Assembly (NCBI GenBank): GCA_001804815.1
Contig: MHBI01000011.1
Coordinates: 1,670 to 65,669 of the forward strand
Length of the DNA: 64,000 bases
DNA from: Lentisphaerae bacterium GWF2_50_93
Lineage (GTDB): Bacteria > Verrucomicrobiota > Lentisphaeria > Victivallales > GWF2-50-93
Direction of reading: 5' to 3'
Part shown: positions 1 to 64,000 of the stretch, in pieces
Layout of the letters: every line of letters starts with the position of its first letter
Numbering within the stretch: the first letter of the stretch is position 1
The notes under the pieces: model-generated
What the model was told of the DNA's origin: nothing
Database searches by the model: none
Seen by the model: only the letters and a program-made list of their open reading frames with translations
Program-made: the position numbers and the translations under genes

Positions 1-497
1 GACCGATGCTAACGTTGTTGCGGATATCGCAGTCACGGCAACTTTTGCGATCGACACCTTTACGCTTACCTATACTGCCGGACCCGACGGATCCATAGCT
101 GGGACAAGTCCCCAGACCGTCAACCATGGCGCGTCCGGTTCGCTTGTCACGGCGACACCTTCTGCCAACCACCATTTCGTGAAGTGGAGCGACGATGTGA
201 TGACCGCGGCGAGGACCGATGCTAACGTAGTTGCGGATATCGCAGTCACGGCTACCTTCGCGATCGACACCTTTACGCTTACCTACACTGCCGGACCCGA
301 CGGATCCATAGCTGGGACAAGTCCGCAGACGGTCAACCATGCTGCGTCCGGTTCGCTTGTCACGGCGACACCTTCTGCCAACCACCATTTTGTGAAGTGG
401 AGCGATGATGTTATGACCGCGGCGAGGACCGATGCTAACGTAGTTGCGGATATCGCAGTGACGGCGACCTTTGCGATAGATACGTTCACGCTGACGT
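1..497 (+). repeat. Intragenic tandem DNA repeat, 213-bp unit, about 2.3 copies
   Basis: GACCGATGCTAACG recurs at 1, 214 and 427. Copies 1 and 2 differ at only about a dozen, mostly synonymous, positions. Copy 3 diverges after about 70 bp. Confidence 0.9.
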
Positions 498-3400
498 CTT
501 CAAACGGTGCAAACGGATCAATAACACCTAGTTCCACTGTTAATTACGGAACAGACACGACTTTCTTTGTAACACCAGATATCAATTATGATGTTGTCGA
601 TGTCCTTGTTGATGGAGTTAGTGTCGGAGCAGTTACAAGCTACGATTTCACGAATGTCACGGCATCTCACACTATTTCCACGACTTTTGCTATTGGGGAA
701 CCACTGGAAAACGGGGTTTCTATTCTTGGAATCGGCGGGGACGAAGGAAGTGTAAGGATTTTCAAGGTCACATTGCCTGCTGGTCAGACTCTGCTTACGG
801 TCGAGACTACCGCAGGATTTTCCGGCGACTGCGACCTGTATATAAGACGCGGTGAGATGCCGACTCTTTCCGACTACGATGCGAAAAGTGCAACTGAAGG
901 GAATGCAGAACTGATAACGATCCATGATCCGGAATCCGGCAACTGGTACGTGATGCTCAATGCGTACAAGGATTTTTCCGGAGTGACACTTGTTGTCACA
1001 TATACCGCTGATGCGCCGGCCAAAGTTCTGTCGCTCGATGCGACACAGGGAGCCTATGCGGATAAGATAAGTCTCACTTGGGCAGGTGTAAGCGGAGCTA
1101 CAAAATATGAAGTCTGGCGTTCAGACGTGAACAACGTCGAACTTGCGGTGAATATCGCAGCCGTCGAAGCTCCAGCTGTGTCTTATGAGGATATGCTGCC
1201 AGCCAAGAGCTCGTTCAAGTGTTATTACTGGGTCAGGGCCCTGAACGCCAGTTATACCGGCGGCTTCAGCGACTATGCATACGGAACGACAATCGCGGAC
1301 AATTCCGTGGTGGACCTGAGGAACGGGGTTGCGAAGACGGGGATCTCCGGATCAATTGGTTCCATGAGGACCTTCAGGCTTAACGTGCCTGCCGGGCAGG
1401 CTGTCCTTGATATAACAGTTTCGGGCGGGACAGGGGACTGCGACATCAACGTAGGGCTCGGGGAGACCGGAAGCAGGAGATATTCGATCCGGAGCACAAC
1501 CTCGGAAAACATACAATATGCAAATCCTGTTGATGGCAACTACTACATCAACATCTATGGAAAGACGGCATATACAGACGTAAAGCTAATGGCTAAATAC
1601 ATGCTGGGCTCACCTGTTGCGCCGACTAGGCTTGCCGCTACGCAAGGGACATTTTCGGACAGGATTGTCCTCACCTGGACGGCGAGCTGCGGGGCGACAA
1701 GCTATGATGTCTACAGGGCACTGAAAGTTGGAACAGCCGTGCCTAAATTCGCCGATGCAGTCAAGATAGCCACAGTAGCCGGCACCGAGTATGAAGATAC
1801 GGACGTGGTCTTCGGAGCCGGAGATGCAACCAATATCTATTATTATTGGCTGAAGGCTGTGAATTCGGCCGGTTCGAGCAAGGAAACAGCAGCTGTGAAG
1901 GGCCATATCATGCCATTGCCACTGGCAGCCGGGACGCTTGCAGCATCCGACGGGACATATTTTGACAAGGTTCGTGTGACCTGGGGCAGGAAGACGAATG
2001 TCACAAGTTATGAGGTTTACAGGACTGAAGGTCCGCTTTTCGCCGGAGAGACGCTTGTCGGCGGAGTTGACGCGAGCAGTCTGGCCTCATACGTGTTTGA
2101 TGATTTCAATGTTCCGCTGAACACACTGCCTGCGACGAAATACTATTACTGGATCAAGGCGATAAACAGTGACAATGATAAGTCAGTGCTCAGCATCAGG
2201 CCTAATTCCGGATATGTCTCGAACAGGGGGCCTTCCAAGGTTATCGCCACAAAGGGAACGCTTGCCGACGGGAAGATAATTGTGACCTGGACAGCCGTAT
2301 CAGGCGCCACATCCTACGATGTCTATAAGGACAGCGAAGCTCCTGAAAATGTACCATCAGCAACTTATGAAGACATGCCGGGGGATACTAATTCCCATAC
2401 GTTCGCCATCAAGGCGATATATGGCGGCTATGAGAGCGCTTTCAGTCCTGTAGCTTCCGGTTATGCGGGAGACGCGCCAAGCACATTAGGTGCTCCGGTC
2501 CTGAAAAGCGCCAGCACGAATCTGTATGAATACGTCCTCATCACCTGGGGAGCGGTTGCGAAGGCCAAGGCATACAGGATTTACAGATCCGGGACAAATG
2601 TATTCCCCAATGACGGAGGGATTGCAGATGTCATAGACAGTCTGACCTATGAAGACCATGTAGGCGCCGGCGTGAAATACTACTACTGGGTAACAGCTGT
2701 GATCGATACTGTGGAAAGCAAGCCTAGCGCATCAAAGACAGGCATGGCTGCAGCGGTACTGGCCGACAGCTTTGCTGATCCGGCAGACTATCCGGACGGC
2801 CAGATGATAGCAGTCGCAGGCGCGGACAAGGGATCATGCACGTATTACTCAATAGTGGTACCGGCCGGCACGACACGTCTTGTAGCGACGCTGTCAGGCG
2901 CAGCTACGGCCGGCGATGACTGTGATATGTATGCGAAGCTGGGATGTTATCCGACAACCGCCTCATATAATGCGAAGGGTGTCGAGAACAGGACAGATGG
3001 AACAGATGAAATACTGGCTGTCAAGAATCCTGCAGCCGGCACATGGTATTTCATGCTGTACGGAGCGGGGATCAGTGGATATACTGGAAGGGATTTGACA
3101 GTCGCCTGCTATTCCGCTGCGAATATTTATCTGACAGTGGTTCCAGCCAACGATATGAATCCTCCGTTCAGGGCGACATTCAAAGGCGTGGTTGTTGATG
3201 CGTCCGGGAAAGGCATACCCGGCCTGGCCATCATGGCAAGGAGTCCGATAACCGGGCTTAGTTCATATCTGATAAAGACCAACGCTTCCGGAGTGTTCAC
3301 GTATTCCGACCTCATCAGCACCGAAGGGGAGCACACATACGACTTCTTCTTCACTGATATGCCTGATACGGGAACGGCAAGCCATACGGTGTTTACAAAG

Positions 3401-4066
3401 AACACAAGCCTGAAAACGGCGGACTTTGACTTCTCGGCCTATCTGAAGGCAGCTCCTGTTGCACTCACAGGCGCTCCGGACGATCTTGCAGGAATGAAGG
3501 CATTCCTCAATACAAGCAACGGCTGGGATGACGCGGCTGTAAGTGCAACTTACACGAGAATGTGGATTGACGAGACGATTGGAAAGGTCCAGAGCGACGA
3601 TGCACTTCTCGGGAAGCTTGACGGCGGACTGTATATGGTATTCTACGGAGTTGAAGGCGCTGGCGCAGGCAATGGTACGGACGCAGTTTCCGGTGTTCCT
3701 GTATCCGGACTGTCACCTGTTCCTTTTGTCGTCCACGTGACGACGTCGAAAAAAGATACCGTACTCGGCAATCTGCTGGACATGGGTATCATTGACGCTT
3801 CGACCAAGGCCGGAATTGACTTGGGAAGAACCGGAGTAATCGCGATTGCCTCCTTGGACAGTGCTGATGCCAACAAGGACATTTCACTGCGCGCATATGA
3901 ACAGCTGAATCTCCTTTCGAGCATTACGGACAAGGACATGTCAGTGGTATTTGTCGAGGACGGTAAATATTCGGATGTCCTCACAAGGAAGTTCACTGTC
4001 ACTATCGGTGACAGGCAGATCAATGTGATTACATCAGCGTTTGCAGCGATTACCCAGGAGGAATAA
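2..4066 (+). CDS. Large secreted/cell-surface multidomain repeat protein (5' end outside window)
   Basis: Frame 2 is open to the window edge. Near-identical 71-aa units (FVKWSDDVMTAARTDANVVADIAVTATFAIDTFTLTYTAGPDGSIAGTSPQTVNH) resemble divergent InlB B-repeat (Flg_new_2-like) domains. Three PPC-like modules carry GDCDLY / GDCDIN / DDCDMY. At least five Fn3-like modules match LTWxxVSGATxYxVYR. TAA stop at 4064-4066 is followed by a terminator. Confidence 0.85.
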   Translation, partial: TDANVVADIAVTATFAIDTFTLTYTAGPDGSIAGTSPQTVNHGASGSLVTATPSANHHFVKWSDDVMTAARTDANVVADIAVTATFAIDTFTLTYTAGPDGSIAGTSPQTVNHAASGSLVTATPSANHHFVKWSDDVMTAARTDANVVADIAVTATFAIDTFTLTSSNGANGSITPSSTVNYGTDTTFFVTPDINYDVVDVLVDGVSVGAVTSYDFTNVTASHTISTTFAIGEPLENGVSILGIGGDEGSVRIFKVTLPAGQTLLTVETTAGFSGDCDLYIRRGEMPTLSDYDAKSATEGNAELITIHDPESGNWYVMLNAYKDFSGVTLVVTYTADAPAKVLSLDATQGAYADKISLTWAGVSGATKYEVWRSDVNNVELAVNIAAVEAPAVSYEDMLPAKSSFKCYYWVRALNASYTGGFSDYAYGTTIADNSVVDLRNGVAKTGISGSIGSMRTFRLNVPAGQAVLDITVSGGTGDCDINVGLGETGSRRYSIRSTTSENIQYANPVDGNYYINIYGKTAYTDVKLMAKYMLGSPVAPTRLAATQGTFSDRIVLTWTASCGATSYDVYRALKVGTAVPKFADAVKIATVAGTEYEDTDVVFGAGDATNIYYYWLKAVNSAGSSKETAAVKGHIMPLPLAAGTLAASDGTYFDKVRVTWGRKTNVTSYEVYRTEGPLFAGETLVGGVDASSLASYVFDDFNVPLNTLPATKYYYWIKAINSDNDKSVLSIRPNSGYVSNRGPSKVIATKGTLADGKIIVTWTAVSGATSYDVYKDSEAPENVPSATYEDMPGDTNSHTFAIKAIYGGYESAFSPVASGYAGDAPSTLGAPVLKSASTNLYEYVLITWGAVAKAKAYRIYRSGTNVFPNDGGIADVIDSLTYEDHVGAGVKYYYWVTAVIDTVESKPSASKTGMAAAVLADSFADPADYPDGQMIAVAGADKGSCTYYSIVVPAGTTRLVATLSGAATAGDDCDMYAKLGCYPTTASYNAKGVENRTDGTDEILAVKNPAAGTWYFMLYGAGISGYTGRDLTVACYSAANIYLTVVPANDMNPPFRATFKGVVVDASGKGIPGLAIMARSPITGLSSYLIKTNASGVFTYSDLISTEGEHTYDFFFTDMPDTGTASHTVFTKNTSLKTADFDFSAYLKAAPVALTGAPDDLAGMKAFLNTSNGWDDAAVSATYTRMWIDETIGKVQSDDALLGKLDGGLYMVFYGVEGAGAGNGTDAVSGVPVSGLSPVPFVVHVTTSKKDTVLGNLLDMGIIDASTKAGIDLGRTGVIAIASLDSADANKDISLRAYEQLNLLSSITDKDMSVVFVEDGKYSDVLTRKFTVTIGDRQINVITSAFAAITQEE

Positions 4067-4093
4067 ATCCTGAAGGTTGATTGAATGAACAAA

Positions 4094-4127
4094 AAGAGGC
4101 CGGTTTTTCCGGCCTCTTTTTCTTTTA
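4094..4127 (+). terminator. Rho-independent terminator of the surface-protein gene
   Basis: GAGGCCGG-TTTTT-CCGGCCTC stem-loop followed by TTTTTCTTTT, 28 nt after the stop codon. Confidence 0.75.
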
Positions 4128-4204
4128 TTGACACCCTGCGCCCACGCGTCGGCTTCATCATGCCGCCCCTTGAGCCTGTCGGACTTAAGGTTTTTCGCTT
4201 GCAG

Positions 4205-4410
4205 CAGTCCTCCTTCGGAGGATCTGAGCGTTAAGTAGGTACGTGCTTTCCTGTCCTGTACCGAGCTTAGTTGAAGTAGCTGTCGAAGGAAGCATGTAGC
4301 ATCTTAATTTAGGAATGGGACAGGCTGAAGCCCGTCCCATGAATTCAAGAATGGTACACCCTAAAGGACGTACCTACTTCAAGAACGCGCAAATCCGCCT
4401 CGGCGGACTG
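4205..4410. other. Long imperfect hairpin, candidate structured RNA or palindromic element in a convergent intergenic region
   Basis: CAGTCC (4205) pairs with GGACTG (4405). A perfect 12-bp pair AAGTAGGTACGT (4233-4244) / ACGTACCTACTT (4368-4379) lies inside. Inner hairpins are CCTCC-TTC-GGAGG and GGGACAGGC-TGAA-GCCCGTCCC. No convincing ORF. Confidence 0.3.
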
Positions 4411-4633
4411 TTCGTCATTCGATATTCGTCCTTCCCCAGGTGGAGTTTGCCATCGTTCTTGTCGATCCGCCGCGGTAGTTTTCCAGCGTGTGCAAATCCC
4501 CAGCCGCCTGTGCCAGTGTGCGGAAATCGGGCCAGCCCATGGAAAGATCAGGTAAATGAGTAGGGGGCGACTCTTTGGTTGCGTGGTTCAATCTGTCGTT
4601 TGATGGAGGAGATCTGGAGATAAAGGCGCGATG

Positions 4634-6655
4634 TCACTGTCTGCTGACCACTGACTGCTGACCACTGACCACTGGCTGCTGGCTGCCGTCTGCTGTCTGC
4701 TGTCTCCTGACTCCTGTATCCTGAATTCCGACTCCTTTTGCAATAGCCTCATGAGATGATACGGGTTGGAAATCCAGTATTAGCGATTCTTCTCCCTTCC
4801 ATTCTGTCAGGATGATTTTATTTGTCCTGCAGAAATCAACAAGTATTTCCCTTGCTGGCTCGTTGATTGTCTTCGTGATGGTGATTTTATCAAATTTTGA
4901 GTTTGCATATATTTTTTTAAGATCTACAGAACGTCCGAGCACCTCCAGGCCGAAGACATACTGCCCCTGGAACATCAGCTCCTCCTCGATGATGCCTATT
5001 ATCATGTTGGGATTATCCTCCAGTATCCTGCCCTGGTTTGCGATGAAATACCTGCAGTTGTCGCCGACTCCGCAGAGCAGTATCCTCTGCACCGCAATGC
5101 CATGGTTCTTCCTCATGAAGAGCACATTGATCAGATGATGTTTGAGATAGCGCAGGAACAGCCTTTCACCCAGCAGCGCCAGAGTGGTCAGGGCGAAGAA
5201 GAGGAGGCGTTCGGCGGCAAAGCCACGCCAGCCTTCGATTCCAAAGAGCAGGTTGAGCACGATAAGGAGCAGGAACCCGGCGGACAGGCACTTTATGAAA
5301 TAGATGTAGTCCGGAGCGCTGCCGTGCAGCCAGTTCCTCCTGTAGCACCCGCTGAGGTTCAGCGCCAGCACAATCGGGGCCATGGTAAAAATGGTGCTGA
5401 CGTGCCACGGCATTGCTGCGCACTCATTGTATGTCGAATCAATGAAGAGGAGCCTGCAGAAGAGATAGATGACCGCTACTCCTGCAATATCAAAAAGGGG
5501 CTGGACCGCGCTTGCAATCGCACTTTTCCGGGGTATGGAGAGCCCGGTCAATATCGCCTTGCTCGTATTCCACAGTTCGATATGGGCGATCGTGCTGACA
5601 AGGGTATACACCAGTACCAGCATCAGCACATAGGAAAGGCCGACCAGCACATCCTCCTTCATCAGGTTCAAGACTGCTGCTGCGGCGAAGACTGCGGACA
5701 GGAGGTATATTTTAAACGCCGTGGCCTTCTGGTCATGGTGCTCCTTCTCCAGCATCCTGTGATGTATATGTTCCTTGTCACCCTCGGAAATGGACATTTC
5801 CTTTCCCTGTTGGTGCGGACTGCTTATCAGCTTTCTTGTAAAGCGCCGCCAGATTGCGAGCAGGACATCCAGAATGGGCACGCCAGCAGCAAGCACAGGA
5901 ATCAAGACGGATGTTGCCGCAGTAGAAATGTTGGATGAGACAATACCTATTACTGCAAATACAAATCCGAGGAACATGCTGCCAGTATCACCCATGAATA
6001 TTTTTGCAGGATGGAAGTTGCAGATCAGGAATCCAGAGCAGCATGCGGCAAGGCACAGGATCAGGACAGTGTCGTTGGGGGCGTGGCTGAAGGCAAAGAC
6101 GGCAGCCATGCAGAATGCAGATATGGCTCCCAGTCCAGCCGCCAGACCATCCATCCCGTCTATCAGGTTGAATGCATTTACAAAACTGACTATCCAGAAT
6201 ACCGTCAGCAGCAGGGAAACTACGTCAGGCAGCTCAAGTCCAAAAATATATTTGAGCTTGACGCCGCAAAACCAGGCGACTGCCGCCACGAAGATCTGTC
6301 CCAGGAGCTTTACCCTGGCTTTCAGCTCAAACCTGTCATCGAAGATCCCAAGGATGATTATAAGGCACGACAAGAGGCCGATCTTCTGGAACATCTCAAT
6401 CTTGAAAGTACCCTGGAAATATCCCCAGCCGCTATAGAGGAAGCAGAGCCAGGTTGCGAAAAACGCGACGGCAATCGCCAGCCCTCCGCCCTTGGGCACA
6501 TCGTTCTTGTGGATATGCCTTCCTCCCACAACCCGGTCTATCAGGCCGACAGCTGGCAGCAGCTTGATGCACAGCTTGGTCAAAAACAGCGACAGCATGA
6601 ACCCGATCATCGGGAATATCAGGTACGCCATATATTTTATAATTATAATAACCAT
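4634..6655 (-). CDS. Polyprenyl-phosphate HexNAc-1-phosphate transferase (WecA/MraY GT4 family) fused to a C-terminal TM + CoA_binding_3-like Rossmann domain
   Basis: The N-terminal half is multi-TM with NAFNLIDGMDGLAAG and FMGDTGSMFLGF motifs. The C-terminal part has extra TM helices, then RILLCGVGDNCRYFI...IIGIIEE...VLG...FDKITI, as in the N-terminal half of WbaP-type transferases. The last ~30 codons lie in a word-repeat tract. Confidence 0.8.
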   Translation of the reverse strand: MVIIIIKYMAYLIFPMIGFMLSLFLTKLCIKLLPAVGLIDRVVGGRHIHKNDVPKGGGLAIAVAFFATWLCFLYSGWGYFQGTFKIEMFQKIGLLSCLIIILGIFDDRFELKARVKLLGQIFVAAVAWFCGVKLKYIFGLELPDVVSLLLTVFWIVSFVNAFNLIDGMDGLAAGLGAISAFCMAAVFAFSHAPNDTVLILCLAACCSGFLICNFHPAKIFMGDTGSMFLGFVFAVIGIVSSNISTAATSVLIPVLAAGVPILDVLLAIWRRFTRKLISSPHQQGKEMSISEGDKEHIHHRMLEKEHHDQKATAFKIYLLSAVFAAAAVLNLMKEDVLVGLSYVLMLVLVYTLVSTIAHIELWNTSKAILTGLSIPRKSAIASAVQPLFDIAGVAVIYLFCRLLFIDSTYNECAAMPWHVSTIFTMAPIVLALNLSGCYRRNWLHGSAPDYIYFIKCLSAGFLLLIVLNLLFGIEGWRGFAAERLLFFALTTLALLGERLFLRYLKHHLINVLFMRKNHGIAVQRILLCGVGDNCRYFIANQGRILEDNPNMIIGIIEEELMFQGQYVFGLEVLGRSVDLKKIYANSKFDKITITKTINEPAREILVDFCRTNKIILTEWKGEESLILDFQPVSSHEAIAKGVGIQDTGVRRQQTADGSQQPVVSGQQSVVSRQ

Positions 6656-6671
6656 GAAAGGGCCTTTCCCA

Positions 6672-7784
6672 TCATTTTTCTCCTTGTCGGCCGCAGGGGA
6701 GCTTCCCGAGCCTCTCGACTATCCTCCGGGCGGCATTCCCGTCCCATAGTGGAATCCTCCCCGCTTTCTTGAAGGCGTTGTTCCTTATCATCTCCGCATA
6801 TTGCAGAAGCTTGACGGGGCTGTTCCCTGCAAGAACGGATGAACCTTTGCTTACAGTCACCGGGCGCTCAGTGGCGGACCGGAGCGTAATGCATGGCTTA
6901 TTCAATACGGAGCTCTCTTCCTGGAGTCCGCCGGAGTCGGTCATGATGAACCTGCAGTTCATCTGGAGATTCAGCATGTCGTGATAACCGGCCGGTCCTG
7001 TCAGGATGATGTTTTTCATTGAAGAAATGCGCTGCCATAAATCAAACTGCCTGAGATTTTTTTCAGTACGTGGATGAACCGGATAGATTATCGGCATCCA
7101 TGAAGATATCTGTTCAAATGCATCGACAAGTTTCTTGAGCGTAGCAGGATGGTCGACGTTTGATGGCCGGTGCATGGTCAGCAGGGCATAATTATTCCTG
7201 CTGAGATTATAGTCCTGATATGTCTTCTTCTGCATGGCCCTGTCCTTATTCGCCACCAGCGTATCTATCATTAAATTACCGACAAAATGTATCCTTTCTT
7301 CAACATGCCCCTCATTTTTCAGATTATCTATTGCGGACTGTTCCGTAACCATGAAGCAGTCGGCAATTGAATCAGTGGCGAGCCTGTTGATTTCTTCGGG
7401 CATGGAGCGGTCAAAGCTGCGTATGCCGGCTTCATAGTGTATGACGTATATATGAAGCTGCTTTGCCACAATTGAACAGGCGAGGGTGCTGTTGACATCT
7501 CCGACAACCAGTACAATATCGGGTTTGTATTTGATGCATACTTCTTCAAAAGCCTTCATTATTTCAGCCGTCTGCACTGTGTGCGATGCAGAACCCACGC
7601 CTAGATTCACATCAGGTTTTGGAATTCCAAGCTCCCGGAAGAACATATCGCTCATCTTATCATCATAATGCTGGCCGGTATGCACCAGCACAGGCTCGAT
7701 TTCCGGATGAACCTTGTAGGCTTCCATCAACGGTGCAATTTTCATGAAATTAGGCCTGGCGCCAACTACATTGATGATTTTCAT
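6672..7784 (-). CDS. wecB: UDP-N-acetylglucosamine 2-epimerase (non-hydrolysing)
   Basis: MKIINVVGARPNFMKIAPL, HTGQHYD, VVGDVNST, HYEAGIRSFDRSMPEEINR are classic WecB signatures. There is a 4-nt overlap with the upstream GT. Confidence 0.9.
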   Translation of the reverse strand: MKIINVVGARPNFMKIAPLMEAYKVHPEIEPVLVHTGQHYDDKMSDMFFRELGIPKPDVNLGVGSASHTVQTAEIMKAFEEVCIKYKPDIVLVVGDVNSTLACSIVAKQLHIYVIHYEAGIRSFDRSMPEEINRLATDSIADCFMVTEQSAIDNLKNEGHVEERIHFVGNLMIDTLVANKDRAMQKKTYQDYNLSRNNYALLTMHRPSNVDHPATLKKLVDAFEQISSWMPIIYPVHPRTEKNLRQFDLWQRISSMKNIILTGPAGYHDMLNLQMNCRFIMTDSGGLQEESSVLNKPCITLRSATERPVTVSKGSSVLAGNSPVKLLQYAEMIRNNAFKKAGRIPLWDGNAARRIVERLGKLPCGRQGEK

Positions 7785-9019
7785 TGGTTTATAATCTCCA
7801 GATATTTTTTCGCCAGGCTTTCCCTGGTATAGTGGCGGATGATATTCTCATAGCCTTTCTGCCCCATTCGCTCCGCCAGTTCCCCGTCTCCCGAGATCTT
7901 TTCCAGGGCATCCAGTAATTCGTCCGAATTTCCGGGTTCAATGCATATCCCAGCTTCGATTGTCCTGACAAAATCGGCGGCATATCCCTGGACCCCGATT
8001 ATGATCGGATTCTTCATGGCTGCTGCCTCGAATATCTTGGATGGCAGTACCGATTTAAAAAGATCATTCTTTATCAAATGGATAAGATTTGCATCGCTGG
8101 CAGACAAAATACTCGGAATATCCTCCTTGGGAAGCCGGCCGGTGAAAATAACATTATTTAATTTCCTGTCCTTTGCCAATTGTTCCAGTTCATGGCGTCT
8201 CGCTCCGTCACCGACCAGCAGAAAGGCAATTCTGCCGTTGTTTCCGGCCCTCAGTTTTTCAGCTGCATCTATGACGATGTCAAGTCCGCAGGCCATGCCT
8301 ATGGTTCCCACGTATGAGCAGACAAACTTGTCCATCAAGCCATATTGGGAGATTACAGCCTGGTTTCTAGGGGATGGCTTAAAGATTGCCGTATCAGCTC
8401 CGTTGGTGATCACCGCGATTTTTCCAGCATGGACTTTTTTCGCGGTCAGTTGATCCTTATAGCCGTCACCGACAGTGACAATTGTATCCGCCGCCTTATA
8501 CATTAAGATTTCAAGGACTTCCAGCATCTTGATAAGCAGTTTCGGCATGGATGTGCCGACTGCGATGATTGAATCCGGCCAGATATCACGTATCTCCAGT
8601 ATAAACCTGCGTCTTCTGAGCTTGCTGAGTATTACACCCGCCCAGCCACAGAAGAATTGCGGACTGGTGGCTATTACGACATCCGGGCTTCTGACGAACA
8701 GTCCCGCCAGCACGCTGCTGGACATATAGGACAGGTAGTTCATGATACGTCGAAGTGTCCCTTTGTTGGCGGCGATATAGGTCCAGACTCTGATCACAGT
8801 GATGCCATCAATTGTCTCTTTCTGATATAGTCTGTTCTTGTATCCTTCATACACTATGCCGTCCGGTACATTGGGCACACCTGTAATTACCGTGACCCGT
8901 TGACCATCCTTGATCCAGCACTTTGCCATTTCATATACCCGCGATGCCGGAGCATTGCCTTCCGGCGGGAAGTAATGCGTTAAAAACAGTATATGCTTGG
9001 ATTCAGCCTGTTTATTCAT
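7781..9019 (-). CDS. wbuB: Glycosyltransferase family 4, WbuB-like
   Basis: The N-terminus ILFLTHYFPPEGNAPASRVYE and the GT-B C-terminal half are typical of WbuB-type transferases. The wecB / heparinase-like / bi-domain oxidoreductase context also fits. Confidence 0.7.
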   Translation of the reverse strand: MNKQAESKHILFLTHYFPPEGNAPASRVYEMAKCWIKDGQRVTVITGVPNVPDGIVYEGYKNRLYQKETIDGITVIRVWTYIAANKGTLRRIMNYLSYMSSSVLAGLFVRSPDVVIATSPQFFCGWAGVILSKLRRRRFILEIRDIWPDSIIAVGTSMPKLLIKMLEVLEILMYKAADTIVTVGDGYKDQLTAKKVHAGKIAVITNGADTAIFKPSPRNQAVISQYGLMDKFVCSYVGTIGMACGLDIVIDAAEKLRAGNNGRIAFLLVGDGARRHELEQLAKDRKLNNVIFTGRLPKEDIPSILSASDANLIHLIKNDLFKSVLPSKIFEAAAMKNPIIIGVQGYAADFVRTIEAGICIEPGNSDELLDALEKISGDGELAERMGQKGYENIIRHYTRESLAKKYLEIINQ

Positions 9020-9036
9020 TTTAATTAAAGGACTTT

Positions 9037-9095
9037 TTAACCACTAATTTACACTAACAGGACACTAACGAATATTTGCTGTGAATCTGTTTTTT
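9037..9095. repeat. Half copy (left arm) of the CACTAA/TTAGTG palindromic element
   Basis: TTAACCACTAATTTACACTAACAGGACACTAACGAATATTTGCTGTGAATC lies directly upstream of the wbuB-like start. No right arm is present. Confidence 0.6.
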
Positions 9096-9192
9096 GCATA
9101 TTTCTTAACCAGATTCCCTTGTCCGAGACGGACAACGCTACATTCTGTACCGACGACTGTCCCACCGTCTTACTGTCTGACCGTCCCACTGC

Positions 9193-10860
9193 CTACTGTT
9201 CTATTCCAATATAAAATCCAGATTCTGCCCTCGGGCTTTCAATCACAAGCGACTGACGGAACATTTCAAGGCCGAACTCGGGATGATAGGTGGTTTTTTC
9301 CAGACAGCTCCTGCAATCACCAAATATATGGATTACGAGTTTATTTTCATCTTTTATCACGTATTCCGTCCCTGAAACCTTCTCAACCCTGCAGCTGGGA
9401 TGGAAATGTATCCGGGAATTGGCAGATATCTTCCGGGTGCTCTCTATGCGATCGACTACCTTCAATCCAACTTCTGGATTCCATTCAAATATTCTCCTGT
9501 GTATCGGTGCACCAGGCAGATGCTGGTATCCATTATGCGCGGCTTCCAGCCGGAACCCAACGGCTGATGGCTGCCAGCTGACTTCTATCGGGTAACCACG
9601 GCGTCCGACCCGGAACGCACCCCACATGTCGCACTGATCCTGTCCTTCGATCTCAATTGTATTGTGTGCGGAAGTAGACCGGCAATAACGGCGAGTATTC
9701 GAAACCTCATAATCATGCACTCCGGAATCAACTGCTACGCGGTGCCCTGCGAGTGACAGTTCGAAACTGAGCATGTCGGCATGGGCATGTCCGGGGATAT
9801 AGTCCGGCCCGATCTTTCCCGCATCGCAAACCAGGTAGTTCCCTGAAGCATCGCGCCAGCCATAATATCCGGCATCTGGCAGGGCAAAACAGCCGTAGTC
9901 CTGCCGGGAATAATTCCGTTCCAGTAGCTTGCCGCAATACTCCAGCAACTGGACTGGCTCGTTATATATGCCAAAGGCGCTGTCGTTCAAAAGCGCAATA
10001 CGTCCGTCCGGATGGCAGATATGTTTCAGTGCACATGCCATGCGTTCCATCGGATCTTCGGTTAGTTTCTGAAGAGTAGGATGACCTGTCGCCCGGAGAG
10101 CTGCCAGCAGATACAAAATCCTGCAGTGGTACATCGGAGACAGCTCAAAATGCATGCCGTCCGGCAGGATCTGCTCTGGAATCTGCTTTTCGAGGATTGA
10201 AACCCCCTTTTCCAGCCAAAGCTCCGCATTTTCACCTTTGAAACAGCTGCCTGCGAGCGCCAGGGCGGCACCATTCTCAAAATAATGATTGCCAAGCAGG
10301 CGTGTTTCCAGATGGCAGGACAGCCATTCACACTGCAAATAAATGATCTGCCACAACTGGCACTGGAAAGACTGATCCTTTTCAACTTCTGTTCGGTACT
10401 GCCCCCAGAACACACTGCACCAGTTCATCACACGCAATGAAACTGGATAAGAATCCCAGCCAGCTTGATCCTTCGCCAGACGGTGCTTGGCGATCCAATC
10501 CAGTGCAACGGTCTTGGCATCTTGATAGTCCAGCGACCACAGCCACTCGAAATAATGCAGATTGTACTGCCAGAGCTTCGGAAGATTAGTCCGGTTCCAG
10601 CCTGGGGGCCACCCGATCTCTTCAGTACGGTTGATGAAAGTCATTCTTCCTTCCAGGACACCTGCACTGCTGTTGTTTTGGATTCCCGGAGGAAGGAATT
10701 TCCGGTCCTGATTCCATCGGCAACCTGGAAAATCCGGCGCCTTCCTTGCTGAAACCCGGGCTGGGTTCTCCAGAAAAGGACGAATCCTGTGGTCTATCTG
10801 TCCATGGATCTGGCATGGCTTCAGATGCCGAATGGTATGGTAGAATCGTGAGATGTTCAT
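9193..10860 (-). CDS. Heparinase II/III family protein
   Basis: LLGNHYFENGAALALAG and PGHAHADMLSFELSLAGHRVAVDSG motifs are present. The gene neighbourhood is typical for this family. Confidence 0.75.
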   Translation of the reverse strand: MNISRFYHTIRHLKPCQIHGQIDHRIRPFLENPARVSARKAPDFPGCRWNQDRKFLPPGIQNNSSAGVLEGRMTFINRTEEIGWPPGWNRTNLPKLWQYNLHYFEWLWSLDYQDAKTVALDWIAKHRLAKDQAGWDSYPVSLRVMNWCSVFWGQYRTEVEKDQSFQCQLWQIIYLQCEWLSCHLETRLLGNHYFENGAALALAGSCFKGENAELWLEKGVSILEKQIPEQILPDGMHFELSPMYHCRILYLLAALRATGHPTLQKLTEDPMERMACALKHICHPDGRIALLNDSAFGIYNEPVQLLEYCGKLLERNYSRQDYGCFALPDAGYYGWRDASGNYLVCDAGKIGPDYIPGHAHADMLSFELSLAGHRVAVDSGVHDYEVSNTRRYCRSTSAHNTIEIEGQDQCDMWGAFRVGRRGYPIEVSWQPSAVGFRLEAAHNGYQHLPGAPIHRRIFEWNPEVGLKVVDRIESTRKISANSRIHFHPSCRVEKVSGTEYVIKDENKLVIHIFGDCRSCLEKTTYHPEFGLEMFRQSLVIESPRAESGFYIGIEQ

Positions 10861-10896
10861 ATGTGTAAAATCAGGAATTAGGAGACGGTCGGACGG

Positions 10897-11274
10897 TCAG
10901 ACAGATTTACAGAAAGACTCATAATTCTGGATCACGCTTCCGAGCTTACGTCCTAGCTCAGCATATCTCAATAATAGTTGGTAATGCTCTTCTGTAATCA
11001 TATATTCGCAGGATTTCGCTGTTTCAATCCAGTGCACGGTTTCCTGAAGTTCCCCGTCAGCGTCGGTACACTTGCTCAGAAAATGCGCAGGATATCTACG
11101 CTTTGACCAGGCTTCCGCGATATTGGCTCCAATTGAACGGGAACTCCGACGGACCTGATCGGTCAATGCATACTTTTCCTCTGGAGGCCAGAGTTTGCTA
11201 ACTTTGAAAACATGCTGTTGCAGTTCGAACGCCAATTTGTAAACATCTAAGTCTCGATAACTTTGCACGCGCAT
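10897..11274 (-). CDS. Four-helix-bundle protein (23S rRNA intervening-sequence protein / Avd-like family)
   Basis: 125 aa. YRDLDVYKLAFEL...ALTDQVRRSSRSIGANIAEAWSKRRYPAHF matches the family pattern. It is inserted between two functionally linked sugar-modification genes. Confidence 0.8.
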   Translation of the reverse strand: MRVQSYRDLDVYKLAFELQQHVFKVSKLWPPEEKYALTDQVRRSSRSIGANIAEAWSKRRYPAHFLSKCTDADGELQETVHWIETAKSCEYMITEEHYQLLLRYAELGRKLGSVIQNYESFCKSV

Positions 11275-11302
11275 TCTTACCCCCTTTTTCTTTTCTTAAT
11301 TA

Positions 11303-11370
11303 CACTGCCCACTGCCCACTGCCTACCGCCTTACCGTCAGACCGTCAGACTGTCAGACCGTCAGACTGCC
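11303..11370. repeat. Degenerate word tract (CCCACTG x3, then CCGTCAGA x4)
   Basis: The sequence is CACTGCCCACTGCCCACTGCCTACCGCCTTACCGTCAGACCGTCAGACTGTCAGACCGTCAGACTGCC. It overlaps the last 6 codons of the oxidoreductase. Confidence 0.85.
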
Positions 11371-13500
11371 AATCTTAATCACCCTATTCTCAGATGCGGA
11401 AGTCATTGCCGCGAAACTCGCCCTAGTTACGTTTTCAATCTGCTCAAATGGAATCATCGGCGCGCCTCCTTGCTCTACTCTCCCGACAAACTGTCTGATT
11501 TCCGACTGGTGCCCCTTGTCCTGGCTCCAGGTCTTGAGCTTCCTGAAGTTCCTGAACCCAAAACCGCTTGTCACCCTGAAATTCTCAAGCTTCAGCACCC
11601 TTCCGTCGCTGAACACCTCCAGAGTTTCCTTGGGATAGCTTTTTGAACCATTGGCGAAATAGTTGAGCGTACCCATCGATCCATCGGCGAACCCCAGCAT
11701 GATGGCCATCTTGTCCTCCCGGACAGCCGGACCATCTCCAACCATCATGGCCGAAACAGACCTGACCGGACTGCCGGCAATATAGCTCAGCAGATCGATG
11801 AAATGACAGGCTTCACCGATGATGCGGCCGCCTCCGCGCCGGGGATCCTGCAGCCAGTTGTCTGCCGGAATTTCACCTGCATTCACAGTCATGTTCATCG
11901 TCAGAGGGCAGCCACGTCCGTCAAGCAGCTGTCTGATCTTCTGGGTATGCTGGCTGAATCGGCGGTTGAAGCCTACCATCAGCTGAAGTCCGGCATGCTT
12001 CTGCACCTCCTGGGCAATTCCAGCCAGTTCATCTTCACAGATGCAGAGAGGCTTTTCCACAAATACATGTTTGCCGGCCGCCATGGCCTCTGTTACAAGC
12101 TGTGCATGCGTATTATGGCCGGTGGCGATAAAGACCGTGTTTACCTCTTTGTCGTCAAGAATGACCCGGTAGTCGGTCAATGCATTTTCTATGGAAAACT
12201 TGGCGGCGGCATGCTTGACCGCATGGGCGTTGCTTTTGCCACAGACATATTTCAGTCTGGCATCGGTCTTCTTTAAGCAGGGCAGGATCACGCCGACCGA
12301 AAAATTACCGGCGCCAATGACCCCAACCACAACTTTGCTGCTAGCTGCGCTTTTTGTCTGGGGAATGGCGATTTTCACGGAGCGATCCGCCATTTTGGGA
12401 TATTGCAATATGACACCGAGCGCGGAGGAGTCATTTTGGATTTTATCGTATGCCTGCAGTGCATCACCCAGCTGATATCGATGAGTGATCAGGGAATCCA
12501 CCTTCAGGCTGCCTGACGCCATTGCGCCCAATACCGCTTCAAAATTGCGTCCTTCGGTCCAGCGAACAAGTCCCAGAGGATAATCCTGTCCTTTCTGCTC
12601 ATATTTCTCATCGTAGCGGCCTGGCCCATAGCTTGCAGACACTTGGAAAGTCAGTTCCTTCTTGAAGAAATCGTCCCTCCTAAGATTTAATCCAACCACC
12701 CCGACTAGCACAATCCGGCCGCGCTTCCGGCAGCTTTCCGCAGCCTGGTGCATGATTTCGTCGGTTTTGGAGGAGGCGGTTACAATCACGGCATCCACTC
12801 CGTTCTCCCTGGTCCATCCACGGCTTGCTGCTACCGGATCCCCTCCCTGGGAAAGATCAACTGTCTTAACGCCAAAGCTCTCTGCGAGTTTCAGTCGTCC
12901 AGTGTTGAAATCAACTCCAATAACCTCGCAGCCGTTGGCGCGTAGCAGTTGTACGGTCACAAGACCGATCAGTCCCATTCCAAAGACCATTACCTTCTCA
13001 CCGAGCGTCGGCTGTACAAGCCGGATACCCTGCATGGCGATTGCGCCAAGCACTGTGAAGGCGGCGGCCTCATCTCCCACGCCATCTGGAATCCTAGCCA
13101 CAAGATTCCGGGGTACGCATACTACCTCGGCATGATTGCCATTGCTGATCACCCGGTCGCCCGGCTGCAGATCGCTGACGCCAGACCCCGCTTCCAGCAC
13201 CACGCCGGCATTGCAGTAACCCAGCGGCAGTGGTTCATCAAGCTTGCGGAATACCGCCTCCAGAGTCGGAAGCAGGCCATCAGCCCTGATCTTGTCCAGC
13301 ACCTGCTTGACCTTGTCAGGCTGCTGACTCGCCTTCTGCAGAAGGTTCGCCTTGGAAAATTCCACCAGCATCCGTTCCGTACCTGCCGAAATAAGTGAAG
13401 CCCGTGTCTGGATCAGTACCTGTCCCGAACCCACCTGCGGGCAGGGCACCTCAGCCAGTTCCATTTGTCCGGTTTTCAAATGTTGAAGTATCTGTTTCAT
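11353..13500 (-). CDS. Bi-domain oxidoreductase (N-terminal Zn-type alcohol dehydrogenase + C-terminal Gfo/Idh/MocA)
   Basis: 715 aa. The MDR-type N-terminus has GDRV..GNHAE and a GMGLIGL Rossmann motif. The second Rossmann motif is VGVIGAGNF, followed by HVFVEKP typical of Gfo/Idh/MocA. Confidence 0.8.
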   Translation of the reverse strand: MKQILQHLKTGQMELAEVPCPQVGSGQVLIQTRASLISAGTERMLVEFSKANLLQKASQQPDKVKQVLDKIRADGLLPTLEAVFRKLDEPLPLGYCNAGVVLEAGSGVSDLQPGDRVISNGNHAEVVCVPRNLVARIPDGVGDEAAAFTVLGAIAMQGIRLVQPTLGEKVMVFGMGLIGLVTVQLLRANGCEVIGVDFNTGRLKLAESFGVKTVDLSQGGDPVAASRGWTRENGVDAVIVTASSKTDEIMHQAAESCRKRGRIVLVGVVGLNLRRDDFFKKELTFQVSASYGPGRYDEKYEQKGQDYPLGLVRWTEGRNFEAVLGAMASGSLKVDSLITHRYQLGDALQAYDKIQNDSSALGVILQYPKMADRSVKIAIPQTKSAASSKVVVGVIGAGNFSVGVILPCLKKTDARLKYVCGKSNAHAVKHAAAKFSIENALTDYRVILDDKEVNTVFIATGHNTHAQLVTEAMAAGKHVFVEKPLCICEDELAGIAQEVQKHAGLQLMVGFNRRFSQHTQKIRQLLDGRGCPLTMNMTVNAGEIPADNWLQDPRRGGGRIIGEACHFIDLLSYIAGSPVRSVSAMMVGDGPAVREDKMAIMLGFADGSMGTLNYFANGSKSYPKETLEVFSDGRVLKLENFRVTSGFGFRNFRKLKTWSQDKGHQSEIRQFVGRVEQGGAPMIPFEQIENVTRASFAAMTSASENRVIKIGSLTV

Positions 13501-13527
13501 ATTGTCCCTTGAAAAAAACTAAAGATT

Positions 13528-13888
13528 TAACCACGAAACACACGAATGACACGAAAAGCAAGATTATTTAACCACTAATCTTCACTTATCTGACACTAAT
13601 AAATCATTTGCTGCGAGTTTGCTTCTCCGGAGGAGAATCAAAATCACAGCAAGTCTTGTATGTTAATTCCTGTTAGTGACAGATTAGTGTCCGTTAGTGG
13701 TGAAGTCTTTGTTCAGGTTTTAAGAAGGGCTCCCGAATTTCCGCATTCCCTCTTTCACAGACAACGGATCACCGACCTCTGATTACCGTGTCCATCCTGT
13801 CTGTCGTCTGCCCTCTGACCCCCCGATTACCGACCCTCCTGCCTGACTGTCCTCTGTCCTCTGTCCTCTACTGCCTACCGTCCTCAAC
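13528..13888. repeat. Composite intergenic mosaic: CACGAA words, palindromic element (13568-13706), TTCCGCATTCCCTCTTTC module, C/T-rich word tracts
   Basis: ACCACGAAACACACGAATGACACGAAAAGC comes first. The palindrome runs TTTAACCACTAATC...GTTAGTGGTGAAGTC. It is followed by CCGAATTTCCGCATTCCCTCTTTCACAGACAACGGATCACCG and then GATTACCG / CTGTCCT words. Confidence 0.85.
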
Positions 13889-14599
13889 CTACCTTTTCCT
13901 AAAAGTACTCAGCAGGATAACCTTTAGAGATTCAATCCCCAGGCAATTAACAATCCGTTCATATGCAATTCCGACCATATATGTTGCCGGATTCATTCGT
14001 AAATATTCAGGTCTTCCTTCTATATGTTCTATTTCTAATAGATCAAAACCTGTTTTCTCGGCTGTCCTTCTTTGATCATTTTCCGTATTCAATTTATAAA
14101 GGGTGGGGAATGTGTCATCATCATTTCTTCCCCTTTTCCTATTTATATACTTGTGAAAGCTGTCCGGAGTTAATGACGCGATTAATGGCACGTAATGGTA
14201 CTTGTTTGGTGTTTTGGCGATGAAGAGGCCTCCGCTCTTCAGTATCCTGGCCACCTCAGAAAAAACCTTTTCTGGAGCCGCTATGTGTTCAAAGACATTG
14301 TTGCAGACAACAACATCGCAGGAGTGATCCGGAATAAATGGCATGTTTTCAATGGAGGAAACATGGGCTTCGTCAAGGAATGGATTGTTTTTAACTCTTT
14401 CATCAAGATCCACGCCTATGACCTTTTTGGCGACTCCTTTGAAATTCATAAAGCCGATGATTCCAGCACCCGCCCCGAGGTCCAGAAGGACTGTGTCCTT
14501 ATTTATATTCTTTCTTACTTTCTGGGAAACGAGCAAATTATCCCAGTTCTTCTCAAAGTCCTTATAAAATATCTTATCTAATCTTTCTGTGAGCTTCAT
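13889..14599 (-). CDS. Class I SAM-dependent methyltransferase
   Basis: LLDLGAGAGIIG (motif I) and VVVCNNVFEHI are present. The start at 14599 has GGAG 7 nt upstream; the longer ORF start at 14635 is possible. Confidence 0.75.
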   Translation of the reverse strand: MKLTERLDKIFYKDFEKNWDNLLVSQKVRKNINKDTVLLDLGAGAGIIGFMNFKGVAKKVIGVDLDERVKNNPFLDEAHVSSIENMPFIPDHSCDVVVCNNVFEHIAAPEKVFSEVARILKSGGLFIAKTPNKYHYVPLIASLTPDSFHKYINRKRGRNDDDTFPTLYKLNTENDQRRTAEKTGFDLLEIEHIEGRPEYLRMNPATYMVGIAYERIVNCLGIESLKVILLSTFRKR

Positions 14600-14639
14600 A
14601 ATATTTCTCCAAAACAATCCAGAAGTTGCAGACACGCGA

Positions 14640-15644
14640 TTATTTACCTGATTCTACCGGTGTTTTACGCCATCCTCCAGAGGCTTCAGTGAAATCCCTA
14701 GCGGAAAGACACCAGACTATTACCTTGACATGGTTTAGCCATCCTGCCTGCTTGGACTTACGATACAGATTTATCCTAACAGAGGTGGCTCCGGAACCAC
14801 GTACAGCTAGTAAGTCAACAGGAAATCCCATCTCATAAGCGAGCTGATCGACTAGTCCAGACTTTTCCGCCAGCATATCCCCTCCTGCATGAAATACCAG
14901 AGCGTGACTGTCTCCGATTAATAATACAGGACTGCCGGCGTCAATGGTTTCTGTACCGGTTATCAGGCGAGACAAGATTTTCTCCTTTGGTATGGTCTTG
15001 TCACCTAACGATTCCCATAGATCGCCAGTCAACTCGAGCTCTTTATTTTCAGACTGAAATTGTTTTTTAGGAATAGCTTGCACCCATGGTTCAAGGAGTA
15101 TGACGGCGGCAATGGCTTTGGCTGCAATCTCACAGGCATATGGGCTCCAATGAGAATCCTGACGACAATAAAGCTCCTGTCCCGGCTTTTTAGCAGCTAT
15201 AAAAATCCCGTGGAGATCCAGTGTTTCTACCCCTTTGTCCTTTAATATGCCGTAGAACTCGCGGAGAGCAGCATAAGCAGCGTCGGGACTGAACTTGGAG
15301 GAGATCCCTTCGGGATAGACCGTAGCCTTAGGCGGCACAGGAACGAAAATGAGTTTCACTCCAAGTTTTTTCAACTGGTCGTTAAAATCTACTATTGCCG
15401 GGATAGGGTTTGTTTGTGGGTCCTTGGGAGGAGATGCGAAAAACCGACCGGATGCGAGATGCCGCAGTTCCGAACCTGAATACATCCAGCCGTCTTGTCC
15501 CTTGTAGGTGATACTTTCCGAAGGGACGCCTTTGGCTGCGGCCTCACAGGTCTGTTGGAAATCATCGCCGCAGACTACTTTTGCTGAGCTTGCCGTCAAA
15601 ACTAGTCCGACAAGGCATTCAAATAGAAAAATTTTACTTTTCAT
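14640..15644 (-). CDS. AlgX/AlgJ-like (DHHW/SGNH-type) polysaccharide O-acetylation protein, secreted
   Basis: There is a signal peptide. RQDSHWSPYACEIAAKAI corresponds to the D-x-H-W motif, and LLIGDSH is also present. It lies adjacent to the MBOAT gene. Confidence 0.65.
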   Translation of the reverse strand: MKSKIFLFECLVGLVLTASSAKVVCGDDFQQTCEAAAKGVPSESITYKGQDGWMYSGSELRHLASGRFFASPPKDPQTNPIPAIVDFNDQLKKLGVKLIFVPVPPKATVYPEGISSKFSPDAAYAALREFYGILKDKGVETLDLHGIFIAAKKPGQELYCRQDSHWSPYACEIAAKAIAAVILLEPWVQAIPKKQFQSENKELELTGDLWESLGDKTIPKEKILSRLITGTETIDAGSPVLLIGDSHALVFHAGGDMLAEKSGLVDQLAYEMGFPVDLLAVRGSGATSVRINLYRKSKQAGWLNHVKVIVWCLSARDFTEASGGWRKTPVESGK

Positions 15645-17367
15645 GAATTATTTCTCCCCAACATGGTTCTTCCAAGGCAGCGGCCTCGTTTTTTATTTCA
15701 GAGCGGTTGATACCGCTAAACTTGTTTTCAACATCCCTCCAACTGTACAGCTTGACCTTTATCCTGTTTCCCGTTTTGATTTTGGCAGCATCGGTCCAAC
15801 AGTTGTTTTTCATGCTGACAACGTAAACCAATGCCTGTCGGTTCGCCCCTGCCGGAGAGCTTAGATCGTCTAGAAGCATTGACACTACGTGATCTTTGTA
15901 GGGCACAGTTCCCGGACGTGGCACAGAAGCTATTTCCATCACAGTGGCGGTGATGACCAGGTTTTGTCCCGACTCGAGGGATAGGAAATCAGCCTGCCGT
16001 TCCTTACCCAGATCCATTTCGACAATTCTCCAGTCGCCGCAGGCCAGTTCGCGATTGGCGAATTCCCAGATCACAACTTTTTTGCCGGTCAGACGGTCAT
16101 GCCCTTTCTTCAGCTCGGTGGAGAGAAGTTCCCGTGTCGCACATGATCCCGCATCGTTTCGCAAAATGGTATCCACAGGCCGCTGCAGATGGAAGCTGAG
16201 CTGCTCTGCGAAACCTGCTGATTCTCCCCATCCCATCTGACCTAGAGAAAAAATGTTACTGAAACTGTCTCCTAAAAAAAGAATGTCCGAACCGCCCTCT
16301 GATATCCACGGAATGCCATCTGGCTGGAACACTTTTTGGATTGTAACAGTTTCCTCATGGAAAATTTGCTGAGTCTCAGGTAATTTGAGCATCATGGCAA
16401 TATCTCCGAGATTGCTTATCTGTACGGGTTTCCTGAAATATACCGTTGGCCCATTGACTAGTAGATTATCATTGACCAACATGGATGAGAGCTCTCTTGC
16501 AACGAAGTCCATTGCTTCCGGCGTCCAATGAGTGTCAGTCTTAAGATACTGAGGCCGACTCTCCGATTTCTTCCTGTTGAAAAGCATGGAAGCGCAATCG
16601 AAAACCTGTATCCCGTTGTTGCGCATCTCATTGAAAAATGACTCTTCAGATGGGTTGCGTATGGGACATTTCAAGAGCCTTTCATTTAATTCAGCGAAAT
16701 GTTCAGCCTCCAGCATTGGTTTTACTGGAATTGGCATCAGCACAAGCTTGATTCCTCGCGATTTCAGTTGTTCAGCAAATTTCAGAATCGCCTTGCGCGG
16801 ATCCGGCTGTGGAGAATTGGCTGAAAGTTTTCTCAGCTGCAGTTCTCTCCGGTCAAGAAACGGCCGGCCAGTAACATAATCGACATCAGGCCTGTAGAAA
16901 AGCCATCCGTCCCGACCGATATAGGCCTTCTCGTTTCCAAGTCCGAAATTTGACGCAAAAAATTGCTGGACTGAAGGCAATAATGTTTTAATGACGACAG
17001 ATTCGCGTTCAAGTGTCTCATCATAATCCTTTATGTTCGTGGTAGATGGAAGGAGATTGGCTGCATCGGAAAAACTACGGACTCCGCATATCTTTTTCCA
17101 GCTTGGCAGAAGTGAAAACACTTTGAAGACCGACCATTTGGGAGAGGAACTCCCCACTTCTGCATTTTCAGCTTTGACAGAGGGAATTCTTTCCATAACC
17201 AGCTGGATTGATGGAACAATTGCAATTGCCGCAAGGAATACGATTGTCAATGTGATTTGCACACCTTTTGAGAAGCAAGTATGTCCGAGTTCGGCGGAAG
17301 CCTGCTGTTCGCGGGTTATTTTTGCGTGTATTCCTGCAGTTGAATGTGCTTCAAAAATCTTTTTCAT
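15634..17367 (-). CDS. AlgX/AlgJ-like polysaccharide O-acetylation protein (large paralog)
   Basis: LKTDTHWTPEAMDFVARELS and LFLGDSFSN motifs are present. The start is chosen at MKKIFEAH, 5 nt after the MBOAT stop. The maximal ORF start 17433 would overlap the MBOAT gene by 62 nt. Confidence 0.65.
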   Translation of the reverse strand: MKKIFEAHSTAGIHAKITREQQASAELGHTCFSKGVQITLTIVFLAAIAIVPSIQLVMERIPSVKAENAEVGSSSPKWSVFKVFSLLPSWKKICGVRSFSDAANLLPSTTNIKDYDETLERESVVIKTLLPSVQQFFASNFGLGNEKAYIGRDGWLFYRPDVDYVTGRPFLDRRELQLRKLSANSPQPDPRKAILKFAEQLKSRGIKLVLMPIPVKPMLEAEHFAELNERLLKCPIRNPSEESFFNEMRNNGIQVFDCASMLFNRKKSESRPQYLKTDTHWTPEAMDFVARELSSMLVNDNLLVNGPTVYFRKPVQISNLGDIAMMLKLPETQQIFHEETVTIQKVFQPDGIPWISEGGSDILFLGDSFSNIFSLGQMGWGESAGFAEQLSFHLQRPVDTILRNDAGSCATRELLSTELKKGHDRLTGKKVVIWEFANRELACGDWRIVEMDLGKERQADFLSLESGQNLVITATVMEIASVPRPGTVPYKDHVVSMLLDDLSSPAGANRQALVYVVSMKNNCWTDAAKIKTGNRIKVKLYSWRDVENKFSGINRSEIKNEAAALEEPCWGEIIHEK

Positions 17368-17371
17368 GTCT

Positions 17372-18847
17372 TCAGAAGATAAAATAGATGAAAGGGTTAT
17401 AGGTTTGTGTGAAAAGAACGACCATTGAAACAATCATCACACCTACGCACCAGGCTGTGCGGGGCCAGGTTAATTTTCGCGTGATGTCCCAGGATTGCGG
17501 CATCCGCCATACGGCAAATGCAGCTACTGCGAAAGTTAGCAGATAGTATGGCTTGTATATGAGTCCCGATACGAGTTCGGCGCCACCCTGTACGTAACCA
17601 ACACCAAACATGTTTTGAAGGTATAGAATTGCTGCCGGCAGATCTGCGGCACGGAAAAAGACCCAGCCAAGGCAGACTATTCCAAATGTTATCGCCATCC
17701 GGATGATTGCAGGCATTTTACTGTATAGGCTCTGATTGCCCAGACGGCGTTCAAGTGCCAGCCAGCTTCCGTGTATTCCGCCCCATATCACAAAATTCCA
17801 GCTTGCTCCATGCCAAAGTCCTCCAAGTAGCATCACAAGGAAGAGATTGATATAAGTTCTTATTGGACCTTTTCTGCTTCCTCCCAGGGGGACATAGAGG
17901 TAATCACGCAACCAGCTTGAAAGGGATATGTGCCAACGTCGCCAGAATTCTGTTATTGACAGGCTGATATAAGGAGAATCAAAGTTTTTAGCAAAAATGA
18001 AGCCAAGCATCAGGCCGAGACCAATAGCCATGTCGGAATAACCTGAGAAGTCGAAATATATCTGAAAGGAATATGCCACAGTGCCATACCATGCGTCGAG
18101 TGCATGTACGCTGCCGGCGTTGAACACAGTATCGGCTATCTTGCCGCATCCGTTTGCAAGCAGGATCTTCTTGCCAAGTCCCAGAGAAAATATTGCCACC
18201 CCTCTTGCAAATCTTTCAAGCTTCAGTTTGCGGTTCTCAAGTTGATCAGCAAGGAACGAAAACTGAAGGATGGGTCCCGCTACCAAGTGGGGATACATTG
18301 AGACAAAGCAGGAGAAATCTATCAAGTTCTTCATAGCCTTCGCATCGCCGCGATATACATCTATCGTATATGAAAGAGACTGGAAGGTGTAGAAGCTGAT
18401 ACCGAGCGGCAGAATTACGCGGAACGCTGTATCCCACTGCGCCGAGGACCATCCCATTGCCATGAATAGCGAATTGTAACTGTCTATGCCAAAATTGAAA
18501 TATTTGAAAAATCCCAAGGATAGGAGGTTGGAAACAACCGACGCAACTATAGCCCACTTCTGGAGGCGTGTCCGCGTACCGTCCTTGACCAAAGGCTCCA
18601 CCGGTTCGTGCCAGACCCGCCATACTCTCCAATCGTTATGAGCAATGATTATGCTGACAATCCAGTCAACAAGCGTGGTTCCCAGCATAAGGAAAATGAA
18701 TTTTGGATTCGCCCATCCATAGAAAATATATCCGGCAATTATCAGTGAGAGATTGCGGATTCGGTTGCTACTTCTGAAAAGGGCAAAATATGATGCAAGC
18801 GCAACAGGGAGAAAATAAAAAAGAAACAGATACGAACTGAAAACCAT
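17372..18847 (-). CDS. MBOAT family O-acyltransferase (AlgI/DltB-like)
   Basis: MVFSSYLFLFYFLPV at the N-terminus, FWRRWHISLSSWLRDYLYVPLGGSR, and a multi-TM profile. Confidence 0.85.
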   Translation of the reverse strand: MVFSSYLFLFYFLPVALASYFALFRSSNRIRNLSLIIAGYIFYGWANPKFIFLMLGTTLVDWIVSIIIAHNDWRVWRVWHEPVEPLVKDGTRTRLQKWAIVASVVSNLLSLGFFKYFNFGIDSYNSLFMAMGWSSAQWDTAFRVILPLGISFYTFQSLSYTIDVYRGDAKAMKNLIDFSCFVSMYPHLVAGPILQFSFLADQLENRKLKLERFARGVAIFSLGLGKKILLANGCGKIADTVFNAGSVHALDAWYGTVAYSFQIYFDFSGYSDMAIGLGLMLGFIFAKNFDSPYISLSITEFWRRWHISLSSWLRDYLYVPLGGSRKGPIRTYINLFLVMLLGGLWHGASWNFVIWGGIHGSWLALERRLGNQSLYSKMPAIIRMAITFGIVCLGWVFFRAADLPAAILYLQNMFGVGYVQGGAELVSGLIYKPYYLLTFAVAAFAVWRMPQSWDITRKLTWPRTAWCVGVMIVSMVVLFTQTYNPFIYFIF

Positions 18848-18879
18848 ATTATCAATCCTAAAGAATCATTTTTCCTTGT

Positions 18880-20940
18880 TCAGCGCAGATTCTCCTGTTT
18901 TTTGTAAATACTCATATCCTCCCTGATTTCGATTGATTTGATACCGATCACAGGTTTCTTCTTAGACCGTGTGGTGTTGATGGCTATTTCCACGATGCCG
19001 TCCTTAGTCATGTTGTTATCATAGGCAAAGGTTACCAAAGGATTCACATCCGAACAATCATGTCTTGTCAACCTGCTCTTGTTCGAATTGAGTATTAGGT
19101 ATATCTGGATTGGGTTGTATAACGATAGGCGGACTAAAATGTTTTTCTCAGAACAGGTTGTCGGCAGCTTCAACTTCAACTTGAAACTGTCGTTGGTCTC
19201 GTCATAAACAATGGGAAAACACTGGGAGATTGGATCGCTAAGGCATTTGTGCTGAAGCACTATGTTGTCCGCTGGGATTTTGGAAGGGATTGACTCTATG
19301 GCCGTAAAAAGATCTTTGTTTTCGTATAATGCCACTGGTTTTGAGTTCACCCATCTTTTTTCTTCAGAAATAATGTTGTCAATGTTAAGCCATACTGGGC
19401 TTTCATTGGAGATATGGTAACTCCCGACGATTAAGACTACAGCTTTCCCGTCTTTCATTAGGACATCGGCATTTCGCAGCAGAAGCCGCGATATCAGATT
19501 GGCGGCTCCTGGGCACTCGTAGAGCTGGGGGATGATTCCAGTCTTCAGGGAGAAGAAAGCGGAAATATTGCCAGAAGCGTATGGTGTCCCGCAGAAGCTA
19601 TTGCCGGTAAAAAGGAAAGGGGATCCTGAGACAGGATAGGTTAACCGCTGGCTATTAACGAGCACCTCTTTGAACTTTATGGGTTCGTCCTGCTTATAGC
19701 GTCCTGAGTTTTCATGCCAGCGCAGTTTATGGTGTTCCTGATCGCGGGTGGAAAACACGTTCCCTTTCTGTTGCGGCACATTATAGCGGTCTAGGCGGGA
19801 AGCGATCATCTTGGCGGCTATCTCCGCCACTCCGGTATGAGGATGACTGTCATAATAGTCATGGTAGTAGTAAAGCAACTGGTAATCAAATAGGGAATCC
19901 TTGATTGCATCAGTCAGATCAATAGTCTCTATATCGTTTTTCAACAGCTGGTCTACAATCTCCGTGAGTTGGGGAGAATGAAATTTGCGAAACTCAGGAC
20001 AGAATACTCCTGCCGATATGTCGAAGAGGTAGGGGATTGGTACGACAATCAAGTCGATGTTTCTAGCGGCCAAATATTTATTAAGCGATATCAAGGCAGG
20101 GAGGTTGTTCTCCTTCCATTTAGTCTGCGGTTCATAGAATGGGTTGTACGTCGAGTCCAAGGTGAAAAAAGAGTTGTTTTCCCAACGCATGAAGGTTTCT
20201 TTTCCGGAAAGCTTCCCAGTGGTATCCCATGCCATACTGACATAGTTTCCTTTGACTGAAAGACATTTTTTCTTCTCAGAGTCAAAGGCAACCTCGAAAT
20301 CTGCATATAGCTTTTTCCTGATCGGGGTTTCAATACGAATGATTTCTTTGATCCTGGCAATATCTTTCTCTATGGCTTCTTTTCTAGCTGCTTTTGCTTT
20401 CTCATCGGGCTCAGGGATTTTGTCGGCAACCTGTGGTGGAGGCTGAGAGAAGGTGGTTGGCATCTCTTGGCTATAGATATTAATTATCTCTGATTTGACG
20501 ATAAAATATACTGGAAGATCGATTTCATCGATGTCGTCAGATTGCTGTATGGAACGTTTTCCCTGTGGCAAGGACATGAAGGGTATAATCTCAAGCTTTA
20601 GACGGTCTCCCTGTCGGAATTTTGATTCTGCTTGAAGTTTGCGTTTAAAGAAACACGGAAACACGGCAATAAATTTCTGTGGAACAGCATTGGAAAGAGA
20701 GTTGTGGCTATCAAATATGGAGGTATAATAACAATCCGAGTAATCAGACTTAAGGGGATCGGGGATTTTTGAGCATTTACCCAATTGACCTTCGACAACT
20801 ATAATTTTTGACTTGTCGTAGTCCTTATATCCGATTTGTGGCGAAGAACAGCCTAGCAAGTACGCCAGACCCAGGAAGGTGTATGGTCTTATGAGCTTAT
20901 TTAAATTTCGCAGTGTTAGCGCGGGTAAGTTTAGTTTCAT
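18880..20940 (-). CDS. Lipoprotein with a divergent AlgX/AlgJ-like domain
   Basis: Lipobox LLGCSS. NIDLIVVPIPYLFD and YYDSHPHTGVAEIAAKMIA parallel the KLxxxPxP and D-x-H-W regions of the two paralogs, but Trp is replaced. Confidence 0.45.
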   Translation of the reverse strand: MKLNLPALTLRNLNKLIRPYTFLGLAYLLGCSSPQIGYKDYDKSKIIVVEGQLGKCSKIPDPLKSDYSDCYYTSIFDSHNSLSNAVPQKFIAVFPCFFKRKLQAESKFRQGDRLKLEIIPFMSLPQGKRSIQQSDDIDEIDLPVYFIVKSEIINIYSQEMPTTFSQPPPQVADKIPEPDEKAKAARKEAIEKDIARIKEIIRIETPIRKKLYADFEVAFDSEKKKCLSVKGNYVSMAWDTTGKLSGKETFMRWENNSFFTLDSTYNPFYEPQTKWKENNLPALISLNKYLAARNIDLIVVPIPYLFDISAGVFCPEFRKFHSPQLTEIVDQLLKNDIETIDLTDAIKDSLFDYQLLYYYHDYYDSHPHTGVAEIAAKMIASRLDRYNVPQQKGNVFSTRDQEHHKLRWHENSGRYKQDEPIKFKEVLVNSQRLTYPVSGSPFLFTGNSFCGTPYASGNISAFFSLKTGIIPQLYECPGAANLISRLLLRNADVLMKDGKAVVLIVGSYHISNESPVWLNIDNIISEEKRWVNSKPVALYENKDLFTAIESIPSKIPADNIVLQHKCLSDPISQCFPIVYDETNDSFKLKLKLPTTCSEKNILVRLSLYNPIQIYLILNSNKSRLTRHDCSDVNPLVTFAYDNNMTKDGIVEIAINTTRSKKKPVIGIKSIEIREDMSIYKKQENLR

Positions 20941-21116
20941 TTTAAATTGTCCTCTGAAAATATTGGATGTGTTTTAACAATCTTGAATTCAAAGCCGAAG
21001 CTGAAAAGTCATCTGATGGGCAGAACGGTAGTTCAGACGTTTGTCAAAATCTGTTCGTTTGCAAATTGATTCTTTCTCTGGCTTATTGTTTCTTTTCACT
21101 CAGTCATCGAACTGCC

Positions 21117-21845
21117 TCAAGATATGGGGTTTTTTGACCTGTGGACAAAGGAATATTCTTCTCCCGAGCTGGAAACGGAAAACAGCAAATATCCCATTCC
21201 TTTAAGTTTCGCAATGGCGTCTTTTGTTTTCTGTATTCCGATTCCCGGGAAGCGATGATGGAACTCAACTAAGATCTGCTGGGGGAATACGCCAGATGCA
21301 GAGAGATTGTCAATAACAGCATATTCTCCTCCTTCTATATCCATCTTCAGGATATCTATATAAGAATGTCTAAGATCTTTCATTATGCTTGCTAGGGACT
21401 TAACTTTAAGCACAACTTTTTCAGCCTCTGTGTCAGGACGCTCCAGGATTGAATACGATACATGGTTTTTGTTTTTAGGTGGGAAGAATGCCATTTCCCC
21501 ATCACATACGCCAAGCCCATATTCATGGACAATAAATTCATGAGGGAAATTTTGCTTCTCAACCCAGCGCATCGCTCTGGGAGTCGGATCAAAGGCATGG
21601 ACCATACACCCGTATTCTTCAATCAAGCCAATGTCGAAGGATGCGTCTTCACCGATGCCAAATGAATAGATTACAGAATTCCGGCTCACCGATCCTTCGA
21701 CAATATTCCATCCGCCATATTCCGTCCCGAACCTTCGCATGGCACAGGCTCGATCCGGACTGATGGAAAAGTCCTTTCCAATTGCCGTCCAGACAATTCG
21801 CCGTACCCTCCTGAAAACTTTTAACAGTATTTTTTTCATGGACAT
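21117..21845 (-). CDS. FkbM family methyltransferase
   Basis: FGIGEDASFD, HAFDPTP and LKMDIEGGEYAVI motifs are present. The start at MSMKKIL has AGGGAG upstream. The maximal ORF (to 21986) would overlap the upstream GT. Confidence 0.75.
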   Translation of the reverse strand: MSMKKILLKVFRRVRRIVWTAIGKDFSISPDRACAMRRFGTEYGGWNIVEGSVSRNSVIYSFGIGEDASFDIGLIEEYGCMVHAFDPTPRAMRWVEKQNFPHEFIVHEYGLGVCDGEMAFFPPKNKNHVSYSILERPDTEAEKVVLKVKSLASIMKDLRHSYIDILKMDIEGGEYAVIDNLSASGVFPQQILVEFHHRFPGIGIQKTKDAIAKLKGMGYLLFSVSSSGEEYSFVHRSKNPIS

Positions 21846-21930
21846 CCTACTCCCTGAAGGAAACTCTTCACGCATGATTGAATGGGGAACAATGCTTAAT
21901 CCAGTATTTCCATTTCCGACAACACCGTGA

Positions 21931-23076
21931 TCATTTGAGTTGAACCAATGTTTCAATATGTACTGTGAGTTCCACAGCGATCTCATCCCAGGAGCGGAAA
22001 AGGGAGATTAAGCGTTTCTTTCCTGATTCGGTCAGTTTTTTCCTCAATTCTCCATTCTCTTGCAATCTCAATATCTCCGACTTTATACTTTCAGCATTCC
22101 AGGGATCGAAATATATGGCCGCATCCCCGCAGACATCATGGGCGAAATCCAGATCGCTGGTTATTATTGGCCTGCCAAAGCGCATTGCCTCTAGGTATGT
22201 TCCACTAAATGACTCCAGCAGGGTCGGAAGGAACAGGGCGTCGCAGTTCTGATAGTAAGCCGCCAGCTCCGTCTGGGGCAGGGGGCCGACGTTGATGACG
22301 CAGTCCTCCAGGCCTCTCCTCTTGATATCGAGGAGGAGCCGGGCCGCCAAAGGATGTTGATCTGCAGTGATGGTCAGGATTACCACTGTATTCTCTAGCT
22401 CATCACGGAACCGGGAAAACATTTCCGTGATAATTTCCAGATTCTTATGAGTATAATATCGTGTCAGGCAAAAGAGTTTGCGTTTATCTTTAAATGGAAG
22501 CAGTGCCTGGGGCATTTCTGTTTTTCCGGAAGTATTTTCGACAGCCTGTGAAACGGCGTTTGGACAGATTGCCAATGCCCCAGTATAACCCAATGAATCT
22601 CTTGCTCTGGCTGCAGCAGTCTCTGTCTGGAACAGCATCAGTGCGGCACGGCGCGACTCCCGGACCAAAGCCCATTTATTATACCGTTTGACAGCCTTGT
22701 TAAACCAGGTCTCGTTTGCGTAATGTTTTTCCGGATAGAACAGATGCGGATCATGGCAGAGGATGACGATTGGGCATCGGTCATAACGAACGCCTCGGTT
22801 TCCAAGACACAGCACAAGGTCGGGATGGAAATCGGAGATCATTCTAGGAAGCTGAAATGTGTCAAAACACCAACGTCCCAAAGTTCCGCCTTTCCTGTCA
22901 TAATAGAATTTTCTGGTGGATGGCAGACAGGTAATGGCCTCGTAACCGACACCACTGGGCATGGTGAGGAGATATTCATTCCCCGGCCTGACTTTCTGCA
23001 ATGACGAGATTAGGTTCGTTCCGACGGAAATTCCACCGCCACCCCTGAGCGCATGTGCGATTACGGCAATCCTCAT
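21931..23076 (-). CDS. Glycosyltransferase family 1/4 (GT-B)
   Basis: The C-terminal EAMRFGRPIITSDLDFAHDVCGDAAIYFDP is typical of the E-x7-E region. There is a 4-nt overlap with the upstream gene. Confidence 0.75.
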   Translation of the reverse strand: MRIAVIAHALRGGGGISVGTNLISSLQKVRPGNEYLLTMPSGVGYEAITCLPSTRKFYYDRKGGTLGRWCFDTFQLPRMISDFHPDLVLCLGNRGVRYDRCPIVILCHDPHLFYPEKHYANETWFNKAVKRYNKWALVRESRRAALMLFQTETAAARARDSLGYTGALAICPNAVSQAVENTSGKTEMPQALLPFKDKRKLFCLTRYYTHKNLEIITEMFSRFRDELENTVVILTITADQHPLAARLLLDIKRRGLEDCVINVGPLPQTELAAYYQNCDALFLPTLLESFSGTYLEAMRFGRPIITSDLDFAHDVCGDAAIYFDPWNAESIKSEILRLQENGELRKKLTESGKKRLISLFRSWDEIAVELTVHIETLVQLK

Positions 23077-24239
23077 TTTCCCGTTTCCTCGGCTGGGAGC
23101 CGGTTACGCAGTGTTCTTTCGATGCAACGGCAAACCTGGGCAACCATGTTCTCAGATGAGTACCGGTTTAGGATCATTTCCTGCCCTTCCTTTCCCATTC
23201 TCCTGGCAGTATCTGGTGAATCGAGCAGGGATTTGATCGCTCTTGCAATGTCATCAGCATCACCTGCGGGCAGGCGAATTCCTGTCTTGCCATCGATAAC
23301 CAGGTCATATTCGGTTCCGTCTGCCTGGAAGACTATTACCGGTAACCCATACGCCATCGCCTCCGAAATTACCATGCCACCGCGTCCGGGTAAAATTAGA
23401 ACATCTCCGCTTTTATAATACAGAGGTAGCTTTGATGACTCAATCTTGCCGGTGAACGCGACATTGGTAAGAGACAATTCCCTGGACATCTGCTGCAAAT
23501 TATCAATATGATGGCCGTCACCGATAATGATGAAGGAACACTCCGCCATGGCGGATGTTTGAGCGGCGGCGAGTAGCTGTTCCAGTCGTTTGTTGGGTTC
23601 CACTGTTCCAACATAGAGGACGGTGAATCGTTCTGGCAGGCCCAAACGATGCCGCGCCTCGGACGGGGAGTCGGGAATCGCCGCCGCGCGATCCAGGTGG
23701 GATGTTGTGTCGGACACGTTCACAGCCACGTACATCTTGTCAACTGGGACGCCTTCCTGAAGCAGGGCATCCCTTCCAAAACTTGAGTATAGAAGGAATC
23801 CATCTACTCCAGACCGCAGTTGCCGGTTGATGATTGATTTCGAGTTGAACCTAGAGGGTTCTATCCTTCCTGGTAACCCTCCCAGTGACCATTGGATTAA
23901 AACTGCTTCAGGATGGCGTCGCCGATAATATTTAGCCTGGAGAAAACTCAGAAGATTGCTGTTCCCCTCGCACAACAGCACATCGGGTTTAAAGCGTTCC
24001 AGTTCTTTAAGAAGGCCATGGTGCCAAAGCAACGCCCACTGTCCCACCTTAAACTGTGAGGTGGATAGCTTCACAAGATCGATACCCTCTAAGTCCTTTG
24101 TATTTTTAACCTTGCTATTTGCAACATCATCCCCTATAAAAACCTTGACTTGATACTGATCAAGCGCAGAAAGGTCTGCGAACAATATTTTCCGGTAGCT
24201 TGTGCAGACTCGCTGAAGAATGGCGACTTTGATTTTCAT
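23073..24239 (-). CDS. Glycosyltransferase family 1/4 (GT-B)
   Basis: SEAMAYGLPVIVFQADGTEYDLVIDGKTG. The start is chosen at MKIKVAILQ; the ORF extends to 24293. Confidence 0.75.
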   Translation of the reverse strand: MKIKVAILQRVCTSYRKILFADLSALDQYQVKVFIGDDVANSKVKNTKDLEGIDLVKLSTSQFKVGQWALLWHHGLLKELERFKPDVLLCEGNSNLLSFLQAKYYRRRHPEAVLIQWSLGGLPGRIEPSRFNSKSIINRQLRSGVDGFLLYSSFGRDALLQEGVPVDKMYVAVNVSDTTSHLDRAAAIPDSPSEARHRLGLPERFTVLYVGTVEPNKRLEQLLAAAQTSAMAECSFIIIGDGHHIDNLQQMSRELSLTNVAFTGKIESSKLPLYYKSGDVLILPGRGGMVISEAMAYGLPVIVFQADGTEYDLVIDGKTGIRLPAGDADDIARAIKSLLDSPDTARRMGKEGQEMILNRYSSENMVAQVCRCIERTLRNRLPAEETGK

Positions 24240-24271
24240 ATTAATTTCTAGGATTTGCAAGTGCCTGGTGG

Positions 24272-25168
24272 TCACACTGGAATGCCACGGCATATGAATT
24301 TCGGAGCGGAAGACACTCTTTCTCGTGCAAGGTCTATGTTCTTGATATAAATTGTGTTCTGGGCCTTGAGGTTCTTACGTTCCAGAAGGGAGAGCTCCCT
24401 GCTTATAGGATCATAAATATAGGGGCGGTACTTGAGATCGTAGAGCATGTCGATGATCGCAGACTCGTCGAACCCGTAGCGGCGACCGTGACCTGCTAAT
24501 TCAACAATTATCGAATTAAGAGATTCCTTGTGCAACAGATTTTGCGCTCCGCGCAAAACCAATGTTTCATATCCTTCGACATCAACTTTCAGCAATTCCG
24601 GATTCTCGGCCTCCAGGATCTTGTCGAGACTTACAATGGTGACAAGAGCGGTCTTTTCGGATAAAACATTCTCGTTGTCGGCAAGCACGTGATTGATTGT
24701 GTTTGTTTGGTTGGTGAAACGCACAGATTTATTTTCATCGCCAACACCGACATTCATGCATTTGACACGACTGTCTAGACGGTTGAGATGGATGTTGGTC
24801 TCCAATCGGTCGAATGTTGATTTTATAGGTTCGAAGCAATAAGCTTTCGCACCAACAGCCCCTGCGGCCAGGAGGGTGTAGGATCCTACATTGGCACCGA
24901 CATCAATGAAAAGCTCGTCCCGTCTTAGGGCATGCAGGGTGTATCCCATGCCTTCATAGTCGTACAGACCACAATATACATTGCCAGTCATCCCAGTTTC
25001 TCCGCGGAATACAACGAACTTCACATCGTTGACCCAATGATATATCACTTCCCCCGGAACCAGCCTGCTGCTCAGCTGCCATTTGAAAAAATCCTTTACA
25101 GCCGCACACTTACGGTGACGGTTCAAAGGGTGTGAAGTTATGAACTTGAGAATATCAAGAATGACCAT
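24272..25168 (-). CDS. FkbM family methyltransferase
   Basis: IDVGANVGSYTLLAA, CFEPIKSTFDRL and LLKVDVEGYETLVLRGA. Confidence 0.75.
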   Translation of the reverse strand: MVILDILKFITSHPLNRHRKCAAVKDFFKWQLSSRLVPGEVIYHWVNDVKFVVFRGETGMTGNVYCGLYDYEGMGYTLHALRRDELFIDVGANVGSYTLLAAGAVGAKAYCFEPIKSTFDRLETNIHLNRLDSRVKCMNVGVGDENKSVRFTNQTNTINHVLADNENVLSEKTALVTIVSLDKILEAENPELLKVDVEGYETLVLRGAQNLLHKESLNSIIVELAGHGRRYGFDESAIIDMLYDLKYRPYIYDPISRELSLLERKNLKAQNTIYIKNIDLARERVSSAPKFICRGIPV

Positions 25169-25263
25169 TAATGGTTTCTCCTCTGCTAGTTAAGTTGCTT
25201 GCTCTTTTTACGAAACGGAAAACAGTTCGGGTGCGAAAACAGGAAAACTAATGCAGGGTGGCA

Positions 25264-25881
25264 TCATTGCTGCTTGAAAAAAAACGAGGTGTCGAATACC
25301 CCATTGCTAGTGTGGTACCGGCGCCAGCTATGGACTGAAGCCTGGAACACCTGCCAGGCAGGCTCCATGTCCGAAAGCTTCCTCAACGGCGACGGCGTTG
25401 AGGTGGGGTGATAGAAATAAAGATCCGAGTTGTCGAGAATCAACAGTCCGCCGGGTTTGATTTTCCTGAGAGCCACTTCCGCACACTCAACCCGGTATCT
25501 CCCATCAACCAATACAAAATCCAGGGAGTTGTCTGCGAAGCGCTCCAATACCGCGGGATAGTCAGGCTCTCCATTGGTTTTATTGTCGAGGGAGACGTGA
25601 AGATATTCGACGTTATTCAGTTGATTTATTTTCTCCTTGACGATAGCATGCCATCCCGGGTCATGTTCGATGCTGGTAAGTTGAGCAATCCTAGCCGCGA
25701 ACCACATAGTGCTCCGGCCAGAGCCGAACTCCACGCCTACATCTGACTTTTTCAGCCAATTGTCCAGGAAAGCTATCCCATCGGCAGTTAACCAAGGTGC
25801 ATCCGGATTTTGGCGTTGCCACCATAGAAGCTTGAGTTTGTCGATCAAGTATTTCCGATTCCAGTGTTTCTTCCAAATCAT
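25264..25881 (-). CDS. Class I SAM-dependent methyltransferase (Methyltransf_24-like)
   Basis: GVEFGSGRSTMWFA, DFVLVDGRYR and GGLLILDN. Confidence 0.65.
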   Translation of the reverse strand: MIWKKHWNRKYLIDKLKLLWWQRQNPDAPWLTADGIAFLDNWLKKSDVGVEFGSGRSTMWFAARIAQLTSIEHDPGWHAIVKEKINQLNNVEYLHVSLDNKTNGEPDYPAVLERFADNSLDFVLVDGRYRVECAEVALRKIKPGGLLILDNSDLYFYHPTSTPSPLRKLSDMEPAWQVFQASVHSWRRYHTSNGVFDTSFFFKQQ

Positions 25882-25932
25882 AATCAGCCTTGTTTATATA
25901 AATTAGTTTGCGTTCATCCGAGTTAGCACGGG

Positions 25933-26943
25933 TTATTTCTTAATCATCTTTTGGAAAACCTTCAGATATTCTTCAGCCATGTTTTCTAGCCCGAATCGTT
26001 GTTCAGCTGTTTTTCTGGCCATGATGGAATAATTTAGCCAATTATGAGAAATTTTCTCAAATGCAAGAACTAGGGCACCTATATCAGGAAATTCCAAAAG
26101 CCAAGGGTCAGAGCCGTATGGAACAACTTCGCCAGCACCAGAAGGCACCAATTCTTTTAGAGCTCCAGTGTCAAATCCTATGACAGGAATACCACTGGCA
26201 AGAGCTTCAATGACGGTGTTTGGACATGCAGCATTGACATCCAAAGATAGGAAAACTCCGTCGCGGTATACTTCGGGCATGTTATTCCGTGGTACTCTAC
26301 CTCGAAATTCGATACCTCGAGTTAATCTGTCGGCATTGCCCTTGTCTATGAAGTCGCCGTAGAGGATGATGCCTCCATAATTTGATTTTCCTTCCATTCT
26401 TTCCGCTAAAGTATTGAGCAAGGCTACTGCGTATGGAGAATAATCAATTACACCTTCAACGCAGATGATCTTAAGTGGCGCATCTGACATCATTTTCGCC
26501 GGATAAAAAAGTGACAGGTCAACTGCGTTGTAAATAATCCGTTCACACGCCACAGTGTTACCGCCTTTTTGCCGCCATATCTTCTCCACGAAATCACTTT
26601 GGTAGACGACCTCGTCCGCCAAGCTGTTTCTAATAATCCGCATAAGAAAGTTGGCAATCTCGGCATATGAAAACGCCTTGATACCCTTTCGCTGGCGGTG
26701 CATCCAATTCAATCCGGCCAGCCGATGGACAATGGGTACCCCTTTATGTCTATTGTACCAAAGCCACCAAAGTTTACGCGTTCCACCGACCACTAGGATC
26801 ACGTCGGGGGTGATATCGGAATTGGGATAAACCACCGTCCAGCCCCTCTCTTTCACGGCTTTTTCCAAACGTATTTGGAAACTGCCAGGTCCCCCATTTG
26901 CGGGAGGATGCGGGAAACCAATTATTATATCTTTGCTTGTCAC
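25933..26943 (-). CDS. Glycosyltransferase family 1/4 (GT-B)
   Basis: CPNTVIEALASGIPVIGFDTGALKELV. The stop overlaps the upstream gene start. Confidence 0.7.
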   Translation of the reverse strand: MTSKDIIIGFPHPPANGGPGSFQIRLEKAVKERGWTVVYPNSDITPDVILVVGGTRKLWWLWYNRHKGVPIVHRLAGLNWMHRQRKGIKAFSYAEIANFLMRIIRNSLADEVVYQSDFVEKIWRQKGGNTVACERIIYNAVDLSLFYPAKMMSDAPLKIICVEGVIDYSPYAVALLNTLAERMEGKSNYGGIILYGDFIDKGNADRLTRGIEFRGRVPRNNMPEVYRDGVFLSLDVNAACPNTVIEALASGIPVIGFDTGALKELVPSGAGEVVPYGSDPWLLEFPDIGALVLAFEKISHNWLNYSIMARKTAEQRFGLENMAEEYLKVFQKMIKK

Positions 26944-27530
26944 TAGATTTTATCTTCATAGTCAGTACGGTTAATATAATCTTTGGAGCCATTGAATGAA
27001 ATAACCTTGCCAGGAACTCCAACCACTACAGCATTATCGGGGATGTCTTTAGTAACCACGCAATTTGCTCCTATGGCGACATTGTTCCCTATCTTTATTC
27101 CACCGACAATTTTTGCACCGGGACCAATATATACATAATTCCCGAGGGAGGGGAAGCCTGGATGTTTGCCTCTATTGGATTTCCCCAATGTTACCCCATG
27201 AGAAATGTTGCAATTCTTACCTATTTTTGAATTGCCACTCACTACTATCCCCCCGAAGTGGCCAATAAAGAAACCACTGTCGATCTCAGTGCGATATGGG
27301 ATGGAGATGCCTAATTTATAGACATAATGCCGTAAAATAAGACGAAGCAGTGGATATAGTAGTAACTTTAACACAGTGCCGTTGCTGGAATATCGGCAGG
27401 TTCGCATCCAGAAATTGTATTTATAGGATTCTCCGAACAATACATGCCTCAAGAGGGTTGCCAGTCGGGTATTGCCAGCAACCCGGTACAGATCTGAGAG
27501 TAAAAAGTACTTGTATTCTTTGAACGTCAT
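26943..27530 (-). CDS. Hexapeptide-repeat O-acetyltransferase (serine acetyltransferase/WcaB-like)
   Basis: Left-handed beta-helix repeats: GIVVSGNSKIGKNCNISHGVTLG...IGPGAKIVGGIKIGNNVAIGANCVVTKDIP. Confidence 0.75.
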   Translation of the reverse strand: MTFKEYKYFLLSDLYRVAGNTRLATLLRHVLFGESYKYNFWMRTCRYSSNGTVLKLLLYPLLRLILRHYVYKLGISIPYRTEIDSGFFIGHFGGIVVSGNSKIGKNCNISHGVTLGKSNRGKHPGFPSLGNYVYIGPGAKIVGGIKIGNNVAIGANCVVTKDIPDNAVVVGVPGKVISFNGSKDYINRTDYEDKI

Positions 27531-28681
27531 CTTTTTTTCCTCCTAATCTGTTCCTCAATGAAATTGAGGATGTTATTGGCACGGTTATCCCATGAAAGAC
27601 CTTCAGCCCTTTTGAAGGCATTGTCGGCTAATGTTCTGGCAAACCCCGGAGATTCTTTGAGTTTCCGCAAAGCGGCAACAAAAGCATCAGGATCGTCCTT
27701 TCGGAAATATAGGCAGTCCCGACCTGGCTCCAAAACTTCCCGGAAGACAGGGAAATCGGAGAGCACGATTGGTTTCCGCATGGCCATGTATTCCGGTATT
27801 TTCAGGGATGAGCAGAATTCGATGGTTGGTGTATCGCTTCGATACGGCGACATCAGGACATCCGCCATTCGCAGATATTTGGGTATATCTACATGGTCTA
27901 TAAACCCCATGACTTTCAAATTTCCCAACTCATCTATTTCTCTCCTGTACTTTATAAAGTCCTCAGATTTTGCCCCGATCATCAGAAATTTCATGTCAGG
28001 CAAATTTCCGGCGGCATAAAAGATATCCTTAATGCCCCTGCAGTCTTCAAACTTTCCTGTGTAAACGGCGAGATAATCATCAGCTTTGTATCCGGCATCA
28101 AGTTTTAAAGCTGTTGGGTCATAGGAGTCAGCCGTTTTAAATAAATCCAGTTCGGCGGCATCATGTGCAACCAATATCTTTTCCTTATGAACTCCGCCTT
28201 TATCGACCAGCATCTTTTCCAAGGCGTGAGAAATAGTGATAATTCCACCGAAACTCCGCCATCCAAACAATCTTTTGACTATAGGCCAGAAATTGCTGTT
28301 GATCGAAGTACCGAGGTCATGTATTTCCCAGAATGACGGCATGCCTAGCAGTATACTCCAGAAAAACGTATAGCCGTCGCGTGTACAAAGGACGTTTTTT
28401 CTTTTTCTTTTTAAGGCCGACACTGCTTTGAGTTGATAAATGCAACGACCGGAAACTACTTTCCCTGGAGTTATGGCGATGATGTCATTGAATTCCCGTA
28501 AGTGGTATTTCGCAGCGATCTCTTCGCGGGTTGTAAGAATATCCGGGACTGTCAGGGTTGTGTGACATCCAGCGTGTGTGAAAGCCTCGCACATCTGCAA
28601 GATCTGCAGGCAATTTGCATTTTTTCTGGGGAATGAGGCATGTCCGACATATCCCAGAGACAATTGATGCCTGTCGTTCAT
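27527..28681 (-). CDS. Glycosyltransferase family 1/4 (GT-B)
   Basis: GT-B C-terminal half (IPEYMAMRKPIVLSDFPVFREVLEPGRD). ATGA-type overlap with the downstream gene. Confidence 0.7.
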   Translation of the reverse strand: MNDRHQLSLGYVGHASFPRKNANCLQILQMCEAFTHAGCHTTLTVPDILTTREEIAAKYHLREFNDIIAITPGKVVSGRCIYQLKAVSALKRKRKNVLCTRDGYTFFWSILLGMPSFWEIHDLGTSINSNFWPIVKRLFGWRSFGGIITISHALEKMLVDKGGVHKEKILVAHDAAELDLFKTADSYDPTALKLDAGYKADDYLAVYTGKFEDCRGIKDIFYAAGNLPDMKFLMIGAKSEDFIKYRREIDELGNLKVMGFIDHVDIPKYLRMADVLMSPYRSDTPTIEFCSSLKIPEYMAMRKPIVLSDFPVFREVLEPGRDCLYFRKDDPDAFVAALRKLKESPGFARTLADNAFKRAEGLSWDNRANNILNFIEEQIRRKKR

Positions 28682-30183
28682 CAGGAGGCGTCCTCCCTAT
28701 GGTGAAGACTGGTCACGGGACGCGAGATGCTTCCAATGAATAGGAAGGCACAAATGAACGTTGCAGCCACAATGGCTACACAGGTATATTTGAAGAAGTC
28801 AATCCCGATTCCTCGCCAGGCAACAAAAGCAGTCACTGATGCCACCATAGCCGATATGAACAGCAACTTGAACCTTGAGCGTTCTCCGGCTATGACGGCC
28901 GCCACAGCCAGAAAGACCATTGGTGAAAGCATCTTGCCGATTGATTCAGGCATCCTAGCCGGCAATGCCGCGACAAAGAACTCAAACAGGACTATAAGCG
29001 CATAGATGTAGACGTATGGATTCTGTCGCTGGATGCAGGGCCACAGCATGATACCACCAAAGAGAATCCCGTATATGAACGGGAAGCAAAGAATCGCACC
29101 AATACCTCCCCACGAATAGAACTCCGCTGCATTGGGAAAGGAATACATCCCCCTTCCCGCCATGCCGCCTGCAAAGTAGAGGTCACGCATTTCAGAAATA
29201 AGTGACTGAGCATTCGTCGTTATGCCGGGAAGCATGTTGTTGAAGGATACCACGCAGTTTCCTAAGCCTGCATATGGAACCTCATTTGGGAAAAGGTTTA
29301 TTATCCATGCCGTCTGGTGTACTCGCATTTCGCGCATGGTCAGCGAAGAAGTGAACTTTTCAACTAGTTCCGTGAATTCAAGTTGGTTGTAGCGCAGCGC
29401 AGTTATCAGGAACAGAGGAACAATGACGAATAGGGCCCAGCGTATTCTCAGCCTGAATCCCTTGTTCTCACGGGTGAACAGAAGTAGCAGGAATATGAAT
29501 TCACAAGTGAACATGAGCAGGTTGAACCTTCCTCCATAGAGGATAAGGACACCGGCGAAGAGCAGGTATAGGATGACGCACAACCGCTTCCTGTCGGTTT
29601 CAAACGCCAATATGAAAAGCGCGTACTGGGGCAGTGGAACGAAATAGAACGCCAGATAGCAGAAAAATGGATTGGCCATGATTGCATTACTTGTTGCCAT
29701 CGCCCTGGTTGAGGCGATTTCAAAAAAACTGACCTCCTGGAGCAGAATCTTTATTATTACGAGATTGCATGCCATACCTATGATGAAAAGGAGGATTCCG
29801 GCTTGAACACGATGCTTGCCGAATTCGAATAGCCCTACGGATGCGACCTGAGACTCGGGTCTGGGACGGTAAAGGATGAGATATGCAATTCCAAGGCCGA
29901 TGAACAAGCCAACATATGTCAGAAGCGTCAACAACCATCCTGAGGACAGATCCGCCTCTGAGGCGTTCAGCCATGGCTTGCCGTTAATTGAGGATAGATC
30001 GGACACCTGTGAAAAACTCAGTGGCGTAACAGCAAGATCATAAACGGCGAAAAGTGCTGTAAAGCATAAGGCCAATGTGATAAATAGTAGTTCCGAGCGC
30101 TTTGACCTAAAGCGCCAGAGCGTGACAAGCAAAACTCCTCCAAGAACAAGAGTGACAATGAAAACTGGAATACTGTATAACAT
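28681..30183 (-). CDS. wzy: Putative oligosaccharide repeat-unit polymerase (Wzy-like), polytopic membrane protein
   Basis: 500 aa with at least 10 hydrophobic segments and no soluble-domain motifs. It sits among GTs and next to wzx in a Wzx/Wzy locus. The call rests on context only. Confidence 0.5.
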   Translation of the reverse strand: MLYSIPVFIVTLVLGGVLLVTLWRFRSKRSELLFITLALCFTALFAVYDLAVTPLSFSQVSDLSSINGKPWLNASEADLSSGWLLTLLTYVGLFIGLGIAYLILYRPRPESQVASVGLFEFGKHRVQAGILLFIIGMACNLVIIKILLQEVSFFEIASTRAMATSNAIMANPFFCYLAFYFVPLPQYALFILAFETDRKRLCVILYLLFAGVLILYGGRFNLLMFTCEFIFLLLLFTRENKGFRLRIRWALFVIVPLFLITALRYNQLEFTELVEKFTSSLTMREMRVHQTAWIINLFPNEVPYAGLGNCVVSFNNMLPGITTNAQSLISEMRDLYFAGGMAGRGMYSFPNAAEFYSWGGIGAILCFPFIYGILFGGIMLWPCIQRQNPYVYIYALIVLFEFFVAALPARMPESIGKMLSPMVFLAVAAVIAGERSRFKLLFISAMVASVTAFVAWRGIGIDFFKYTCVAIVAATFICAFLFIGSISRPVTSLHHREDAS

Positions 30184-31377
30184 TTAGACGTGTCCTGTCG
30201 TTTTGTCTAAAGGCCATGGATTTTCGATTTCTTTGAGCCATCTGAGTCTCTGACGATAGAATTCCCGCAATTCATTGAATCCCTTGTCAAGATCAAATTC
30301 ATTCCTGATCTTGTCTTTGGCGGCAATGCTCATACACTTTAGCATATTCTTGTCGGTCAGCAACTTCTCAATGGCGTTCGCGAACGCTTCAGCGCTCATG
30401 TCGACAATAAACCCGTCAACTCCGTCATCAATGATCTTCTCAGCCCCTTCAGCATGGGCGACTATCGGGACCAGTCCCTGTTCCATTGCCTCCAGCAATG
30501 TGTAATTTAAAAAGAGTAAAGTGGTCGGCAATGTGAAGATCGCATAGGTCTCCAGTAATTCGCCGGGATTATCAACCCAGCCCATCAGATGGATGTTAGT
30601 CAAACCGGCAGCATTGACTTTTGCCTCGCAGACTTGCATTGTCAACTTTCCCTCGGAGTCCAGTGGCTCGTATTGGTTCCGCGCCCCGGCGATAGTGAAT
30701 TTGACATTAGGGAATCGCGTTGCTAGGAGCATAGCCGCTTCAAATACGATGTCCGGACGTCGGAAATTCCTCCAGGAGTTGAGGAACAGCACGCCACTGT
30801 CCTCTGTTGTTTTCTTCGTGGTAACAGGGACGCGATTGTAGAAGAAAATGCGTTTTTGTTTTGTGATGTGCAACTGATCCAGTTGCGTCGGCATGTGAAG
30901 TTGCTTATATACGACGACGTTGGCCATCATTAGCCCAACCCATACGGCAAAATTTGCTACTGGCCCGCGCTTATCCAGGTAATACAGCTCTCCGCCCCGA
31001 CATACAGCCACGAACTGTGTCCTTGTAAGCAGCAGTGTTAGGTAATATCCGAAATAGACAAAGAATGACTGGGCCCCGTAAAGATACATCTCCACATGCC
31101 TGGGACGGTATTGCCTTAGTAGTTTCCAGAATAACGCAATGTCGGCGAGTTTGCTGCCTTCCGGGACTTCGTGCCATTCGATGCCATATTTGGAGGCAAA
31201 TCTTTCTGAACTTTTGTTGGCATTTCGAGAGTAAACTATCATCGAACATCCAAGCTTTGTTCCCAGTAGCTGATAATGCCTGCCAATCTTGTCGAGAGTT
31301 TGTTCTAGCCCGCATACAAGAATGTATTTTTCTCTTTTGCCATTAAATATGGAATTTTGTGAAGGGATATTTTTCAT
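30184..31377 (-). CDS. Glycosyltransferase family 1/4 (GT-B)
   Basis: LLEAMEQGLVPIVAHAEGAEKIIDDGVDGFIV. It abuts the Wzy-like gene with no gap. Confidence 0.7.
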   Translation of the reverse strand: MKNIPSQNSIFNGKREKYILVCGLEQTLDKIGRHYQLLGTKLGCSMIVYSRNANKSSERFASKYGIEWHEVPEGSKLADIALFWKLLRQYRPRHVEMYLYGAQSFFVYFGYYLTLLLTRTQFVAVCRGGELYYLDKRGPVANFAVWVGLMMANVVVYKQLHMPTQLDQLHITKQKRIFFYNRVPVTTKKTTEDSGVLFLNSWRNFRRPDIVFEAAMLLATRFPNVKFTIAGARNQYEPLDSEGKLTMQVCEAKVNAAGLTNIHLMGWVDNPGELLETYAIFTLPTTLLFLNYTLLEAMEQGLVPIVAHAEGAEKIIDDGVDGFIVDMSAEAFANAIEKLLTDKNMLKCMSIAAKDKIRNEFDLDKGFNELREFYRQRLRWLKEIENPWPLDKTTGHV

Positions 31378-31423
31378 TTCTTGTCATTCTCCATGTATGA
31401 GATTGCCACGTAATAAGTATGGA

Positions 31424-32173
31424 TTAAATACCCTGTATTTTTGAGAAACGCATGCAATAAAAGGTTGTTACGAGGGGATTAAATAGCCGGGTGCTGACGA
31501 TGGGTGTGAAGTGCCGCAATGTATATGGCACATATGGACGCAATTCGTCTAGTTTGAAGCCCGCCGCCTCCATAAGCCTGATCCAGCCCTCTGGCTCCTG
31601 TTTTTCATTGTATTTCACTTGCGTCCTGAAGCGTGGGAATGCCTCTCCCAGATAACGTTTAAAGCAATGCCTATAGGTGTCCCTGACTAGGACAATTCCA
31701 TCAGGAGCCAATAGTTCGTCCCAATGTTTCAGGCTTTTCGCCATACATTTCACATCATCATCTCTTATCTGCCGGAAATCCTGGGAGCAATCGAAAAAAT
31801 GATGAAGAGCCTGCGAAGCAATGATAATATCGATAGAACCTTTCTTTAACGGTATGTCAAATGCGTCAGCCTGCATTACTTCTACGCATTTGTTGCCTGT
31901 TTTCTTGATGTTTTCGAGAAAACGGGACTGATTTTCCGGAACCCCTCCATCGCAACCGTAATTGTCCACGCCTATGATGCGCTTGGGATGCCAGTAACAA
32001 CCTAAAAACAATGTCTCGGAGCCCCAGCTGCATCCAACGTCCACGACCGTTTTTCCACGGATTATTTTACCGAAGTAGCTGTTGTAGTGTATCACTCGTT
32101 CCAGTGGTTTTTTCAGCCAGAAATAATCGGATTTTGTCTTGTCGGGAGGTGGAGGTAGCGTATTTTTTATCAT
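31424..32173 (-). CDS. Class I SAM-dependent methyltransferase
   Basis: VVDVGCSWGSETLFLG (motif I), IDIIIASQALHHF and DGIVLVRD. Confidence 0.7.
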   Translation of the reverse strand: MIKNTLPPPPDKTKSDYFWLKKPLERVIHYNSYFGKIIRGKTVVDVGCSWGSETLFLGCYWHPKRIIGVDNYGCDGGVPENQSRFLENIKKTGNKCVEVMQADAFDIPLKKGSIDIIIASQALHHFFDCSQDFRQIRDDDVKCMAKSLKHWDELLAPDGIVLVRDTYRHCFKRYLGEAFPRFRTQVKYNEKQEPEGWIRLMEAAGFKLDELRPYVPYTLRHFTPIVSTRLFNPLVTTFYCMRFSKIQGI

Positions 32174-32283
32174 TGTAAAACTTCTCTAATATGATTTTTT
32201 ATTAATGCTAATTGGGCGAATCACATAATAGATTCTTTATAGTAGCGACATCCTTGAAAATTATAATTCTATTGCTGAAACCT

Positions 32284-33843
32284 TCAGTGTCCTAGGGCTT
32301 TTACCTTCCAACTGTACAAGCTGATCAGACACGGTTTAAGGCTCCGCGTTAGGGTATTGGTGTCGGCCAACTTTTCCAGCGATACCAGATCGGGGGCATT
32401 GTACGGATGGAAAAAAAATAGCATAACTACATAGCAAACCCCAAATGCCGCAGAAATTCCGATCAGAGAGTAGATGTTTTCAATCTGTGCGGCTGGGACG
32501 TAAAACAGGCAGAACAGGATGATGAAGCTCAACAATAAGTTCCGGTACTCACCAAAACGGTATACAATTGGAGCTTTCCGTCTTACTAGTAGAAACATTA
32601 TTGTATTTTTTAACAAATCGCCGATGGCAGTGACTAGCACTACTCCCAGTATTCCATAATATTTCATGGCAAGTATGCCTCCAACTATGCTGAACACCAC
32701 TACTATCTTGCTGTACAAGGCATATTCCATCTTTTCAATAAGCAGCATTGTAAGTCCGACTGGATAGAATATGGCGATGATTATATTGCTGAACATGATG
32801 ACGCACGTTATGATATAAGCATCAATATATTTAGGATCGAAAATTATATTTATCACCGGTTTGCCGAAAAGCCATATGTACAGCACAGGGAGGCAATAAA
32901 CCGCAAGCATGAACTTGACAATGAAATTGTAAACCTGAATAAAATCATCCTTTTTGTGAACTTGTGTAAATTTCTGGAAGAAAACTGGGCGCAGGACAGA
33001 GAGAAAGTCTTTCATCGGCAAGGCCTGTTGGGTCATATTGAATATTCTGAATGCAAAAGAATAGAGGCCGGTGAAGTAGGCGTTCGACATGGCCGAGATA
33101 ATATAATAGTCTGACATTTTACCGACGACTCCAGCCCCAATCTCGTTGGCGCTTGAAAATAACCCTAGCCGGACAGTTCGCCGCCACTGAAAATTAATAT
33201 TTTCTTCGCCGTCAAACTTGTCGATGACCTTCGCCTTGTACCATAGATATACAATGATTCCTGCGGTAAGTGTAATAATGACGCTGCCGATTTCAATGAA
33301 TAACATAGTCTCCAGTGAAAGCCAAGGGATGGAAATCAAATATGCCAGAGTCCTCAGCAGCGACTTGGTTATGTTAACATGGGCAAGTATTTTATGGAGC
33401 AAGAGCGAAGCCAGAACTGAATTCATCAGAGAGTTAAGAAGGCTGAACATCAGGTATACGACAAACATCATGGCATATGTCTCCATCGCCTTCATGTGAA
33501 GAAAGTCACTCAGAGGAGACTTGAAAATGTAGAAGAGAACGCAGATCGTTCCAACTACACCCACGCTGACCAAGGCGCCGTAATTGATGAGCGCGATGAG
33601 TTCTCGCTTTGCCTTCTTTTCGAATAACTCAGGGATATAACGGTTGAAAACTGTGCAGACGGCCGATGTGCCGCAGAGGCTGAAGATCATTACATTGGCG
33701 ACAAGGAAATTGAAAGAACCGAAATCATCCACAGAAAGCTTACGGATGATGAGGATAGTTACAACGACCTGAAGCAACTCGGTGACGAGTTTATTCAGGT
33801 AAATCCAGAAGGTGTTTTTTACTAGTATTTTAGCTTTAGACAT
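32284..33843 (-). CDS. wzx: Oligosaccharide flippase (Wzx, polysaccharide biosynthesis protein family)
   Basis: 519 aa with ~14 TM segments. The N-terminus KNTFWIYLNKLVTELLQVVVTILIIRKLS is typical of Wzx/MOP flippases. Confidence 0.75.
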   Translation of the reverse strand: MSKAKILVKNTFWIYLNKLVTELLQVVVTILIIRKLSVDDFGSFNFLVANVMIFSLCGTSAVCTVFNRYIPELFEKKAKRELIALINYGALVSVGVVGTICVLFYIFKSPLSDFLHMKAMETYAMMFVVYLMFSLLNSLMNSVLASLLLHKILAHVNITKSLLRTLAYLISIPWLSLETMLFIEIGSVIITLTAGIIVYLWYKAKVIDKFDGEENINFQWRRTVRLGLFSSANEIGAGVVGKMSDYYIISAMSNAYFTGLYSFAFRIFNMTQQALPMKDFLSVLRPVFFQKFTQVHKKDDFIQVYNFIVKFMLAVYCLPVLYIWLFGKPVINIIFDPKYIDAYIITCVIMFSNIIIAIFYPVGLTMLLIEKMEYALYSKIVVVFSIVGGILAMKYYGILGVVLVTAIGDLLKNTIMFLLVRRKAPIVYRFGEYRNLLLSFIILFCLFYVPAAQIENIYSLIGISAAFGVCYVVMLFFFHPYNAPDLVSLEKLADTNTLTRSLKPCLISLYSWKVKALGH

Positions 33844-33970
33844 AAAATAAAATGGAAATGGATGGGGGAGGTGTTAATAAGGGCTCAGCAAAACGGACAG
33901 TCGGACGGTTGGATTACGGTATGACACTCTCACCGTTAACTATCATTAAAATGATTATCTCGCGCAGCGG

Positions 33971-34232
33971 GGCCGGGATATAACCACGAAATACACGAAT
34001 CACACGAAAATAAGATTTTTATAACCACTAACATACACTAACAATATATTTGCGTTGAATGCTATTTTTTGAAACAAGAAAACATCATTCGACGCATGGT
34101 CTGTTTATTAATCCTGAGTCCCGAAAACTCTCGCACTTTAGAACTCCAGAACTTTCGAACTTCCGTTCGGTGTTTCTGTTAGTGCCGATCCTCCGTCGCC
34201 AAGGCTATGGGGGACGCGTTAGTGGTGAAATC
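33971..34232. repeat. CACGAA-word block + palindromic element (variant B apex) with internal GAACTTTCGAAC words
   Basis: GGCCGGGATATAACCACGAAATACACGAATCACACGAAAATAAGATTTTT is followed by ATAACCACTAACATACACTAAC...TGCGTTGAATG...CATTCGACGCA...GTTAGTG...GTTAGTGGTGAAATC. Confidence 0.8.
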
Positions 34233-34361
34233 TCTTCTTTATTCTGCGGTTGGGAAAAAATACGCACGCTGTGAACTCCAACGTAATTCGCTGATCAAAA
34301 ACTACCGACCTCTGATTACCGTCCCACCGTCCCACCGTCCCACCGGCTTCTTCTCCATGAC

Positions 34362-34625
34362 TCACTTGATTCGCCAGAATCCAGTTTTATGGCCGCCAAT
34401 TCATTCAAGGATTCCATCTTTCTTCAGTTTCAGAATATGCTGCTTCACTCCATTAATGCCGATACCAAGCTGCTGCGCTAGTTCTTTTCGCGTAACGCGA
34501 CTGTTCAGCCCGATTATTTCCAATAGACGTTCACGAGTCTTAGGGGTAGTCTTAGGGGTAGTCTTAGTCTTCTGTTCTTGATAATTCAAGCTGGCGAGAT
34601 ACCCATCGCCACTCTCCTCATTCAA
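34362..34625 (-). pseudogene. Remnant of the C-terminal wHTH part of an AlbA_2/ATPase-type regulator, with premature TGA
   Basis: KTTPKTTPKTRERLLEIIGLNSRVTRKELAQQLGIGINGVKQHILKLKKDGILE is followed by TGA (34401-34403). The frame then continues as IGGHKTGFWRIK-stop, the usual family ending (..RIGG.K.G.W.I). The N-terminal domains are absent. Confidence 0.55.
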
Positions 34626-34642
34626 ACGAAAAAATAAGATCT

Positions 34643-34770
34643 TTTAACCACTAATATTCACTAACAAAGAGACACTAACAAGACTAGGGACACTGACCAA
34701 TATTTGCTGCGAGTTTGTTTTGAAGCAAAATCAAAATCACAGTAAGGTGTTCATGTTAATTCTGAATCAT
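34643..34770. repeat. Palindromic element, copy lacking the right arm
   Basis: TTTAACCACTAATATTCACTAACAAAGAGACACTAACA...ATATTTGCTGCGAG...TCACAGTAAGGTGTTCATGTTAATTC. It ends where the PIN gene 3' end begins. Confidence 0.7.
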
Positions 34771-34786
34771 TGCTTTTGGCTGAGGT

Positions 34787-35269
34787 TTAGGCTGCCAATT
34801 CAGTTTGACGGCTAATCCAGACTCCATTCCTCCGCATGTGTTCGATCGAGGTTGCCATGTCAATTTCTGTGCAAAACCCTAGAGATTTCGCTTTCAGGAT
34901 AATTCCGATGGAACCTGTAACATTGAGTCCGTGTAACCGTGCAATGCGACGTCCAGCAGACTCGTCAATGCAGACTGTTGCTATCTTTTCATTCAAAGCC
35001 GTTTGAATCACAGCAGCTTCGCCAAGATCAAGAATATTAGACAAGTAGGAATTGATATGAATTCCGCGATTCTTCTTGGAAAGGAAAGATGCTCCATGAT
35101 ACTCAAGAACTCCCAATGCATCTGGCCCTCAAGCCAAAACTTCATTAGCAACTTCCTCTGGTACAATGACATGCCTGTAAAGATTGGTAAGTATGTCAAG
35201 ACTTCCAAGGGCAGCCGCCAAAGCTAAGATTGGGCCAGTGTTGATTACAATATCTGTGTTTTTACGCAT
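34787..35269 (-). pseudogene. DUF3368 (PIN-like) toxin gene interrupted by one in-frame TGA
   Basis: ATG at 35269 gives MRKNTDIVINTGPILALAAALGSLDILTNLYRHVIVPEEVANEVLA. TGA at 35129-35131 follows, and the same frame continues GPDALGVLEYHGASFLS...LGEAAVIQTALNE...CIDESAGRRIARLHGLNVTGSIGIILKAK. The start overlaps the UPF0175 stop (ATGCGTAA). Confidence 0.7.
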
Positions 35270-35516
35270 GAGTCAAGTCAGATTTCAGTTCCGATTCAGT
35301 AATGTCTATTATGGAAACATTATAATTTTTTAGCATCATTAAAAAATTGACCCGCTCGATGCCGAGCAGTGAGGCAGCTTGTCCGGACGACAGGCGCTTC
35401 AATTCGAAAAGTTTCACTGCCATCGCCACCTTTGCTTCATGCTCGAACTGTTCCCGAGTTTCATGTAGAGCGTCAGGCAGTGTATCCGGAAACTCCAGTG
35501 TTATTGTGCATGGCAT
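35262..35516 (-). CDS. UPF0175 family antitoxin-like protein
   Basis: 84 aa. AMAVKLFELKRLSSGQAASLLGIERVNFLMMLKNYNVSIID matches the family pattern. It is translationally coupled to the DUF3368 gene. Confidence 0.75.
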   Translation of the reverse strand: MPCTITLEFPDTLPDALHETREQFEHEAKVAMAVKLFELKRLSSGQAASLLGIERVNFLMMLKNYNVSIIDITESELKSDLTHA

Positions 35517-35678
35517 TTTATATTCCTCCAGTTAACATGTTTTCTAATTTGTTGAATTTTCCGTTTTCTCGCAGTCTATCGTAGAAAGTTACGATGCTCA
35601 TCTTTTGTATATTTTAACATTAGCGTATGCTAACGCTAAAACAACAGTATGTCAAGATGCGTATGATGGGAAATCCGG

Positions 35679-35852
35679 GGCCGGGATATAAACACGAAAT
35701 ACACGAAAATAAGATTTTTATAACCACTAACAAGAGCACTGACGAATATTTGCTGCGAGTTTTATTCTCAGATGAGAATAAAATTCACAGCAAGGTGTTC
35801 ATGTTAATTCCTGTTAGTGTTTCCGTTAGTGTCCATTAGTGGTGAAGTCTTC
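35679..35852. repeat. CACGAA-word block + palindromic element (variant A)
   Basis: GGCCGGGATATAAACACGAAATACACGAAAATAAGATTTTTA is followed by TAACCACTAAC...ATATTTGCTGCGAG..ATTCTC-AGAT-GAGAAT..CACAGCAAGG...GTTAGTGTTTCCGTTAGTGTCCATTAGTGGTGAAGTC. The right arm encodes the last 9 codons of wzz. Confidence 0.85.
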
Positions 35853-36824
35853 GGTTTTCCGGAACTTTTCCTTATACATCTTTAGAAACTGCATCAGAAA
35901 AATATATCCGCCGGCAATTAGGAGCCCGATAAGTCCACCCATTACGGATTTTTTAGCTCCACCACGCGGCAAAGGACGGTCCGCTGGCTGGGGCTTTTCA
36001 AGGACGGTCAACAATGTCAAATCGTATTCCCCTTTGAGCTTTAAGGAGTTATATCTTTCAAAAAGCCCTTTGTAGAGCTGTTCCTTCTCGTTGACCTGCA
36101 TCAGTAATTTATCTTCCAGGTATTTCAGGTTTGGAGGTGGACTGGATTCCGCAATCAGTTTATTGGTCTGTCTGAATTTTAGCAGAGCCTGTTTCGCATC
36201 GTCAAGCTGAATCTTAGCTTTTTCCATGTCAATGTTTATTTTATTGATATCTGTCTGGGAATTCGAGCTTAGCTGGGAAGTATAAAATGCGTTTAGCTTA
36301 GTTATTAATTCATTTACAATCAACGGCGAGATTTTTGGTTCTGAGGTCGTAGCTGAAATTTTGAGCACAAAGGTATTCTTATTGAAATTCAGCTTAAGGG
36401 ATTTTTTCAATTTGCGTATTCCATCAGGCATGTCTTTGCAGCCAAAATATTCCATCAGCGAACTCTTCTTCTCCACCCCGTCCTTCTGATAGGCTACTTC
36501 CATCATCAGTATGCTTTTCAGAGTGTCGTTGGAGAATATCACGGCCTCATAGGTGCTTGCTATGACATTGCCGGATTTGCCAGTGCCGGATAAATCAAAA
36601 TCAGCTTTCGCAGAGTAAGACATGGGGTTGCCCAGCAGTATCACGCCTGTTGACTCATAATTTTTGGTATAGAACGCTACTGCGTAACCTGCACCAAGGA
36701 CAAATCCAATTATAAAGAGGCTTACTATAAGCATCTTATAGCGGAGGATTATTGACAGGATATCGAAAATACTTATTTCGTTTTCCTGCATATTGTCAGG
36801 ATATTGTGGAAGAGGATTATTCAT
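35826..36824 (-). CDS. wzz: Polysaccharide chain-length determinant (Wzz-type PCP, no kinase domain)
   Basis: N-terminal EISIFDILSIILRYKMLIVSLFIIGFVLGAGYAV (Wzz motif + TM1), a coiled-coil periplasmic region and a C-terminal TM (GGLIGLLIAGGYIFL). Confidence 0.75.
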   Translation of the reverse strand: MNNPLPQYPDNMQENEISIFDILSIILRYKMLIVSLFIIGFVLGAGYAVAFYTKNYESTGVILLGNPMSYSAKADFDLSGTGKSGNVIASTYEAVIFSNDTLKSILMMEVAYQKDGVEKKSSLMEYFGCKDMPDGIRKLKKSLKLNFNKNTFVLKISATTSEPKISPLIVNELITKLNAFYTSQLSSNSQTDINKINIDMEKAKIQLDDAKQALLKFRQTNKLIAESSPPPNLKYLEDKLLMQVNEKEQLYKGLFERYNSLKLKGEYDLTLLTVLEKPQPADRPLPRGGAKKSVMGGLIGLLIAGGYIFLMQFLKMYKEKFRKTEDFTTNGH

Positions 36825-36955
36825 TTTGTTTTCCCATTACTATTACAGGTTCCTATAGCAGTTCACGCGACAACCAGAACATGTGCCCACAGATAACACA
36901 GATAAAAACATTTTTAACCACCAGTCTTCGCCAAAGCGCTAAGCCTTAACAAGCT

Positions 36956-37116
36956 AATCCATTACACGCAAATGCTTCTTTACCACTAATCTACACTAAA
37001 AAGAGACACTAACGAATATTTGCTGCGAGTTTGATTCTCCGAGGAGAATAAAAATCACAGCAAGGTGTTCCTGTTAATTCTTGTTAGTGTTCCCGTTAGT
37101 GTCGATTAGTGGTGAA
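36956..37116. repeat. AATCCATTACAYGCAAAYGCTT module + palindromic element (variant A, most complete copy)
   Basis: TACCACTAATCTACACTAAAAAGAGACACTAACGAATATTTGCTGCGAGTTTGATTCTC-CGAG-GAGAATAAAAATCACAGCAAGGTGTTCCTGTTAATTCTTGTTAGTGTTCCCGTTAGTGTCGATTAGTGGTGAA. Confidence 0.9.
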
Positions 37117-37278
37117 AGCTCTTCTTTATTCTGCGGTCGTCTGCCGTCTGCTTACTGGCAACTGGTGGTCACCAACCTCTGTTACCGCCCTTCTAATTAC
37201 TAATCTCGGATTACAATTTTCCCTCGTGCAGCGGCGCAAGAACACAGAGATTATACTCACCACGATGAAACGAAGGGA

Positions 37279-37614
37279 TTATAATTTCAGGCTTTCAAGC
37301 CATTCCGTAAGTAGGGGGATATGGTTTTGCACAGCATCCCACACAATATTATCATCAACGCTATCATATCCATGTATGATTCGGTTGCGCATGCCGATGA
37401 TGCTTCCAATTGAGGGGATTTGACTTCGGAACGATGTGTCTATGCGATCTATCCGACTAAACGCTTCGCCAAGAATTTCAAATTGTCGTTCTACAGCTGA
37501 GCGCAAAAGCAAGCTGGCAGAGTATTCACTCAACGACTTCTCAGCAGTGAACAATGTGATTGCCTTGCATGCCGTCAGGGCATCAAGCAGATACTTTGCC
37601 AGTTCGATCTTCAT
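37279..37614 (-). CDS. hepT: HepT-like (DUF86) RNase toxin
   Basis: 111 aa with the R-x4-H-x-Y motif in GMRNRIIHGYDSVD. It is paired with an upstream nucleotidyltransferase. Confidence 0.8.
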   Translation of the reverse strand: MKIELAKYLLDALTACKAITLFTAEKSLSEYSASLLLRSAVERQFEILGEAFSRIDRIDTSFRSQIPSIGSIIGMRNRIIHGYDSVDDNIVWDAVQNHIPLLTEWLESLKL

Positions 37615-37924
37615 AAATTAAAGCTCTAGACTCATCTACTTTCTTTTGAAAATAAGAATTGCGGATTGATTTTGGGGTTAGCAGATCCACTTCTCTTCCC
37701 AGCAGTCTTTCAAGCTGTGTGGCTAGAGCAAGATAACGATCCAAAAGGCCCAAGCTTGAAGCCGAATTGTCAAATTCGACTATAAAATCTATGTCGCTAT
37801 GAGAGGAGTCAAATCTGCCATCGGAGGCAGAGCCAAAAACCTCCAAACGGTGAATTTGAAGATTTTTACAGATGGTCGCAATTTTAGGTTTGTTGGCAAC
37901 AAGCAAATCTATCATATACAACAT
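37583..37924 (-). CDS. mntA: MntA-like nucleotidyltransferase antitoxin
   Basis: LEVFGSASDGRFDSSHSDIDFIVEF (G-S-x10-D-x-D minimal NTase motif). The start is uncertain (37924, 37915 or 37966). It overlaps hepT by 32 nt. Confidence 0.75.
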   Translation of the reverse strand: MLYMIDLLVANKPKIATICKNLQIHRLEVFGSASDGRFDSSHSDIDFIVEFDNSASSLGLLDRYLALATQLERLLGREVDLLTPKSIRNSYFQKKVDESRALIYEDRTGKVSA

Positions 37925-38060
37925 ACCCGAATTTGTTGAATCATACACATTGGGATACTCTATCATGTATCAACCGTTTCTGCAAGAGGTGCCTGCTAGT
38001 GGCGAAGTATTTTTTCCTTTCTTCGGATTACGGCTTGCCAAACCACTGTCCATCCGATAC

Positions 38061-38091
38061 AGGATCTTCGCCGAGACGGCGAACTCTACAT
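38061..38091 (-). promoter_or_regulatory. Conserved hairpin module (sense: ATGTAGAGTTCGCCGTCTCGGCGAAGATCC), minus-strand copy
   Basis: It is the reverse complement of the modules at 49638-49670 and 55674-55702, between the wza-like stop and the mntA start. Stem TTCGCCG/CGGCGAA, loop TCTC. Confidence 0.6.
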
Positions 38092-38121
38092 TTTTACCGA
38101 CCGACGTCTGTCCTCCGCTGC

Positions 38122-40566
38122 CTACTGTATATCAATCGTGCTGTCCATCGGGACTTCGGGATTGAACCAGAGAAGTCTCTTGCCGTTCAGGATGTTTCCG
38201 GCGTACGTTTTAATCAGGATTTCCCTAGGAGTAAAGCCGTGTGTGTATCCGCCGGCCATATTTACGTAATACATATAATCTTCGCCTTCCTTATACACAT
38301 ACCGGCCTGGCTTGACAACAGAGCCTGAAATGAAAACCCAGGGCTGTATTTCCATAACCTCAATTTCATCGCCGGGCTTCACAACTATATTCTGCGCGCT
38401 GTCATGATTCTCTATTGCTTCATTGATATACACATCTGAAAGCATCCCGTCCCTTTTTAGAACCGCCTTGCCGATCATTACATTATTTTTAAAACCTCCC
38501 GCCCTCTCGACAAGCGATGATAATTTCTCATTATCCATATAGTTATATTTGCCTGGATAGTTGACCTTTCCTGACAATTCGACATCAGCCTCGTTTAAAT
38601 TAAAGTACGGATTCTTTGGGATGATTACCAGATCCTTCTCCTTCAGCAGGAAGAGCCTGTTCTCTTTGGAATTATAGTTCAAAAGTATAGCTTCCTTTTT
38701 CTCAATATCGGCTTCTCTTTTTAATCGCCCGATATCCACTCTTTCGGGATTTGCGGATTCAGTAAATCCTCCAGAGGCTTTTATGAGGTCGGCAATATTC
38801 ATGTTTTCTGTAAACTCATATTTCCCAGGCTTTTTAACTTCACCTCTGATTTCAATATGTTTTTTAGGTATGATCTCGTCTACCGAGTAAATCCTTACGC
38901 TGTCTCCGCTTGACAGCTTTATGCTTGTCTTGTTGCCCAGGACCTCGTAAATATTAAAAGGAATGATCTCAAATTCCCCCAGGCTTTTCTTCCTGAAAAG
39001 GTCAGCTCTCTCCATGTATATCTTCTTGTCCCTGTCCGGATCGTCAAAACCTCCGGCCATGAAAAGTAGATCCTGGAGGGTCATATCCTTGTTGAGCATA
39101 TATTTTCCGGGATTGCTGACAATGCCTGATATGCTGACGAATTTATCCTGCCCCTTCATTTCAAACTGGGAATAGATGATTATCTTGTCCATAGGGTTAA
39201 GAACAAATGGCTTGTCATTAGTATCAGCAAAGTTCAACCTGACGATTTCCTTCGTCAGATCCGCATTAGTACGGAGGATGATTATATTGTCCAGATAAGC
39301 ATCTTTATAGAGTCCGCCGGCCTCTGCAACAAGGTCCTTGAGGGTCGAGCCTTTTTTGTATTCATAGGTCCCAGGCTTTTTTACCCCGCTTCCACTGACA
39401 GTCAGGATGTCTCTGATTTTTTTAATTGGCATCACTGTGAAGCATATAGAATCCCTCGGATATAATTCTACATCTTTGCCGTCAACTAAGTCAATGTCAA
39501 GGAATTGCTCGCCTTTTACAGGATCATATCTTTCTATTTTTACTTTATCCTTGATTGCCTCAACGGAATAGCCTCCGGCGATTTCAAGAAGCTTGTTCAG
39601 GTTTTCATCTTTTTTAAGCTCGTATATGCCGGGTTTGGCGACGGCCCCTTGAAGCGCAACAGTTTTTCCTCTGATCGGTACGTATATGATATCGCCGTCA
39701 TTGAGATACTTGTCCTCTGACTTTAAGTTTCCTTTCAGAAGAAAGCTGTATAGGTCGAAAGTGTTGACTTTTCCGTCTTTCATCTTTCTGATTTCAATGT
39801 TCCTCAAAGACCCTATGGGATTTACACCGCCCCCTTGTTTCAGCGCGTTCATTACTGAGGCCGATGCAGCGTCAAGGTTAATCTCGCCAGGCTTAGCAAC
39901 TTCGCCTGTTACAAACAACTTAACTCCGATGTTCTTCCCGAGCGTTATATCGACTATGGAACTGCCGGAACCGGGATTTTCTGGATTGATGAACGCGGCA
40001 TATGTCTGGCTGAGGGCTTTAAGGATCTTTGCTTTGGCGGTGATGAGTTCCATCCCATGGACGTAGACGCGCCCGACTTTCAGTATGTCAATAAATCCAT
40101 CCTGTTGTATAGGAAGCTTATAATGGAGATTGACGTCACCCCAGATGTCAATTATGATTTCATCACCGGATTTCAAGATATAGTCGCCGAGGATTGCATT
40201 TGACGCACCCTGTGCAGGTCCTCCGGTTTTCAGGAACTCATAGCCAAATTCCTTTAAGGCGCCTTCAGCAGTTATCTTGTCGGTATCAGGAGAATTTGGA
40301 CCGCCTGCAACTTTCGCAGTAGCGCTGCCTGCTGGAACTGCCGCCCCAGTTGTAGAAGCGGAGGCAGTTCCTGGAGCAGTCGCTGTGCCGACCGAAGAAG
40401 AAGCCCCGGGGTTGCTTGATACAGCGGGCGGTGCAACGACAGCTGGAGCGGTCGCAGTTGCCCCGGCAGTTGAAGTTTCCGCTGCAATTACTGCAGCCGC
40501 GATAGCTGCGGTTGTTAAAACCGCAAACACAAGAAATACGATTGTCTTCTTACTGAATATTTTCAT
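38122..40566 (-). CDS. wza: Outer-membrane polysaccharide export protein (Wza/OPX family) with multiple SLBB domains
   Basis: 814 aa. A signal peptide is followed by an Ala/Thr/Ser/Pro-rich linker and a Poly_export-like segment (SGDEIIIDIWGD...IQQDGFIDILKVGRVYVHGMEL). Repeated SLBB-like modules follow (V.I.G.V.KPG.Y). Confidence 0.8.
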   Translation of the reverse strand: MKIFSKKTIVFLVFAVLTTAAIAAAVIAAETSTAGATATAPAVVAPPAVSSNPGASSSVGTATAPGTASASTTGAAVPAGSATAKVAGGPNSPDTDKITAEGALKEFGYEFLKTGGPAQGASNAILGDYILKSGDEIIIDIWGDVNLHYKLPIQQDGFIDILKVGRVYVHGMELITAKAKILKALSQTYAAFINPENPGSGSSIVDITLGKNIGVKLFVTGEVAKPGEINLDAASASVMNALKQGGGVNPIGSLRNIEIRKMKDGKVNTFDLYSFLLKGNLKSEDKYLNDGDIIYVPIRGKTVALQGAVAKPGIYELKKDENLNKLLEIAGGYSVEAIKDKVKIERYDPVKGEQFLDIDLVDGKDVELYPRDSICFTVMPIKKIRDILTVSGSGVKKPGTYEYKKGSTLKDLVAEAGGLYKDAYLDNIIILRTNADLTKEIVRLNFADTNDKPFVLNPMDKIIIYSQFEMKGQDKFVSISGIVSNPGKYMLNKDMTLQDLLFMAGGFDDPDRDKKIYMERADLFRKKSLGEFEIIPFNIYEVLGNKTSIKLSSGDSVRIYSVDEIIPKKHIEIRGEVKKPGKYEFTENMNIADLIKASGGFTESANPERVDIGRLKREADIEKKEAILLNYNSKENRLFLLKEKDLVIIPKNPYFNLNEADVELSGKVNYPGKYNYMDNEKLSSLVERAGGFKNNVMIGKAVLKRDGMLSDVYINEAIENHDSAQNIVVKPGDEIEVMEIQPWVFISGSVVKPGRYVYKEGEDYMYYVNMAGGYTHGFTPREILIKTYAGNILNGKRLLWFNPEVPMDSTIDIQ

Positions 40567-40618
40567 GGGTTATCTCCTTGATGCAAAGTTAAGTCTGAAA
40601 AAATAAAAAAAACACTTG

Positions 40619-40988
40619 TTAACCACTAATCTACACTAAAAAGAGACACTAACAATACATATGCGTTGAATGCTGTTTTTCAAAACAAAAATATCATCCG
40701 ACGCATGGTCTGTTTATAATTAAACTTTCATCCTGGTTAGTGTAAAATCAGTGTGGATTAGTGGTGAAATCTTCAGTTTTCTTTACGGAACGCCGGCACC
40801 CCTGCCGGCATGTTTCTTTTCTTCTTATATAACTATGCCACCAGGTCTCAAGATCCCGGCCACGAAGTGCGTCGGGATTGGTGGCGTTCCATGATTCGCT
40901 GATTACCGACCCCGGATTACCGATTACGCCATCCGTCGTCCGTCCTCCGTCCCCTGCCGACTGCCCACTGCCCACTGCCCACCGATTC
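40619..40988. repeat. Direct repeat copy 1 (~365 bp): palindromic element variant B + hairpin/T-tract + GATTACCG and CCCACTG words
   Basis: Near-identical to 42423-42785 at an offset of 1804 bp. This copy has one extra CCCACTG unit. Confidence 0.9.
40792..40826 (+). terminator. Orphan terminator-like hairpin on the + strand inside the direct repeat (second copy at 42596-42630)
   Basis: GCCGGCA-CCCC-TGCCGGC is followed by ATGTTTCTTTTCTTCTT. There is no + strand CDS upstream. On the - strand no U-run follows the stem. Confidence 0.3.
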
Positions 40989-40996
40989 CCTGCCTC

Positions 40997-42304
40997 TCAC
41001 TCCAGAAGCCATTTCCAAGCCGGGACAGCTCGTATTTTAACGCCTTCACTGCTGAAATATTGTTCTTCATTGCGGGTTACAATGAAGTTTTCCTTGACAC
41101 CGAAATATTTTGCAGTTGAAACCAGAGGGTCAACCTCCCTCTTAAGGGTTTCCTTGTCTGAAATGTCAATACAGACCTGTATGGTGGACGAAGGCCTTCC
41201 GCTGTTCCCGGTAACTATGAAATCCACTTCCTGCCTATGGGACTTCGTCAGATAGTAGTTCAATCTGGAGTGCCTTCTTTTGAGATGGACGAAGACCATG
41301 TTTTCAAAAGCGCGTGAAAGACTTCCATCCCATACAGGACTGTTATGGTTGGCAAGAGCCCAGTCAATACAGTAGTTCTTCTTGCTGTTCCTGTCGATCT
41401 CCTTTTGTGAGGAGCTGTAAATCGGGATCGGAAAGAAAAGCCAGGAATCTTCGGAGTGCTGGAGTAGTTTTAATACGGTATCCCTTCCTATGTGAAAACC
41501 GCATTGCCTGAGATATCCGTATGTGCTCTTATGGGATACTCCCTTCCCCATGCATGAGAGCAGGTACCTGTATAGATGGATGCATTCCCTGGGCTGGGTG
41601 ACACCAAATCTCTGTATCACATCCCTGAGTATCATGGTGTCAAAATATTCCCTCAGCAATTTCGCCTTTGAGCTCTCCTGGGTTTCCGTAAGGGCGGGAA
41701 ACCCTCCCCAGAGAAGATAGCTTTCTAGAAGGGAGTCCAGTCTTGCCTGTCCCACCGTCGAACCGACATCGGCATGAACGCGGTTGAAATCCAGAAATTC
41801 GCGGAAAGAAAGAGGATATATCTCGGTGCCTATTGATTTTCCGCGGAGTTCCTTTGCTGCGTCGTCCCTGAGAAGTTTGGACGAGGAGCCGGTGACGAGC
41901 ACCTTCCAGTTCCTGTTTCTTGAGAGTTCGATAACTGCGTTTTCCCAGCCATCTATCCTATATATCTCATCGAATATGAAAAGGGACGGCGTTTTCATGT
42001 CGAAGCTGGGATTGAGCTTGAGATATGATTTCTGTATGTCTAGAAGATCCTTCGCATTCATGGATGAAAGGACAGGATTGTCAAAGTCCAGGAAGCATAT
42101 GTTCCGTATTGAGGCGACCTGCCGTTGCCTCAGAAATTCATCGGCGACCTGCAGGGCTCTGAAGCTTTTTCCGGCACGCCTCGACCCTATGAGCGAGGAT
42201 ATCATGTTGGGAACGATATCGACCGGATCCAGCCTTGGCACGAATTCGGGAATGCCGTTTTTCCAGAAGTCCTCGAGTTTTCGGCCTATCTCGTTTGAAA
42301 TCAC
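40997..42304 (-). CDS. AAA+ ATPase with DUF4143 (AAA_14 family)
   Basis: 435 aa. Walker A is LIGSRRAGKSF and Walker B is LFIFDEIYRIDGWE. The C-terminal region has the typical WGGFP pattern. Confidence 0.8.
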   Translation of the reverse strand: MISNEIGRKLEDFWKNGIPEFVPRLDPVDIVPNMISSLIGSRRAGKSFRALQVADEFLRQRQVASIRNICFLDFDNPVLSSMNAKDLLDIQKSYLKLNPSFDMKTPSLFIFDEIYRIDGWENAVIELSRNRNWKVLVTGSSSKLLRDDAAKELRGKSIGTEIYPLSFREFLDFNRVHADVGSTVGQARLDSLLESYLLWGGFPALTETQESSKAKLLREYFDTMILRDVIQRFGVTQPRECIHLYRYLLSCMGKGVSHKSTYGYLRQCGFHIGRDTVLKLLQHSEDSWLFFPIPIYSSSQKEIDRNSKKNYCIDWALANHNSPVWDGSLSRAFENMVFVHLKRRHSRLNYYLTKSHRQEVDFIVTGNSGRPSSTIQVCIDISDKETLKREVDPLVSTAKYFGVKENFIVTRNEEQYFSSEGVKIRAVPAWKWLLE

Positions 42305-42422
42305 TTTTACTCCACAATTATGACTTGTTACAAGGCATAATATGATATAATTGACACTTTTAGCAAGGCATAAATTAAAAAAGTAACTATACTAAACACG
42401 TGGAAAACATGAAAAAGATCTT

Positions 42423-42785
42423 TTAACCACTAACGTCCACTAAAAAGAGACACTAACAGTACATATGCGTTGAATGCTATTTTTCAAAACAAAAATATCA
42501 TCCGACGCATGGTCTGTTTATAATTAAACTTTCATCCTGGTTAGTGTAAAATTAGTGTGGATTAGTGGTGAAGTCTTCAGTTTTCTTTACGGAACGCCGG
42601 CACCCCTGCCGGCATGTTTCTTTTCTTCTTATATAACTATGCCACCAGGTCTCAAGATCCCGGCCACGAAGTGCGTCGGGATTGGTGGCGTTCCATGATT
42701 CGCTGATTACCGACCCCGGATTACCGATTACGCCATCCGTCGTCCGTCCTCCGTCCCCTGCCGGCTGCCCACTGCCCACTGATTC
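42423..42785. repeat. Direct repeat copy 2 (~365 bp)
   Basis: See copy 1. Only scattered substitutions were seen (e.g. CTAATCTAC vs CTAACGTCC, AATCAGTG vs AATTAGTG). Confidence 0.9.
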
Positions 42786-42892
42786 ATGACATGCAGGCAA
42801 GCTTCGCCCCGTCAATTATGCGGATTGCTAACTCATAAAATAGCTCTAAAATGGGGATTTTACCACCTGAATTATAAAACTCCAGAATGCAA

Positions 42893-43255
42893 ATCCATTA
42901 CATGCAAACGCTTATTCACCACTAACGTACACTAAAAAGAGACACTAACGGTACGTATTAATTAAACTATATCGTTTACTTAATCCGTACTAATAGAGGT
43001 AATTTCAAAACTCAAGGAATGGTCATGGCAAGCATGACCCTCCACGCCCGAAACGGGCGTAAGAATGGAGGGACGCGGTTTTGCCTTCGGCAAGCATCGC
43101 TTCGCTAAGCTAAGCCGCGTCCGAAGTTTTGAAATTACCTCAATAATCAAATTCACAGCAAGGCCTGGTTTATAAATTCCGAGTCATAAAAACTCCAGCA
43201 CTCCATAACTTTAGAACTTTAGAACTCCCCTTCAGTGTCCATTAGTGGTGAAGTC
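42893..43255. repeat. Palindromic element copy with an expanded/interrupted apex
   Basis: The left part is AATCCATTACATGCAAACGCTTATTCACCACTAACGTACACTAAAAAGAGACACTAACG. The right part is ...ATTCACAGCAAGG...CAGTGTCCATTAGTGGTGAAGTC. The left apex half is replaced by new sequence that includes the 146-bp insert. Confidence 0.75.
42996..43141. repeat. 146-bp insert bounded by perfect 17-bp inverted repeats, highly structured (MITE-like element or ncRNA)
   Basis: GAGGTAATTTCAAAACT ... AGTTTTGAAATTACCTC. Internal helices are GGTCATG/CATGACC, CCCTCCA/TGGAGGG enclosing ACGCCCG-AAA-CGGGCGT, and GACGCGG/CCGCGTC enclosing TTGCC-TTC-GGCAA. Confidence 0.6.
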
Positions 43256-43320
43256 TTCTCGTTCCGAACTTTCGAACTTCCGCATTCCCTCTTTCTCAGA
43301 CCACGGATCACCGTCCTCCT

Positions 43321-43398
43321 GCCCACTGCCCACTGCCCACTGCCCACCGCCCACTGCCCACTGCTCACTGCCCACCGCCCACTGCCCACTGCCCACTG
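43321..43398. repeat. Heptamer tandem repeat (GCCCACT) x11
   Basis: Eleven consecutive 7-mers, three of them variants (GCCCACC x2, GCTCACT). The complementary strand reads (CAGTGGG)n, a G-quadruplex-type motif. Confidence 0.95.
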
Positions 43399-43520
43399 TC
43401 TGCCAGCCACTTTCCGATCTTTCAGGAGTATTTCCCTTGATTTTACCTAGTGCCTGATTATCTTCAAGGTGCGAGACAATTGCAAAAACGGATCTTTCGT
43501 TGAAATATATGATCTATGCT

Positions 43521-43738
43521 GTGCCGCCACCCTGCGGGGGCTGGAAAATTTATTTAATGAATTATCATCCCCACGCTTACGCATGAGGCTACAATATGAC
43601 ACCCTCTGTGAGGGTTGAATATAAAAAAGGCATTTTTAAATAGCCTCCGCAGGAGGTGAAATCCTGTAGCCCAAAGGCGTAAGCCTTGGGAGATATGGAT
43701 TATATAAAAGACAACAAGCCCCCGCAGGGCGGCGACAC
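43521..43738. repeat. 218-bp element bounded by 22-bp inverted repeats, internally structured
   Basis: GTGCCGCCACCCTGCGGGGGCT ... AGCCCCCGCAGGGCGGCGACAC (20/22 complementary). Internal helices are GGCTACA/TGTAGCC enclosing ACCCTC-TGT-GAGGGT and CCTCC-GCA-GGAGG, then CCCAAAGGC-GTAA-GCCTTGGG. Confidence 0.6.
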
Positions 43739-43788
43739 TTAAAGAAAAATACAGATATAAAGTGATAGGAGTTGACAAATAAGTCTTT

Positions 43789-45735
43789 ATGGCAATTAAG
43801 GGAAAAATACTATACTGCGGAACGACGTTGCTTAATTTATTCAAAGATTTTGCCTCTAATGCAAAGGGGAATATCACAGCGGCTGTTATTGCAGCTATAG
43901 CAGCGTTCATACCGCTGATAGTGCATCTGAGGATTGTCCCCCTCCCACCGGACACAGCCATGTATTGGCCCACCGGCACAAATTACGATTTTTTCTCCTA
44001 CTACAAGATGGTATGGTTTTTGGTTTTAACATTGTTTGCACTTATTATTTTTATCATTGGCCTGAAATATAAAAAAATAGCTCTCACGAAGACCTGGATA
44101 TACGTGCCTGTCGGGATATATGCTTTGACAGCCATCCTCTCAACTGTATTCGCAAAACACAAGGACGCTGCCCTTTTCGGCTTCCCGGACAGATACGAAG
44201 GGCTGTTTGTCATCCTCGGATATATCCTTGTCTTCATCATAACCTTGAATGTCGCCCAGAACAGAGGAGCCTTGAAGCTGATTCTGACTGGGCTTTTCTT
44301 CTCGGCATTTTTTGCCTCCCTGATAGGACTCTTCCAATTCATCGGCACGATTCAGTTGTTTGGGAAGACATACGTGCTTGATTTATTCAAGACCAGCCTG
44401 GGGCAGTGGTTGATTGTCCCAGGGGCCTACAGGGATGCGCTGACCCTTGATTTCCGCTTCGCCGTCCATCAGGTCTACACAACCCTGTATAACACCAATT
44501 TTGTTGGAAGCTTCATGGAGATGACGCTTCTACTCTCGATTGTTCTCTTCATCTATGATCCCAACAAGAAAAGAAAGCTGATTTACTGCATATTGGCTAT
44601 GCTTATCTTCACCAACTGGCTTGGCTGTCTTTCAAGGGCAGGGTACCTCGGAGCTGCCGCCTCGATCCTGATCTTATTCATCGTCGCTGTCTTCCGGTAT
44701 AATCCGCTGAAGAAGGAATCAAAAGGCAGTTCCGTTCGCTCCTTATGCATAAATTCAATCCTCATCATCTGCTTGTTCACTGTATTGTTCCTCTTTTTGA
44801 ACTTCTTCTCGAAAAGCACTATTACCATGCAGTTCTCAAGACTTTTGGATACGGCTGACAGGATAATAACCGCTTCCGACTCAGACGCGCAGCCAACAAA
44901 GACTCAGGATATCTTTCAGACCAAGCCAAAGGACGAGATAAAGGATATCAGGATCACCCCTGACACGATCTATTACTCAACAACAGATGCAGACATGAAG
45001 ATCAGGTTAATCGGAAATGATCTGCAATTTTCCACAGGGGATGGGAATCAGCTCGTTCCAACCTTTGATAAAAAGAAGAATGGATACGTATTTAATTATC
45101 CGAAGTATTCAAAATTCATGTTTAACCTTGCAAAGAACAATGTTCTTTTCCTGTATTATAGAAAACTCATCATTCAGGTCGCTATCACAAACCAAGGATT
45201 CAAGAATTATGATGAGCGGTTTGGAATTACGGATGTAAAGGAGATCCCTTCCTGGGGGTTCGAAGGCATGGAAAGGAAGGCGACCCGCTTTTATGGATGG
45301 TCCAGGTCCATCCCCATGCTGAAAGATACTGTTGTCCTAGGCAACGGACCGGATACCTTTGCCCTCCATTTTCCCCAGCTTGACTATGTCGCCAAAATGA
45401 AATATTACGCCGATCCATATCTGATAATCGACAAGCCCCACAACATGTACCTGCAGATTGCATTAAACACAGGAGTTGTCTCCCTTATATGCGTCCTAAT
45501 TATTTTCGTCTCGTATATAGCCACGAGCATCAAGATAATATTGACAAATATGACGCGCTCCATCTACACGACCATCTCGCTGGGAGTCTTTCTCGGCACT
45601 ACCGCCTATATGATAACCGCCTTCTTCAACGATTCCCTTATATCCGTAGCGCCTGTCTTCTGGATCATGCTGGGACTCGGATATGCGGTGAATTTTGTGG
45701 TGCTTGGTGAAAGACAGCAGGGGACAGTGAACTGA
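43789..45735 (+). CDS. O-antigen ligase family (Wzy_C domain) membrane protein with a large periplasmic insert
   Basis: 648 aa with at least 10 TM segments. It carries the CLSRAGYLGAAASILILF motif region and a soluble segment of about 170 aa between TM blocks. Confidence 0.65.
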   Translation: MAIKGKILYCGTTLLNLFKDFASNAKGNITAAVIAAIAAFIPLIVHLRIVPLPPDTAMYWPTGTNYDFFSYYKMVWFLVLTLFALIIFIIGLKYKKIALTKTWIYVPVGIYALTAILSTVFAKHKDAALFGFPDRYEGLFVILGYILVFIITLNVAQNRGALKLILTGLFFSAFFASLIGLFQFIGTIQLFGKTYVLDLFKTSLGQWLIVPGAYRDALTLDFRFAVHQVYTTLYNTNFVGSFMEMTLLLSIVLFIYDPNKKRKLIYCILAMLIFTNWLGCLSRAGYLGAAASILILFIVAVFRYNPLKKESKGSSVRSLCINSILIICLFTVLFLFLNFFSKSTITMQFSRLLDTADRIITASDSDAQPTKTQDIFQTKPKDEIKDIRITPDTIYYSTTDADMKIRLIGNDLQFSTGDGNQLVPTFDKKKNGYVFNYPKYSKFMFNLAKNNVLFLYYRKLIIQVAITNQGFKNYDERFGITDVKEIPSWGFEGMERKATRFYGWSRSIPMLKDTVVLGNGPDTFALHFPQLDYVAKMKYYADPYLIIDKPHNMYLQIALNTGVVSLICVLIIFVSYIATSIKIILTNMTRSIYTTISLGVFLGTTAYMITAFFNDSLISVAPVFWIMLGLGYAVNFVVLGERQQGTVN

Positions 45736-46074
45736 TGACAGAAGTTCGAAAGTTCGGGAATGCGTAGGTGCGTCAGTCTTTATTTCTAAAGGTAGGGACG
45801 CCTTAAAGTTTATCCCGATCCTGTAAGGCATCGGGAAGGCGTCCACGGCGCTCTCGGCGAGAGCGCCGTACCTGGATTCATCCCATGCAATAGAAACTGA
45901 TGTGTTACGTGCCCCCGTTAATCTAATTCCAGAATATCTTGCGAATAACCAAAATGACTGTATTGTATATGCCGGAGTCTTGGGGATACGCATTGTGTTT
46001 TCGTGCAATCCCTGATCTGGGCTCGTCTGGAAAAATCATGGGTCAGGACAACTAATCTATGGGGGAACATCATT

Positions 46075-46788
46075 ATGGGCATTGTTTTCAGGATTTTATT
46101 CATACTTTCCACGCTGGCATTTCCGTTTCTGGCGGGATGCATGTCGACATACAACAGGGAGGCCGTGGAAGACAGGCTTGAGAAAGTCACGCTTGACAAT
46201 GAAGTAGCCCAGCAGATGTCGATCATATATATGCCTATCAAGGTCGCTGTATTCATCGACATGGAGACTATGGATTCAGATGGGGGCTTCGAGGAGAACT
46301 GGGACTGGAGCAAGAGCGACAAGAAGCTGATAATGTCGTATCTGGACAATCTCCAGGATCTTGGGTACATCTCGGAATATTTCTTATTGCCGGACAATGC
46401 GGACTTCACGATGCAGGACATCAATTACCTGATCGACGAAGCCGGGAAGCGGGAAGCGGACGTCCTGCTGACGCTCCGGGGCATCATATGGATAAACAGC
46501 TACTTGAACCCTTCCTCGATTTTCAATCTGACAATCCTGGGCGCCTGGCTCGTGCCCGGATCAAACCGCGATGCGATTCTACAGGTCAACATGGATTTAT
46601 GGAATGTAAAGGACAACAACTGCGTCCTGACTGTCAAGGGTGAAGGTGTGACCAGGCTGAGCAGGCCGACTTTCCTGATAGAGACGGAAGAAGCAGTCGA
46701 TACGGTGAAGAGAGATACCCTGCGAAAGATCCTGCCTGAGTTCAAAAAGCGATGCCGTGAGATAAAGCCTGCCAAAGGGGATCGGTGA
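46075..46788 (+). CDS. Hypothetical lipoprotein
   Basis: MGIVFRILFILSTLAFPFLAGC lipobox. No recognisable domain. It is the first gene upstream of the secretion operon. The ORF extends to 46003. Confidence 0.55.
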   Translation: MGIVFRILFILSTLAFPFLAGCMSTYNREAVEDRLEKVTLDNEVAQQMSIIYMPIKVAVFIDMETMDSDGGFEENWDWSKSDKKLIMSYLDNLQDLGYISEYFLLPDNADFTMQDINYLIDEAGKREADVLLTLRGIIWINSYLNPSSIFNLTILGAWLVPGSNRDAILQVNMDLWNVKDNNCVLTVKGEGVTRLSRPTFLIETEEAVDTVKRDTLRKILPEFKKRCREIKPAKGDR

Positions 46789-46822
46789 GGTTCCCTGAAT
46801 TCAAACCCGTTAATCCATTAAT

Positions 46823-46844
46823 CAGTCATCCCTTGGGATGACTG
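46823..46844 (+). other. Hairpin CAGTCATCC-CTTG-GGATGACTG within a recurrent module (second copy 59411-59432)
   Basis: It is preceded by TCAAACCCGTTAATCCATTAATC, as at 59373-59410, and lies 35 nt after the lipoprotein stop. It may act as a terminator, but the U-run is weak. Confidence 0.4.
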
Positions 46845-46880
46845 TGGAATCCCGTCTTTCGCTCTTTCACCTCAAAAGCT

Positions 46881-46908
46881 TTGCTTTTTCTGAATTTAAA
46901 ACTATATT
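46881..46908 (+). promoter_or_regulatory. Possible sigma70-like promoter of the secretion operon
   Basis: TTGCTT-N16-TATATT lies about 65 nt upstream of the gspL-like start. The promoter consensus for this lineage is unknown. Confidence 0.25.
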
Positions 46909-46971
46909 ATAGACTGGATTCAAGAGGGCTTTTCATGCAATGTAACCGTTTGCAAAAAAGGGAGTTGCCAA

Positions 46972-48231
46972 TTGTTCGGGAACCATAGCTGCACAGCAAT
47001 ATACTGGGACAAGGATGGGAATATCTTTGGCGCCTCCGTCTCCAAGGGGGAGGGCGGGAGGATTGTTGTCCTTAAGGCGGTATTTTCAGATCCGAAAATA
47101 ACGGATTTCTCCGACAGTCTCCTTGACGTGTACAACAGGCTTGCACCCGGAGAAAGCCATACAATAATACTTGCCTCCCGTTTTGAGGGCGCGATCTGCA
47201 TGGATTTGAATCTTCCGAATCTGCCCCATGCTGAAATGGAGAAGGCGCTTTCCTTTGAGCTTCCAAGACACATCCCCGTACCGGTCGAAGAGATAACATG
47301 GTCATACAGGATAATCGGAAATGTCCGGGAGGAAGGCAAACCCTCCTCCCTTGTCAAGGTCAGGATCATGGCTGTCAGCCGCAAGTCCTGGGATTCGTCT
47401 GTCGCGGGGATCGTCGACTCCGGCATAAAGGCCGATTCTGCAACCCATCCTTTCATGGTCTTCAATGTGCTTCCGGACAATCCCGAATTCATCCTTGAGG
47501 ATCCGAACGAGCTGCTGAAGCTTTTCCCGGGGATGCCGGAAGATGTATCCCACGACAAGGTGCACCTGTCGCAGAAGTTCTCCGGGCTGGAGGGATTCCT
47601 CAACTATACGCCTGTCCAGAAGACCGGCCTCCTGGTCTGCCTGCTTATCGGCGAGTCCATCCTGGACGGGACAGTATCCCCGGACAATATCAAGATCTCG
47701 TCTCTTCCCGACATTGTAAGGCCGCAGAGGTTCAGGCTTGTAAGATATTCGGCGGCGGCTTTGCTGATCGTAGTACTGCTGCTGGGTGCTGTCCTGCTTG
47801 CGAGGAACTGGTGGGACGTCCGTACAAGGTACGGGCAGATCACCGCTGAGAAGCAGAGGATCAGCGCGAAGATCAATGAGTTCAAGCAGGAGAGGCTTAA
47901 AAACAAGAAGATAGACGAGCTGATAAAGAAGATAGACGAGACTGAGCCGGGCAATTACGAGCTGATCCAATGCCTTTCCGCCCTTTCGCAGAAGCTTCCA
48001 TCGAGCATGTGGATTACCATGTTCAGCACGAGGGATGATGAGATGGACCTGACAATATGCACTACAAAGGACCAGTCGGCGCAGACCGATCTCGCAGCCC
48101 TGAACAATATTCCGATTTTCTCGAATTTCAGCATCAGGAGCACGAGAAGGGACAGCGACGGCACGTTGACCATATTCGTACATATCGTCTACCAGAGCAA
48201 ATTCAAAAGGCAGAAGGGCAAGAATGGATAG
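46972..48231 (+). CDS. gspL: GspL-like assembly-platform protein (PilM-like cytoplasmic domain fused to a TM + PilN-like periplasmic domain)
   Basis: TTG start with AGGGAG 6 nt upstream. NLPNLPHAEMEKALSFELPRHIPVPVEEITWSY resembles the PilM/GspL N-domain. A TM segment (AALLIVVLLLGAVLLA), a coiled coil and a PilN-like C-terminus follow. Confidence 0.65.
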   Translation: MFGNHSCTAIYWDKDGNIFGASVSKGEGGRIVVLKAVFSDPKITDFSDSLLDVYNRLAPGESHTIILASRFEGAICMDLNLPNLPHAEMEKALSFELPRHIPVPVEEITWSYRIIGNVREEGKPSSLVKVRIMAVSRKSWDSSVAGIVDSGIKADSATHPFMVFNVLPDNPEFILEDPNELLKLFPGMPEDVSHDKVHLSQKFSGLEGFLNYTPVQKTGLLVCLLIGESILDGTVSPDNIKISSLPDIVRPQRFRLVRYSAAALLIVVLLLGAVLLARNWWDVRTRYGQITAEKQRISAKINEFKQERLKNKKIDELIKKIDETEPGNYELIQCLSALSQKLPSSMWITMFSTRDDEMDLTICTTKDQSAQTDLAALNNIPIFSNFSIRSTRRDSDGTLTIFVHIVYQSKFKRQKGKNG

Positions 48232-48826
48232 GATTGCATCGCTCATAAGCACCAACAGGAAGGCCGTGGCCGGCATTGCCGTCGTCTGCGTGCTTTTCCT
48301 GGTCGTCGTTGCCCTCTACTGGAAGGAGATCGTCAACTTCTGGCCCAGCGGCGAGAAGATACGCAATGAGTTATCCGGCCTGGAAAAGCTGCACCAGGAG
48401 CTCCAGAAGGAGATAATCGAAGTCCAGAACATCCGCCAGGTAAGGCAGGCTTTCATAAAGCAGGGCAAGGATTTCTGGGTTCCGAAAAGGGACGGGGACA
48501 TTGAAAGCAACATCATAAAGAAGGTCGAGGAGGTCGCGAAATCGTCCGGACTCAAGCTTCAGAACATTGGAAACGCCAGGCCTACCAAGGTAAACGAGGA
48601 CATCTCATTCCTGGAGATAAACATAGAGGCGAAGGCTTCAATGGAGGAGATATCCAGGTTCATCGCCGAACTATACAAGACAAACCCATGCTTCTACTGG
48701 AGGAAATGCGTGCTCAGGCCTTTCAATCCGCGAGACGCGAAGGACATAGTGCTCAGCGGGACGCTCAACGTCGTCTCCCTGACCAGCGACAATGTGGCAA
48801 AAGTCCTGATGGGGGAGGAGAAATGA
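48224..48826 (+). CDS. gspM: GspM/PilO-like protein
   Basis: 200 aa with an N-terminal TM, a coiled coil and a ferredoxin-like C-terminal pattern. There is an 8-nt overlap with the preceding gene. Confidence 0.55.
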   Translation: MDRIASLISTNRKAVAGIAVVCVLFLVVVALYWKEIVNFWPSGEKIRNELSGLEKLHQELQKEIIEVQNIRQVRQAFIKQGKDFWVPKRDGDIESNIIKKVEEVAKSSGLKLQNIGNARPTKVNEDISFLEINIEAKASMEEISRFIAELYKTNPCFYWRKCVLRPFNPRDAKDIVLSGTLNVVSLTSDNVAKVLMGEEK

Positions 48827-49560
48827 AGATTTTCTACATATTCCTGAACATGTTCCTGTTCATTCTGGCGGTGCTTCTGCTCGTGCTCAACCTGACTTTC
48901 AAACCCCATGTCCAGGACAAGATACTCTCGATGGCTCCCGACTTGAAGAAAAGTGCTTTTGTTGTCAGCAAGATAAAAGGTGAAAGAGAGGAGGTTCCCG
49001 GAGTCTCCGCTTTATGGGAAAATAATTTGTTCAGTCCGTACAGATCCGGTGACGGAGGCCCCCTCCTGGGAACCGCCAGACCGGTGGGGATGGAGCTTCT
49101 TGGAGTGAGCCGCCTCGGAGATATCGCCGGGGCCGTCATAATCGACAAGACCCCGTCGATTTCCCCTTCAGCCCCGCCTACGAGGATCCGTGGAAGCAGA
49201 GGGGTGGCGCCTGCTGCTTCCTCATCTCAGGCGAGCGCACCCAAGTTCTGGAAGCTTGGAGAACAGTTGCCGAACGGTTTCTTCCTGAGCGAGGTGAACA
49301 ATGATTCTGTTGTTCTGTCGAGAGGCCGGGAACAGATCGTCCTCAAGCTTGACTATTCCAGCCAGGAATCCCTGTCAAGAAATGCTTCCGCGGCTGAAGC
49401 GGCCGCTGCCGCAAGCGCGAAGCTTGAAGTCAAGCCTCCAGTTGTTCCGCCAGTGCCTGGAAAGGGTGGCAGGCAGATACCTGCGCCTCCGGCTCCTCCG
49501 GGCGTACAGCAGGATCAGGACAATGATTCCCCGTCTCCGGCGGTGGTGAAGCCGGAGTGA
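48823..49560 (+). CDS. gspC: GspC/PilP-like protein (no PDZ), Pro-rich C-terminus
   Basis: ATGA overlap with gspM-like. It has an N-terminal TM (MKIFYIFLNMFLFILAVLLLVL). An HR-like segment FWKLGEQLPNGFFLSEVNNDSVVLSRGREQIVLKL is followed by an A/P-rich tail. Confidence 0.5.
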   Translation: MKIFYIFLNMFLFILAVLLLVLNLTFKPHVQDKILSMAPDLKKSAFVVSKIKGEREEVPGVSALWENNLFSPYRSGDGGPLLGTARPVGMELLGVSRLGDIAGAVIIDKTPSISPSAPPTRIRGSRGVAPAASSSQASAPKFWKLGEQLPNGFFLSEVNNDSVVLSRGREQIVLKLDYSSQESLSRNASAAEAAAAASAKLEVKPPVVPPVPGKGGRQIPAPPAPPGVQQDQDNDSPSPAVVKPE

Positions 49561-49606
49561 GGGAGGCAGGAAGTGCGGAAGTGCGGAAGTGCGGAAGTTG
49601 CGAATT
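49561..49606 (+). repeat. GGAAGTGC octamer word tract
   Basis: GGGAGGCAGGAAGTGCGGAAGTGCGGAAGTGCGGAAGTTGCGAATTACG begins immediately after the gspC-like stop. Confidence 0.85.
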
Positions 49607-49637
49607 ACGTTGGAGTCCAAGCTTCAGATTGCGTATT

Positions 49638-49670
49638 GGATGTAGAGTTCGCCGTCTCGGCGAAGATCTT
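49638..49670 (+). promoter_or_regulatory. Conserved hairpin module GGATGTAGAGTTCGCCGTCTCGGCGAAGATCTT
   Basis: One of three copies in the window, all in sense orientation relative to the flanking genes. This one lies 72 nt upstream of gspD. Confidence 0.6.
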
Positions 49671-49741
49671 GGGACGGTGTGCAGTAGAGAAGACAGAATT
49701 TGAATTTAAAAAATACAAAAAAATATGGATGTATGTGGATT

Positions 49742-52042
49742 ATGAAAAAAATCATTGTATCAATTGCAGCGTCCTCGTGCGCGCTGTTCTTCCTCTTTTC
49801 GTGTACCATGTTCAAGGAGGACAAGCCTGCGGACCAGGGCATAGTCAAGGACTCCACGCTCAACAAGAAGACAGGTCTTGTTAAGCAGGAATTTACCGGC
49901 AACATGAAGGACGATGCAATCGAAACCCTTCCACCTCCAAAGACAGATGACAGGATACAGGAGATCATAAAGATCCAGGAGAGGAAGGCCGCGGCGGACG
50001 CCAAGCTGAACGAACCGTTCTACGTGAAATGGCTTGCAGGCACGGAAAACGAGGAGATTCCCGTGATGTTCAACAGCGACGTAGTTCCGATTGGAGCTTT
50101 CCTGCAGCAGTTTTCAAATTCCCTTAAATTCAATTATCTTGTGGATCCCCAGGTCACTGGAAACGTTACGATCTTCATGAGCAGCACGAAAATTACAAAG
50201 AAGGAGGCATGGGTGCTCCTGGAACAGGTGCTCTGGCTCTGCGGAGCCTACTGTTCCCCGGAAGGAAACGTCCTGCACATACTTCCATTCTCCAAAATGC
50301 CCCAGGAAAGAAAGCTCCTAATCGGACATGATCCCCAGGTGAATGTCGAAGTCATACTGCTCTCGATCAAAAATGCCGCATCAAAGGACATGCTTGAGAA
50401 GATCAAGCCCTTCATAACTCCAGGAGCGACCGTCACCGACATCTCCCACCAGAATGCGATCCTGCTTGTGGAGACGCCTGCGAACGTCGAGAAGATACAG
50501 GCGCTGGTAAGGCTTCTCGACCAGAAGAACAAGAACAACTGGCCGCAGACCGTGATCCAATGCATAAACGTCTCTTCGGCGAGAGTAAAGAATGAGCTTG
50601 CCGCGATACTGCCGGTGCTTGGTTTCCCTGTTTCAACCGACAACATCCAGGCCGAACCCGGCTCGATAACCCTCATCAGTCTTGACAGGCTGCAGGTGGT
50701 CGTAGCCACCGCCGCGAATGAAGAGGCCCTCGGGGAGCTTAAGAAATGGGCGGCGATCCTCGACAGGACCGATGTCGGCGAGCAGGAACAGGTTTTCATC
50801 TACAAGGTCGTGAATTCCAGGGCCGATCAGCTTCTGAGCGCGATATCGGTCATCTTCCCGGTTGAAAGCACGGTCCTTTCGGCGCCATCCGGAGGAGGAG
50901 GAGACGCGTCTACTTCTACTTCGACGTCCACATCAGGCACCGGATCAAAATCGTCGAGCGCCAGTTCGCCGTCAGGCAGCGGGGCGTCGAAATTCTCAGC
51001 GGCTTCCGGATCTGGTAATAAGGCCGGCAGTGCAACTGCGACCTCAAGCAGCAGCGCCAAGGGGCAGGATGACAAAGGGCCTGCAAGCGTCTTTGATGTG
51101 CCTGTCAAGGTATTTGCGGATGGAGTCCACAACAGGATGGTCATAAGGACGACTCCGAGGACCTACGCCATGCTGAGGGCCGTGCTTGAAAGGCTTGATA
51201 CGGTTGCCGCACAGGTGCTGCTGCAGGTGCTGGTGTCGGAGGTGACGCTCACGGATGACACGGCGTACGGCCTCGAATTCTCCCAGAAAAAGTCGGATGG
51301 CAATACCGAGAGCCTTTTCGGGACAAGCTGGGCGTCTCTGGCCAGGGGGACGACGGGGAAGCCCTCGGACGGATTCAAGTACCTGCTTACAGACAAGGGC
51401 AATCCTGATGAGAAATTCGCCTATATCAAAGCCATTGCAGGGAAAGGAAGGGTGAAGGTTCTTTCAAGCCCGCAGATCCTGGTGGCCAGCCATTCCGAGG
51501 CCAAGATATCGGTGGGAGACCGGGTTCCCATCATCACCAATCAGATCACCGATACATCCTCGGTTACGACAACCAGCACGGTGCTCAACAGCGCAGTCGA
51601 GTATGTCGACACCGGAATAATCCTCATAATCACTCCGCATGTCACCGAAGGGGGCCTTATAACGATGGAGCTTGATCAGACAGTTTCGGATGCAATTAAA
51701 ACCACTTCCTCCACGATTGACTCCCCGACCATTTCGGAACGTATCCTGCAGACCACCCTTTCAATCCGCGATGGGGGAACTGTCATAGTCGGTGGAATCA
51801 TCAAGGAAAGGGACGAGGAAAACAACCAGTCAGTTCCCTTTGTCTCCGAAATAAACCTGCTGAGCAAGCTTTTTGGCAATACCACCAGTACTTCCGTAAG
51901 GACGGAAATGGTTGTCCTCATTACTGGCAGGATCATCGACGAGCACAGCAATCTCGATGAGATCACCGCAAGATATAAGCAGGCGTTGAAGGCTATAAGC
52001 GACATGGAAAAACAGAATATCAGGGAAGAAAATGTCAAGTGA
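49742..52042 (+). CDS. gspD: Secretin (GspD/PilQ family) with lipoprotein signal and a Ser/Thr/Gly-rich insert
   Basis: MKKIIVSIAASSCALFFLFSC lipobox. N-domains are followed by VLSSPQILVASHSEAKISVGDRVPIITNQ and RTEMVVLITGRII secretin signatures. The low-complexity insert is SGGGGDASTSTSTSTSGTGSKSSSASSPSGSGAS. Confidence 0.85.
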   Translation: MKKIIVSIAASSCALFFLFSCTMFKEDKPADQGIVKDSTLNKKTGLVKQEFTGNMKDDAIETLPPPKTDDRIQEIIKIQERKAAADAKLNEPFYVKWLAGTENEEIPVMFNSDVVPIGAFLQQFSNSLKFNYLVDPQVTGNVTIFMSSTKITKKEAWVLLEQVLWLCGAYCSPEGNVLHILPFSKMPQERKLLIGHDPQVNVEVILLSIKNAASKDMLEKIKPFITPGATVTDISHQNAILLVETPANVEKIQALVRLLDQKNKNNWPQTVIQCINVSSARVKNELAAILPVLGFPVSTDNIQAEPGSITLISLDRLQVVVATAANEEALGELKKWAAILDRTDVGEQEQVFIYKVVNSRADQLLSAISVIFPVESTVLSAPSGGGGDASTSTSTSTSGTGSKSSSASSPSGSGASKFSAASGSGNKAGSATATSSSSAKGQDDKGPASVFDVPVKVFADGVHNRMVIRTTPRTYAMLRAVLERLDTVAAQVLLQVLVSEVTLTDDTAYGLEFSQKKSDGNTESLFGTSWASLARGTTGKPSDGFKYLLTDKGNPDEKFAYIKAIAGKGRVKVLSSPQILVASHSEAKISVGDRVPIITNQITDTSSVTTTSTVLNSAVEYVDTGIILIITPHVTEGGLITMELDQTVSDAIKTTSSTIDSPTISERILQTTLSIRDGGTVIVGGIIKERDEENNQSVPFVSEINLLSKLFGNTTSTSVRTEMVVLITGRIIDEHSNLDEITARYKQALKAISDMEKQNIREENVK

Positions 52043-53648
52043 AGCTAAAAACATCCTCGATACCGCAGAGAGGGAGCTGTCGTCCCTCTATCCTGAATAT
52101 CCCGAGAAGATGAAGACTAATCCCGACCGCAAGAAGCTTGACTGGGAGCTCTGCAACCAGGGCGCAATTTCCGAGGCCGACCTTATTTCCATTTATGCGA
52201 GGGCCTCTGGATTGGAAGCCAAGGACGAGGAGGAGGTAAGGGACAGGGAGGTCGTGCAGTTCCCGGGGATTTCAGCCGATTACCTGATAAACTCAGTCTG
52301 TCTTCCAGTATCGTGGACCGACGATGCGATGGAGCTTTTTGTCAGCGAGCCGTACACTCTCGGAAAGATGTCGTATTTCATAAAGAGCCTCTATGGCAGG
52401 AAGGTAAGCTTCTCCCTCGCCAGAAGAAGCATCCTCGAACGCAAGATCCATACGGTCTACGAGAAGCCGGTCGACGAAAAGGTCAATGAGTCCAGCCAGT
52501 TCCTGCAGTCCGGAGACAGCGAGGAGGCGCTGAGGAACCTGGCGAGCGAGGCCGCCATCGTGAGGCTTGTCAATGAACTGTTCACCAGGGCGATCGAATC
52601 GGGAGCGAGCGATATCCATATCGAACCCGAGGAGACCAGGCTCATCGTCCGTTTCAGGATCGACGGAGTGCTCCACCTGATCCTGACAACTCCGCTCTCC
52701 CAGTATCCAGCCATCGTTTCGAGGATCAAGCTCATCGGCGGACTGAACATAGCCGAACGCAGGCTCCCCCAGGACGGCAGGACCAATCTCAAGCTCGGAA
52801 GATACGACGTCGATGTCCGCATAAGCACCATCCCCACGATGAATGGTGAAAGCGTCGTGCTCAGGCTCCTCAGGAAGGATACTTCCTACGATCTGAAGAA
52901 CATTGGCATGAACGACAATATACGCGGAGAATTCGAGAAGCTCATCAGCCTGCCTTATGGAATAATACTTGTCGTCGGCCCTACTGGAAGTGGAAAGACA
53001 ACGACCCTGTACGGTGCAATGTCCATGCTCAACACCATGGAAAGAAAGATAATAACCATCGAGGATCCTGTAGAATATAAGATGTCGGGGCTTTCCCAGA
53101 TGCAGGTCAACCCTAAGATAGGGCTCGACTTCGCAAGCGGCCTGAGGCATATCGTGCGCCAGGATCCGGATGTCATCCTCGTCGGTGAGATCCGCGACAA
53201 GGAGACTGCGGAAATCGCAATTCATGCCTCCCTTACTGGGCATCTTGTCCTGAGCACCCTGCATACGAATGACGCCGCCGGCGCGATCAGCAGGCTTATC
53301 GACATCGGTGTCGAGGGCTTTCTGATCTCGTCCTCGCTGAAGGCGGTAATTTCGCAGAGGCTCATAAGGAAGATCTGCGTCAAATGCCATGGAAAGGGAA
53401 CTGAGCATGAGACTGGGAAATGCAAGGTGTGTTCGGGAACCGGGTTCAAGGGAAGGACGGGCATCTACGAACTGCTGTCGATAAGCGATGAGATTGCTTC
53501 GGCCATCTCGAAGAGCAGCGACAGCAGCACGGTCTTCAACCTCGCCAGGAAGCAGGGGATGAAGACCATCATCGAGGACGGCAATGAAAAAGTCGCCGCC
53601 GGCATAACCACGGAATCTGAAATCGCACGCGTCACGATAAATGTGTAG
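52032..53648 (+). CDS. gspE: Type II secretion ATPase GspE (PilB family)
   Basis: Walker A VVGPTGSGKTTTLY, Asp box, Walker B DPDVILVGEIRD, His box LTGHLVLSTLHTND, and a tetracysteine motif CVKC...CKVC. Confidence 0.9.
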   Translation: MSSEAKNILDTAERELSSLYPEYPEKMKTNPDRKKLDWELCNQGAISEADLISIYARASGLEAKDEEEVRDREVVQFPGISADYLINSVCLPVSWTDDAMELFVSEPYTLGKMSYFIKSLYGRKVSFSLARRSILERKIHTVYEKPVDEKVNESSQFLQSGDSEEALRNLASEAAIVRLVNELFTRAIESGASDIHIEPEETRLIVRFRIDGVLHLILTTPLSQYPAIVSRIKLIGGLNIAERRLPQDGRTNLKLGRYDVDVRISTIPTMNGESVVLRLLRKDTSYDLKNIGMNDNIRGEFEKLISLPYGIILVVGPTGSGKTTTLYGAMSMLNTMERKIITIEDPVEYKMSGLSQMQVNPKIGLDFASGLRHIVRQDPDVILVGEIRDKETAEIAIHASLTGHLVLSTLHTNDAAGAISRLIDIGVEGFLISSSLKAVISQRLIRKICVKCHGKGTEHETGKCKVCSGTGFKGRTGIYELLSISDEIASAISKSSDSSTVFNLARKQGMKTIIEDGNEKVAAGITTESEIARVTINV

Positions 53649-53660
53649 ATGGGAATCGAC

Positions 53661-53755
53661 AGGTAGGAAGTAGAAATTAGAAATTAGAAAGTAGAAAACA
53701 GTAGAAAGTTTAAAACGGGAATGTTTTCTAAATCATACTTTCTAAATTCTAAATA
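53661..53755. repeat. AT-rich palindromic word tract (TAGAAA / TTTCTA words) in the gspE-gspF spacer
   Basis: AGGTAGGAAGTAGAAATTAGAAATTAGAAAGTAGAAAACAGTAGAAAG ... CTAAATCATACTTTCTAAATTCTAAAT. The two arms are complementary. Confidence 0.8.
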
Positions 53756-53792
53756 TCTTTAATGACTGAAATCAGCAATCGGAAATGCGCCC

Positions 53793-54995
53793 ATGCCCCT
53801 GTTCAAATACAAAGCGGCCAGTCCTGACGGCAAGGTTTCGGAACTCCTCATAGAAGGCGATTCCGAACCCGACTCCCTCGTCAGACTGAGGCAGAGGGGG
53901 TTCATGCCCCTCGAATCATACGGGCAGGTGCAGAGCTTCCCGCAGGAGAAGAACTGGCGTTTCTGGCAGGGCGGCGGATTTGACGCCTGCGATTTCACGA
54001 ACCGTCTCGCGCCTCTCCTCAAAGCCCACATACCGCTCGAAAGGGCCCTTGGAATAATCGCGCAGGGGGCGGACAACCAGAACTACACCAGGACCGTGAA
54101 CGACATAAGGAAAGGGCTTCATGAAGGCAAGAAGTTCTCCGCCCTTATCCGCGACCATGGCGCAAGGTTCCCCAGGATTTATGCGAACCTTGTCGAAGCA
54201 GGCGAGGAAACCGGCTCCCTGACTGAAATCATTGCGGAACTGCAGCGCTTCCTCAACGAACGAAAGGACATGAGGAACTTCCTCCTGACAAGTTCCATCT
54301 ATCCGGCGTTTGTCATTGCCGTCACCGGCACGGTCGTGATCCTCCTTTTCACGGTTTTCATCCCCAGGTTCTCGAAGATTTTCGTCGATATGGGCAAGCC
54401 GCTGCCGTTCATCACGAAGGTCATGGTGGAGATCAGCAATGCCATGATTGGCCTCTGGTGGCTGTGGATTATCCTTGCGGGGGTGCTGGCATTCCTTGTT
54501 TCCCGAATCAGGAAGGGCGGCAGGATTGCCGACTGGTGGAATGAAACCGTCCTCAAGATCCCCATCTTCGGAGAGCTCCTGATACTCACCGAGATCAGCA
54601 GGTTCCTGAGGACTATTGCCGTGCTCATCCAGAACCATGTCCATCTGCTGAGCACCATGCAGATCGCCGTGAACGTCCTTGTAAACCCGAGGATAGCCAG
54701 GACTTTTGCGGACGTCCCGCCGGAACTGAAGGGCGGCGCGAAACTGTCTACCGCGCTCAGCAAGAGCGGCTACGTTCCCAAGCATGCCCTGCAGATGCTC
54801 TCCATCGGCGAGGAGTCGGGCAACATGGGCGGCATGCTCAACCAGGTCGCAGATCATTACGAGGAGATGCTGAGGACGAAGATAAAAAGGCTCCTAGCGC
54901 TTTTCGAACCTGTGGTCATCCTCTTCCTCGCAGCCGTGATCATGGCGGTCGTGCTCTCAATATTCCTGGCGATACTGGAAATGCAGAACATATAG
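53793..54995 (+). CDS. gspF: Type II secretion inner-membrane platform protein GspF
   Basis: 400 aa. MPLFKYKAASPDGKV at the N-terminus, two T2SSF repeats and three TM segments. Confidence 0.9.
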   Translation: MPLFKYKAASPDGKVSELLIEGDSEPDSLVRLRQRGFMPLESYGQVQSFPQEKNWRFWQGGGFDACDFTNRLAPLLKAHIPLERALGIIAQGADNQNYTRTVNDIRKGLHEGKKFSALIRDHGARFPRIYANLVEAGEETGSLTEIIAELQRFLNERKDMRNFLLTSSIYPAFVIAVTGTVVILLFTVFIPRFSKIFVDMGKPLPFITKVMVEISNAMIGLWWLWIILAGVLAFLVSRIRKGGRIADWWNETVLKIPIFGELLILTEISRFLRTIAVLIQNHVHLLSTMQIAVNVLVNPRIARTFADVPPELKGGAKLSTALSKSGYVPKHALQMLSIGEESGNMGGMLNQVADHYEEMLRTKIKRLLALFEPVVILFLAAVIMAVVLSIFLAILEMQNI

Positions 54996-55050
54996 GGGGC
55001 AGGGGGTGGGGATTGGGAGATTGGGAGAGTGTGAGATTGGATAGGGTTGG
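54995..55050 (+). repeat. G-run word tract with G-quadruplex motif in the gspF-gspG spacer
   Basis: GGGGGCAGGGGGTGGGGATTGGGAGATTGGGAGAGTGTGAGATTGGATAGGGTTGG on the sense strand, starting at the gspF stop codon. Confidence 0.85.
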
Positions 55051-55115
55051 AACGATTAATGCTTTCCTTTTGGATGTTGAAATAATGGTAACATGAAACA
55101 AATGGAGGATCAGAT

Positions 55116-55535
55116 ATGAAACGGAGATACTGCGAAGCAAGGTTTTTCACCCTGATGGAAATGGCCGTGGTTGTCGCGATAATCGCGCTTACCGCCGCAA
55201 TTGTCATGCCCGTCTATTTCAACCATGTGAAAAAGGCGAAGATAGGCACGGCAAAGACCCAGATATCCCTGCTCGAACAGGCGATAATGGATTTCAGGCT
55301 GGATACGGGGAATCTGCCGGGTTCACTGGAAGACCTCAATAAGAATCCCGGCAACGACAAATGGAACGGACCGTATCTGCAGAAGGCGGTTCCCAAGGAT
55401 CCCTGGAACAATCCCTATATTTATACCGTTCCCGGCACACACGGCGACTACGACCTTGTCAGCTATGGAAGCGATAACCAGCCGGGTGGTACGGGAGAAT
55501 CTGCGGATCTCGCAAACTGGGATGCCCAGCCATAG
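55116..55535 (+). CDS. gspG: Major pseudopilin GspG
   Basis: FTLMEMAVVVAIIALTAAIV, then TAKTQISLLEQAIMDFRLDTGNLP, DKWNGPYL, DPWNNPYIY and DLVSYGSDNQPGG. Confidence 0.9.
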   Translation: MKRRYCEARFFTLMEMAVVVAIIALTAAIVMPVYFNHVKKAKIGTAKTQISLLEQAIMDFRLDTGNLPGSLEDLNKNPGNDKWNGPYLQKAVPKDPWNNPYIYTVPGTHGDYDLVSYGSDNQPGGTGESADLANWDAQP

Positions 55536-55536
55536 G

Positions 55537-55626
55537 CGAACAATTCAACTTCGAACATTGAACATCCAACGTCGTGGAACAATCGAATATCGAACAGCCG
55601 AACAATCGAATTACGAATATCGAAGT
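55537..55626 (+). repeat. TCGAACA-type word tract
   Basis: GAACAATTCAACTTCGAACATTGAACATCCAACGTCGTGGAACAATCGAATATCGAACAGCCGAACAATCGAATTACGAATATCGAAG. Confidence 0.8.
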
Positions 55627-55673
55627 GCAGGAATGGAAGACGGGGGAAAGCCAGCCAGAGTTCGGATGAATCT

Positions 55674-55702
55674 GATGTAGAGTTCGCCGTCCCGGCGAAG
55701 AG
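55674..55702 (+). promoter_or_regulatory. Conserved hairpin module GATGTAGAGTTCGCCGTCCCGGCGAAGAG
   Basis: Third copy, followed by the GGAAGTGCGGAA and TTGGAGTTCAAACTTTAG modules. These also occur at 49570-49630, but in a different order. Confidence 0.6.
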
Positions 55703-55873
55703 AATTGCGGAGTTCTGGGATGGAACTAAGGAAGTGCGGAAATCTTGTTGGAGTTCAAACTTTAGTTTGTCTTAGTATTCAATTCAAGGCGGGTTTTTCC
55801 ATGAACTCAAATCCGAAACAATTAAGGCGGAAGATTCAAATATCTGAAATTTCAAAACTTAGAATTTCGAATT

Positions 55874-56377
55874 TTGCATATGCTTAATACATGGAAATCT
55901 AAAAAAAAGACCGTCCGTTCCGGATTCACGCTGATTGAACTCATAGCCGTACTGGCGATAGCTCTCCTCATCACAGGCGTCGTCGTGGTTAATGTTGGAA
56001 GGATGCCGGCTTTCATATCCCTTGACAATACAGCCCACAGGATACAATACCTGTTCTCAAAGGCTGCAATGATGGCGGCCGCGCAGGGCAAAGTCGTAAA
56101 TGTGTCATATTCAGGTAACTCTTTCACAATCGACCAGGCGGATAACTCCGAAGCCGGAATAGGCCTCTCGGCCGGCGGAACAGCGGTTTCAGAAAGAATT
56201 CCGGAATCAGTGGAACTGGTGTTCGACGACGAGGAGCCGAAATATATCTTCTTCCCCGACGGAACAGGTTCGGGTACAGCATTCAAAATGACTCTCAAAG
56301 GGCATTCCTGCAGGATACGGATATCGCCGCTTACAGGCGCCGCCGTGCTGGAATATCCCGGGGAGGGGGAGCAATGA
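55874..56377 (+). CDS. gspH: Minor pseudopilin, GspH-like
   Basis: Prepilin leader ...VRSG/FTLIELIAVLAIALLITGVVV (canonical Gly at -1, Glu at +5). 167 aa. Confidence 0.65.
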   Translation: MHMLNTWKSKKKTVRSGFTLIELIAVLAIALLITGVVVVNVGRMPAFISLDNTAHRIQYLFSKAAMMAAAQGKVVNVSYSGNSFTIDQADNSEAGIGLSAGGTAVSERIPESVELVFDDEEPKYIFFPDGTGSGTAFKMTLKGHSCRIRISPLTGAAVLEYPGEGEQ

Positions 56378-56450
56378 AATTAATTACTTTTAAATATGAT
56401 GCAAGTTCCAGGATGCAGGATCCAGGATTTCTAAAACAAGCATCGAGTGT

Positions 56451-56520
56451 CCGGCATCCGGCATCAAGCATCCGGCATCCGGCATCAAGCATCCGGCATC
56501 CGGCATCAAGCATCCGGCAT
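56451..56520 (+). repeat. Perfect 21-bp tandem repeat (CCGGCATCCGGCATCAAGCAT) x3.3
   Basis: It abuts the ATG of the gspI-like gene and is in frame with it (it would read HPASSIR x3). The unit is itself three 7-mers (CCGGCAT CCGGCAT CAAGCAT). Confidence 0.95.
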
Positions 56521-56901
56521 ATGAAATTCACCCTCATCGAAGTGGTAGTGGCGCTGGCGGTCCTCGGACTGGCGGTCATTTCGGCCATGGAAATGTGCTC
56601 GAGCGCCGTCAACAGGATGGAAAAGGCCAAGGCCAGATGGACGAACCAGCACAGGATTTCACAGGCCGCCGAGTTTTTCCTGCTTGCAGGTCCCAGCGGC
56701 CAGCTCCCACATGAGATATTCCCCTACCAGGACGCAAGAGCCTCGTGCAGTATCGACAATGCCATGGGGCTGCCCGACGACGTCGAAGCGGTTTCCGGAC
56801 AATGGTGTCTGGCGACCTACCACATCCAGCTTTACGATTCTTCAGGCAGGCAGACCAGTTTCCTGAAGGTGGACAAGATAATACAGGTGTCGGACCAATG
56901 A
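56521..56901 (+). CDS. gspI: Minor pseudopilin, GspI-like
   Basis: MKFTLIEVVVALAVLGLAVISAMEM. The upstream in-frame ORF extension to 56374 consists of the repeat tract and overlaps the gspH-like stop, so it is considered less likely. Confidence 0.6.
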   Translation: MKFTLIEVVVALAVLGLAVISAMEMCSSAVNRMEKAKARWTNQHRISQAAEFFLLAGPSGQLPHEIFPYQDARASCSIDNAMGLPDDVEAVSGQWCLATYHIQLYDSSGRQTSFLKVDKIIQVSDQ

Positions 56902-57539
56902 GGATCAGGAACTCATACACGCTGATTGAAATGGTGATTGCCGTCGGAATCTTCGGCATGGTGATGCTGCTCGCCTCGATGGGGCTTGTCGTTATCCAGA
57001 AGACCTGGAATTCCATTGCGAACCAGAACCAGAAGATGAGGAACTGCCAGCTTATAGATGCCGTGGTCGACTCGGCCTTCAGGAATGCCATCCCTTTCCT
57101 ATGGACCAATGCCAAAACCAAGAAGAACAGCGTTGTCTTCTCCGGCGAGCCCGGCAGGGTGGCTCTAGCCTACCAGCACCGGATAAACAATGTGGACGAG
57201 GGGGGCATCAGGTTCATCGCCCTCTTCCTTGAAAATGAAAAACTCGTCGCGGAATACAAGAAGACCCCGATCCTCCCCTGGGATGGAAAAGGTGGAGGCA
57301 GAGACTCGTTCAAGGACGTCCTGGCGGAAAATGTCAGGGCCATATCATTCACGTACGCCGATATGCAGAAACAGAATATCGTCTGGACGAACAGCTGGGA
57401 CAAGAACTACAACAGCATTCCCGTAGCAATACAGATAAAGGTCGAATGGATGAACGGCGACAGCGAGGTCTGGATGAGGCGGACCGCCGGCGCCGGACTC
57501 AGGGAGACATATGGAGCAAGAGTTGACAACTTCAAATAA
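56898..57539 (+). CDS. gspJ: Minor pseudopilin, GspJ-like
   Basis: ATGA overlap with gspI-like. MRIRNSYTLIEMVIAVGIFGMVMLLA. 213 aa. Confidence 0.6.
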   Translation: MRIRNSYTLIEMVIAVGIFGMVMLLASMGLVVIQKTWNSIANQNQKMRNCQLIDAVVDSAFRNAIPFLWTNAKTKKNSVVFSGEPGRVALAYQHRINNVDEGGIRFIALFLENEKLVAEYKKTPILPWDGKGGGRDSFKDVLAENVRAISFTYADMQKQNIVWTNSWDKNYNSIPVAIQIKVEWMNGDSEVWMRRTAGAGLRETYGARVDNFK

Positions 57540-58563
57540 AAAACCCGCAGGATGGCTTGGAACGCCCGTGATTTTGAAGAGCCTGCGCGATGAGAGGGGG
57601 GCGGCCCTGATTGCAGTGCTCTGCTTCGTCGTGCTTGTCGCGCTTCTGACAGCCTCCGCGGTGACACTCTCGCAGGTCGGCAGCTATACTTCCAGGACTT
57701 TCGCCGACCGTTCAATCTCAGCCTACATTTCAGAAGGCGCCGCCGCAAGGGTCCAGTGGCTTGTCATTGCCGACAAAAAGAAGTTCACCAGCAGGATCCT
57801 GGGAGAAACGGAGTATGCGGCCGAGGTCCAGGAACGCTTCATGGCGGATGGCGTCCAGCACAAGATAGACTATTATGGAATCGAGATTGACGTGATGATC
57901 AACGACATGGCGTCAGGCTATGATATTTCCGACGACAATCCTTCAAGACAGCTGGAGTCGTTCAAGAACATGTTCTACGACAATGATGAGATGCAGAAGG
58001 ATTTCAATGTTTTCATCGACTGCCTGAAGGATTACACGGATGCGGACGATTTCCCGCAGTTGAACGGAAAGGAGCGGACGGATTATGAAAGACTGGGCCT
58101 CTACCCGCTTCCCAGGAACGGAAAGATGCAGTTCAGGGAGGAGATCATGCTGATCCCCGATTTCGACAAGTTCTTCCAGCCTGACATGTTTGGAAGGCTT
58201 ACCTCGTTCAAGATCATATCTCCTCCGACCATGCCGAGGATAGGGCAGGGCAACTCGTTCTTCTCCGCATCGAAGGATGTAATAATGAGCAAATGTTCCT
58301 TTTCTTCGGTGCAGGCCGACAAGGTAATGGAGGCCAGGAACCAGTGGATAAACGAAAGGATCCCGCTCAACCAGACCCTCGATCTGGGCATCCTCGGCAC
58401 TCTCAAGGGAGCATTTTCATTCAATGAGTCAGGATTTTTCACGATCATAGTCAACGCATCCCCGGGGCAGGGCCGCGCGAAGCGCGTGCTCGCCGTCTCA
58501 ATGCAGATCCCCACGAACATCACCCTTCCCGGCATCCGCTACTACGAATGGATCCTGTATTGA
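57511..58563 (+). CDS. gspK: GspK-like pseudopilus cap protein
   Basis: RGAALIAVLCFVVLVALLTASAVTL N-terminal helix without Glu at +5. 350 aa. It is the last gene of the G-H-I-J-K series. Confidence 0.55.
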   Translation: MEQELTTSNKKPAGWLGTPVILKSLRDERGAALIAVLCFVVLVALLTASAVTLSQVGSYTSRTFADRSISAYISEGAAARVQWLVIADKKKFTSRILGETEYAAEVQERFMADGVQHKIDYYGIEIDVMINDMASGYDISDDNPSRQLESFKNMFYDNDEMQKDFNVFIDCLKDYTDADDFPQLNGKERTDYERLGLYPLPRNGKMQFREEIMLIPDFDKFFQPDMFGRLTSFKIISPPTMPRIGQGNSFFSASKDVIMSKCSFSSVQADKVMEARNQWINERIPLNQTLDLGILGTLKGAFSFNESGFFTIIVNASPGQGRAKRVLAVSMQIPTNITLPGIRYYEWILY

Positions 58564-58764
58564 CATCGACCAGCAAATGCGGAAATCCGAAACAAGCTCC
58601 AAATCCGGATTTCGAATTTGGTTGCGGCATAAGGGCTCTGGAAATTACTACTGTACCGTTTGCCGCCAGAGATTTTGGTGGTTTCCAAGGAACGGGAGAT
58701 GAGGATGAAGAGACACCGGAAACAGCCGCATGTACGCGATTTTCCTTCTTCTGGGGAATGCCCG

Positions 58765-59127
58765 CTACGCAAGGCGTAAAAATAGCGGCAGCAGCATGAA
58801 AGTTGAAAAGCAGAATTTAAAGGGGGCTACGGTACCTGTCAGCAAGTTTTGACAGCCGCTCTTAAATAAACCAAAAGGAGCACCAAGCGTAATTTCCAGC
58901 AAGCCTACCGGAAGCATGAAGATATCAACCATGCTCGTGAAGATAGGCGCTACTCCGTCGGATGCGTTGACAAGGCCTTTCAGGGTCCATATTCCCGCCG
59001 CTTCCGCGTATGGGAGGGCGTATGGCGCGAGAATGGCTATTGTAATCGGATCCATTGCCTTGGCTTTTGGCAGGCCGGCCACGCCGAACACGGCCAAAGT
59101 CAGAAGAACAAGGAAGATTTTTCTCAT
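58765..59127 (-). CDS. Small hypothetical membrane/secreted protein
   Basis: Signal peptide MRKIFLVLLTLAVFGVAGLPKAKA followed by hydrophobic segments. No recognisable family. Confidence 0.4.
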   Translation of the reverse strand: MRKIFLVLLTLAVFGVAGLPKAKAMDPITIAILAPYALPYAEAAGIWTLKGLVNASDGVAPIFTSMVDIFMLPVGLLEITLGAPFGLFKSGCQNLLTGTVAPFKFCFSTFMLLPLFLRLA

Positions 59128-59240
59128 TATAACCACCACGTTTGTCCAGCGCTATGAATACAAAATAATGACACCGGAGAACTTACCTTAATCCGTCGCC
59201 ACTTCAAATATTATTATAAATAAATCCACTGCCGTCCCAT

Positions 59241-59432
59241 GGATTATTGGATTGCTGGATTATTGGATTGTTGCAAATCAAAGAGTTATGCCATAATCAC
59301 AATATAGGAAAAATCCGAAATGCCTATTCTGAATTTTTTCTTAAAATCCAGCATCTTTGGTTTTTCTGGAACTCAAACCCAATAATCCAGGAATCCATAA
59401 ATCCATTAATCCGTCATCCTGTGGGATGACGG
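59241..59432. repeat. Inverted GGATTATT-word arms plus GTCATCC hairpin module
   Basis: GGATTATTGGATTGCTGGATTATTGGATTG (59241-59270) faces CCCAATAATCCAGGAATCCATAAATCCATTAATCC (59378-59412). CCGTCATCC-TGTG-GGATGACGG follows. Confidence 0.75.
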
Positions 59433-59496
59433 ACGGATGGATGTTTGCACTTGTGGTCGCAGCAGTTTAACGTGCTTATGATAGGGCGTTAAGAAT

Positions 59497-60372
59497 CTAC
59501 CGTGCCTTGCGTATCTTGCTTGGCGCTACGCCAAATCTGGAACGGAATGTCCTGGAGAAATGGGCTGCGCTTACGAATCCGCAGGTGTCGGCTATCTCCT
59601 TGATGCTGGCAGTGCTCATGTGCAGGAGCTGGCGCGCACGGGACAGGCGGACCTCCCGTATATATTCGCTCGGGGGAATTCCGACATTCTTCCTGAACTG
59701 GCGGACAAAATGGTATTGGCTGAAGCCGGAGGCCTTTGCCAGCTCCCCGACGGAAATCGGACGTTCGGCATGGGCTGCGCAGTGTTCGAAGGCCCTTTCG
59801 ATGAAGGGAGGATGCTGCCTCCTGTTGGAAGATATTGAAAGTTCCCTGGCAGTATTCATTATCAGGTCGTAGGCAAGCATCGAGGCTGTCCAGCGGCATG
59901 AAATCCTCTGATCCCTGGCATGCGCCAAAAGTTCATGTGCTGACGCCAAAGACAGGGAGCCCGCCGGCAGCTGGTTGACCGGCCCATGGAATTTTATAAG
60001 TCTGCGGCATAGGCTCAGAGCAGTATTCCCGTTCATGCAGACGAAAAGGAAATCCCATTCCCCCGACGACTTCGCAGGATAGTAACGGTACCTGTGCGGG
60101 GAGGTCAGCAGCATCAGCGAACCAGGAGCGATCGCAATACCACGCCTGTCCTCGAAATCCAGGACGCCCTCTCCGGCCAAGGTGTACTGCCAGACGACAA
60201 AGGGGAGGATTGCAGGATGCTGCCCGTCGCAGAGGTAGCCGGGATAATGTGCCGCCTGGCTGTGCCCGCAGGAAAGCAGCATGGCCGGCAATGGCATATC
60301 GTCCCCGCCTCCCGCCTTTCCGAAGGAGAACATTTCCGAGAAATATGATATGTCTTTATATTTGAATAGCAT
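59497..60372 (-). CDS. AraC family transcriptional regulator
   Basis: The C-terminal dual HTH is SVGELAKASGFSQYHFVRQFRKNVGIPPSEYIREVRLSRARQLL...IKEIADTCGFVSAAHFSRTFRSRFGVAPS. The N-terminal domain is cupin-like. Confidence 0.85.
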   Translation of the reverse strand: MLFKYKDISYFSEMFSFGKAGGGDDMPLPAMLLSCGHSQAAHYPGYLCDGQHPAILPFVVWQYTLAGEGVLDFEDRRGIAIAPGSLMLLTSPHRYRYYPAKSSGEWDFLFVCMNGNTALSLCRRLIKFHGPVNQLPAGSLSLASAHELLAHARDQRISCRWTASMLAYDLIMNTARELSISSNRRQHPPFIERAFEHCAAHAERPISVGELAKASGFSQYHFVRQFRKNVGIPPSEYIREVRLSRARQLLHMSTASIKEIADTCGFVSAAHFSRTFRSRFGVAPSKIRKAR

Positions 60373-60523
60373 GATTAGTCAAATCATAGCAAGATATGAT
60401 ATTCTGATTTTATTATTATCATATGGAAAATGGTCAATTATTTCTATATAATAAAGCATGAAAAATCATTTACAAGACAAAAGGACTGGCGGTTTGAAAC
60501 AGAAGAAGATAAATACTGGGGTC

Positions 60524-60557
60524 GGAAGCCAGGAGCCAGAAGCCAGGAGTCAGGAGG
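60524..60557 (+). repeat. Purine-rich GCCAGGA word tract in the 5' leader of the DUF1559 gene
   Basis: GGAAGCCAGGAGCCAGAAGCCAGGAGTCAGGAGG. Its last GGAGG could serve as the RBS. Confidence 0.8.
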
Positions 60558-60565
60558 CTGGATAT

Positions 60566-61366
60566 TTGCATCCAGCATCGCTGTTTACTTTAATAGAACT
60601 CCTGGTCGTAATCGCGATCATCGCGATTCTGGCGGCCATGCTGCTGCCGGCATTGAAGAGCGCGAAGGATGCCGCCAAGCGTCTCACCTGCCTGGCCAAC
60701 CTCAAGCAGATTGGTCTTGCGCAGATGACCTATGCCGAAGACAACTCAAGCACTCTTCCATACCCTGTCCCCGGCGACCGCGGGGCATGGGACAATGGAC
60801 GTGGAATGAGGCTGGAAAGGCTTGTTGCGGACTATGTCGGATTCAAATGGCCTTCCAACAATTCAAAGGTGATAGGCGGTATTTTCATCTGCCCCAGCTC
60901 GAACATGACCACCTACATGGATGGCGGCAACCTGAGATACAAGCACGGCAGCAATACAAACCAGCGCGAGCTGAATTCCTATACCGGTTCCAGGATCTAC
61001 CAGGAAAGCGAACCGGATATTTCTCCGGCGCTCAAGCTTTTCTATTATGGCAATCCATCCGCAAAGCCAATCCACTACTGCTCCCGGGGAAGATCCGGAA
61101 ATCCAGATGACTTCATATCGCCCGGTGATTTTTCATCCGGCTGGATCATCGACTGGTCGCCGGCTTCAAGCTGGCATAGGGCGCTTGGCCCGCGTCCGAC
61201 AGTCTTTCTCGACGGGCATGGCATGGTTCTCACGACCTTGAAATACCGCCAGCATCTGACATCGGAAAGCCTCGATACGGATCCGGCAGGCAACTCATTT
61301 TACTGGGGACATCCTGGTGCATCCGATCCATGGAAGCCGTTTGAGACGAGAATCAGCGAATACTGA
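60566..61366 (+). CDS. DUF1559 / H-X9-DG pseudopilin-like protein (prepilin-type N-terminal domain)
   Basis: A TTG start 7 nt after GGAGG gives a short leader [50 protein letters not shown]. The C-terminal H-x9-DG motif is [17 protein letters not shown]. The maximal ORF from 60458 would translate the word tract. Confidence 0.75.
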
Positions 61367-61435
61367 ACGCCGGTTCCGGTGGTTGTACTGCCGGCATAAC
61401 TTTTCAACCCAGGAACGAGTTTAATTTTTAAAGGA

Positions 61436-62857
61436 GTGCTTATGAGAGTGAATATTGCATTGGCGGCTTTCCTGTTGCTGTTTATTTCTGTTTTCGCCGA
61501 TGATCCGGGAAAGGGTGCCGCCGCGCCAGGAGGCAGAGCCGTCTATCGCATAATTGTCAATCTGCCGGATGCTTCAAGGGCGGAAAAGATACAGCTCTCG
61601 GTCGCCCCGCTGAAATACAACAAGGACTGGGCCATCGCTTTCACAGGGGACGACGGACATGTCGGATTCTATTCTTATCTGCAGCGGTATGCGAACAACA
61701 GGTTCACATCCATCCGCAAGACGGTGTTCCTGTATGGAAACGACAAGGGGTATTATTACCACGATGACACCGACGCCCAGTACAGGCAGGGCATCTATGC
61801 GGGCGAGTACAAGGGAGCTACCGACGGATGCGGAAATATAGTGCCGTTCAAGTTCGGTGTAGCCCCCATGAATGTCTGGGTGAAGAAGGAGGGAGGCGCC
61901 CTGAACCCGTATTTTTCCGAAGCGGAGCTGCAGACATTCTCCGACTTTGGAGGAGGAGTGTATTGCCATGAATCCGGAACCTCCAGGGATCCCTATATGT
62001 CCATCCGGGAGAATCTTGATTTCCTCAAGGGGAAATTAGGCGTCTCTCCGACAGTTGAAGTACGCCCCAATGGAGACAATCGCTATCTTGAAGCGATCTA
62101 TGCCCTGCCGGAAATCAAGTGCGGAGTTAGCGGCGGGGCATATAAGACATATCAGCAGGAGGCCCTCGACCTTAGGAAGAACGATCTGAAATTGGAAAAA
62201 ATAGTTTTCCCCCGGTCTTTCGGGATGGATAAGGCGCAGGCGGATACGGTGGCGATGAAGCGCAGCGGCGCGCTGGTGCATTTCGGAACGCATGAAGTCT
62301 TCGCGGATTCCGTCCCATCCTTCTGCCAGGGCTACCTCGAATGGCTGCACAAGACATATGGCGCAAAAGGCGATGACAGTGTCTGGCCGGCCACGATAGA
62401 CGAAATATGGCAGTACAATTACATGAGGCAGAACACAGCCATAAACAGATGGATTTCCAATGTGGAAGATGGGCCCGGGGCGAAAGCGGGTACGAAAGTT
62501 GTTTTCGATATTTCCATAGGAGACGATCCTGCTTTCAGGTTCAAGGAACTGTCGTTCCTGATTGCAGGTGCGACAGTGTCCGACGACATAAGGATTTATG
62601 GCAGGGCTGTGACAAAGTCGACCGCAAACAACGGTTCATCCGTGCTGCTTAATATTGGCTGGAATGACAATGACATTAGGCTGGCGGAAAAATATACCGC
62701 GATCGCCGAGGCCCACATGAAGGACACATACGCATCCGACTATGCCTCCGACGCCAGGTACTTCATAAACAGGCTTAATCCGGCGCTGAGGCAGTCTTTC
62801 CTCAACAGGCTGGGTAATCCTCCTGCTAAAAGCGAACCGAAGAATCCCGGGAAGTGA
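61436..62857 (+). CDS. Secreted protein, possibly polysaccharide deacetylase-like (CE4/NodB-like)
   Basis: Signal peptide. AFTGDDGHVG, CHESGTS, RPNGD and LVHFGTHE loosely resemble NodB motifs. The functional call is weak. Confidence 0.35.
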   Translation: MLMRVNIALAAFLLLFISVFADDPGKGAAAPGGRAVYRIIVNLPDASRAEKIQLSVAPLKYNKDWAIAFTGDDGHVGFYSYLQRYANNRFTSIRKTVFLYGNDKGYYYHDDTDAQYRQGIYAGEYKGATDGCGNIVPFKFGVAPMNVWVKKEGGALNPYFSEAELQTFSDFGGGVYCHESGTSRDPYMSIRENLDFLKGKLGVSPTVEVRPNGDNRYLEAIYALPEIKCGVSGGAYKTYQQEALDLRKNDLKLEKIVFPRSFGMDKAQADTVAMKRSGALVHFGTHEVFADSVPSFCQGYLEWLHKTYGAKGDDSVWPATIDEIWQYNYMRQNTAINRWISNVEDGPGAKAGTKVVFDISIGDDPAFRFKELSFLIAGATVSDDIRIYGRAVTKSTANNGSSVLLNIGWNDNDIRLAEKYTAIAEAHMKDTYASDYASDARYFINRLNPALRQSFLNRLGNPPAKSEPKNPGK

Positions 62858-63172
62858 AAGAAGGGATAGGTTTTAGGATGATGGCAACTGGATTCTGAAT
62901 TCCGATTCCTGGATACGGAAGACAAATCATTTGCCCTGTACGGGTGGTTGCTCAGGCTGCTGGTCGCCTGTCAGCAGGCTGAATATTGCTGCAAATAAGA
63001 ATCTCATAGCTGCTAAAGATAATATGGAGGGATTGGAAATCAAGATGCTCATAACTGGACGTTGCTCGAAAAGGTAAGTTCAAGATGAAATTTGTCTGAA
63101 AAGTAGCACAGGCATTCTTGTCTGTGGACTCGAATTTCATTTTCACAGGATATTAAATAGGAGTCTGCAGAT

Positions 63173-63274
63173 ATGAAAGTCATGGCAATCAACGGCAGTC
63201 CCAGAAAGAAATGGAACGCCGCAAACGCCGCAAGACCATTTGGAAAAGGATTAGATGCACTTCGGCCTGTTTGA
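63173..63274 (+). pseudogene. Remnant of a flavodoxin-like NAD(P)H-dependent FMN reductase gene
   Basis: AGGAG RBS. MKVMAINGSPRKKWNAANAA matches the family N-terminus, followed by a stop after 33 codons. Downstream fragments appear only in other frames. Confidence 0.4.
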
Positions 63275-63447
63275 CCAGGGCGGAAGCCTGGCTGCCTGTG
63301 CCATCGCCGTTGCTCTTTCACCGGCGGAAGCGAAGATCCGCCAGATGGCGGTCAGCCTTGAGCATCAAGGGATATGATGCCGGGGACAAGAAGGATGCCT
63401 TGCCTTGGAGGCATTGAAATTAAAAACGTACTGTATACTGTAACAGC

Positions 63448-64000
63448 ATGAAAAAACTGATTCTGTTTTTTTCGATATCCTTGATTTTAAGCTGTTCCGG
63501 CGAGGAGCGGATCCTGCCTGATGCGTCCTGGGACAAGCTGCCAAGATGGAGGGGCTTCAACCTCCTGGAGAAATACCATCTCGAATGGTCGAACAAGCCG
63601 TTCAAGGAGGAGGATTTCAGGATGATCTCGGAGCTTGGCTTCAATTTCGCACGGCTGCCGATGGATTACAGGACATGGATCGTGGACGGAGACTGGAGGA
63701 AGCTCGATGAAAAGGCCCTGAAGGAAATTGATCAGGCTGTTGAATGGGGAGGGAAATACGGGATCCATGTATGCATCAACTTCCACCGCGCCCCAGGATA
63801 TTCCGTCGCGAAACCTTCAGAGAACATGAATCTCTGGAGCGATGACGAGGCGCTTGAGGCGTGCATTTTCCACTGGTCCACATTCGCGAAAAGATACAAG
63901 GGGATCCCCAGCAGCAGGCTCAGCTTCAATCTTTTCAACGAGCCGGGCGGAGTTTCGGACGAGGTTTATTTCAAGGTTTTCAAGACCGTATGCGAAGCGA
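63448..64000 (+). CDS. Glycoside hydrolase family 5 lipoprotein (3' end outside window)
   Basis: MKKLILFFSISLILSC lipobox. WRGFNLLEKY, GFNFARLPMDYR, IHVCINFHRAPGY and FNLFNEP (catalytic NEP) are present. The frame is open to the window end and is not in the supplied ORF track. Confidence 0.8.
   Translation, partial: MKKLILFFSISLILSCSGEERILPDASWDKLPRWRGFNLLEKYHLEWSNKPFKEEDFRMISELGFNFARLPMDYRTWIVDGDWRKLDEKALKEIDQAVEWGGKYGIHVCINFHRAPGYSVAKPSENMNLWSDDEALEACIFHWSTFAKRYKGIPSSRLSFNLFNEPGGVSDEVYFKVFKTVCEA

Follow-up and report, generated by a model that had tools for sequence, protein, structure and literature searches.

What are the palindromes that recur between genes around a polysaccharide locus in this 64-kb window (the whole stretch of DNA analyzed), and do they have a part in the coming and going of the small gene cassettes between them? 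The most plausible reading of the nine copies is that they are gene-less derivatives, similar to REPINs or MITEs, of a widespread bacterial repeat family. The fuller reading is that they are gene-less members of a family linked to the GxxExxY nuclease, that this nuclease acts on their arms, and that recombination between copies moves cassettes; we give it a probability of about 0.55.

Palindromic elements of the window

All nine copies described in the initial annotation were found where it placed them, and the element is a real, structured palindrome that had not been cataloged; Rfam held no family matching it. CACTAA-N4-9-CACTAA pairs occurred 21 times in the window versus 0.04 expected, all 21 within palindromic copies, and TTAACCACTAA (≤1 mismatch) had 17 matches versus 0.61 expected. 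Forty of the window's 42 CACTAA/TTAGTG hexamers were inside the elements, and an unsupervised repeat search of the window returned the same families (D2, D6, and D8 to D12). The features are as follows.

9037 to 9095 (+), half copy: left arm of three boxes (CACTAAT 9042, CACTAAC 9052, 9063) and the beginning of apex A, 17 nt upstream of the start of a GT4 gene (9019, minus strand)
13530 to 13556 (+), accessory arm of CACGAA-type boxes (ACCACGAAAcaCACGAATgaCACGAAA), oriented like a left arm (D16/D17)
13568 to 13706 (+), complete copy, apex A, 3 + 3 boxes
13734 to 13779 (+), high-side module TTCCGCATTCCCTCTTTC..CAGAC..ACGGATCACCG (D18); second copy at 43273 to 43318, 91% identity
33983 to 34009 (+), CACGAA-type accessory arm, upstream of the copy at 34022
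34022 to 34232 (+), copy with apex B and an inserted segment, 2 + 2 boxes
34401 to 34625 (-), wHTH (HTH_24) remnant
34643 to 34770 (+), truncated copy: left arm of four boxes, no right arm
34787 to 35516 (-), UPF0175 antitoxin (35262 to 35516) and DUF3368/PIN-like remnant (34787 to 35116)
35721 to 35852 (+), complete copy, apex A; right arm contains the end of the wzz ORF
35826 to 36824 (-), wzz, core gene
36980 to 37116 (+), complete copy with apex A that lies upstream of wzz and has orthologs in relatives L159 and L160
37279 to 37966 (-), toxin-antitoxin cassette of MntA (37583 to 37966) and HepT (37279 to 37614)
37996 to 38012 (+), arm-end relic CTAGTGGCGAAGTATTT, between the wza stop and the MntA start
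38122 to 40566 (-), wza (Poly_export/SLBB), core gene; query for finding relatives
40600 to 40988 (+), first copy of a direct repeat composed of a word tract, a GC hairpin module, and element B (D1)
40619 to 40773 (+), complete copy with apex B that lies upstream of wza and has orthologs in L159 and L160
40997 to 42304 (-), AAA_14/DUF4143 ATPase cassette (PADLOC PDC-S01, E 9e-90)
42404 to 42790 (+), direct repeat copy 2, 95% identical to 40600 to 40988
42423 to 42577 (+), complete copy, apex B
42912 to 43255 (+), interrupted copy; 270 nt separate the arms
43318 to 43400 (+), (CCCACTG)n tract, which is (CAGTGGG)n on the gene strand (D4)
40955 to 40985, 42764 to 42780, and 34322 to 34345, shorter (CCCACTG)n-type tracts

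The copies fold as long interrupted hairpins, and their single-strand folds were far more stable than those of shuffled sequences on either strand (z, -4.5 to -8.7). Both apex variants, the interrupted copies, the arm relic, and the deviating but still self-complementary apex of 34643 to 34770 (TTTTG-AAG-CAAAA) are as first described, and pairing in the apex stems is maintained by compensatory changes at 3 of 16 pairs. Other details needed adjustment. The window copies have two to four boxes per arm rather than always three; the reported spacing of 10 to 13 nt holds for the window, but in the wider family it is 10 to 11 nt. Polarity is constant within the window, with T(T/A)AACCAC at the low-coordinate end and GTGGTGAAG at the high end, in all copies except 42912 to 43255, which has TTCACCAC at both ends and in which a nested small palindrome (∼42995 to 43140) stands in place of apex A's left half. 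The proposed fixed side modules accompany only subsets of copies: the CACGAA block three, and the TTCCGCATTCCC module two (D16 to D18). The elements lie almost, but not strictly, between genes, since the wzz ORF (35826 to 36824, minus strand) overlaps the right arm of 35721 to 35852 by ∼27 nt and takes its stop from the TAA of a box there. As reported, the copies delimit accessory units of one or two genes; the supposed PIN gene is a DUF3368/PIN-like remnant. A four-helix-bundle gene in the window also has short word arrays on its flanks.

The wider repeat family and its enclosed gene

The defining arm is ACCACTAAT-N3-CACTAAT-N3/4-CACTAAT plus its inverse. Usually it consists of three 7-mers, CAC(T/G)AA(T/C), at 10- to 11-bp phasing, with the outermost extended to (A)ACCAC. 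Of 113 elements, 106 have 3 nt between words 1 and 2, and 103 have 3 to 4 nt between words 2 and 3. At least 120 genome stretches contain this pattern, and the taxon names of 104 belong to the PVC superphylum; isolates that bear it include Geminisphaera colitermitum, Rhodopirellula baltica, Roseimaritima, and Pontiella desulfatans. Members mostly occur singly, next to housekeeping genes, and span many phyla. Their interarm loops measure 4 to about 400 nt (4 to 394 nt in the set scored for spacing).

In full-length members, a gene of 120 to 140 amino acids encoding a GxxExxY protein (PF13366/TIGR04256; PDDEXK_3) lies exactly between the arms; in the window copies, lineage-specific hairpins take its place. 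All four elements with loops of 380 to 410 nt carried GxxExxY (E values, 1e-52 to 1e-61), and no other enclosed gene was found among the elements examined. Conversely, all seven GxxExxY homologs chosen by protein similarity alone had the arms, at four different insertion sites. PDDEXK_3 was the one clearly recurrent family in a first set of neighboring ORFs (7 of 150); among a further 104 it appeared twice, and glycosyltransferase, epimerase, and PIN families recurred there equally often or more. Gene-less and gene-bearing forms occur together in one MAG (L015 and L055), and the window's own subtype, ending in GTGGTGAAGTCTTC, adjoins GxxExxY genes in L128 and L144. The 64-kb window itself holds no GxxExxY gene. 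Because full-length members carry the gene, the repeat association provides the first genomic context for GxxExxY, a large orphan protein family.

The words are strongly conserved. Two genomes whose GatA proteins are 79.5% identical both have a unit between gatC and gatA. Its 45 word bases are the same in both, and the arms differ at 4 of 57 bases, every difference falling in a spacer; codon third positions in the same two genomes are 0.38 to 0.53 identical. This unit looks to have been inherited vertically over long times, which fits a maintained cis function and a selfish element equally well. Arms of the CGCTAAT type go with a protein clade marked by MK.EIYK, and CACTAAT arms with the other GxxExxY clade, although the independent sites are few and shared host lineage could account for the link.

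Residues D66, E76, and K78 of GxxExxY are invariant. Its AF2 model (pLDDT 95) has Cas4 SSO0001 and lambda exonuclease as best PDB matches, and the protein is a PD-(D/E)XK nuclease of Cas4/lambda-exonuclease-like fold. We infer that it may bind or mobilize the arms. In the likeliest mechanism, the phased words, three per arm on one face of the helix, would be its binding sites; the protein would target the arms that flank its gene and also, in trans, those of gene-less copies, making breaks whose recombinational repair would keep or copy the elements in a REPIN-RAYT-like or homing-like manner. To our knowledge, a PD-(D/E)XK nuclease cannot by itself carry out strand transfer, which counts against mobilization by GxxExxY. 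No target-site duplication was present at any junction examined, and no empty-versus-filled pair was found for an element itself.

Cassette differences and other explanations of the palindromes

The initial annotation had proposed that close relatives should differ in cassettes next to the elements, and they do. L159 has no AAA_14 unit at the syntenic site, neither L159 nor L160 has the MntA/HepT unit between wza and wzz, and L160 has different units between its elements. In the window, the AAA_14 gene is bracketed by 385-bp direct repeats whose end is the exact outer end of an arm (TTAACCAC, plus strand). These differences fit recombination between copies: dispersed, nearly identical copies would supply portable homology, by which defense and toxin-antitoxin cassettes could enter and leave the polysaccharide locus. 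Such recombination would explain why accessory units are bracketed by elements and vary at those borders between close relatives.

Alternatively, the palindrome could act within polycistronic mRNA as a hairpin (a processing site, a 3′-end stabilizer, or an insulator combining terminator and restart), its polarity selected relative to transcription. All window copies and 8 of 9 in L159/L160 are co-oriented with genes, and elements lie between operon genes such as wzm and wzt (L160) and gatC and gatA. Co-orientation with transcription in this lineage, taken with the covarying apex stems, suggests that selection acts to some degree on the RNA or single strand, and the transcribed-strand folds are very stable (z down to -8.7). 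Past the element, the gene strand has T-rich runs, and the opposite strand carries a GC hairpin with a T-run; however, the stem is not followed by a canonical U-tract. An RNA structure by itself leaves unexplained the persistence of identical 7-mers in different phyla, where spacers and loops vary. In a Nitrosomonas array, CACTAAT arms are opposite ATTCGTG arms, which leaves the boxes systematically mismatched in the middle, as in 44 of 339 box pairs of the family set. The fixed polarity relative to genes holds in this lineage, but orientation is mixed in related metagenomic lineages, and ∼40% of arm ends face gene starts, tight divergent pairs included. With no Rfam match either, we consider an RNA element unlikely.

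Less probable still are operator arrays for a global regulator or a nucleoid-associated or insulator protein of the host, whose loops the GxxExxY gene merely prefers. Winged-helix (OmpR/PhoB-type) and ribbon-helix-helix proteins typically have sites built as these are, from 7-mers with 3- to 4-nt spacers at 10- to 11-bp phasing; the words are under strong purifying selection, orthologous positions are retained (L011/L112; the window, L159, and L160), and the loops are hot spots of other insertions. But the neighboring genes have nothing functional in common (150 ORFs, 146 families), some sites separate convergent genes, and the elements are numerous enough to break assemblies. In addition, the word type tracks the clade of the GxxExxY protein inside, and GxxExxY is the only enclosed gene found.

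The least credible explanation is that these are attC-type sites (CALIN) at which cassettes of one gene each are integrated and removed by a site-specific recombinase whose gene lies elsewhere. Co-oriented palindromes with variable centers do separate toxin-antitoxin- or defense-type units in the window, L002, and L160; relatives differ in cassette content; and both an empty unit and a unit with duplicated flanking sites exist. However, a recombinase dimer needs an inverted R/L pair (AAC-N5-6-GTT), and each arm repeats its boxes in direct orientation, phased to the helix, with no inverted half-sites; the end of the AAA_14 duplication lies outside the arm rather than at a G|TT; no integrase or other recombinase is encoded in the 64-kb window, nor is one among the listed families of 254 neighboring ORFs (150 + 104); most family members are lone elements at housekeeping genes; their sequence is conserved across phyla, where attC sites differ; and L002 has cassettes in both orientations. 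The outer boxes, ACCACTAAT and ATTAGTGGT, do not read RYYYAAC/GTTRRRY.

Comparison with known systems

Like attC/CALIN sites, the elements are imperfect palindromes with a variable center and unpaired spacers between paired boxes, and the window copies are co-oriented between single-gene units rich in toxin-antitoxin genes. They differ in having direct boxes, three per arm, in their cross-phylum conservation, in the absence of IntI, and in being mostly single at housekeeping genes.

Free-standing homing-endonuclease genes and the ORFs of 23S rRNA intervening sequences (four-helix-bundle "IVS proteins") are tiny, selfish-looking ORFs. Like the GxxExxY unit, they sit snugly between host cistrons without disrupting them, bounded by inverted repeats. 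GxxExxY elements, in contrast, have no intron or intein context, no defined empty target allele is known for them, and their arms are also numerous without the gene.

Bacterial MITEs, such as Correia and Chunjie, are small and noncoding and have terminal inverted repeats (reviewed in PMC10969869). The present elements share this build, the lack of coding capacity, the occurrence of many size variants and partial copies, and an intergenic location that includes operon interiors. Unlike MITEs, they have no target-site duplication, no parent with a DDE transposase was found, and in several genomes the copies have their words in common but differ in spacers and loops, a pattern unlike that of a recent burst.

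REPIN/REP sequences with their RAYT (e.g., in Pseudomonas fluorescens) are multicopy intergenic palindromes with inverted halves that form a long hairpin, and they have a small, repeat-flanked cognate gene (PMC3116915, PMC3733652). Common to both systems are many short intergenic palindromes made of inverted halves, a cognate gene flanked by the repeats, the absence of target-site duplication, and long-term vertical persistence. Where RAYT is an IS200/IS605-type HUH Y1 transposase, the present family has a PD-(D/E)XK (Cas4-like) nuclease; where REPINs have a 20- to 40-nt hairpin tagged by GTAG/CGTC, it has three phased 7-mers per arm, and it reuses identical words across phyla.

Anatomy and distribution of the word-array palindromes

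The initial annotation described nine palindromic copies with CACTAA/TTAGTG boxes in the window. Sequence inspection and a box-by-box table bore out all nine, at the following positions.

Copies of the element in the window
9037-9095, copy
13568-13706, copy
34022-34232, copy with another small palindrome in its apex
34643-34770, copy
35721-35852, copy
36980-37116, copy
40619-40773, copy
42423-42577, copy
42912-43255, copy with another small palindrome in its apex

Each arm is an array of phased 7-mer words (boxes), and the apex, or loop, is the part between two inverted arms. With at most one mismatch, TTAACCACTAA occurs 17 times in the window versus 0.61 expected, and CACTAA-N4-9-CACTAA occurs 21 times versus 0.04 expected, without exception within copies. 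Inside elements lie 40 of the 42 CACTAA/TTAGTG hexamers, and blind repeat detection found the same families and side modules. All nine copies have inverted arms of two to four phased CAC(T/G)AA(T/C) words and an ACCAC outer end, as in the family at large, with outer boxes (A)ACCACTAA(T/C) and (A/G)TTAGTGGT. The arms are CACTAAT word arrays without an internal hairpin, and the entire element folds into a long interrupted hairpin on both strands (fold z, -4.5 to -8.7).

Several parts of the original description had to be modified. The boxes per arm are not constantly three but two to four; the side modules exist, but only some copies have them; and placement between genes is not strict, since the wzz open reading frame (ORF) ends within one arm. 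The single polarity holds as co-orientation in the window and in the close relatives L159 and L160, but copy 42912-43255 bears the TTCACCAC form at each of its ends. At 33 metagenomic loci from lineages with the window's end signature, GTGGTGAAGTCTT, elements lie in mixed orientation to the genes, so co-orientation is a local property. The impression of selection on structure agreed with our data: apex stems show compensatory changes in 3 of 16 pairs (10 sequences). As evidence of selection on the hairpin, covariation between mirrored boxes points both ways: variants are shared by both arms of an element more often than by chance and spacers are 44% complementary, but mid-box mismatches are systematic in some lineages. 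Copy 42912-43255 has in its apex, as an insertion, a small nested palindrome at 42995-43140 (GAGGTAATTTCAAAACT ... AGTTTTGAAATTACCTC), a miniature element in its own right.

We scanned one genome per species for the arm pattern ACCACTAA-N4-CACTAA-N3-7-ACACTAA and found it in at least 120 genome stretches, which were grouped by the taxon name of each record.

Genome stretches with the arm pattern (of at least 120)
Verrucomicrobiota, 62
Lentisphaerota, 24
Planctomycetota, 10
Kiritimatiellota, 7
Chlamydiota, 1
PVC total, 104
Other taxa or unclassified, 16

Cultured isolates among the listed matches include Geminisphaera colitermitum TAV2, Rhodopirellula baltica, and Roseimaritima sediminicola; a few listed matches are from Nitrosomonas, Nitrospinia, Bacteroidota, and further MAGs. 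In the shared design, ACCACTAAT-N3-CACTAAT-N3/4-CACTAAT is followed by a loop and the inverse arm. In 113 parsed elements from other genomes, the first spacer was 3 nt in 106 and the second 3 to 4 nt in 103; loops were 4 to 394 nt, with no relation between taxa. Word variants, including CACGAAT, CGCTAAT, and CACTCAT, may make adjacent arms or half arms, of which the "CACGAA block" of the initial annotation is an example. Most family members are single elements at housekeeping genes. The arms are a conserved noncoding DNA signal common to Verrucomicrobiota, Kiritimatiellota, Lentisphaerota, and Planctomycetota, phyla about whose cis-elements very little is known. The repeats break assemblies of these MAGs, a concern in practice. 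We found no description of the element in the literature on PVC, Verrucomicrobia, or Rhodopirellula repeats, word strings, or GxxExxY.

Terminator/promoter insulators and structured RNAs had been among the proposed roles. An intrinsic terminator has a GC-rich stem with a U-tract immediately after it. The element does not have this form, and a terminator scan (13 matches versus 8.1 expected) marked only small flanking hairpins, at 40792-40809 and 42596-42613 (plus strand), not the element itself. The boxes form no consistent -35/-10 of a sigma-70 promoter, promoter-like matches numbering 23 versus 17 expected. Genes flanking elements were divergent, tandem, and convergent in roughly neutral proportions (10/15/6-7), and arm ends faced gene ends in 75 cases and gene starts in 48, frequently at a distance of 0 to 30 nt; the family is therefore neither promoter specific nor terminator specific. 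A known RNA family was rejected because Rfam 15 gave no match across the window at the gathering score and, by E value, only chance-level matches (E, 0.75 to 1.4) at 33.8 to 43.6 kb, none of them to the attC family; a search for tRNA and tmRNA was also negative. Outside the arrays, CACTAA shows no enrichment (2 observed versus about 7 expected), so we rejected a DNA uptake-type word. Carriage by phages or plasmids was rejected because only two viral contigs, and no plasmid, matched the arm pattern, and three-frame stop codons were rejected as a selected feature because spacings of 10 plus 11 nt confine the TAAs of most copies to two frames.

The GxxExxY gene enclosed by arms

We surveyed the Pfam families of ORFs lying up to 250 bp from arms. 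The first 150 ORFs yielded 146 families, among which PDDEXK_3 (GxxExxY; PF13366/TIGR04256), a PD-(D/E)XK nuclease family, stood out with 7 members. Among a further 104 ORFs it appeared twice, and polysaccharide synthesis families and PIN domains were equally or more frequent. The families listed for these 254 neighboring ORFs included no recombinase family.

The mapped GxxExxY genes lie inside the element, in the order arm, 5 to 40 nt including a ribosome-binding site, an ORF of 120 to 140 amino acids (aa), 2 to 15 nt, and inverse arm. Every element with a loop of 380 to 410 nt carried a GxxExxY gene, and no other gene was ever enclosed. Arm pairs 0.45 to 6 kb apart contained no transposase, which led us to reject a classical autonomous insertion sequence with these ends.

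GxxExxY genes in genome stretches from other organisms
L055, Kiritimatiellales, gene enclosed by arms
L001, Terrimicrobiaceae, gene enclosed by arms
L053, Opitutaceae, gene enclosed by arms
L070, Ancylomarina (Bacteroidota), gene enclosed by arms
L114, L013, and L054, partial cases
L166 1440-1910, gene present, unit at gatC/gatA
L175 1455-1900, gene present, unit at gatC/gatA
L174 and L182, gene present

In an independent test, homologues were chosen by GxxExxY protein search without consulting DNA motifs, and arms were present at 7 of the 7 contexts fetched. In the isolate Pontiella desulfatans, the gatC stop is followed by 9 nt, ACCACTAATcttCACTAATcaaCACTAAT, the GxxExxY gene, ATTAGTGcagATTAGTGaaaATTAGTGGTT, 10 nt, and the gatA start; a second genome has a unit at the same site, its arm directly abutting the gatA ATG. 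Three genomes (L174, L180, and L182) have the unit between two ABC permease genes, and two more insertion sites were seen among the seven contexts. The arm itself supplies the last codons and the stop codon of some GxxExxY ORFs. That units lie inside essential operons (gatC/gatA and ABC permeases) without breaking them bears on how selfish genes are tolerated.

The 64-kb window contains no GxxExxY gene. Its copies have the arms of the family and enclose lineage-specific hairpins and are therefore gene-less members. The window's own subtype, with the end GTGGTGAAGTCTTC, adjoins GxxExxY genes in two related metagenomic lineages (L128 and L144), and gene-less and gene-bearing forms are found together in one MAG (L015 and L055).

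Between the two gatC/gatA genomes, protein identity is 79.5% for GatA, 64% for GatC, and 63% for GxxExxY, and codon third positions are only 0.38 to 0.53 identical. The arms of the two units are identical at 53 of 57 positions; the four differences are confined to spacers, leaving the 45 word bases unchanged. Judged against the third positions, this identity indicates strong purifying selection on the words and on the GxxExxY ORF. Arm type also follows protein clade: GxxExxY proteins of the "MK.EIYK" clade have CGCTAAT-type arms, and those of the other clade have CACTAAT-type arms. Unrelated repeats flank the genes of a more distant clade, a hint that other clades may have other cognate repeats; at L101 6380-7100 and L138 60-760, the distant-clade gene has a different flanking repeat (TTTGAACAAAGAGGAAGCGAAGGAAG...).

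The protein retains the PD-(D/E)XK residues D66, E76, and K78. We found no solved structure related to it by sequence; the structure model (pLDDT, 95) has Cas4 SSO0001, lambda exonuclease, and RecE as its nearest solved folds. PDDEXK_3 comprises 22,333 clusters at 50% identity, and a survey of PD-(D/E)XK proteins lists its function as "Unknown." A very large family of no known function gains a fixed DNA partner.

Cassette differences and other repeats around the polysaccharide locus

Genes at 4.6 to 42.3 kb are all on the minus strand and make up a surface polysaccharide locus, followed by a type II secretion operon on the plus strand. The window comes from a MAG of groundwater Victivallales, whose Wza shares 91% identity with a protein from a Victivallales MAG; GCA_003516325.1 has the same locus.

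The locus and its accessory units
4.6-42.3 kb, minus strand, GT4, epimerase, heparinase-like, AlgX/MBOAT, glycosyltransferases, Wzx, Wzz, Wza
34-43 kb, accessory units breaking up the locus: wHTH remnant; UPF0175 and PIN-like remnant; MntA/HepT; AAA_14/DUF4143 ATPase
37583-37966, MntA, PADLOC PDC-S09 (E, 6e-30)
40997-42304, AAA_14/DUF4143 ATPase, PADLOC PDC-S01 (E, 9e-90)

Phage defense candidate genes (AAA_14/DUF4143 and MntA) sit within this export locus. In L159 and L160, wzy, wza, and wzz are 83 to 94% identical to the window at the nucleotide level, and the elements that precede wza and wzz are retained. Both the AAA_14 unit and MntA/HepT are missing from L159; in L160, other units (AAA_14, DUF2281, and AF2212-PIN) are present, with elements separating each, and a further element lies between wzm and wzt. 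Presence or absence of cassettes beside elements, proposed initially as a check on relatives, was thus found: the units differ at element borders.

Direct repeats of 385 bp, 95% identical to each other, lie on both sides of the AAA_14 gene in the window. Each consists of a word tract, a GC hairpin, and an element with apex variant B and stops exactly at the arm's outer end; the end of the duplication directly follows GTGGTTAA, outside the box. L159 has one such repeat unit only. Between wza and MntA is a relic of an arm end. The same layout is seen in a contig of a Nitrosomonas MAG (L002), with RelBE, DUF4160/DUF2442, and GxxExxY units separated by elements and, in addition, four tandem empty elements. 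Clusters of co-oriented elements <4 kb apart separate units in the window (34 to 43 kb), L002, and L160; the cassettes in L002 are in both orientations.

We read the cassette differences as exchange by recombination between dispersed repeats, with the repeats probably serving as the homology. A dedicated site-specific system may exchange the cassettes instead, but this reading has no support. Pfam searches covering the main ORFs of the 64-kb window gave no Phage_integrase, transposase, or other recombinase. The gene-less copies mark sites of gain and loss of defense candidate and toxin-antitoxin genes within a polysaccharide locus, which is relevant to the coupling of phage defense and surface antigen variation. 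Three contigs of 1.6 to 1.9 kb from three other data sets (L123 to L125) carry an AAA_14 gene flanked on each side by a partial repeat; such separate short contigs are what assembly should produce from 385-bp flanking repeats, and a circular form would look identical.

The window contains other repeats as well.

Other repeats in the window
43318-43400, 40955-40985, 42764-42780, 34322-34345, 9150-9200, and 13790-13880, heptamer/octamer tandem tracts
10884-10916 and 11330-11362, GTCTGACN octamer arrays flanking ORF 10897-11274 (minus)
59239-59269/59376-59406, 46804-46842, and 59392-59430, phased-word palindrome TGGATT/AATCCA, period about 8 nt
56440-56534, tandem 7-mer tract (GCATCCG/GCATCAA)
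38060-38091 and 49640-49671, 32-nt hairpin-forming sequence (ATGTAGAGTTCGCCGTCTCGGCGAAGATC)
1-640, 213-bp tandem repeats (94 to 95% identity) inside 1,295-aa ORF 179-4066 (plus)

The heptamer/octamer tracts lie directly downstream of minus-strand genes, read (CAGTGGG)n or (GTGGGACG)n on the gene strand (G3-N4/5 repeats of the G-quadruplex type), and open the repeated unit flanking the AAA_14 cassette. ORF 10897-11274 encodes a four-helix-bundle "23S rRNA intervening sequence protein" (TIGR02436) and, being flanked by octamer arrays, is a second small "hitchhiker" gene with its own word arrays. The TGGATT/AATCCA palindrome is followed by a hairpin, GTCATCC..GGGATGAC, found again at 46825-46842; several families of word-array palindromes seem to be present in the genome. 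The 7-mer tract precedes a pseudopilin-like ORF of the type II secretion operon or lies at its start. The two 32-nt sequences are inverted, 11.5 kb apart, and 97% complementary, and the sequence also occurs in the wzy-wza spacer of L159 (3425-3490). The 1,295-aa ORF looks like a repetitive surface protein.

A proposed element class and known systems

We suggest that GxxExxY binds the words and cuts the DNA and that this binding or cutting would maintain or spread the elements; no mobility event of the element itself was observed. A bolder reading is tentative, with a probability of roughly 0.35: GxxExxY and the phased-word arms may be an unrecognized class of selfish or domesticated bacterial element, in which a minimal Cas4-like nuclease would recognize helically phased 7-mer arrays and, with host recombination, keep and spread gene-bearing units and thousands of gene-less palindromes. 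The palindromes would be exchange points for defense and toxin-antitoxin cassettes in surface polysaccharide loci.

The initial annotation listed integron attC/CALIN-like sites among the candidate roles. The outer core sites of attC are R'' (RYYYAAC) and R' (GTTRRRY), with the crossover in R'; an attC arm is an R box and an inverted L box (AAC-N5-6-GTT), the recombinase dimer site in the folded strand. In integrons and CALINs, co-oriented sites <4 kb apart separate mostly promoterless cassettes, and an integron, unlike a CALIN, must have an IntI adjoining the array. Like attC, the element forms an imperfect hairpin whose spacers are unpaired and whose center varies. However, the boxes in its arms are direct repeats with 10- to 11-nt phasing, usually three, not inverted R/L boxes; the ends are not RYYYAAC/GTTRRRY, only inner boxes reading CACTAAC/GTTAGTG (5 of 7 positions matching); its sequence is conserved across phyla; and the window has no nearby IntI. 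The attC assignment is therefore not supported.

MITEs have terminal inverted repeats, small size, no ORF, target site duplication, and a transposase-encoding parent. The window elements share the terminal inverted repeats, small size, lack of an ORF, and multiple copies. In contrast to MITEs, they lack target site duplication, 185 arm flanks showing only palindrome extension (GTGGTT plus A-rich sequence) and no direct repeat being seen at the gatC/gatA unit or window junctions. A gene-bearing form with the same ends exists, although its product is a PD-(D/E)XK nuclease, not a known transposase.

The REPIN/RAYT system also combines many gene-less palindromes with a repeat-flanked cognate gene. 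The flanked gene here is PDDEXK_3, not RAYT (a Y1 HUH transposase), and Y1_Tnp is absent from the families listed for the 254 neighboring ORFs. A REP unit is 20 to 40 nt with a GTAG or CGTC tag (PMC3733652), whereas the arms of the element are CACTAAT word arrays. REPIN/RAYT is the closest analogue of the element, with a different class of enzyme and a different arm design.

Follow-up and report, generated by a model that had tools for sequence, protein, structure and literature searches.

Near-identical long direct repeats around an AAA_14/DUF4143 ATPase gene in a Victivallales polysaccharide locus: a probable insertion with long target duplication

How did a single ATPase gene come to lie between two near-identical copies of a mosaic intergenic spacer? 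The question is raised by a sugar-capsule (polysaccharide) locus of an uncultured Victivallales bacterium, Lentisphaerae bacterium GWF2_50_93, within the stretch of 64,000 nucleotides of contig MHBI01000011.1 that was analysed here (the window; coordinates are counted from its first letter). The explanation that fits best, and which we regard as probable, is insertion of the ATPase unit with long target duplication.

Sequence comparison revealed that the copy adjoining the export gene (R1, 40613-40988, + strand, 376 nt) and the copy adjoining a unique sequence (R2, 42417-42785, + strand, 369 nt) are both direct and lie at an offset of 1804 bp. Within 40619-40988, the two copies differ by eight substitutions (40630, 40631, 40633, 40655, 40675, 40749, 40769, and 40960) and one 7-nt heptamer indel, a divergence of 2.2%; with the ragged left edge counted, blastn gave 96.0% identity over 378 nt. 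This agrees with the first-pass annotation, which had described near-identical direct repeats around the ATPase at this offset, with scattered substitutions and one CCCACTG unit of difference, and which had also listed a palindromic element, a hairpin, and repeated words in each copy. From left to right on the + strand, each copy contains a variant-B palindromic element (40619-40768 in R1, 42423-42572 in R2), a REP-type hairpin, GCCGGCA-CCCC-TGCCGGC (40792-40809 and 42596-42613), a second REP-type palindrome with the nested hairpin GCCACCA..GATCCCG..CGGGAT..TGGTGGC (40837-40885 and 42641-42689), GATTACCG words, and a tract of CCCACTG-type heptamers that closes with GATTC (40957-40988; 42761-42785 in R2, with one unit fewer). 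The differences are unevenly spread (P = 0.026), being clustered at both edges around an identical core of 190 nt (40770-40959), and this unevenness fits gene conversion and weakens any dating.

The insert between the repeats is 1428 nt long, and the only Pfam-supported gene in it encodes an AAA_14/DUF4143 ATPase of 435 amino acids (40997-42304, - strand), whose stop codon is separated from R1 by only 8 nt (40989-40996). The protein is full length when compared to its homologs, contains both domains (PF13173, 8e-25; PF13635, 2e-12) and has an intact P-loop with the Walker A motif GSRRAGKS. It matches the PADLOC PDC-S01 model (PDLC04787, 9e-90; HMM E 9.4e-90), by which it is a candidate anti-phage defence gene with an ATPase and a predicted PD-(D/E)XK-type domain, DUF4143 being listed as PD-(D/E)XK (PMC3424549). 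Upstream, on the same strand, lies the gene's own predicted promoter/operator (42305-42381), which contains TTATGCCTTG boxes and TTGCTA-18-TATTAT (42366 to 42337). This region is conserved in every ortholog, and beyond it the orthologous loci cease to be homologous. A filler without assigned strand (42382-42416), which showed no relative elsewhere in the genome, leads to R2, which is followed on the + strand by the unique sequence U (42786-42905; ATTCATGACATGCAGGCAAGC...). On the opposite side, downstream of the putative insertion, the resident Wza-like polysaccharide export gene (38122-40566, - strand) appears to have kept its native upstream spacer as R1. Of mobility genes, PF00589 and PF01797 were sought on the contig (C11), and neither gave a match.

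Although each module of R is dispersed in the genome, the composite occurs exactly twice in the whole 6.4-Mb assembly, the remaining matches being partial modules of at most 181 nt with 72-97% identity, and the direct repeat flanking the ATPase was the strongest among the 3551 ORFs scored. These results bear on the possibility that the ATPase landed by chance between dispersed intergenic repeats that were already in place. In its favor, R is made of such modules (about 27 palindromic elements, 107 REP hairpins, and tracts of words and heptamers), and a second DUF4143 gene (C92:102460-103710) lies between two palindromic elements of a subfamily with 87-92% identity. However, the two occurrences of the composite have the same module order and 98% identity, as compared to 79% or less for the other full palindromic copies, and the closest relative has one copy between the same flanks, so that we consider a chance landing very unlikely.

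Further analyses of the modules revealed that the palindromic element contains three CACTAA-type boxes per arm and a hairpin core, and that its family is found in glycan loci, where the copies follow gene direction and precede start codons by 17-150 nt. The GCCGGCA hairpin, by contrast with its first-pass description as terminator-like, belongs to a REP-type palindrome family of 107 copies on 34 contigs, many of them intergenic, which clusters in alternating orientation (arrays on C36, C52, and C1) and surrounds a RAYT-like Y1 transposase gene (C9:88816-89043) with four REPs upstream and three inverted REPs downstream; the two REP hairpins within R are a BIME-like pair. It had also been suggested that a small RNA is read from the + strand, from the palindromic element up to this hairpin and its T-tract. 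At both copies, seven base pairs are indeed followed by a T-rich run on the + strand, and the R1 element folds more strongly on the + strand (-70.1 kcal/mol) than on the minus strand (-62.5 kcal/mol). Nevertheless, this strand asymmetry was inconsistent between copies, the usual right flank of the REP family is ATCGGTGG rather than a T-tract, the T-tract is degraded at the orthologous site of the closest relative, and other copies of the palindromic element lack the hairpin. In addition, no + strand promoter-like site was found ahead of the hairpin, and Rfam was without a match both at its gathering threshold and at E ≤ 1. The small RNA is, in our judgment, extremely doubtful.

The genomic context was compared with that of the closest relative (G005), which belongs to the same genus and to a different species, and which is the only comparator genome with a syntenic locus: the export gene was sought in 17 genomes of the family and found in this one only. 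An allele with a single repeat copy and without the ATPase, which the first-pass annotation had proposed to look for in relatives, is present there. Contig C81 of this genome carries, in order, the export gene (85% nucleotide identity), one palindromic element with the same REP hairpin, the heptamers, U, and a Wzy-like gene (94% nucleotide identity); the spacer is present once, and the ATPase is missing. Alignment with this spacer is limited to the left ~200 nt of R, at 86-90% identity (86-88% over the first ~100 nt), the right half of the spacer having been replaced. An ortholog of the ATPase (84% nucleotide and 88% amino acid identity) is located on another contig of G005, among genes that the source genome (G000) lacks. 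Because U directly follows the single spacer of G005, the junction between R2 and U appears to be ancestral. Likewise, since R1 and R2 differ by 2.2% and the spacer of G005 is only 86-88% identical to R, with its right half replaced, the duplication, or its last homogenisation, is judged from sequence to be younger than the species split. With one syntenic comparator, from another species, insertion in the source genome and precise loss in G005 are not polarised by an outgroup. We dropped an 8-nt match (TGTCATGA) between the 3' end of the G005 ATPase and the R2-U junction, as it does not fit the present R1 junction.

The same observations can be read in another way, namely that the ATPase had long been placed between two independently built mosaic spacers, which were later homogenised by gene conversion anchored in the modules, G005 having lost the gene or never had it. 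The clustering of the differences at both edges of R would be expected from such a history, and the left arm of R2 (AACGTCCAC) resembles the neighbouring element 7 (AACGTACAC), the arm of R1 matching G005 and element 4. One scaffold of the same population (L069) carries R2 alleles at two R1 positions, and a palindromic element is found upstream of every gene in these loci. Yet conversion would be needed across four unrelated modules and 370 nt, no other spacer pair in the genome has been homogenised likewise, and in other genomes the ATPase family is flanked by duplicated unique, partly coding sequence, which rules out an independent origin of the repeats there. Concerted evolution is, on balance, unlikely as the origin of the arrangement.

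The arrangement was also examined in other assemblies of this population, all of which are short-read. The same gene order was found in the ENA scaffold L069 and in the UBA scaffold of GCA_003516325.1 (L070), the latter with an NN scaffold gap within the R2 core, and three short k-mer contigs (L071-L073) end inside the identical cores, as a true repeat would predict. Exact-protein look-ups returned assemblies of the same population only and are hence silent on an empty-site allele, and no JGI metagenome contig matched the U junction when scanned with exact 24-mers. An assembly artefact, in which the site would in truth be empty, the ATPase would belong to a separate 1.8-kb circle or to a locus of its own, and the 190-nt core would have been mis-threaded, could draw on the length of the core, which exceeds typical k-mer sizes, and on the contig breaks and the scaffold gap located there. 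It is opposed by two separate scaffolds that span both repeats, with copy-specific SNPs contiguous with their own flanks, by the finding that no other contig ends in R fragments, and by the lack of a replication function on a one-gene 1.8-kb circle. We regard such an artefact as highly improbable.

The analysis of the ATPase family revealed that orthologs occur in at least five unrelated contexts, in which the common part is the gene with its promoter (about 80 nt). Among the orthologs of G005 and of metagenome contigs L083 and L085-L087 (78-89% nucleotide identity), only the gene and 70-100 nt upstream are in common. Flanking direct repeats (score ≥ 40) were detected at three of the 13 DUF4143 genes of the source genome, compared to 23 of its 3538 other genes (Fisher p = 9.5e-5). 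In a sample of the order Victivallales, they were found at 11 of 95 DUF4143 genes and at three of 211 neighbouring genes (p = 2.5e-4), and among cross-phylum homologs the count was 8/76 for direct repeats and 0/76 for both inverted repeats and mismatched flanks. Flanking direct repeats are a trait of the DUF4143 gene family, present in 10-20% of its members. The repeats (29-376 bp in this analysis) are unrelated in sequence between loci and differ in length and sequence at every locus, and the orthologous ATPases of G174 and G178 have different repeats at different loci. In each of the six cases tested, the repeats were present in exactly two copies, had local copies only, or formed the best full-length pair of the genome; they are local duplications in all six. 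In other genomes, 2-440 nt of unrelated sequence lie between the ATPase unit and the repeats, and beyond the promoter/operator no conserved ends or inverted repeats of the unit were found at the eight repeat-flanked loci.

Repeat families are involved in two of the three cases in the source genome: at C92 the family is that of the palindromic element, and at C12 it is a 66-mer that bears a hairpin. The C92 ATPase has a palindromic element on each side, but the two were rejected as a specific pair, one of them being closer to a copy 41 kb away. On C19, a pair of 300-bp repeats that surrounds a PIN toxin-antitoxin pair was likewise rejected as a local duplication, as it consists of two copies of a multicopy MITE. 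Empty sites for two further loci (L248 and L174) were sought within their genus, where the flanks were on different contigs or had diverged. The repeat at L258 resembles the 3' end of a tRNA.

These results divide the origin that had been proposed in the first-pass annotation, where a gene-plus-spacer cassette was inserted or duplicated by recombination between mosaic spacers. The insertion or duplication is favored by the single-spacer, ATPase-less site of G005. Recombination between mosaic spacers is not, because the composite spacer is found nowhere else and the targets in other phyla are unique and non-mosaic, which points to target duplication at insertion and not to exchange between pre-existing repeats.

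A site-specific cassette system, in which a trans-acting recombinase would use palindromic elements or repeats as att- or attC-like sites, in the manner of integron cassettes or cis-mobilisable elements, was also considered. In the glycan loci, single genes or small selfish cassettes (toxin-antitoxin pairs, ATPases) lie between palindromic elements of fixed polarity, arrays of the type T-gene-T-gene-T are found at L191 and C12, and the tRNA-like end at L258 would suit such sites. However, no tyrosine recombinase (PF00589) was found on contig C11 or near the element clusters of C92 and C53, and the palindromic elements are missing from the ATPase ortholog of G005 and from the metagenomic orthologs. 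The variation of the repeats from locus to locus and the position of the element 5' of genes, unlike attC, also speak against this system, which we hold to be very improbable.

The repeat pair, the single-spacer site of the nearest species, the range of ortholog contexts and the family-wide excess of locus-specific repeats are best accounted for by insertion with long target duplication. A unit of 1.43 kb, comprising the ATPase gene, its own promoter/operator, and a little filler, would have entered the spacer that precedes the wza-like export gene, and this spacer would have been duplicated along its full ~370 bp in the same event, giving the order R2-ATPase-R1. Both ancestral junctions, between export gene and spacer and between spacer and U, would survive such an event, and the native upstream region of the export gene would be left intact. 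Candidates for the duplication step are filled-in staggered breaks, template switching in replication or repair, and a fragment joined to two sister copies, with or without a part for the PD-(D/E)XK nuclease of the ATPase itself. Once formed, the repeats could recombine, with gene deletion, circle release, or amplification as outcomes, and could convert each other, with which the identical 190-nt core and the differences at the edges only are consistent. Two 370-nt repeats at about 98% identity are an obvious substrate for RecA-mediated loss. A more far-reaching proposal is that AAA_14/DUF4143 (PDC-S01) genes are autonomous selfish elements of an undescribed kind, in which one ATPase-nuclease protein produces or makes use of breaks that are staggered by tens to hundreds of bases and into which its gene is copied. 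We give it a small chance; if true, it would account for a unit that runs from promoter to stop, for target duplications that are long and variable, for the T-gene-T-gene-T arrays, and for the embedding in other loci, and the rank of the family as the fourth most common 'defence' gene would partly reflect mobility.

PDC-S01 is reported to rank among the candidate defence genes of highest abundance in bacteria and archaea (PMC12988326), and the window offers a clean case, with an empty-site comparator, of its movement and nesting in other loci. A long flanking direct repeat may serve as a practical marker of recent insertions, and the capsule locus of this genome would be a sink for such cassettes. 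The model predicts that the repeats mediate RecA-dependent loss, circle formation, and amplification, and that insertion is linked to breaks.

PDC-S01 genes have been described as embedded candidate defence genes, detected through their nesting inside other loci and known for wide transfer (Payne et al., bioRxiv 10.1101/2024.01.29.577857; PMC12988326). The gene studied here is of the same protein family by HMM (E 9.4e-90), but it is embedded in a polysaccharide locus and not in a defence operon, its defence role is a candidate one, and the two reports contain no insertion signature. The REP elements resemble the REP/BIME and RAYT systems (Ton-Hoang et al., 2012, PMC3333891) in their short palindromes, about 100 copies, alternating clusters, and inverted arrangement around a Y1 transposase gene, although the GCCGGCA sequence is unrelated to enterobacterial REPs and the REP pair in R would be a passenger of the duplicated spacer. 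With integron cassettes and cis-mobilisable elements, the locus shares single genes bounded by repeats, same-repeat cassette arrays, and a cargo that is frequently of toxin-antitoxin and defence type; it differs in that no integrase and no conserved site were found and in that the repeats are copies of target sequence. An identity with integrons or attC was rejected on the PF00589 search and on the location of the element upstream of start codons.

Insertion of restriction-modification genes with long target duplication was reportedly described by Nobusato and colleagues in 2000. In such insertions, the repeats measure 46 to ~420 bp and mobility genes are absent (Furuta, Abe and Kobayashi, 2010, PMC2853133). 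When the present locus is set against the criteria of Furuta et al. (2010), the flanking direct repeats exceed 30 bp, the insert is shorter than 20 kb with no mobility gene found in the PF00589 and PF01797 search, and R aligns with the single copy at the G005 empty site with both flanks conserved, the comparator being another species and not, as for the restriction-modification insertions, a strain of the same species. The criteria also ask for a repeat that is not a dispersed multi-copy element; here the composite has exactly two copies, and its modules are each dispersed. Common to both are a defence or candidate defence unit of nuclease type, the lack of a transposase or integrase (here within the search just named), and long locus-specific direct repeats of which the empty site has one copy; flanking repeats are also commoner than for average genes and can drive loss or amplification. 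The differences lie in the cargo, where one AAA_14/DUF4143 ATPase carrying a PD-(D/E)XK-type domain takes the place of an R and M pair, in the Victivallales host, and in the duplicated target, here a REP/BIME-like mosaic spacer. The long, locus-specific direct repeats on both sides of 10-20% of the family connect it with the view of 'selfish restriction-modification' put forward by Kobayashi and colleagues: gene movement with target duplication had so far been described for restriction-modification genes, and the present analysis shows its signature to recur across this ATPase family.

The first-pass annotation had placed two direct repeats 1804 bp apart around an ATPase gene, and formal alignment showed that they are real. 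Within 40619-40988, eight substitutions and a single heptamer unit distinguish R1 (40613-40988) from R2 (42417-42785), and a 190-nt core (40770-40959) is identical in both. The sole Pfam-supported gene between them, on the minus strand at 40997-42304, encodes a 435-aa protein that combines AAA_14 and DUF4143 domains and keeps its Walker A motif intact. The full composite repeat has only two occurrences in the 6.4-Mb assembly of this genome (G000, 120 contigs), in which the window corresponds to C11:1670-65669, all other matches being partial modules. In a G000-wide scoring of direct repeats between the 700-nt flanks of ORFs of 200 aa or more, the highest score among 3551 belonged to this gene. 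Across the 3551 genes, flanking repeats scoring at least 40 were direct in 26 cases and inverted in 4. Misassembly is one of several rival readings that, all together, hold about a third of the probability: short k-mer contigs of the same population end within the identical cores and one scaffold carries an NN gap at the core, while the order of genes and repeats is identical in other assemblies of that population.

The host organism is a Victivallales (Lentisphaerota) MAG, and among the relatives compared only G005, of the same genus, shares the locus. On G005:C81 the polysaccharide export gene (85% nucleotide identity) is followed by one palindromic element, of the variant found in R1 and R2, by the same REP hairpin, a further hairpin module and heptamers; then come the unique sequence U (ATTCATGACATGCAGG...) and the Wzy-like gene (94%). 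U lies directly after R2 in the window and after the single spacer in G005. The allele with one repeat copy and no ATPase, which the annotation had suggested seeking in relatives, is thus present in another species of the genus. Because G005 has a single spacer and no ATPase, the junctions between export gene and R1 and between R2 and U are ancestral; the window exceeds G005 here by precisely one copy of the spacer and 1428 nt. The G005 ATPase ortholog (84% nucleotide and 88% amino acid identity) is located on a different contig, amid genes absent from G000. A second cassette-sized difference between the two genomes at this locus is a HEPN/MNT toxin-antitoxin pair (window 37279-37966, compared with locus L009 6344-6614), which in G000 lies downstream of the export gene stop codon and before the next palindromic element, is missing from G005 and is flanked by no duplication.

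These results partly support the annotation's reading of an inserted gene-plus-spacer cassette, but insertion with long target duplication describes the mechanism better than the exchange between mosaic spacers that the annotation had proposed. The spacer would have been duplicated at the moment of ATPase insertion. The R-X-R arrangement could have arisen through staggered breaks that were then filled in, through template switching, or through joining to two sister copies. With G005 as sole comparator and no outgroup, the sequences point to an insertion in the G000 lineage, on the basis of the many contexts of the ATPase, the pattern in its family, and lineage-specific modules common to R1 and R2 and absent from G005. 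Concerted evolution of two old spacers is a less probable rival reading. The differences between R1 and R2 are unevenly spread (P=0.026), and a different assembly shows R2 alleles at two positions of R1. Both observations suggest that the copies have undergone gene conversion, so that their 2.2% divergence cannot serve as a clock. The export gene keeps its native upstream region after the duplication, and this may, speculatively, be the reason why the insertion was tolerated.

The repeat is a mosaic of four kinds of module: the palindromic element, the GCCGGCA-CCCC-TGCCGGC hairpin, a second REP with a nested hairpin, and GATTACCG words with CCCACTG heptamers. The palindromic element (150 nt, three CACTAA-type boxes per arm) has approximately 27 copies in G000, found only in glycan loci on C11, C92, C53, C96 and C99, where its orientation follows gene direction 17-150 nt upstream of start codons. 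The hairpin, described as terminator-like by the annotation, is one of 107 copies, with conserved flanks, of a REP-type palindrome family forming BIME-like arrays of alternating orientation. The family is likely driven by a RAYT-like Y1-transposase gene (G000:C9:88816-89043), which is flanked by GCCGGCA-type REPs in inverted orientation, four upstream and three inverted downstream within G000:C9:88327-89339, as REPs flank the Y1 transposase gene in described REP/BIME systems (PMC3333891). The plus-strand small RNA envisaged by the annotation, a further rival, is unsupported, because the hairpin is a REP copy, no promoter-like site was found upstream of it on the plus strand, its T-tract is degraded at the orthologous G005 site, and an Rfam search gave no match.

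Two further elements were observed nearby. A palindromic insert of about 150 nt (42996-43148) sits nested at the apex of the palindromic element that comes next (42915-43252). A copy with 100% identity at G000:C71:129681-129828 and others with 97-99% identity on C88 mark this insert as a recently active MITE. An inverted-repeat-bounded element of about 225 nt (43517-43745), upstream of the Wzy-like gene, belongs to a dispersed family with many copies on both strands in G000, G001, G002, G005, G007 and further genomes of the genus. Palindromic elements also stand side by side without an intervening gene, in the window (42423-43252) and, as two and three copies before PDDEXK_3 and radical-SAM genes, at G000:C92:141826-145052; these may be emptied cassette positions. 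A site-specific cassette system that uses the palindromic element is a further, less probable rival reading.

The ATPase moves as a unit of promoter plus gene. G005 and four metagenome contexts hold orthologs at 78-89% nucleotide identity, whose similarity to the window is confined to the coding sequence and 70-100 nt upstream. The shared upstream part contains a sigma-70-like promoter and a palindromic putative operator (TTATGCCTTG); the remaining flanks are unrelated. Beyond the genus, identity to the nearest relatives falls to about 57%, and these are spread across many phyla. A genome from a different family carries the approximately 100-nt promoter/operator region alone (83% match), close to the end of a contig (G113:C12:9590-9691). 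Two 99%-identical ortholog-bearing metagenome contigs (L086 3155-4051 and L087 1585-3289) differ by one replaced segment, which begins 35 nt past the ATPase stop codon and forms another variable joint beside the gene. The window protein matches PADLOC PDC-S01 (E 9.4e-90), a candidate single-gene defence discovered via embedding in other systems (bioRxiv 10.1101/2024.01.29.577857). PDC-S01 is reported to rank fourth in abundance among defence candidates; it is described as an ATPase joined to a PD-(D/E)XK domain, and as having transferred many times between domains of life (PMC12988326). DUF4143 is classed as PD-(D/E)XK (PMC3424549). By homology, the protein is a candidate defence protein with a PD-(D/E)XK-type domain.

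Because the L086 ortholog also lies between direct repeats, of an unrelated 54-mer, three screens for flanking repeats were performed, with a simple scoring of our own design and counts that include related genomes. Among 76 homolog loci from many phyla, direct repeats of 32-155 nt at a spacing of 1.74-2.09 kb flanked 8 (7 non-redundant), compared with 0/76 for inverted repeats and 0/76 for flanks paired across loci; neighbouring genes scored in 4/74 cases, two of them AAA_14/DUF4143 or ATPase_2 genes. Across G000, scores of at least 40 were reached by 3/13 DUF4143 genes and 23/3538 others (Fisher p=9.5e-5). In the third screen, sampled from 100 loci around PF13635 matches in Victivallales-order genomes, the counts were 11/95 against 3/211 for neighbouring genes (p=2.5e-4), and 9/95 against 1/211 at a score of at least 60. 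The repeats of its 16 positive cases (29-211 nt, 89-100% identity, spacing 1.28-2.04 kb) are mutually unrelated.

Chance landing between dispersed repeats, another less probable rival reading, would suit the modular make-up of R. Six of the screened repeats were searched in their own genomes: two had exactly two copies, one had three local copies, and in the other three the flanking pair was the sole full-length near-identical pair amid weaker partial copies, like R in G000. Several repeats contain the 3' coding end of a resident neighbour gene. At L191 635-4160 (G115:C372), three copies (91-94% identity) of the final 211 nt of a resident convergent gene alternate with a Bro-N-domain gene and a DUF4143 ATPase, which suggests two successive insertions at one target. 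At G000:C12:528-4056, two unrelated DUF4143 genes (24% identical) stand in tandem, each followed by the same otherwise unique 66-nt sequence (98.5% identical), with a 26-nt partial third copy behind, giving the array T-gene-T-gene-t. The orthologous ATPases of G174 and G178 (89% nucleotide identity) have differing repeats at differing loci, as do the window gene and L086. Repeats of a tRNA 3' end are a classic mark of site-specific integration, and at L258 (G137:C46) a 45-nt direct repeat resembling a tRNA gene 3' end (GGTCGGGATGAGAAGATTCGAACTTCCGACC) flanks a DUF4143 gene (3054-4277), the only gene between the copies. A second long target duplication in G000, around a non-ATPase gene, is found at G000:C111:36871-38969, where a 442-aa FAD-type oxidoreductase gene (37197-38525) lies between 350-nt direct repeats (91% identity) containing the 3' coding end of the upstream gene.

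Single scars of this kind belong to ordinary genome dynamics; the novelty lies in the scar as a mobility signature of an ATPase-nuclease family that is very abundant yet uncharacterised. Insertion with long target duplication was named by Kobayashi's group for restriction-modification genes, in units without transposase or integrase, whose flanking direct repeats are long, variable and locus-specific (from 46 bp to 417 of 423 bp), occur once at the empty site and are commoner than at average genes; links to double-strand breakage and to amplification via the repeats were proposed (PMC2853133). The window agrees with those cases in repeat length, insert size, absence of mobility genes (PF00589 and PF01797 searched on contig C11) and empty-site alignment. 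Two caveats apply: the empty site was seen in a different species, and the target that was duplicated itself consists of dispersed modules. The cargo family, the host and the family-level statistics are new.

Follow-up and report, generated by a model that had tools for sequence, protein, structure and literature searches.

A probable IS1182-type MITE with a REPIN-like doublet inside, from an uncultured groundwater Lentisphaerota lineage

The 146-bp structured insert at positions 42996-43141 of a 64,000-nt stretch of DNA from Lentisphaerae bacterium GWF2_50_93 (the window, that is, the whole stretch analysed) is very probably an IS1182-type MITE with a REPIN-like doublet inside. The element is largely ordinary and has one unusual feature, its REP-doublet core. 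A preliminary description, made from the letters of the window, had offered either a MITE-like element or a compact structured ncRNA or ribozyme; the MITE reading is the one upheld, by a multicopy family, duplications of 4-5 bp, ends of the IS1182 family and an empty site for a sister copy. The genome searched is the window's source MAG (G000; 6.42 Mb, 120 contigs, 91% complete). Features of the element and its host repeat, in window coordinates, are the following.

about 42912..43258, no strand: decayed CACTAA/TTAGTG-box palindromic element hosting the insertion (arm and apex matches to other copies in the window)
42992..42995, no strand: left target-site duplication AATA (read directly in the sequence)
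42996..43012, + strand: left terminal inverted repeat GAGGTAATTTCAAAACT (16/17 bases as in the transposase-proximal IS end GAGGTAATTTCAAAAGT)
43021..43044, + strand: REP-like unit 1, GGTCATG-GCAAG-CATGACC with CTCCA tail (fits the unit format, covarying stems)
43045..43059, + strand: variable middle hairpin CGCCCG-AAA-CGGGCG, variant A of three (copy alignment, interchangeable variants)
43066..43122, - strand: inverted REP-like unit 2, with TGGAG tail, stem GGACGCGG/CCGCGTCC and a 36-nt loop insert at 43079-43114 (sister-copy comparison)
43125..43141, - strand: right terminal inverted repeat, AGTTTTGAAATTACCTC on the + strand (read directly, exact reverse complement of the left)
43142..43145, no strand: right target-site duplication AATA (read directly in the sequence)

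Direct reading of both termini, at 42996-43012 and 43125-43141, confirms the perfect 17-bp terminal inverted repeats first claimed for the element, and a repeat-pair search of the window extends the inverted repeat to 20 nt at 95% identity. The 4-bp direct duplication AATA, absent from the preliminary description, flanks the element on both sides (42992-42995 and 43142-43145) and points to a simple insertion with no deletion. The element is set in a spacer of 1.5 kb whose flanking genes diverge, with the end of the upstream ORF at 42304 and the start of the next gene at 43789. The sole ORF over the element is a 58-aa frame spanning the repeat, so that the 146 bp are, as had been stated, without coding capacity; promoter and terminator scans give no prediction within the element. 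The element is not an assembly artefact, since an independent assembly from the same groundwater population shows it in the identical position (99.8% over 1100 bp, without gaps).

All three helices of the preliminary description are present, at 43021-43039, 43038-43072 and 43071-43122. The first is GGTCATG-GCAAG-CATGACC (43021-43039). In the second, CCCTCCA (43038-43044) pairs with TGGAGGG (43066-43072) and encloses CGCCCG-AAA-CGGGCG (43045-43059), while in the third GGACGCGG (43071-43078) pairs with CCGCGTCC (43115-43122) around a 36-nt insert that includes TTGCC-TTC-GGCAA. The stability of the fold is far above chance: the + strand RNA of the 146-mer reaches -76.0 kcal/mol, where its shuffles give -40.7 +/- 4.1 (z = -8.5), and the - strand RNA reaches -72.9 kcal/mol (z = -8.2); the shuffle average is about -40.5 kcal/mol and 0 of 200 shuffles are as stable.

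A fold of this kind could belong to a compact structured ncRNA or ribozyme, in which the 17-bp termini would be the closing helix and the three hairpins the functional fold. The stability itself, the covariation of the hairpin stems across the wider repeat family and two G-U-preserving transitions in the copy at C88:17627 are what such an RNA would lead one to expect, but on the whole this explanation is very improbable. The reverse strand folds equally well, and an Rfam search at E<=10, a check proposed at the outset, gives no family over 42996-43141. Orientation relative to genes shows no bias among 36 copies anchored on the first hairpin (tandem, 6 sense and 5 antisense; divergent, 8; convergent, 8; gene contexts being heuristic ORF calls). 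The terminal helix is mispaired, with no compensation, where the two IS ends differ: its positions 5 and 6 are unpaired in 10 and 7, respectively, of 20 distinct aligned copies, and these are exactly the positions that distinguish one IS end from the other (GAGGTA vs GAGCCA). The terminal arms are thus putative protein sites and not a selected stem. Target duplications and identity to IS ends are left unexplained by an RNA gene, and the core is a mosaic of interchangeable modules. With no Rfam match, no orientation bias and an uncompensated terminal stem, the ncRNA/ribozyme candidate is not retained.

The MITE is supported by its copy family. A BLAST search with the element against the 6.4-Mb genome gives 68 matches across about 45 loci, and the element is accordingly multicopy rather than single-copy. 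Near-identical 146-bp copies are found at C71:129682, C11 (the window copy), C88:19186 and C88:17627, with 100, 100, 99 and 98% identity over 146 bp, the last of these carrying the two transitions mentioned above, and the flanks of the four are unrelated. A 113-bp form, equal to the element minus positions 86-118, is found at C92:1803 and C19:70488. That the 1.5-kb spacer is full of other repeats could suggest a chance palindrome, or an artefact of local duplication in a repeat-rich region. This has practically no probability, since chance would give a perfect 17-bp inverted repeat spanning no more than 150 bp about 0.0006 times per 64 kb (simple arithmetic), identical copies stand in different flanks on four contigs, and the independent assembly carries the element; the copy family by itself already refutes it. 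A solo match to the terminal repeat at 29711-29725, within a coding region, appears to be chance.

With the relaxed terminus pattern GAGSYRATTTCAAAA, which has 441 occurrences in the genome at <=2 mismatches, at least 60 short elements of 96-433 bp are found to be bounded by such termini, and these belong to several families with unrelated interiors. The check for target-site duplications, AATA in the window copy, gives exact direct duplications of 4-5 bp in 29/60 TIR-paired elements, against about 1.1 expected when flank partners are shuffled; 28/60 have no exact duplication, some of them with a 1-nt offset. At least four further short families (about 101, 113, 131 and 159 bp) have the same IS1182-like termini around unrelated GC-rich hairpin cores, for example at C15:409-567, C10:115618-115730 and C12:76458-76558. 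The 159-bp family starts with a perfect 22-bp palindrome, GAGGCAATTTCAAAATTGCCTC, that resembles two abutted termini. TIR-bounded intervals of 0.6-4 kb, considered as transposase carriers, were rejected as ordinary genes between two separate small elements.

Two loci among the copies have features of their own. At C88:17627-19331 two near-identical 146-bp copies lie in direct orientation around a 1.4-kb segment with one 329-aa gene. Each copy has its own duplication, so that the pair represents two insertions and was rejected as a composite transposon; recombination between the copies could delete the 329-aa gene. At G000:C108:65500-65640 a decayed copy apparently lies in coding-looking sequence, both flanks being in open frame, and may be an in-frame insertion as for Rickettsia palindromic elements. 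Beyond the source genome, the full element, TIRs plus core, is found in 11/17 other genomes of the taxonomic family, and the element family spans five genera. The full element was not found in two large sister families, where the intact IS is common.

Termini of this kind lead to a partner insertion sequence. Within the 91%-complete MAG, searches with PF01609, PF13586 and tblastn with the full transposase give no intact cognate DDE transposase, only remnants. Multicopy insertion sequences are often missing from assemblies. One remnant, at C70:39245-39490, is a C-terminal fragment of DDE_Tnp_1 (69 aa) located 75 bp from a terminus-like GAGCCGATTGCAAAACT. The other, at C55:18752-19053, is a 302-bp TIR-bounded element that retains 39 transposase codons (residues 221-259) and is a deletion intermediate between IS and MITE. 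When the order was searched with the C70 fragment, full-length transposase genes of 366-399 aa were found in 33/201 genomes, within elements of about 1395 bp whose ends are GAGGTAATTTCAAAAGT and GAGCCAATTTCAAAAGTATTGGCTC. Intact elements of about 1395 bp in Lentisphaeria/Victivallales MAGs, at more than 15 loci, have the ends GAGGTAATTTCAAAAGT and GAGCCAATTTCAAAAGT. The terminus of the MITE shares 16/17 bases with GAGGTAATTTCAAAAGT, the transposase-proximal end. The search for a transposase with matching termini, also proposed at the outset, thus arrives at an IS1182-like IS in related Lentisphaeria, with remnants only in the MAG itself. A scan of species-representative genomes gives 108 transposase relatives, the close ones mostly in Lentisphaeria/Victivallales MAGs; the complete MAG CP091727.1 has at least 12 copies of the IS. 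Target duplications of the IS copies are mostly 4 bp, the same length class as those of the MITE.

The partner IS is best called IS1182-like. Its transposase has the domains DUF772 and DDE_Tnp_1, both above Pfam cut-offs. The NCBIfam IS1182 model NF033551 gives the best score but one below its cut-off (105.6 vs 270 bits), and the IS5_4 model scores 69.8 vs a cut-off of 140. Annotated plasmid relatives at 38-45% identity carry the name IS1182 family, and the ends of ISUnCu17, GAGCCTCTTGCAAAA and GAGCTTCTTGCAAAA, have the same terminal motif. According to the preliminary description, a match of the termini to a known IS end would make the element a routine MITE; the termini match IS1182-like ends, and by that measure a routine MITE is therefore what it is.

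The insertion lies in a decayed copy of another palindromic element, as had been proposed, and this is right in outline. Repeat comparison in the window matches the host arms at 42915-42958 and 43234-43258 to a palindromic-element copy at 42423-42578, and the right apex half of the host, AATAATCAAATTCACAGCAAGG, corresponds to GAGAATAAAATTCACAGCAAGG at 35774 (match 35774-35795). Both outer arms and the right apex half are retained. Less exact is the further claim that the left apex half was replaced by the insert: between the left arm of the host and the insert lies a 45-nt stretch (42951-42995) of unrelated sequence, and the right inner arm of the host has also diverged.

Other repeats in the spacer can be listed for themselves. 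An element of about 230 bp at window 43503-43744, with 22-bp inverted arms at 43521-43542 and 43717-43738, is repeated in high copy number throughout the genus; genome G065 has more than 30 copies, 79-84% identical. A match to the Acido-Lenti-1 RNA within the element (43569-43616) stays below threshold (24 bits vs a gathering score of 37), and the arm sequence of the element, GCCGCCACCCTGCGGGGGCT, recurs just downstream of an IS200-type gene at G000:C54:1447. An array of CCCACTG heptamers at window 43305-43418 forms the contig end in two other compared public assemblies (L181 from the right, L183 from the left); it apparently varies in length, one JGI contig (L181:1-130) having a longer array than the window. 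A cyanobacterial Nezha-type MITE, suggested by the heptamer arrays, was rejected, the relatives being from Lentisphaeria/Victivallales.

An empty site for the window copy was not found among congeners, other assemblies of the population and JGI metagenome contigs. The spacer is not conserved in congeners, where only other repeat families match, and the other population assemblies either break in the adjacent CCCACTG array or carry the element at the same place. Among contigs encoding the flanking proteins, the right-hand ones break in the heptamer array and one left-hand contig spans the site with the element; the 27-mer of the empty site is absent from the JGI metagenome contigs. A sister copy supplies the empty site. 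The young 113-bp copy at C19:70488 lies on the stop codon of a Kdo-kinase-like gene, with the junction between TA and G and the duplication GAGTA, and in congeners G077 and G051 the same two convergent genes are still neighbours, but the short spacer between them is free of the element. At this locus (G000:C19:70485-70605) the element restores the stop with its first base, from ancestral TAA to TA plus G, and the protein is therefore unchanged.

The core is where the element departs from the ordinary. Hairpin 1 with its 3' tail is GGTCATG-GCAAG-CATGACC-CTCCA, and hairpin 3 of the 113-bp form, taken from the opposite strand, is GGACGCG-GCAAG-CGCGTCC-CTCCA. The two share one unit format, and the interior therefore consists of two inverted copies of one kind of unit, whose CTCCA/TGGAG tails pair around the small middle hairpin. 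The three helices first described are thus real, and their meaning is revised to that of a doublet of inverted REP-like units from a RAYT-associated family. Unit 2 has two forms: in the 113-bp sisters it is GGACGCG-CTTGC-CGCGTCC, with a 5-nt loop, and in the window copy the 5-nt loop has become the insert of about 36 nt. The long-loop form is also found beside the RAYT gene discussed below (G000:C51:685-757). Three variants of the middle hairpin (A, B, C) and the two forms of unit 2 occur in all six combinations.

A stem-agnostic pattern, GG-N5-RCAAG-N5-CCCTCC, gives 87 units in the genome vs 0 for the reversed pattern used as control. Across 31 distinct units (genome plus fetched loci) covariation is seen at every one of the five variable stem pairs: double-change cells number 42 vs 14.3 in shuffles, and 0/500 shuffles reach the observed score; the signal collapses in slid registers. 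The invariant flank of the units is CTCC (GGAG on the other strand), not GTAG or CGTC. As to arrangement, 26 convergent doublets with spacers of 22-42 nt are found vs 2 divergent and 3 tandem pairs, and doublets without IS ends are present at no fewer than 10 loci (at least 10). At one locus, G000:C75:78420-78502, a 30-bp sequence, ATGGAGGGTCGCGCTTGCCGCGACCGTGAT (a REP unit with a linker), is repeated three times in tandem after a doublet, so as to resemble a BIME-like array.

These units are associated with a gene. The 161-aa protein encoded at C51:157-639 passes the REP-associated tyrosine transposase (RAYT) model NF047646 at 90.1 bits vs a cut-off of 80. Its sequence has an HVH motif and an DYIRMNPVRKGLV motif, both typical of RAYTs. 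Units are found on both sides of the gene within about 60-180 bp. RAYT orthologues at 53-69% identity are found in five other genomes of the family, with units within about 60 bp that have the same format and other stems (GGTTTTG/CAAAACC, GGCCACG/CGTGGCC, GGTCGCG/CGCGACC); distant RAYT paralogues have no units alongside. In a count covering 18 genomes of the family, those with a RAYT orthologue (7 genomes) have 87, 50, 45, 37, 18, 18 and 8 units, and those in which none was detected (11 genomes) have 26, 18, 4, 2, 1 and 1, with 0 in five genomes. Unit counts thus track the RAYT orthologue across the family. The exceptions are G018 and G055, which have 26 and 18 units, no RAYT orthologue detected, and units of the stem types of the MITE. 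The C51 locus (L086, G000:C51:1-840), a single-copy RAYT gene embedded in arrays of GG-N5-GCAAG-N5'-CC-CTCCA units, would appear to be a so far undescribed REP-RAYT system of Lentisphaerota, with GGAG/CTCC as its tag. A Y1 transposase at C54, 800 bp from a copy, was set aside: it is an IS200-type gene with another ORF between, and its proximity was treated as coincidence.

Given such a gene, the whole element might be a pure REPIN or BIME moved by the RAYT, its outer inverted repeats being the outer hairpin of the REPIN and not DDE sites. The architecture of the core is that of the TIR-less doublets flanking the RAYT, the family persists across five genera, and the MAG has no intact DDE transposase, all of which would suit this explanation. 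It is nonetheless improbable. HUH/Y1 transposition makes no 4-5 bp duplications, and duplications are present here at the same length as those of the IS; the outer 17 bp equal the IS ends and also bound several other families with unrelated cores, whereas the TIR-less doublets are entirely without these ends.

For the IS1182-type MITE the following course of events is proposed. At the 17-bp termini the DDE transposase of an IS1182-family IS of about 1.4 kb would bind and cleave, and this transposase, of which the MAG has no intact copy, would move the element in trans. A staggered cut of 4 bp in a different intergenic repeat, of which the host is a decayed copy, would have let the element in and given the AATA duplication. 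The interior would be almost wholly a REPIN-like doublet, its tails paired around a variable hairpin and the loop of the second unit expanded. Mobility through a DDE transposase is supported by the ends and duplications as read in the sequence; as for the core hairpins, we infer from association and covariation only that they may be recognised by the RAYT. Should the element affect genes next to it, it would do so by forming stable stem-loops in transcripts or by recombination of one copy with another. It is possible, although we hold it to be somewhat doubtful, that the element is a true hybrid, a RAYT-type REPIN doublet that acquired the inverted repeats of a DDE (IS1182-like) IS. If so, there would be two routes of spread, and REPINs could amplify or persist in genomes without their RAYT (cf. 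G018 and G055).

As a MITE the element has little importance in itself, beyond explaining the structured insert. It marks recent transposon activity in an uncultured groundwater lineage of Lentisphaerota, and many contig breaks and repeat-rich spacers are explained by its family. More is gained from the core, which would define a REP/REPIN-RAYT system of Lentisphaerota, tagged GGAG/CTCC, whose doublets in this genome mostly travel within DDE-type inverted repeats. In the literature REPINs and MITEs are generally set against each other as distinct kinds of element (PMC3116915) that differ in their rates and in their fates (Bertels & Rainey, bioRxiv 10.1101/2021.07.10.451892), and a natural hybrid would let that contrast be tested.

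Known systems share parts of this arrangement. ISUnCu17 and the IS1182 family have a DUF772 plus DDE_Tnp_1 transposase at 38-45% identity, the terminal motif GAG-N4-TT(G/T)CAAAA and a length of about 1.4-1.5 kb; the Lentisphaeria transposases differ in being shorter (about 370 aa) and under the cut-off of the NCBI IS1182 model. IS-derived MITEs of bacteria, such as Correia/NEMIS of Neisseria, RUP of S. pneumoniae, Nezha of cyanobacteria and Chunjie of Geobacter (for reviews see PMC10969869 and PMC3184786), are likewise non-coding elements of 100-300 bp, with TIRs identical to those of a full-length IS, short target-site duplications, many dispersed and mostly intergenic copies and strong predicted structure. 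The present element, however, has as its partner an IS of the IS1182 family from Lentisphaeria and as its interior a REP doublet rather than a deletion remnant of that IS, and several unrelated cores share the same termini in one genome. A partial precedent for a REP inside a MITE, as far as the account in PMC10969869 goes, is QMITE2 of Coxiella burnetii, which contains a REP-type palindrome (a GTAG REP). It differs in that its REP is given there as a known target of IS1111, and that account states neither a RAYT link nor an inverted REP doublet as the whole core.

The likeness to REPINs or BIMEs and their RAYTs (Bertels & Rainey 2011, PMC3116915; Nunvar et al. 2010, PMC2817692) lies in the core. 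In both, two short inverted GC-rich palindromes form one larger hairpin, the stems covary while the bases of loop and tag stay fixed, a RAYT gene present in single copy has units on its flanks (here and at its orthologues), and tandem or alternating arrays are found at some loci. The system described here differs in its host, Lentisphaerota, and in its tag, GGAG/CTCC, which belongs to neither the GTAG nor the CGTC superfamily (Di Nocera et al. 2013, PMC3733652). It differs also in that most of its doublets are wrapped in DDE-type inverted repeats with target duplications, whereas REPINs are without them.
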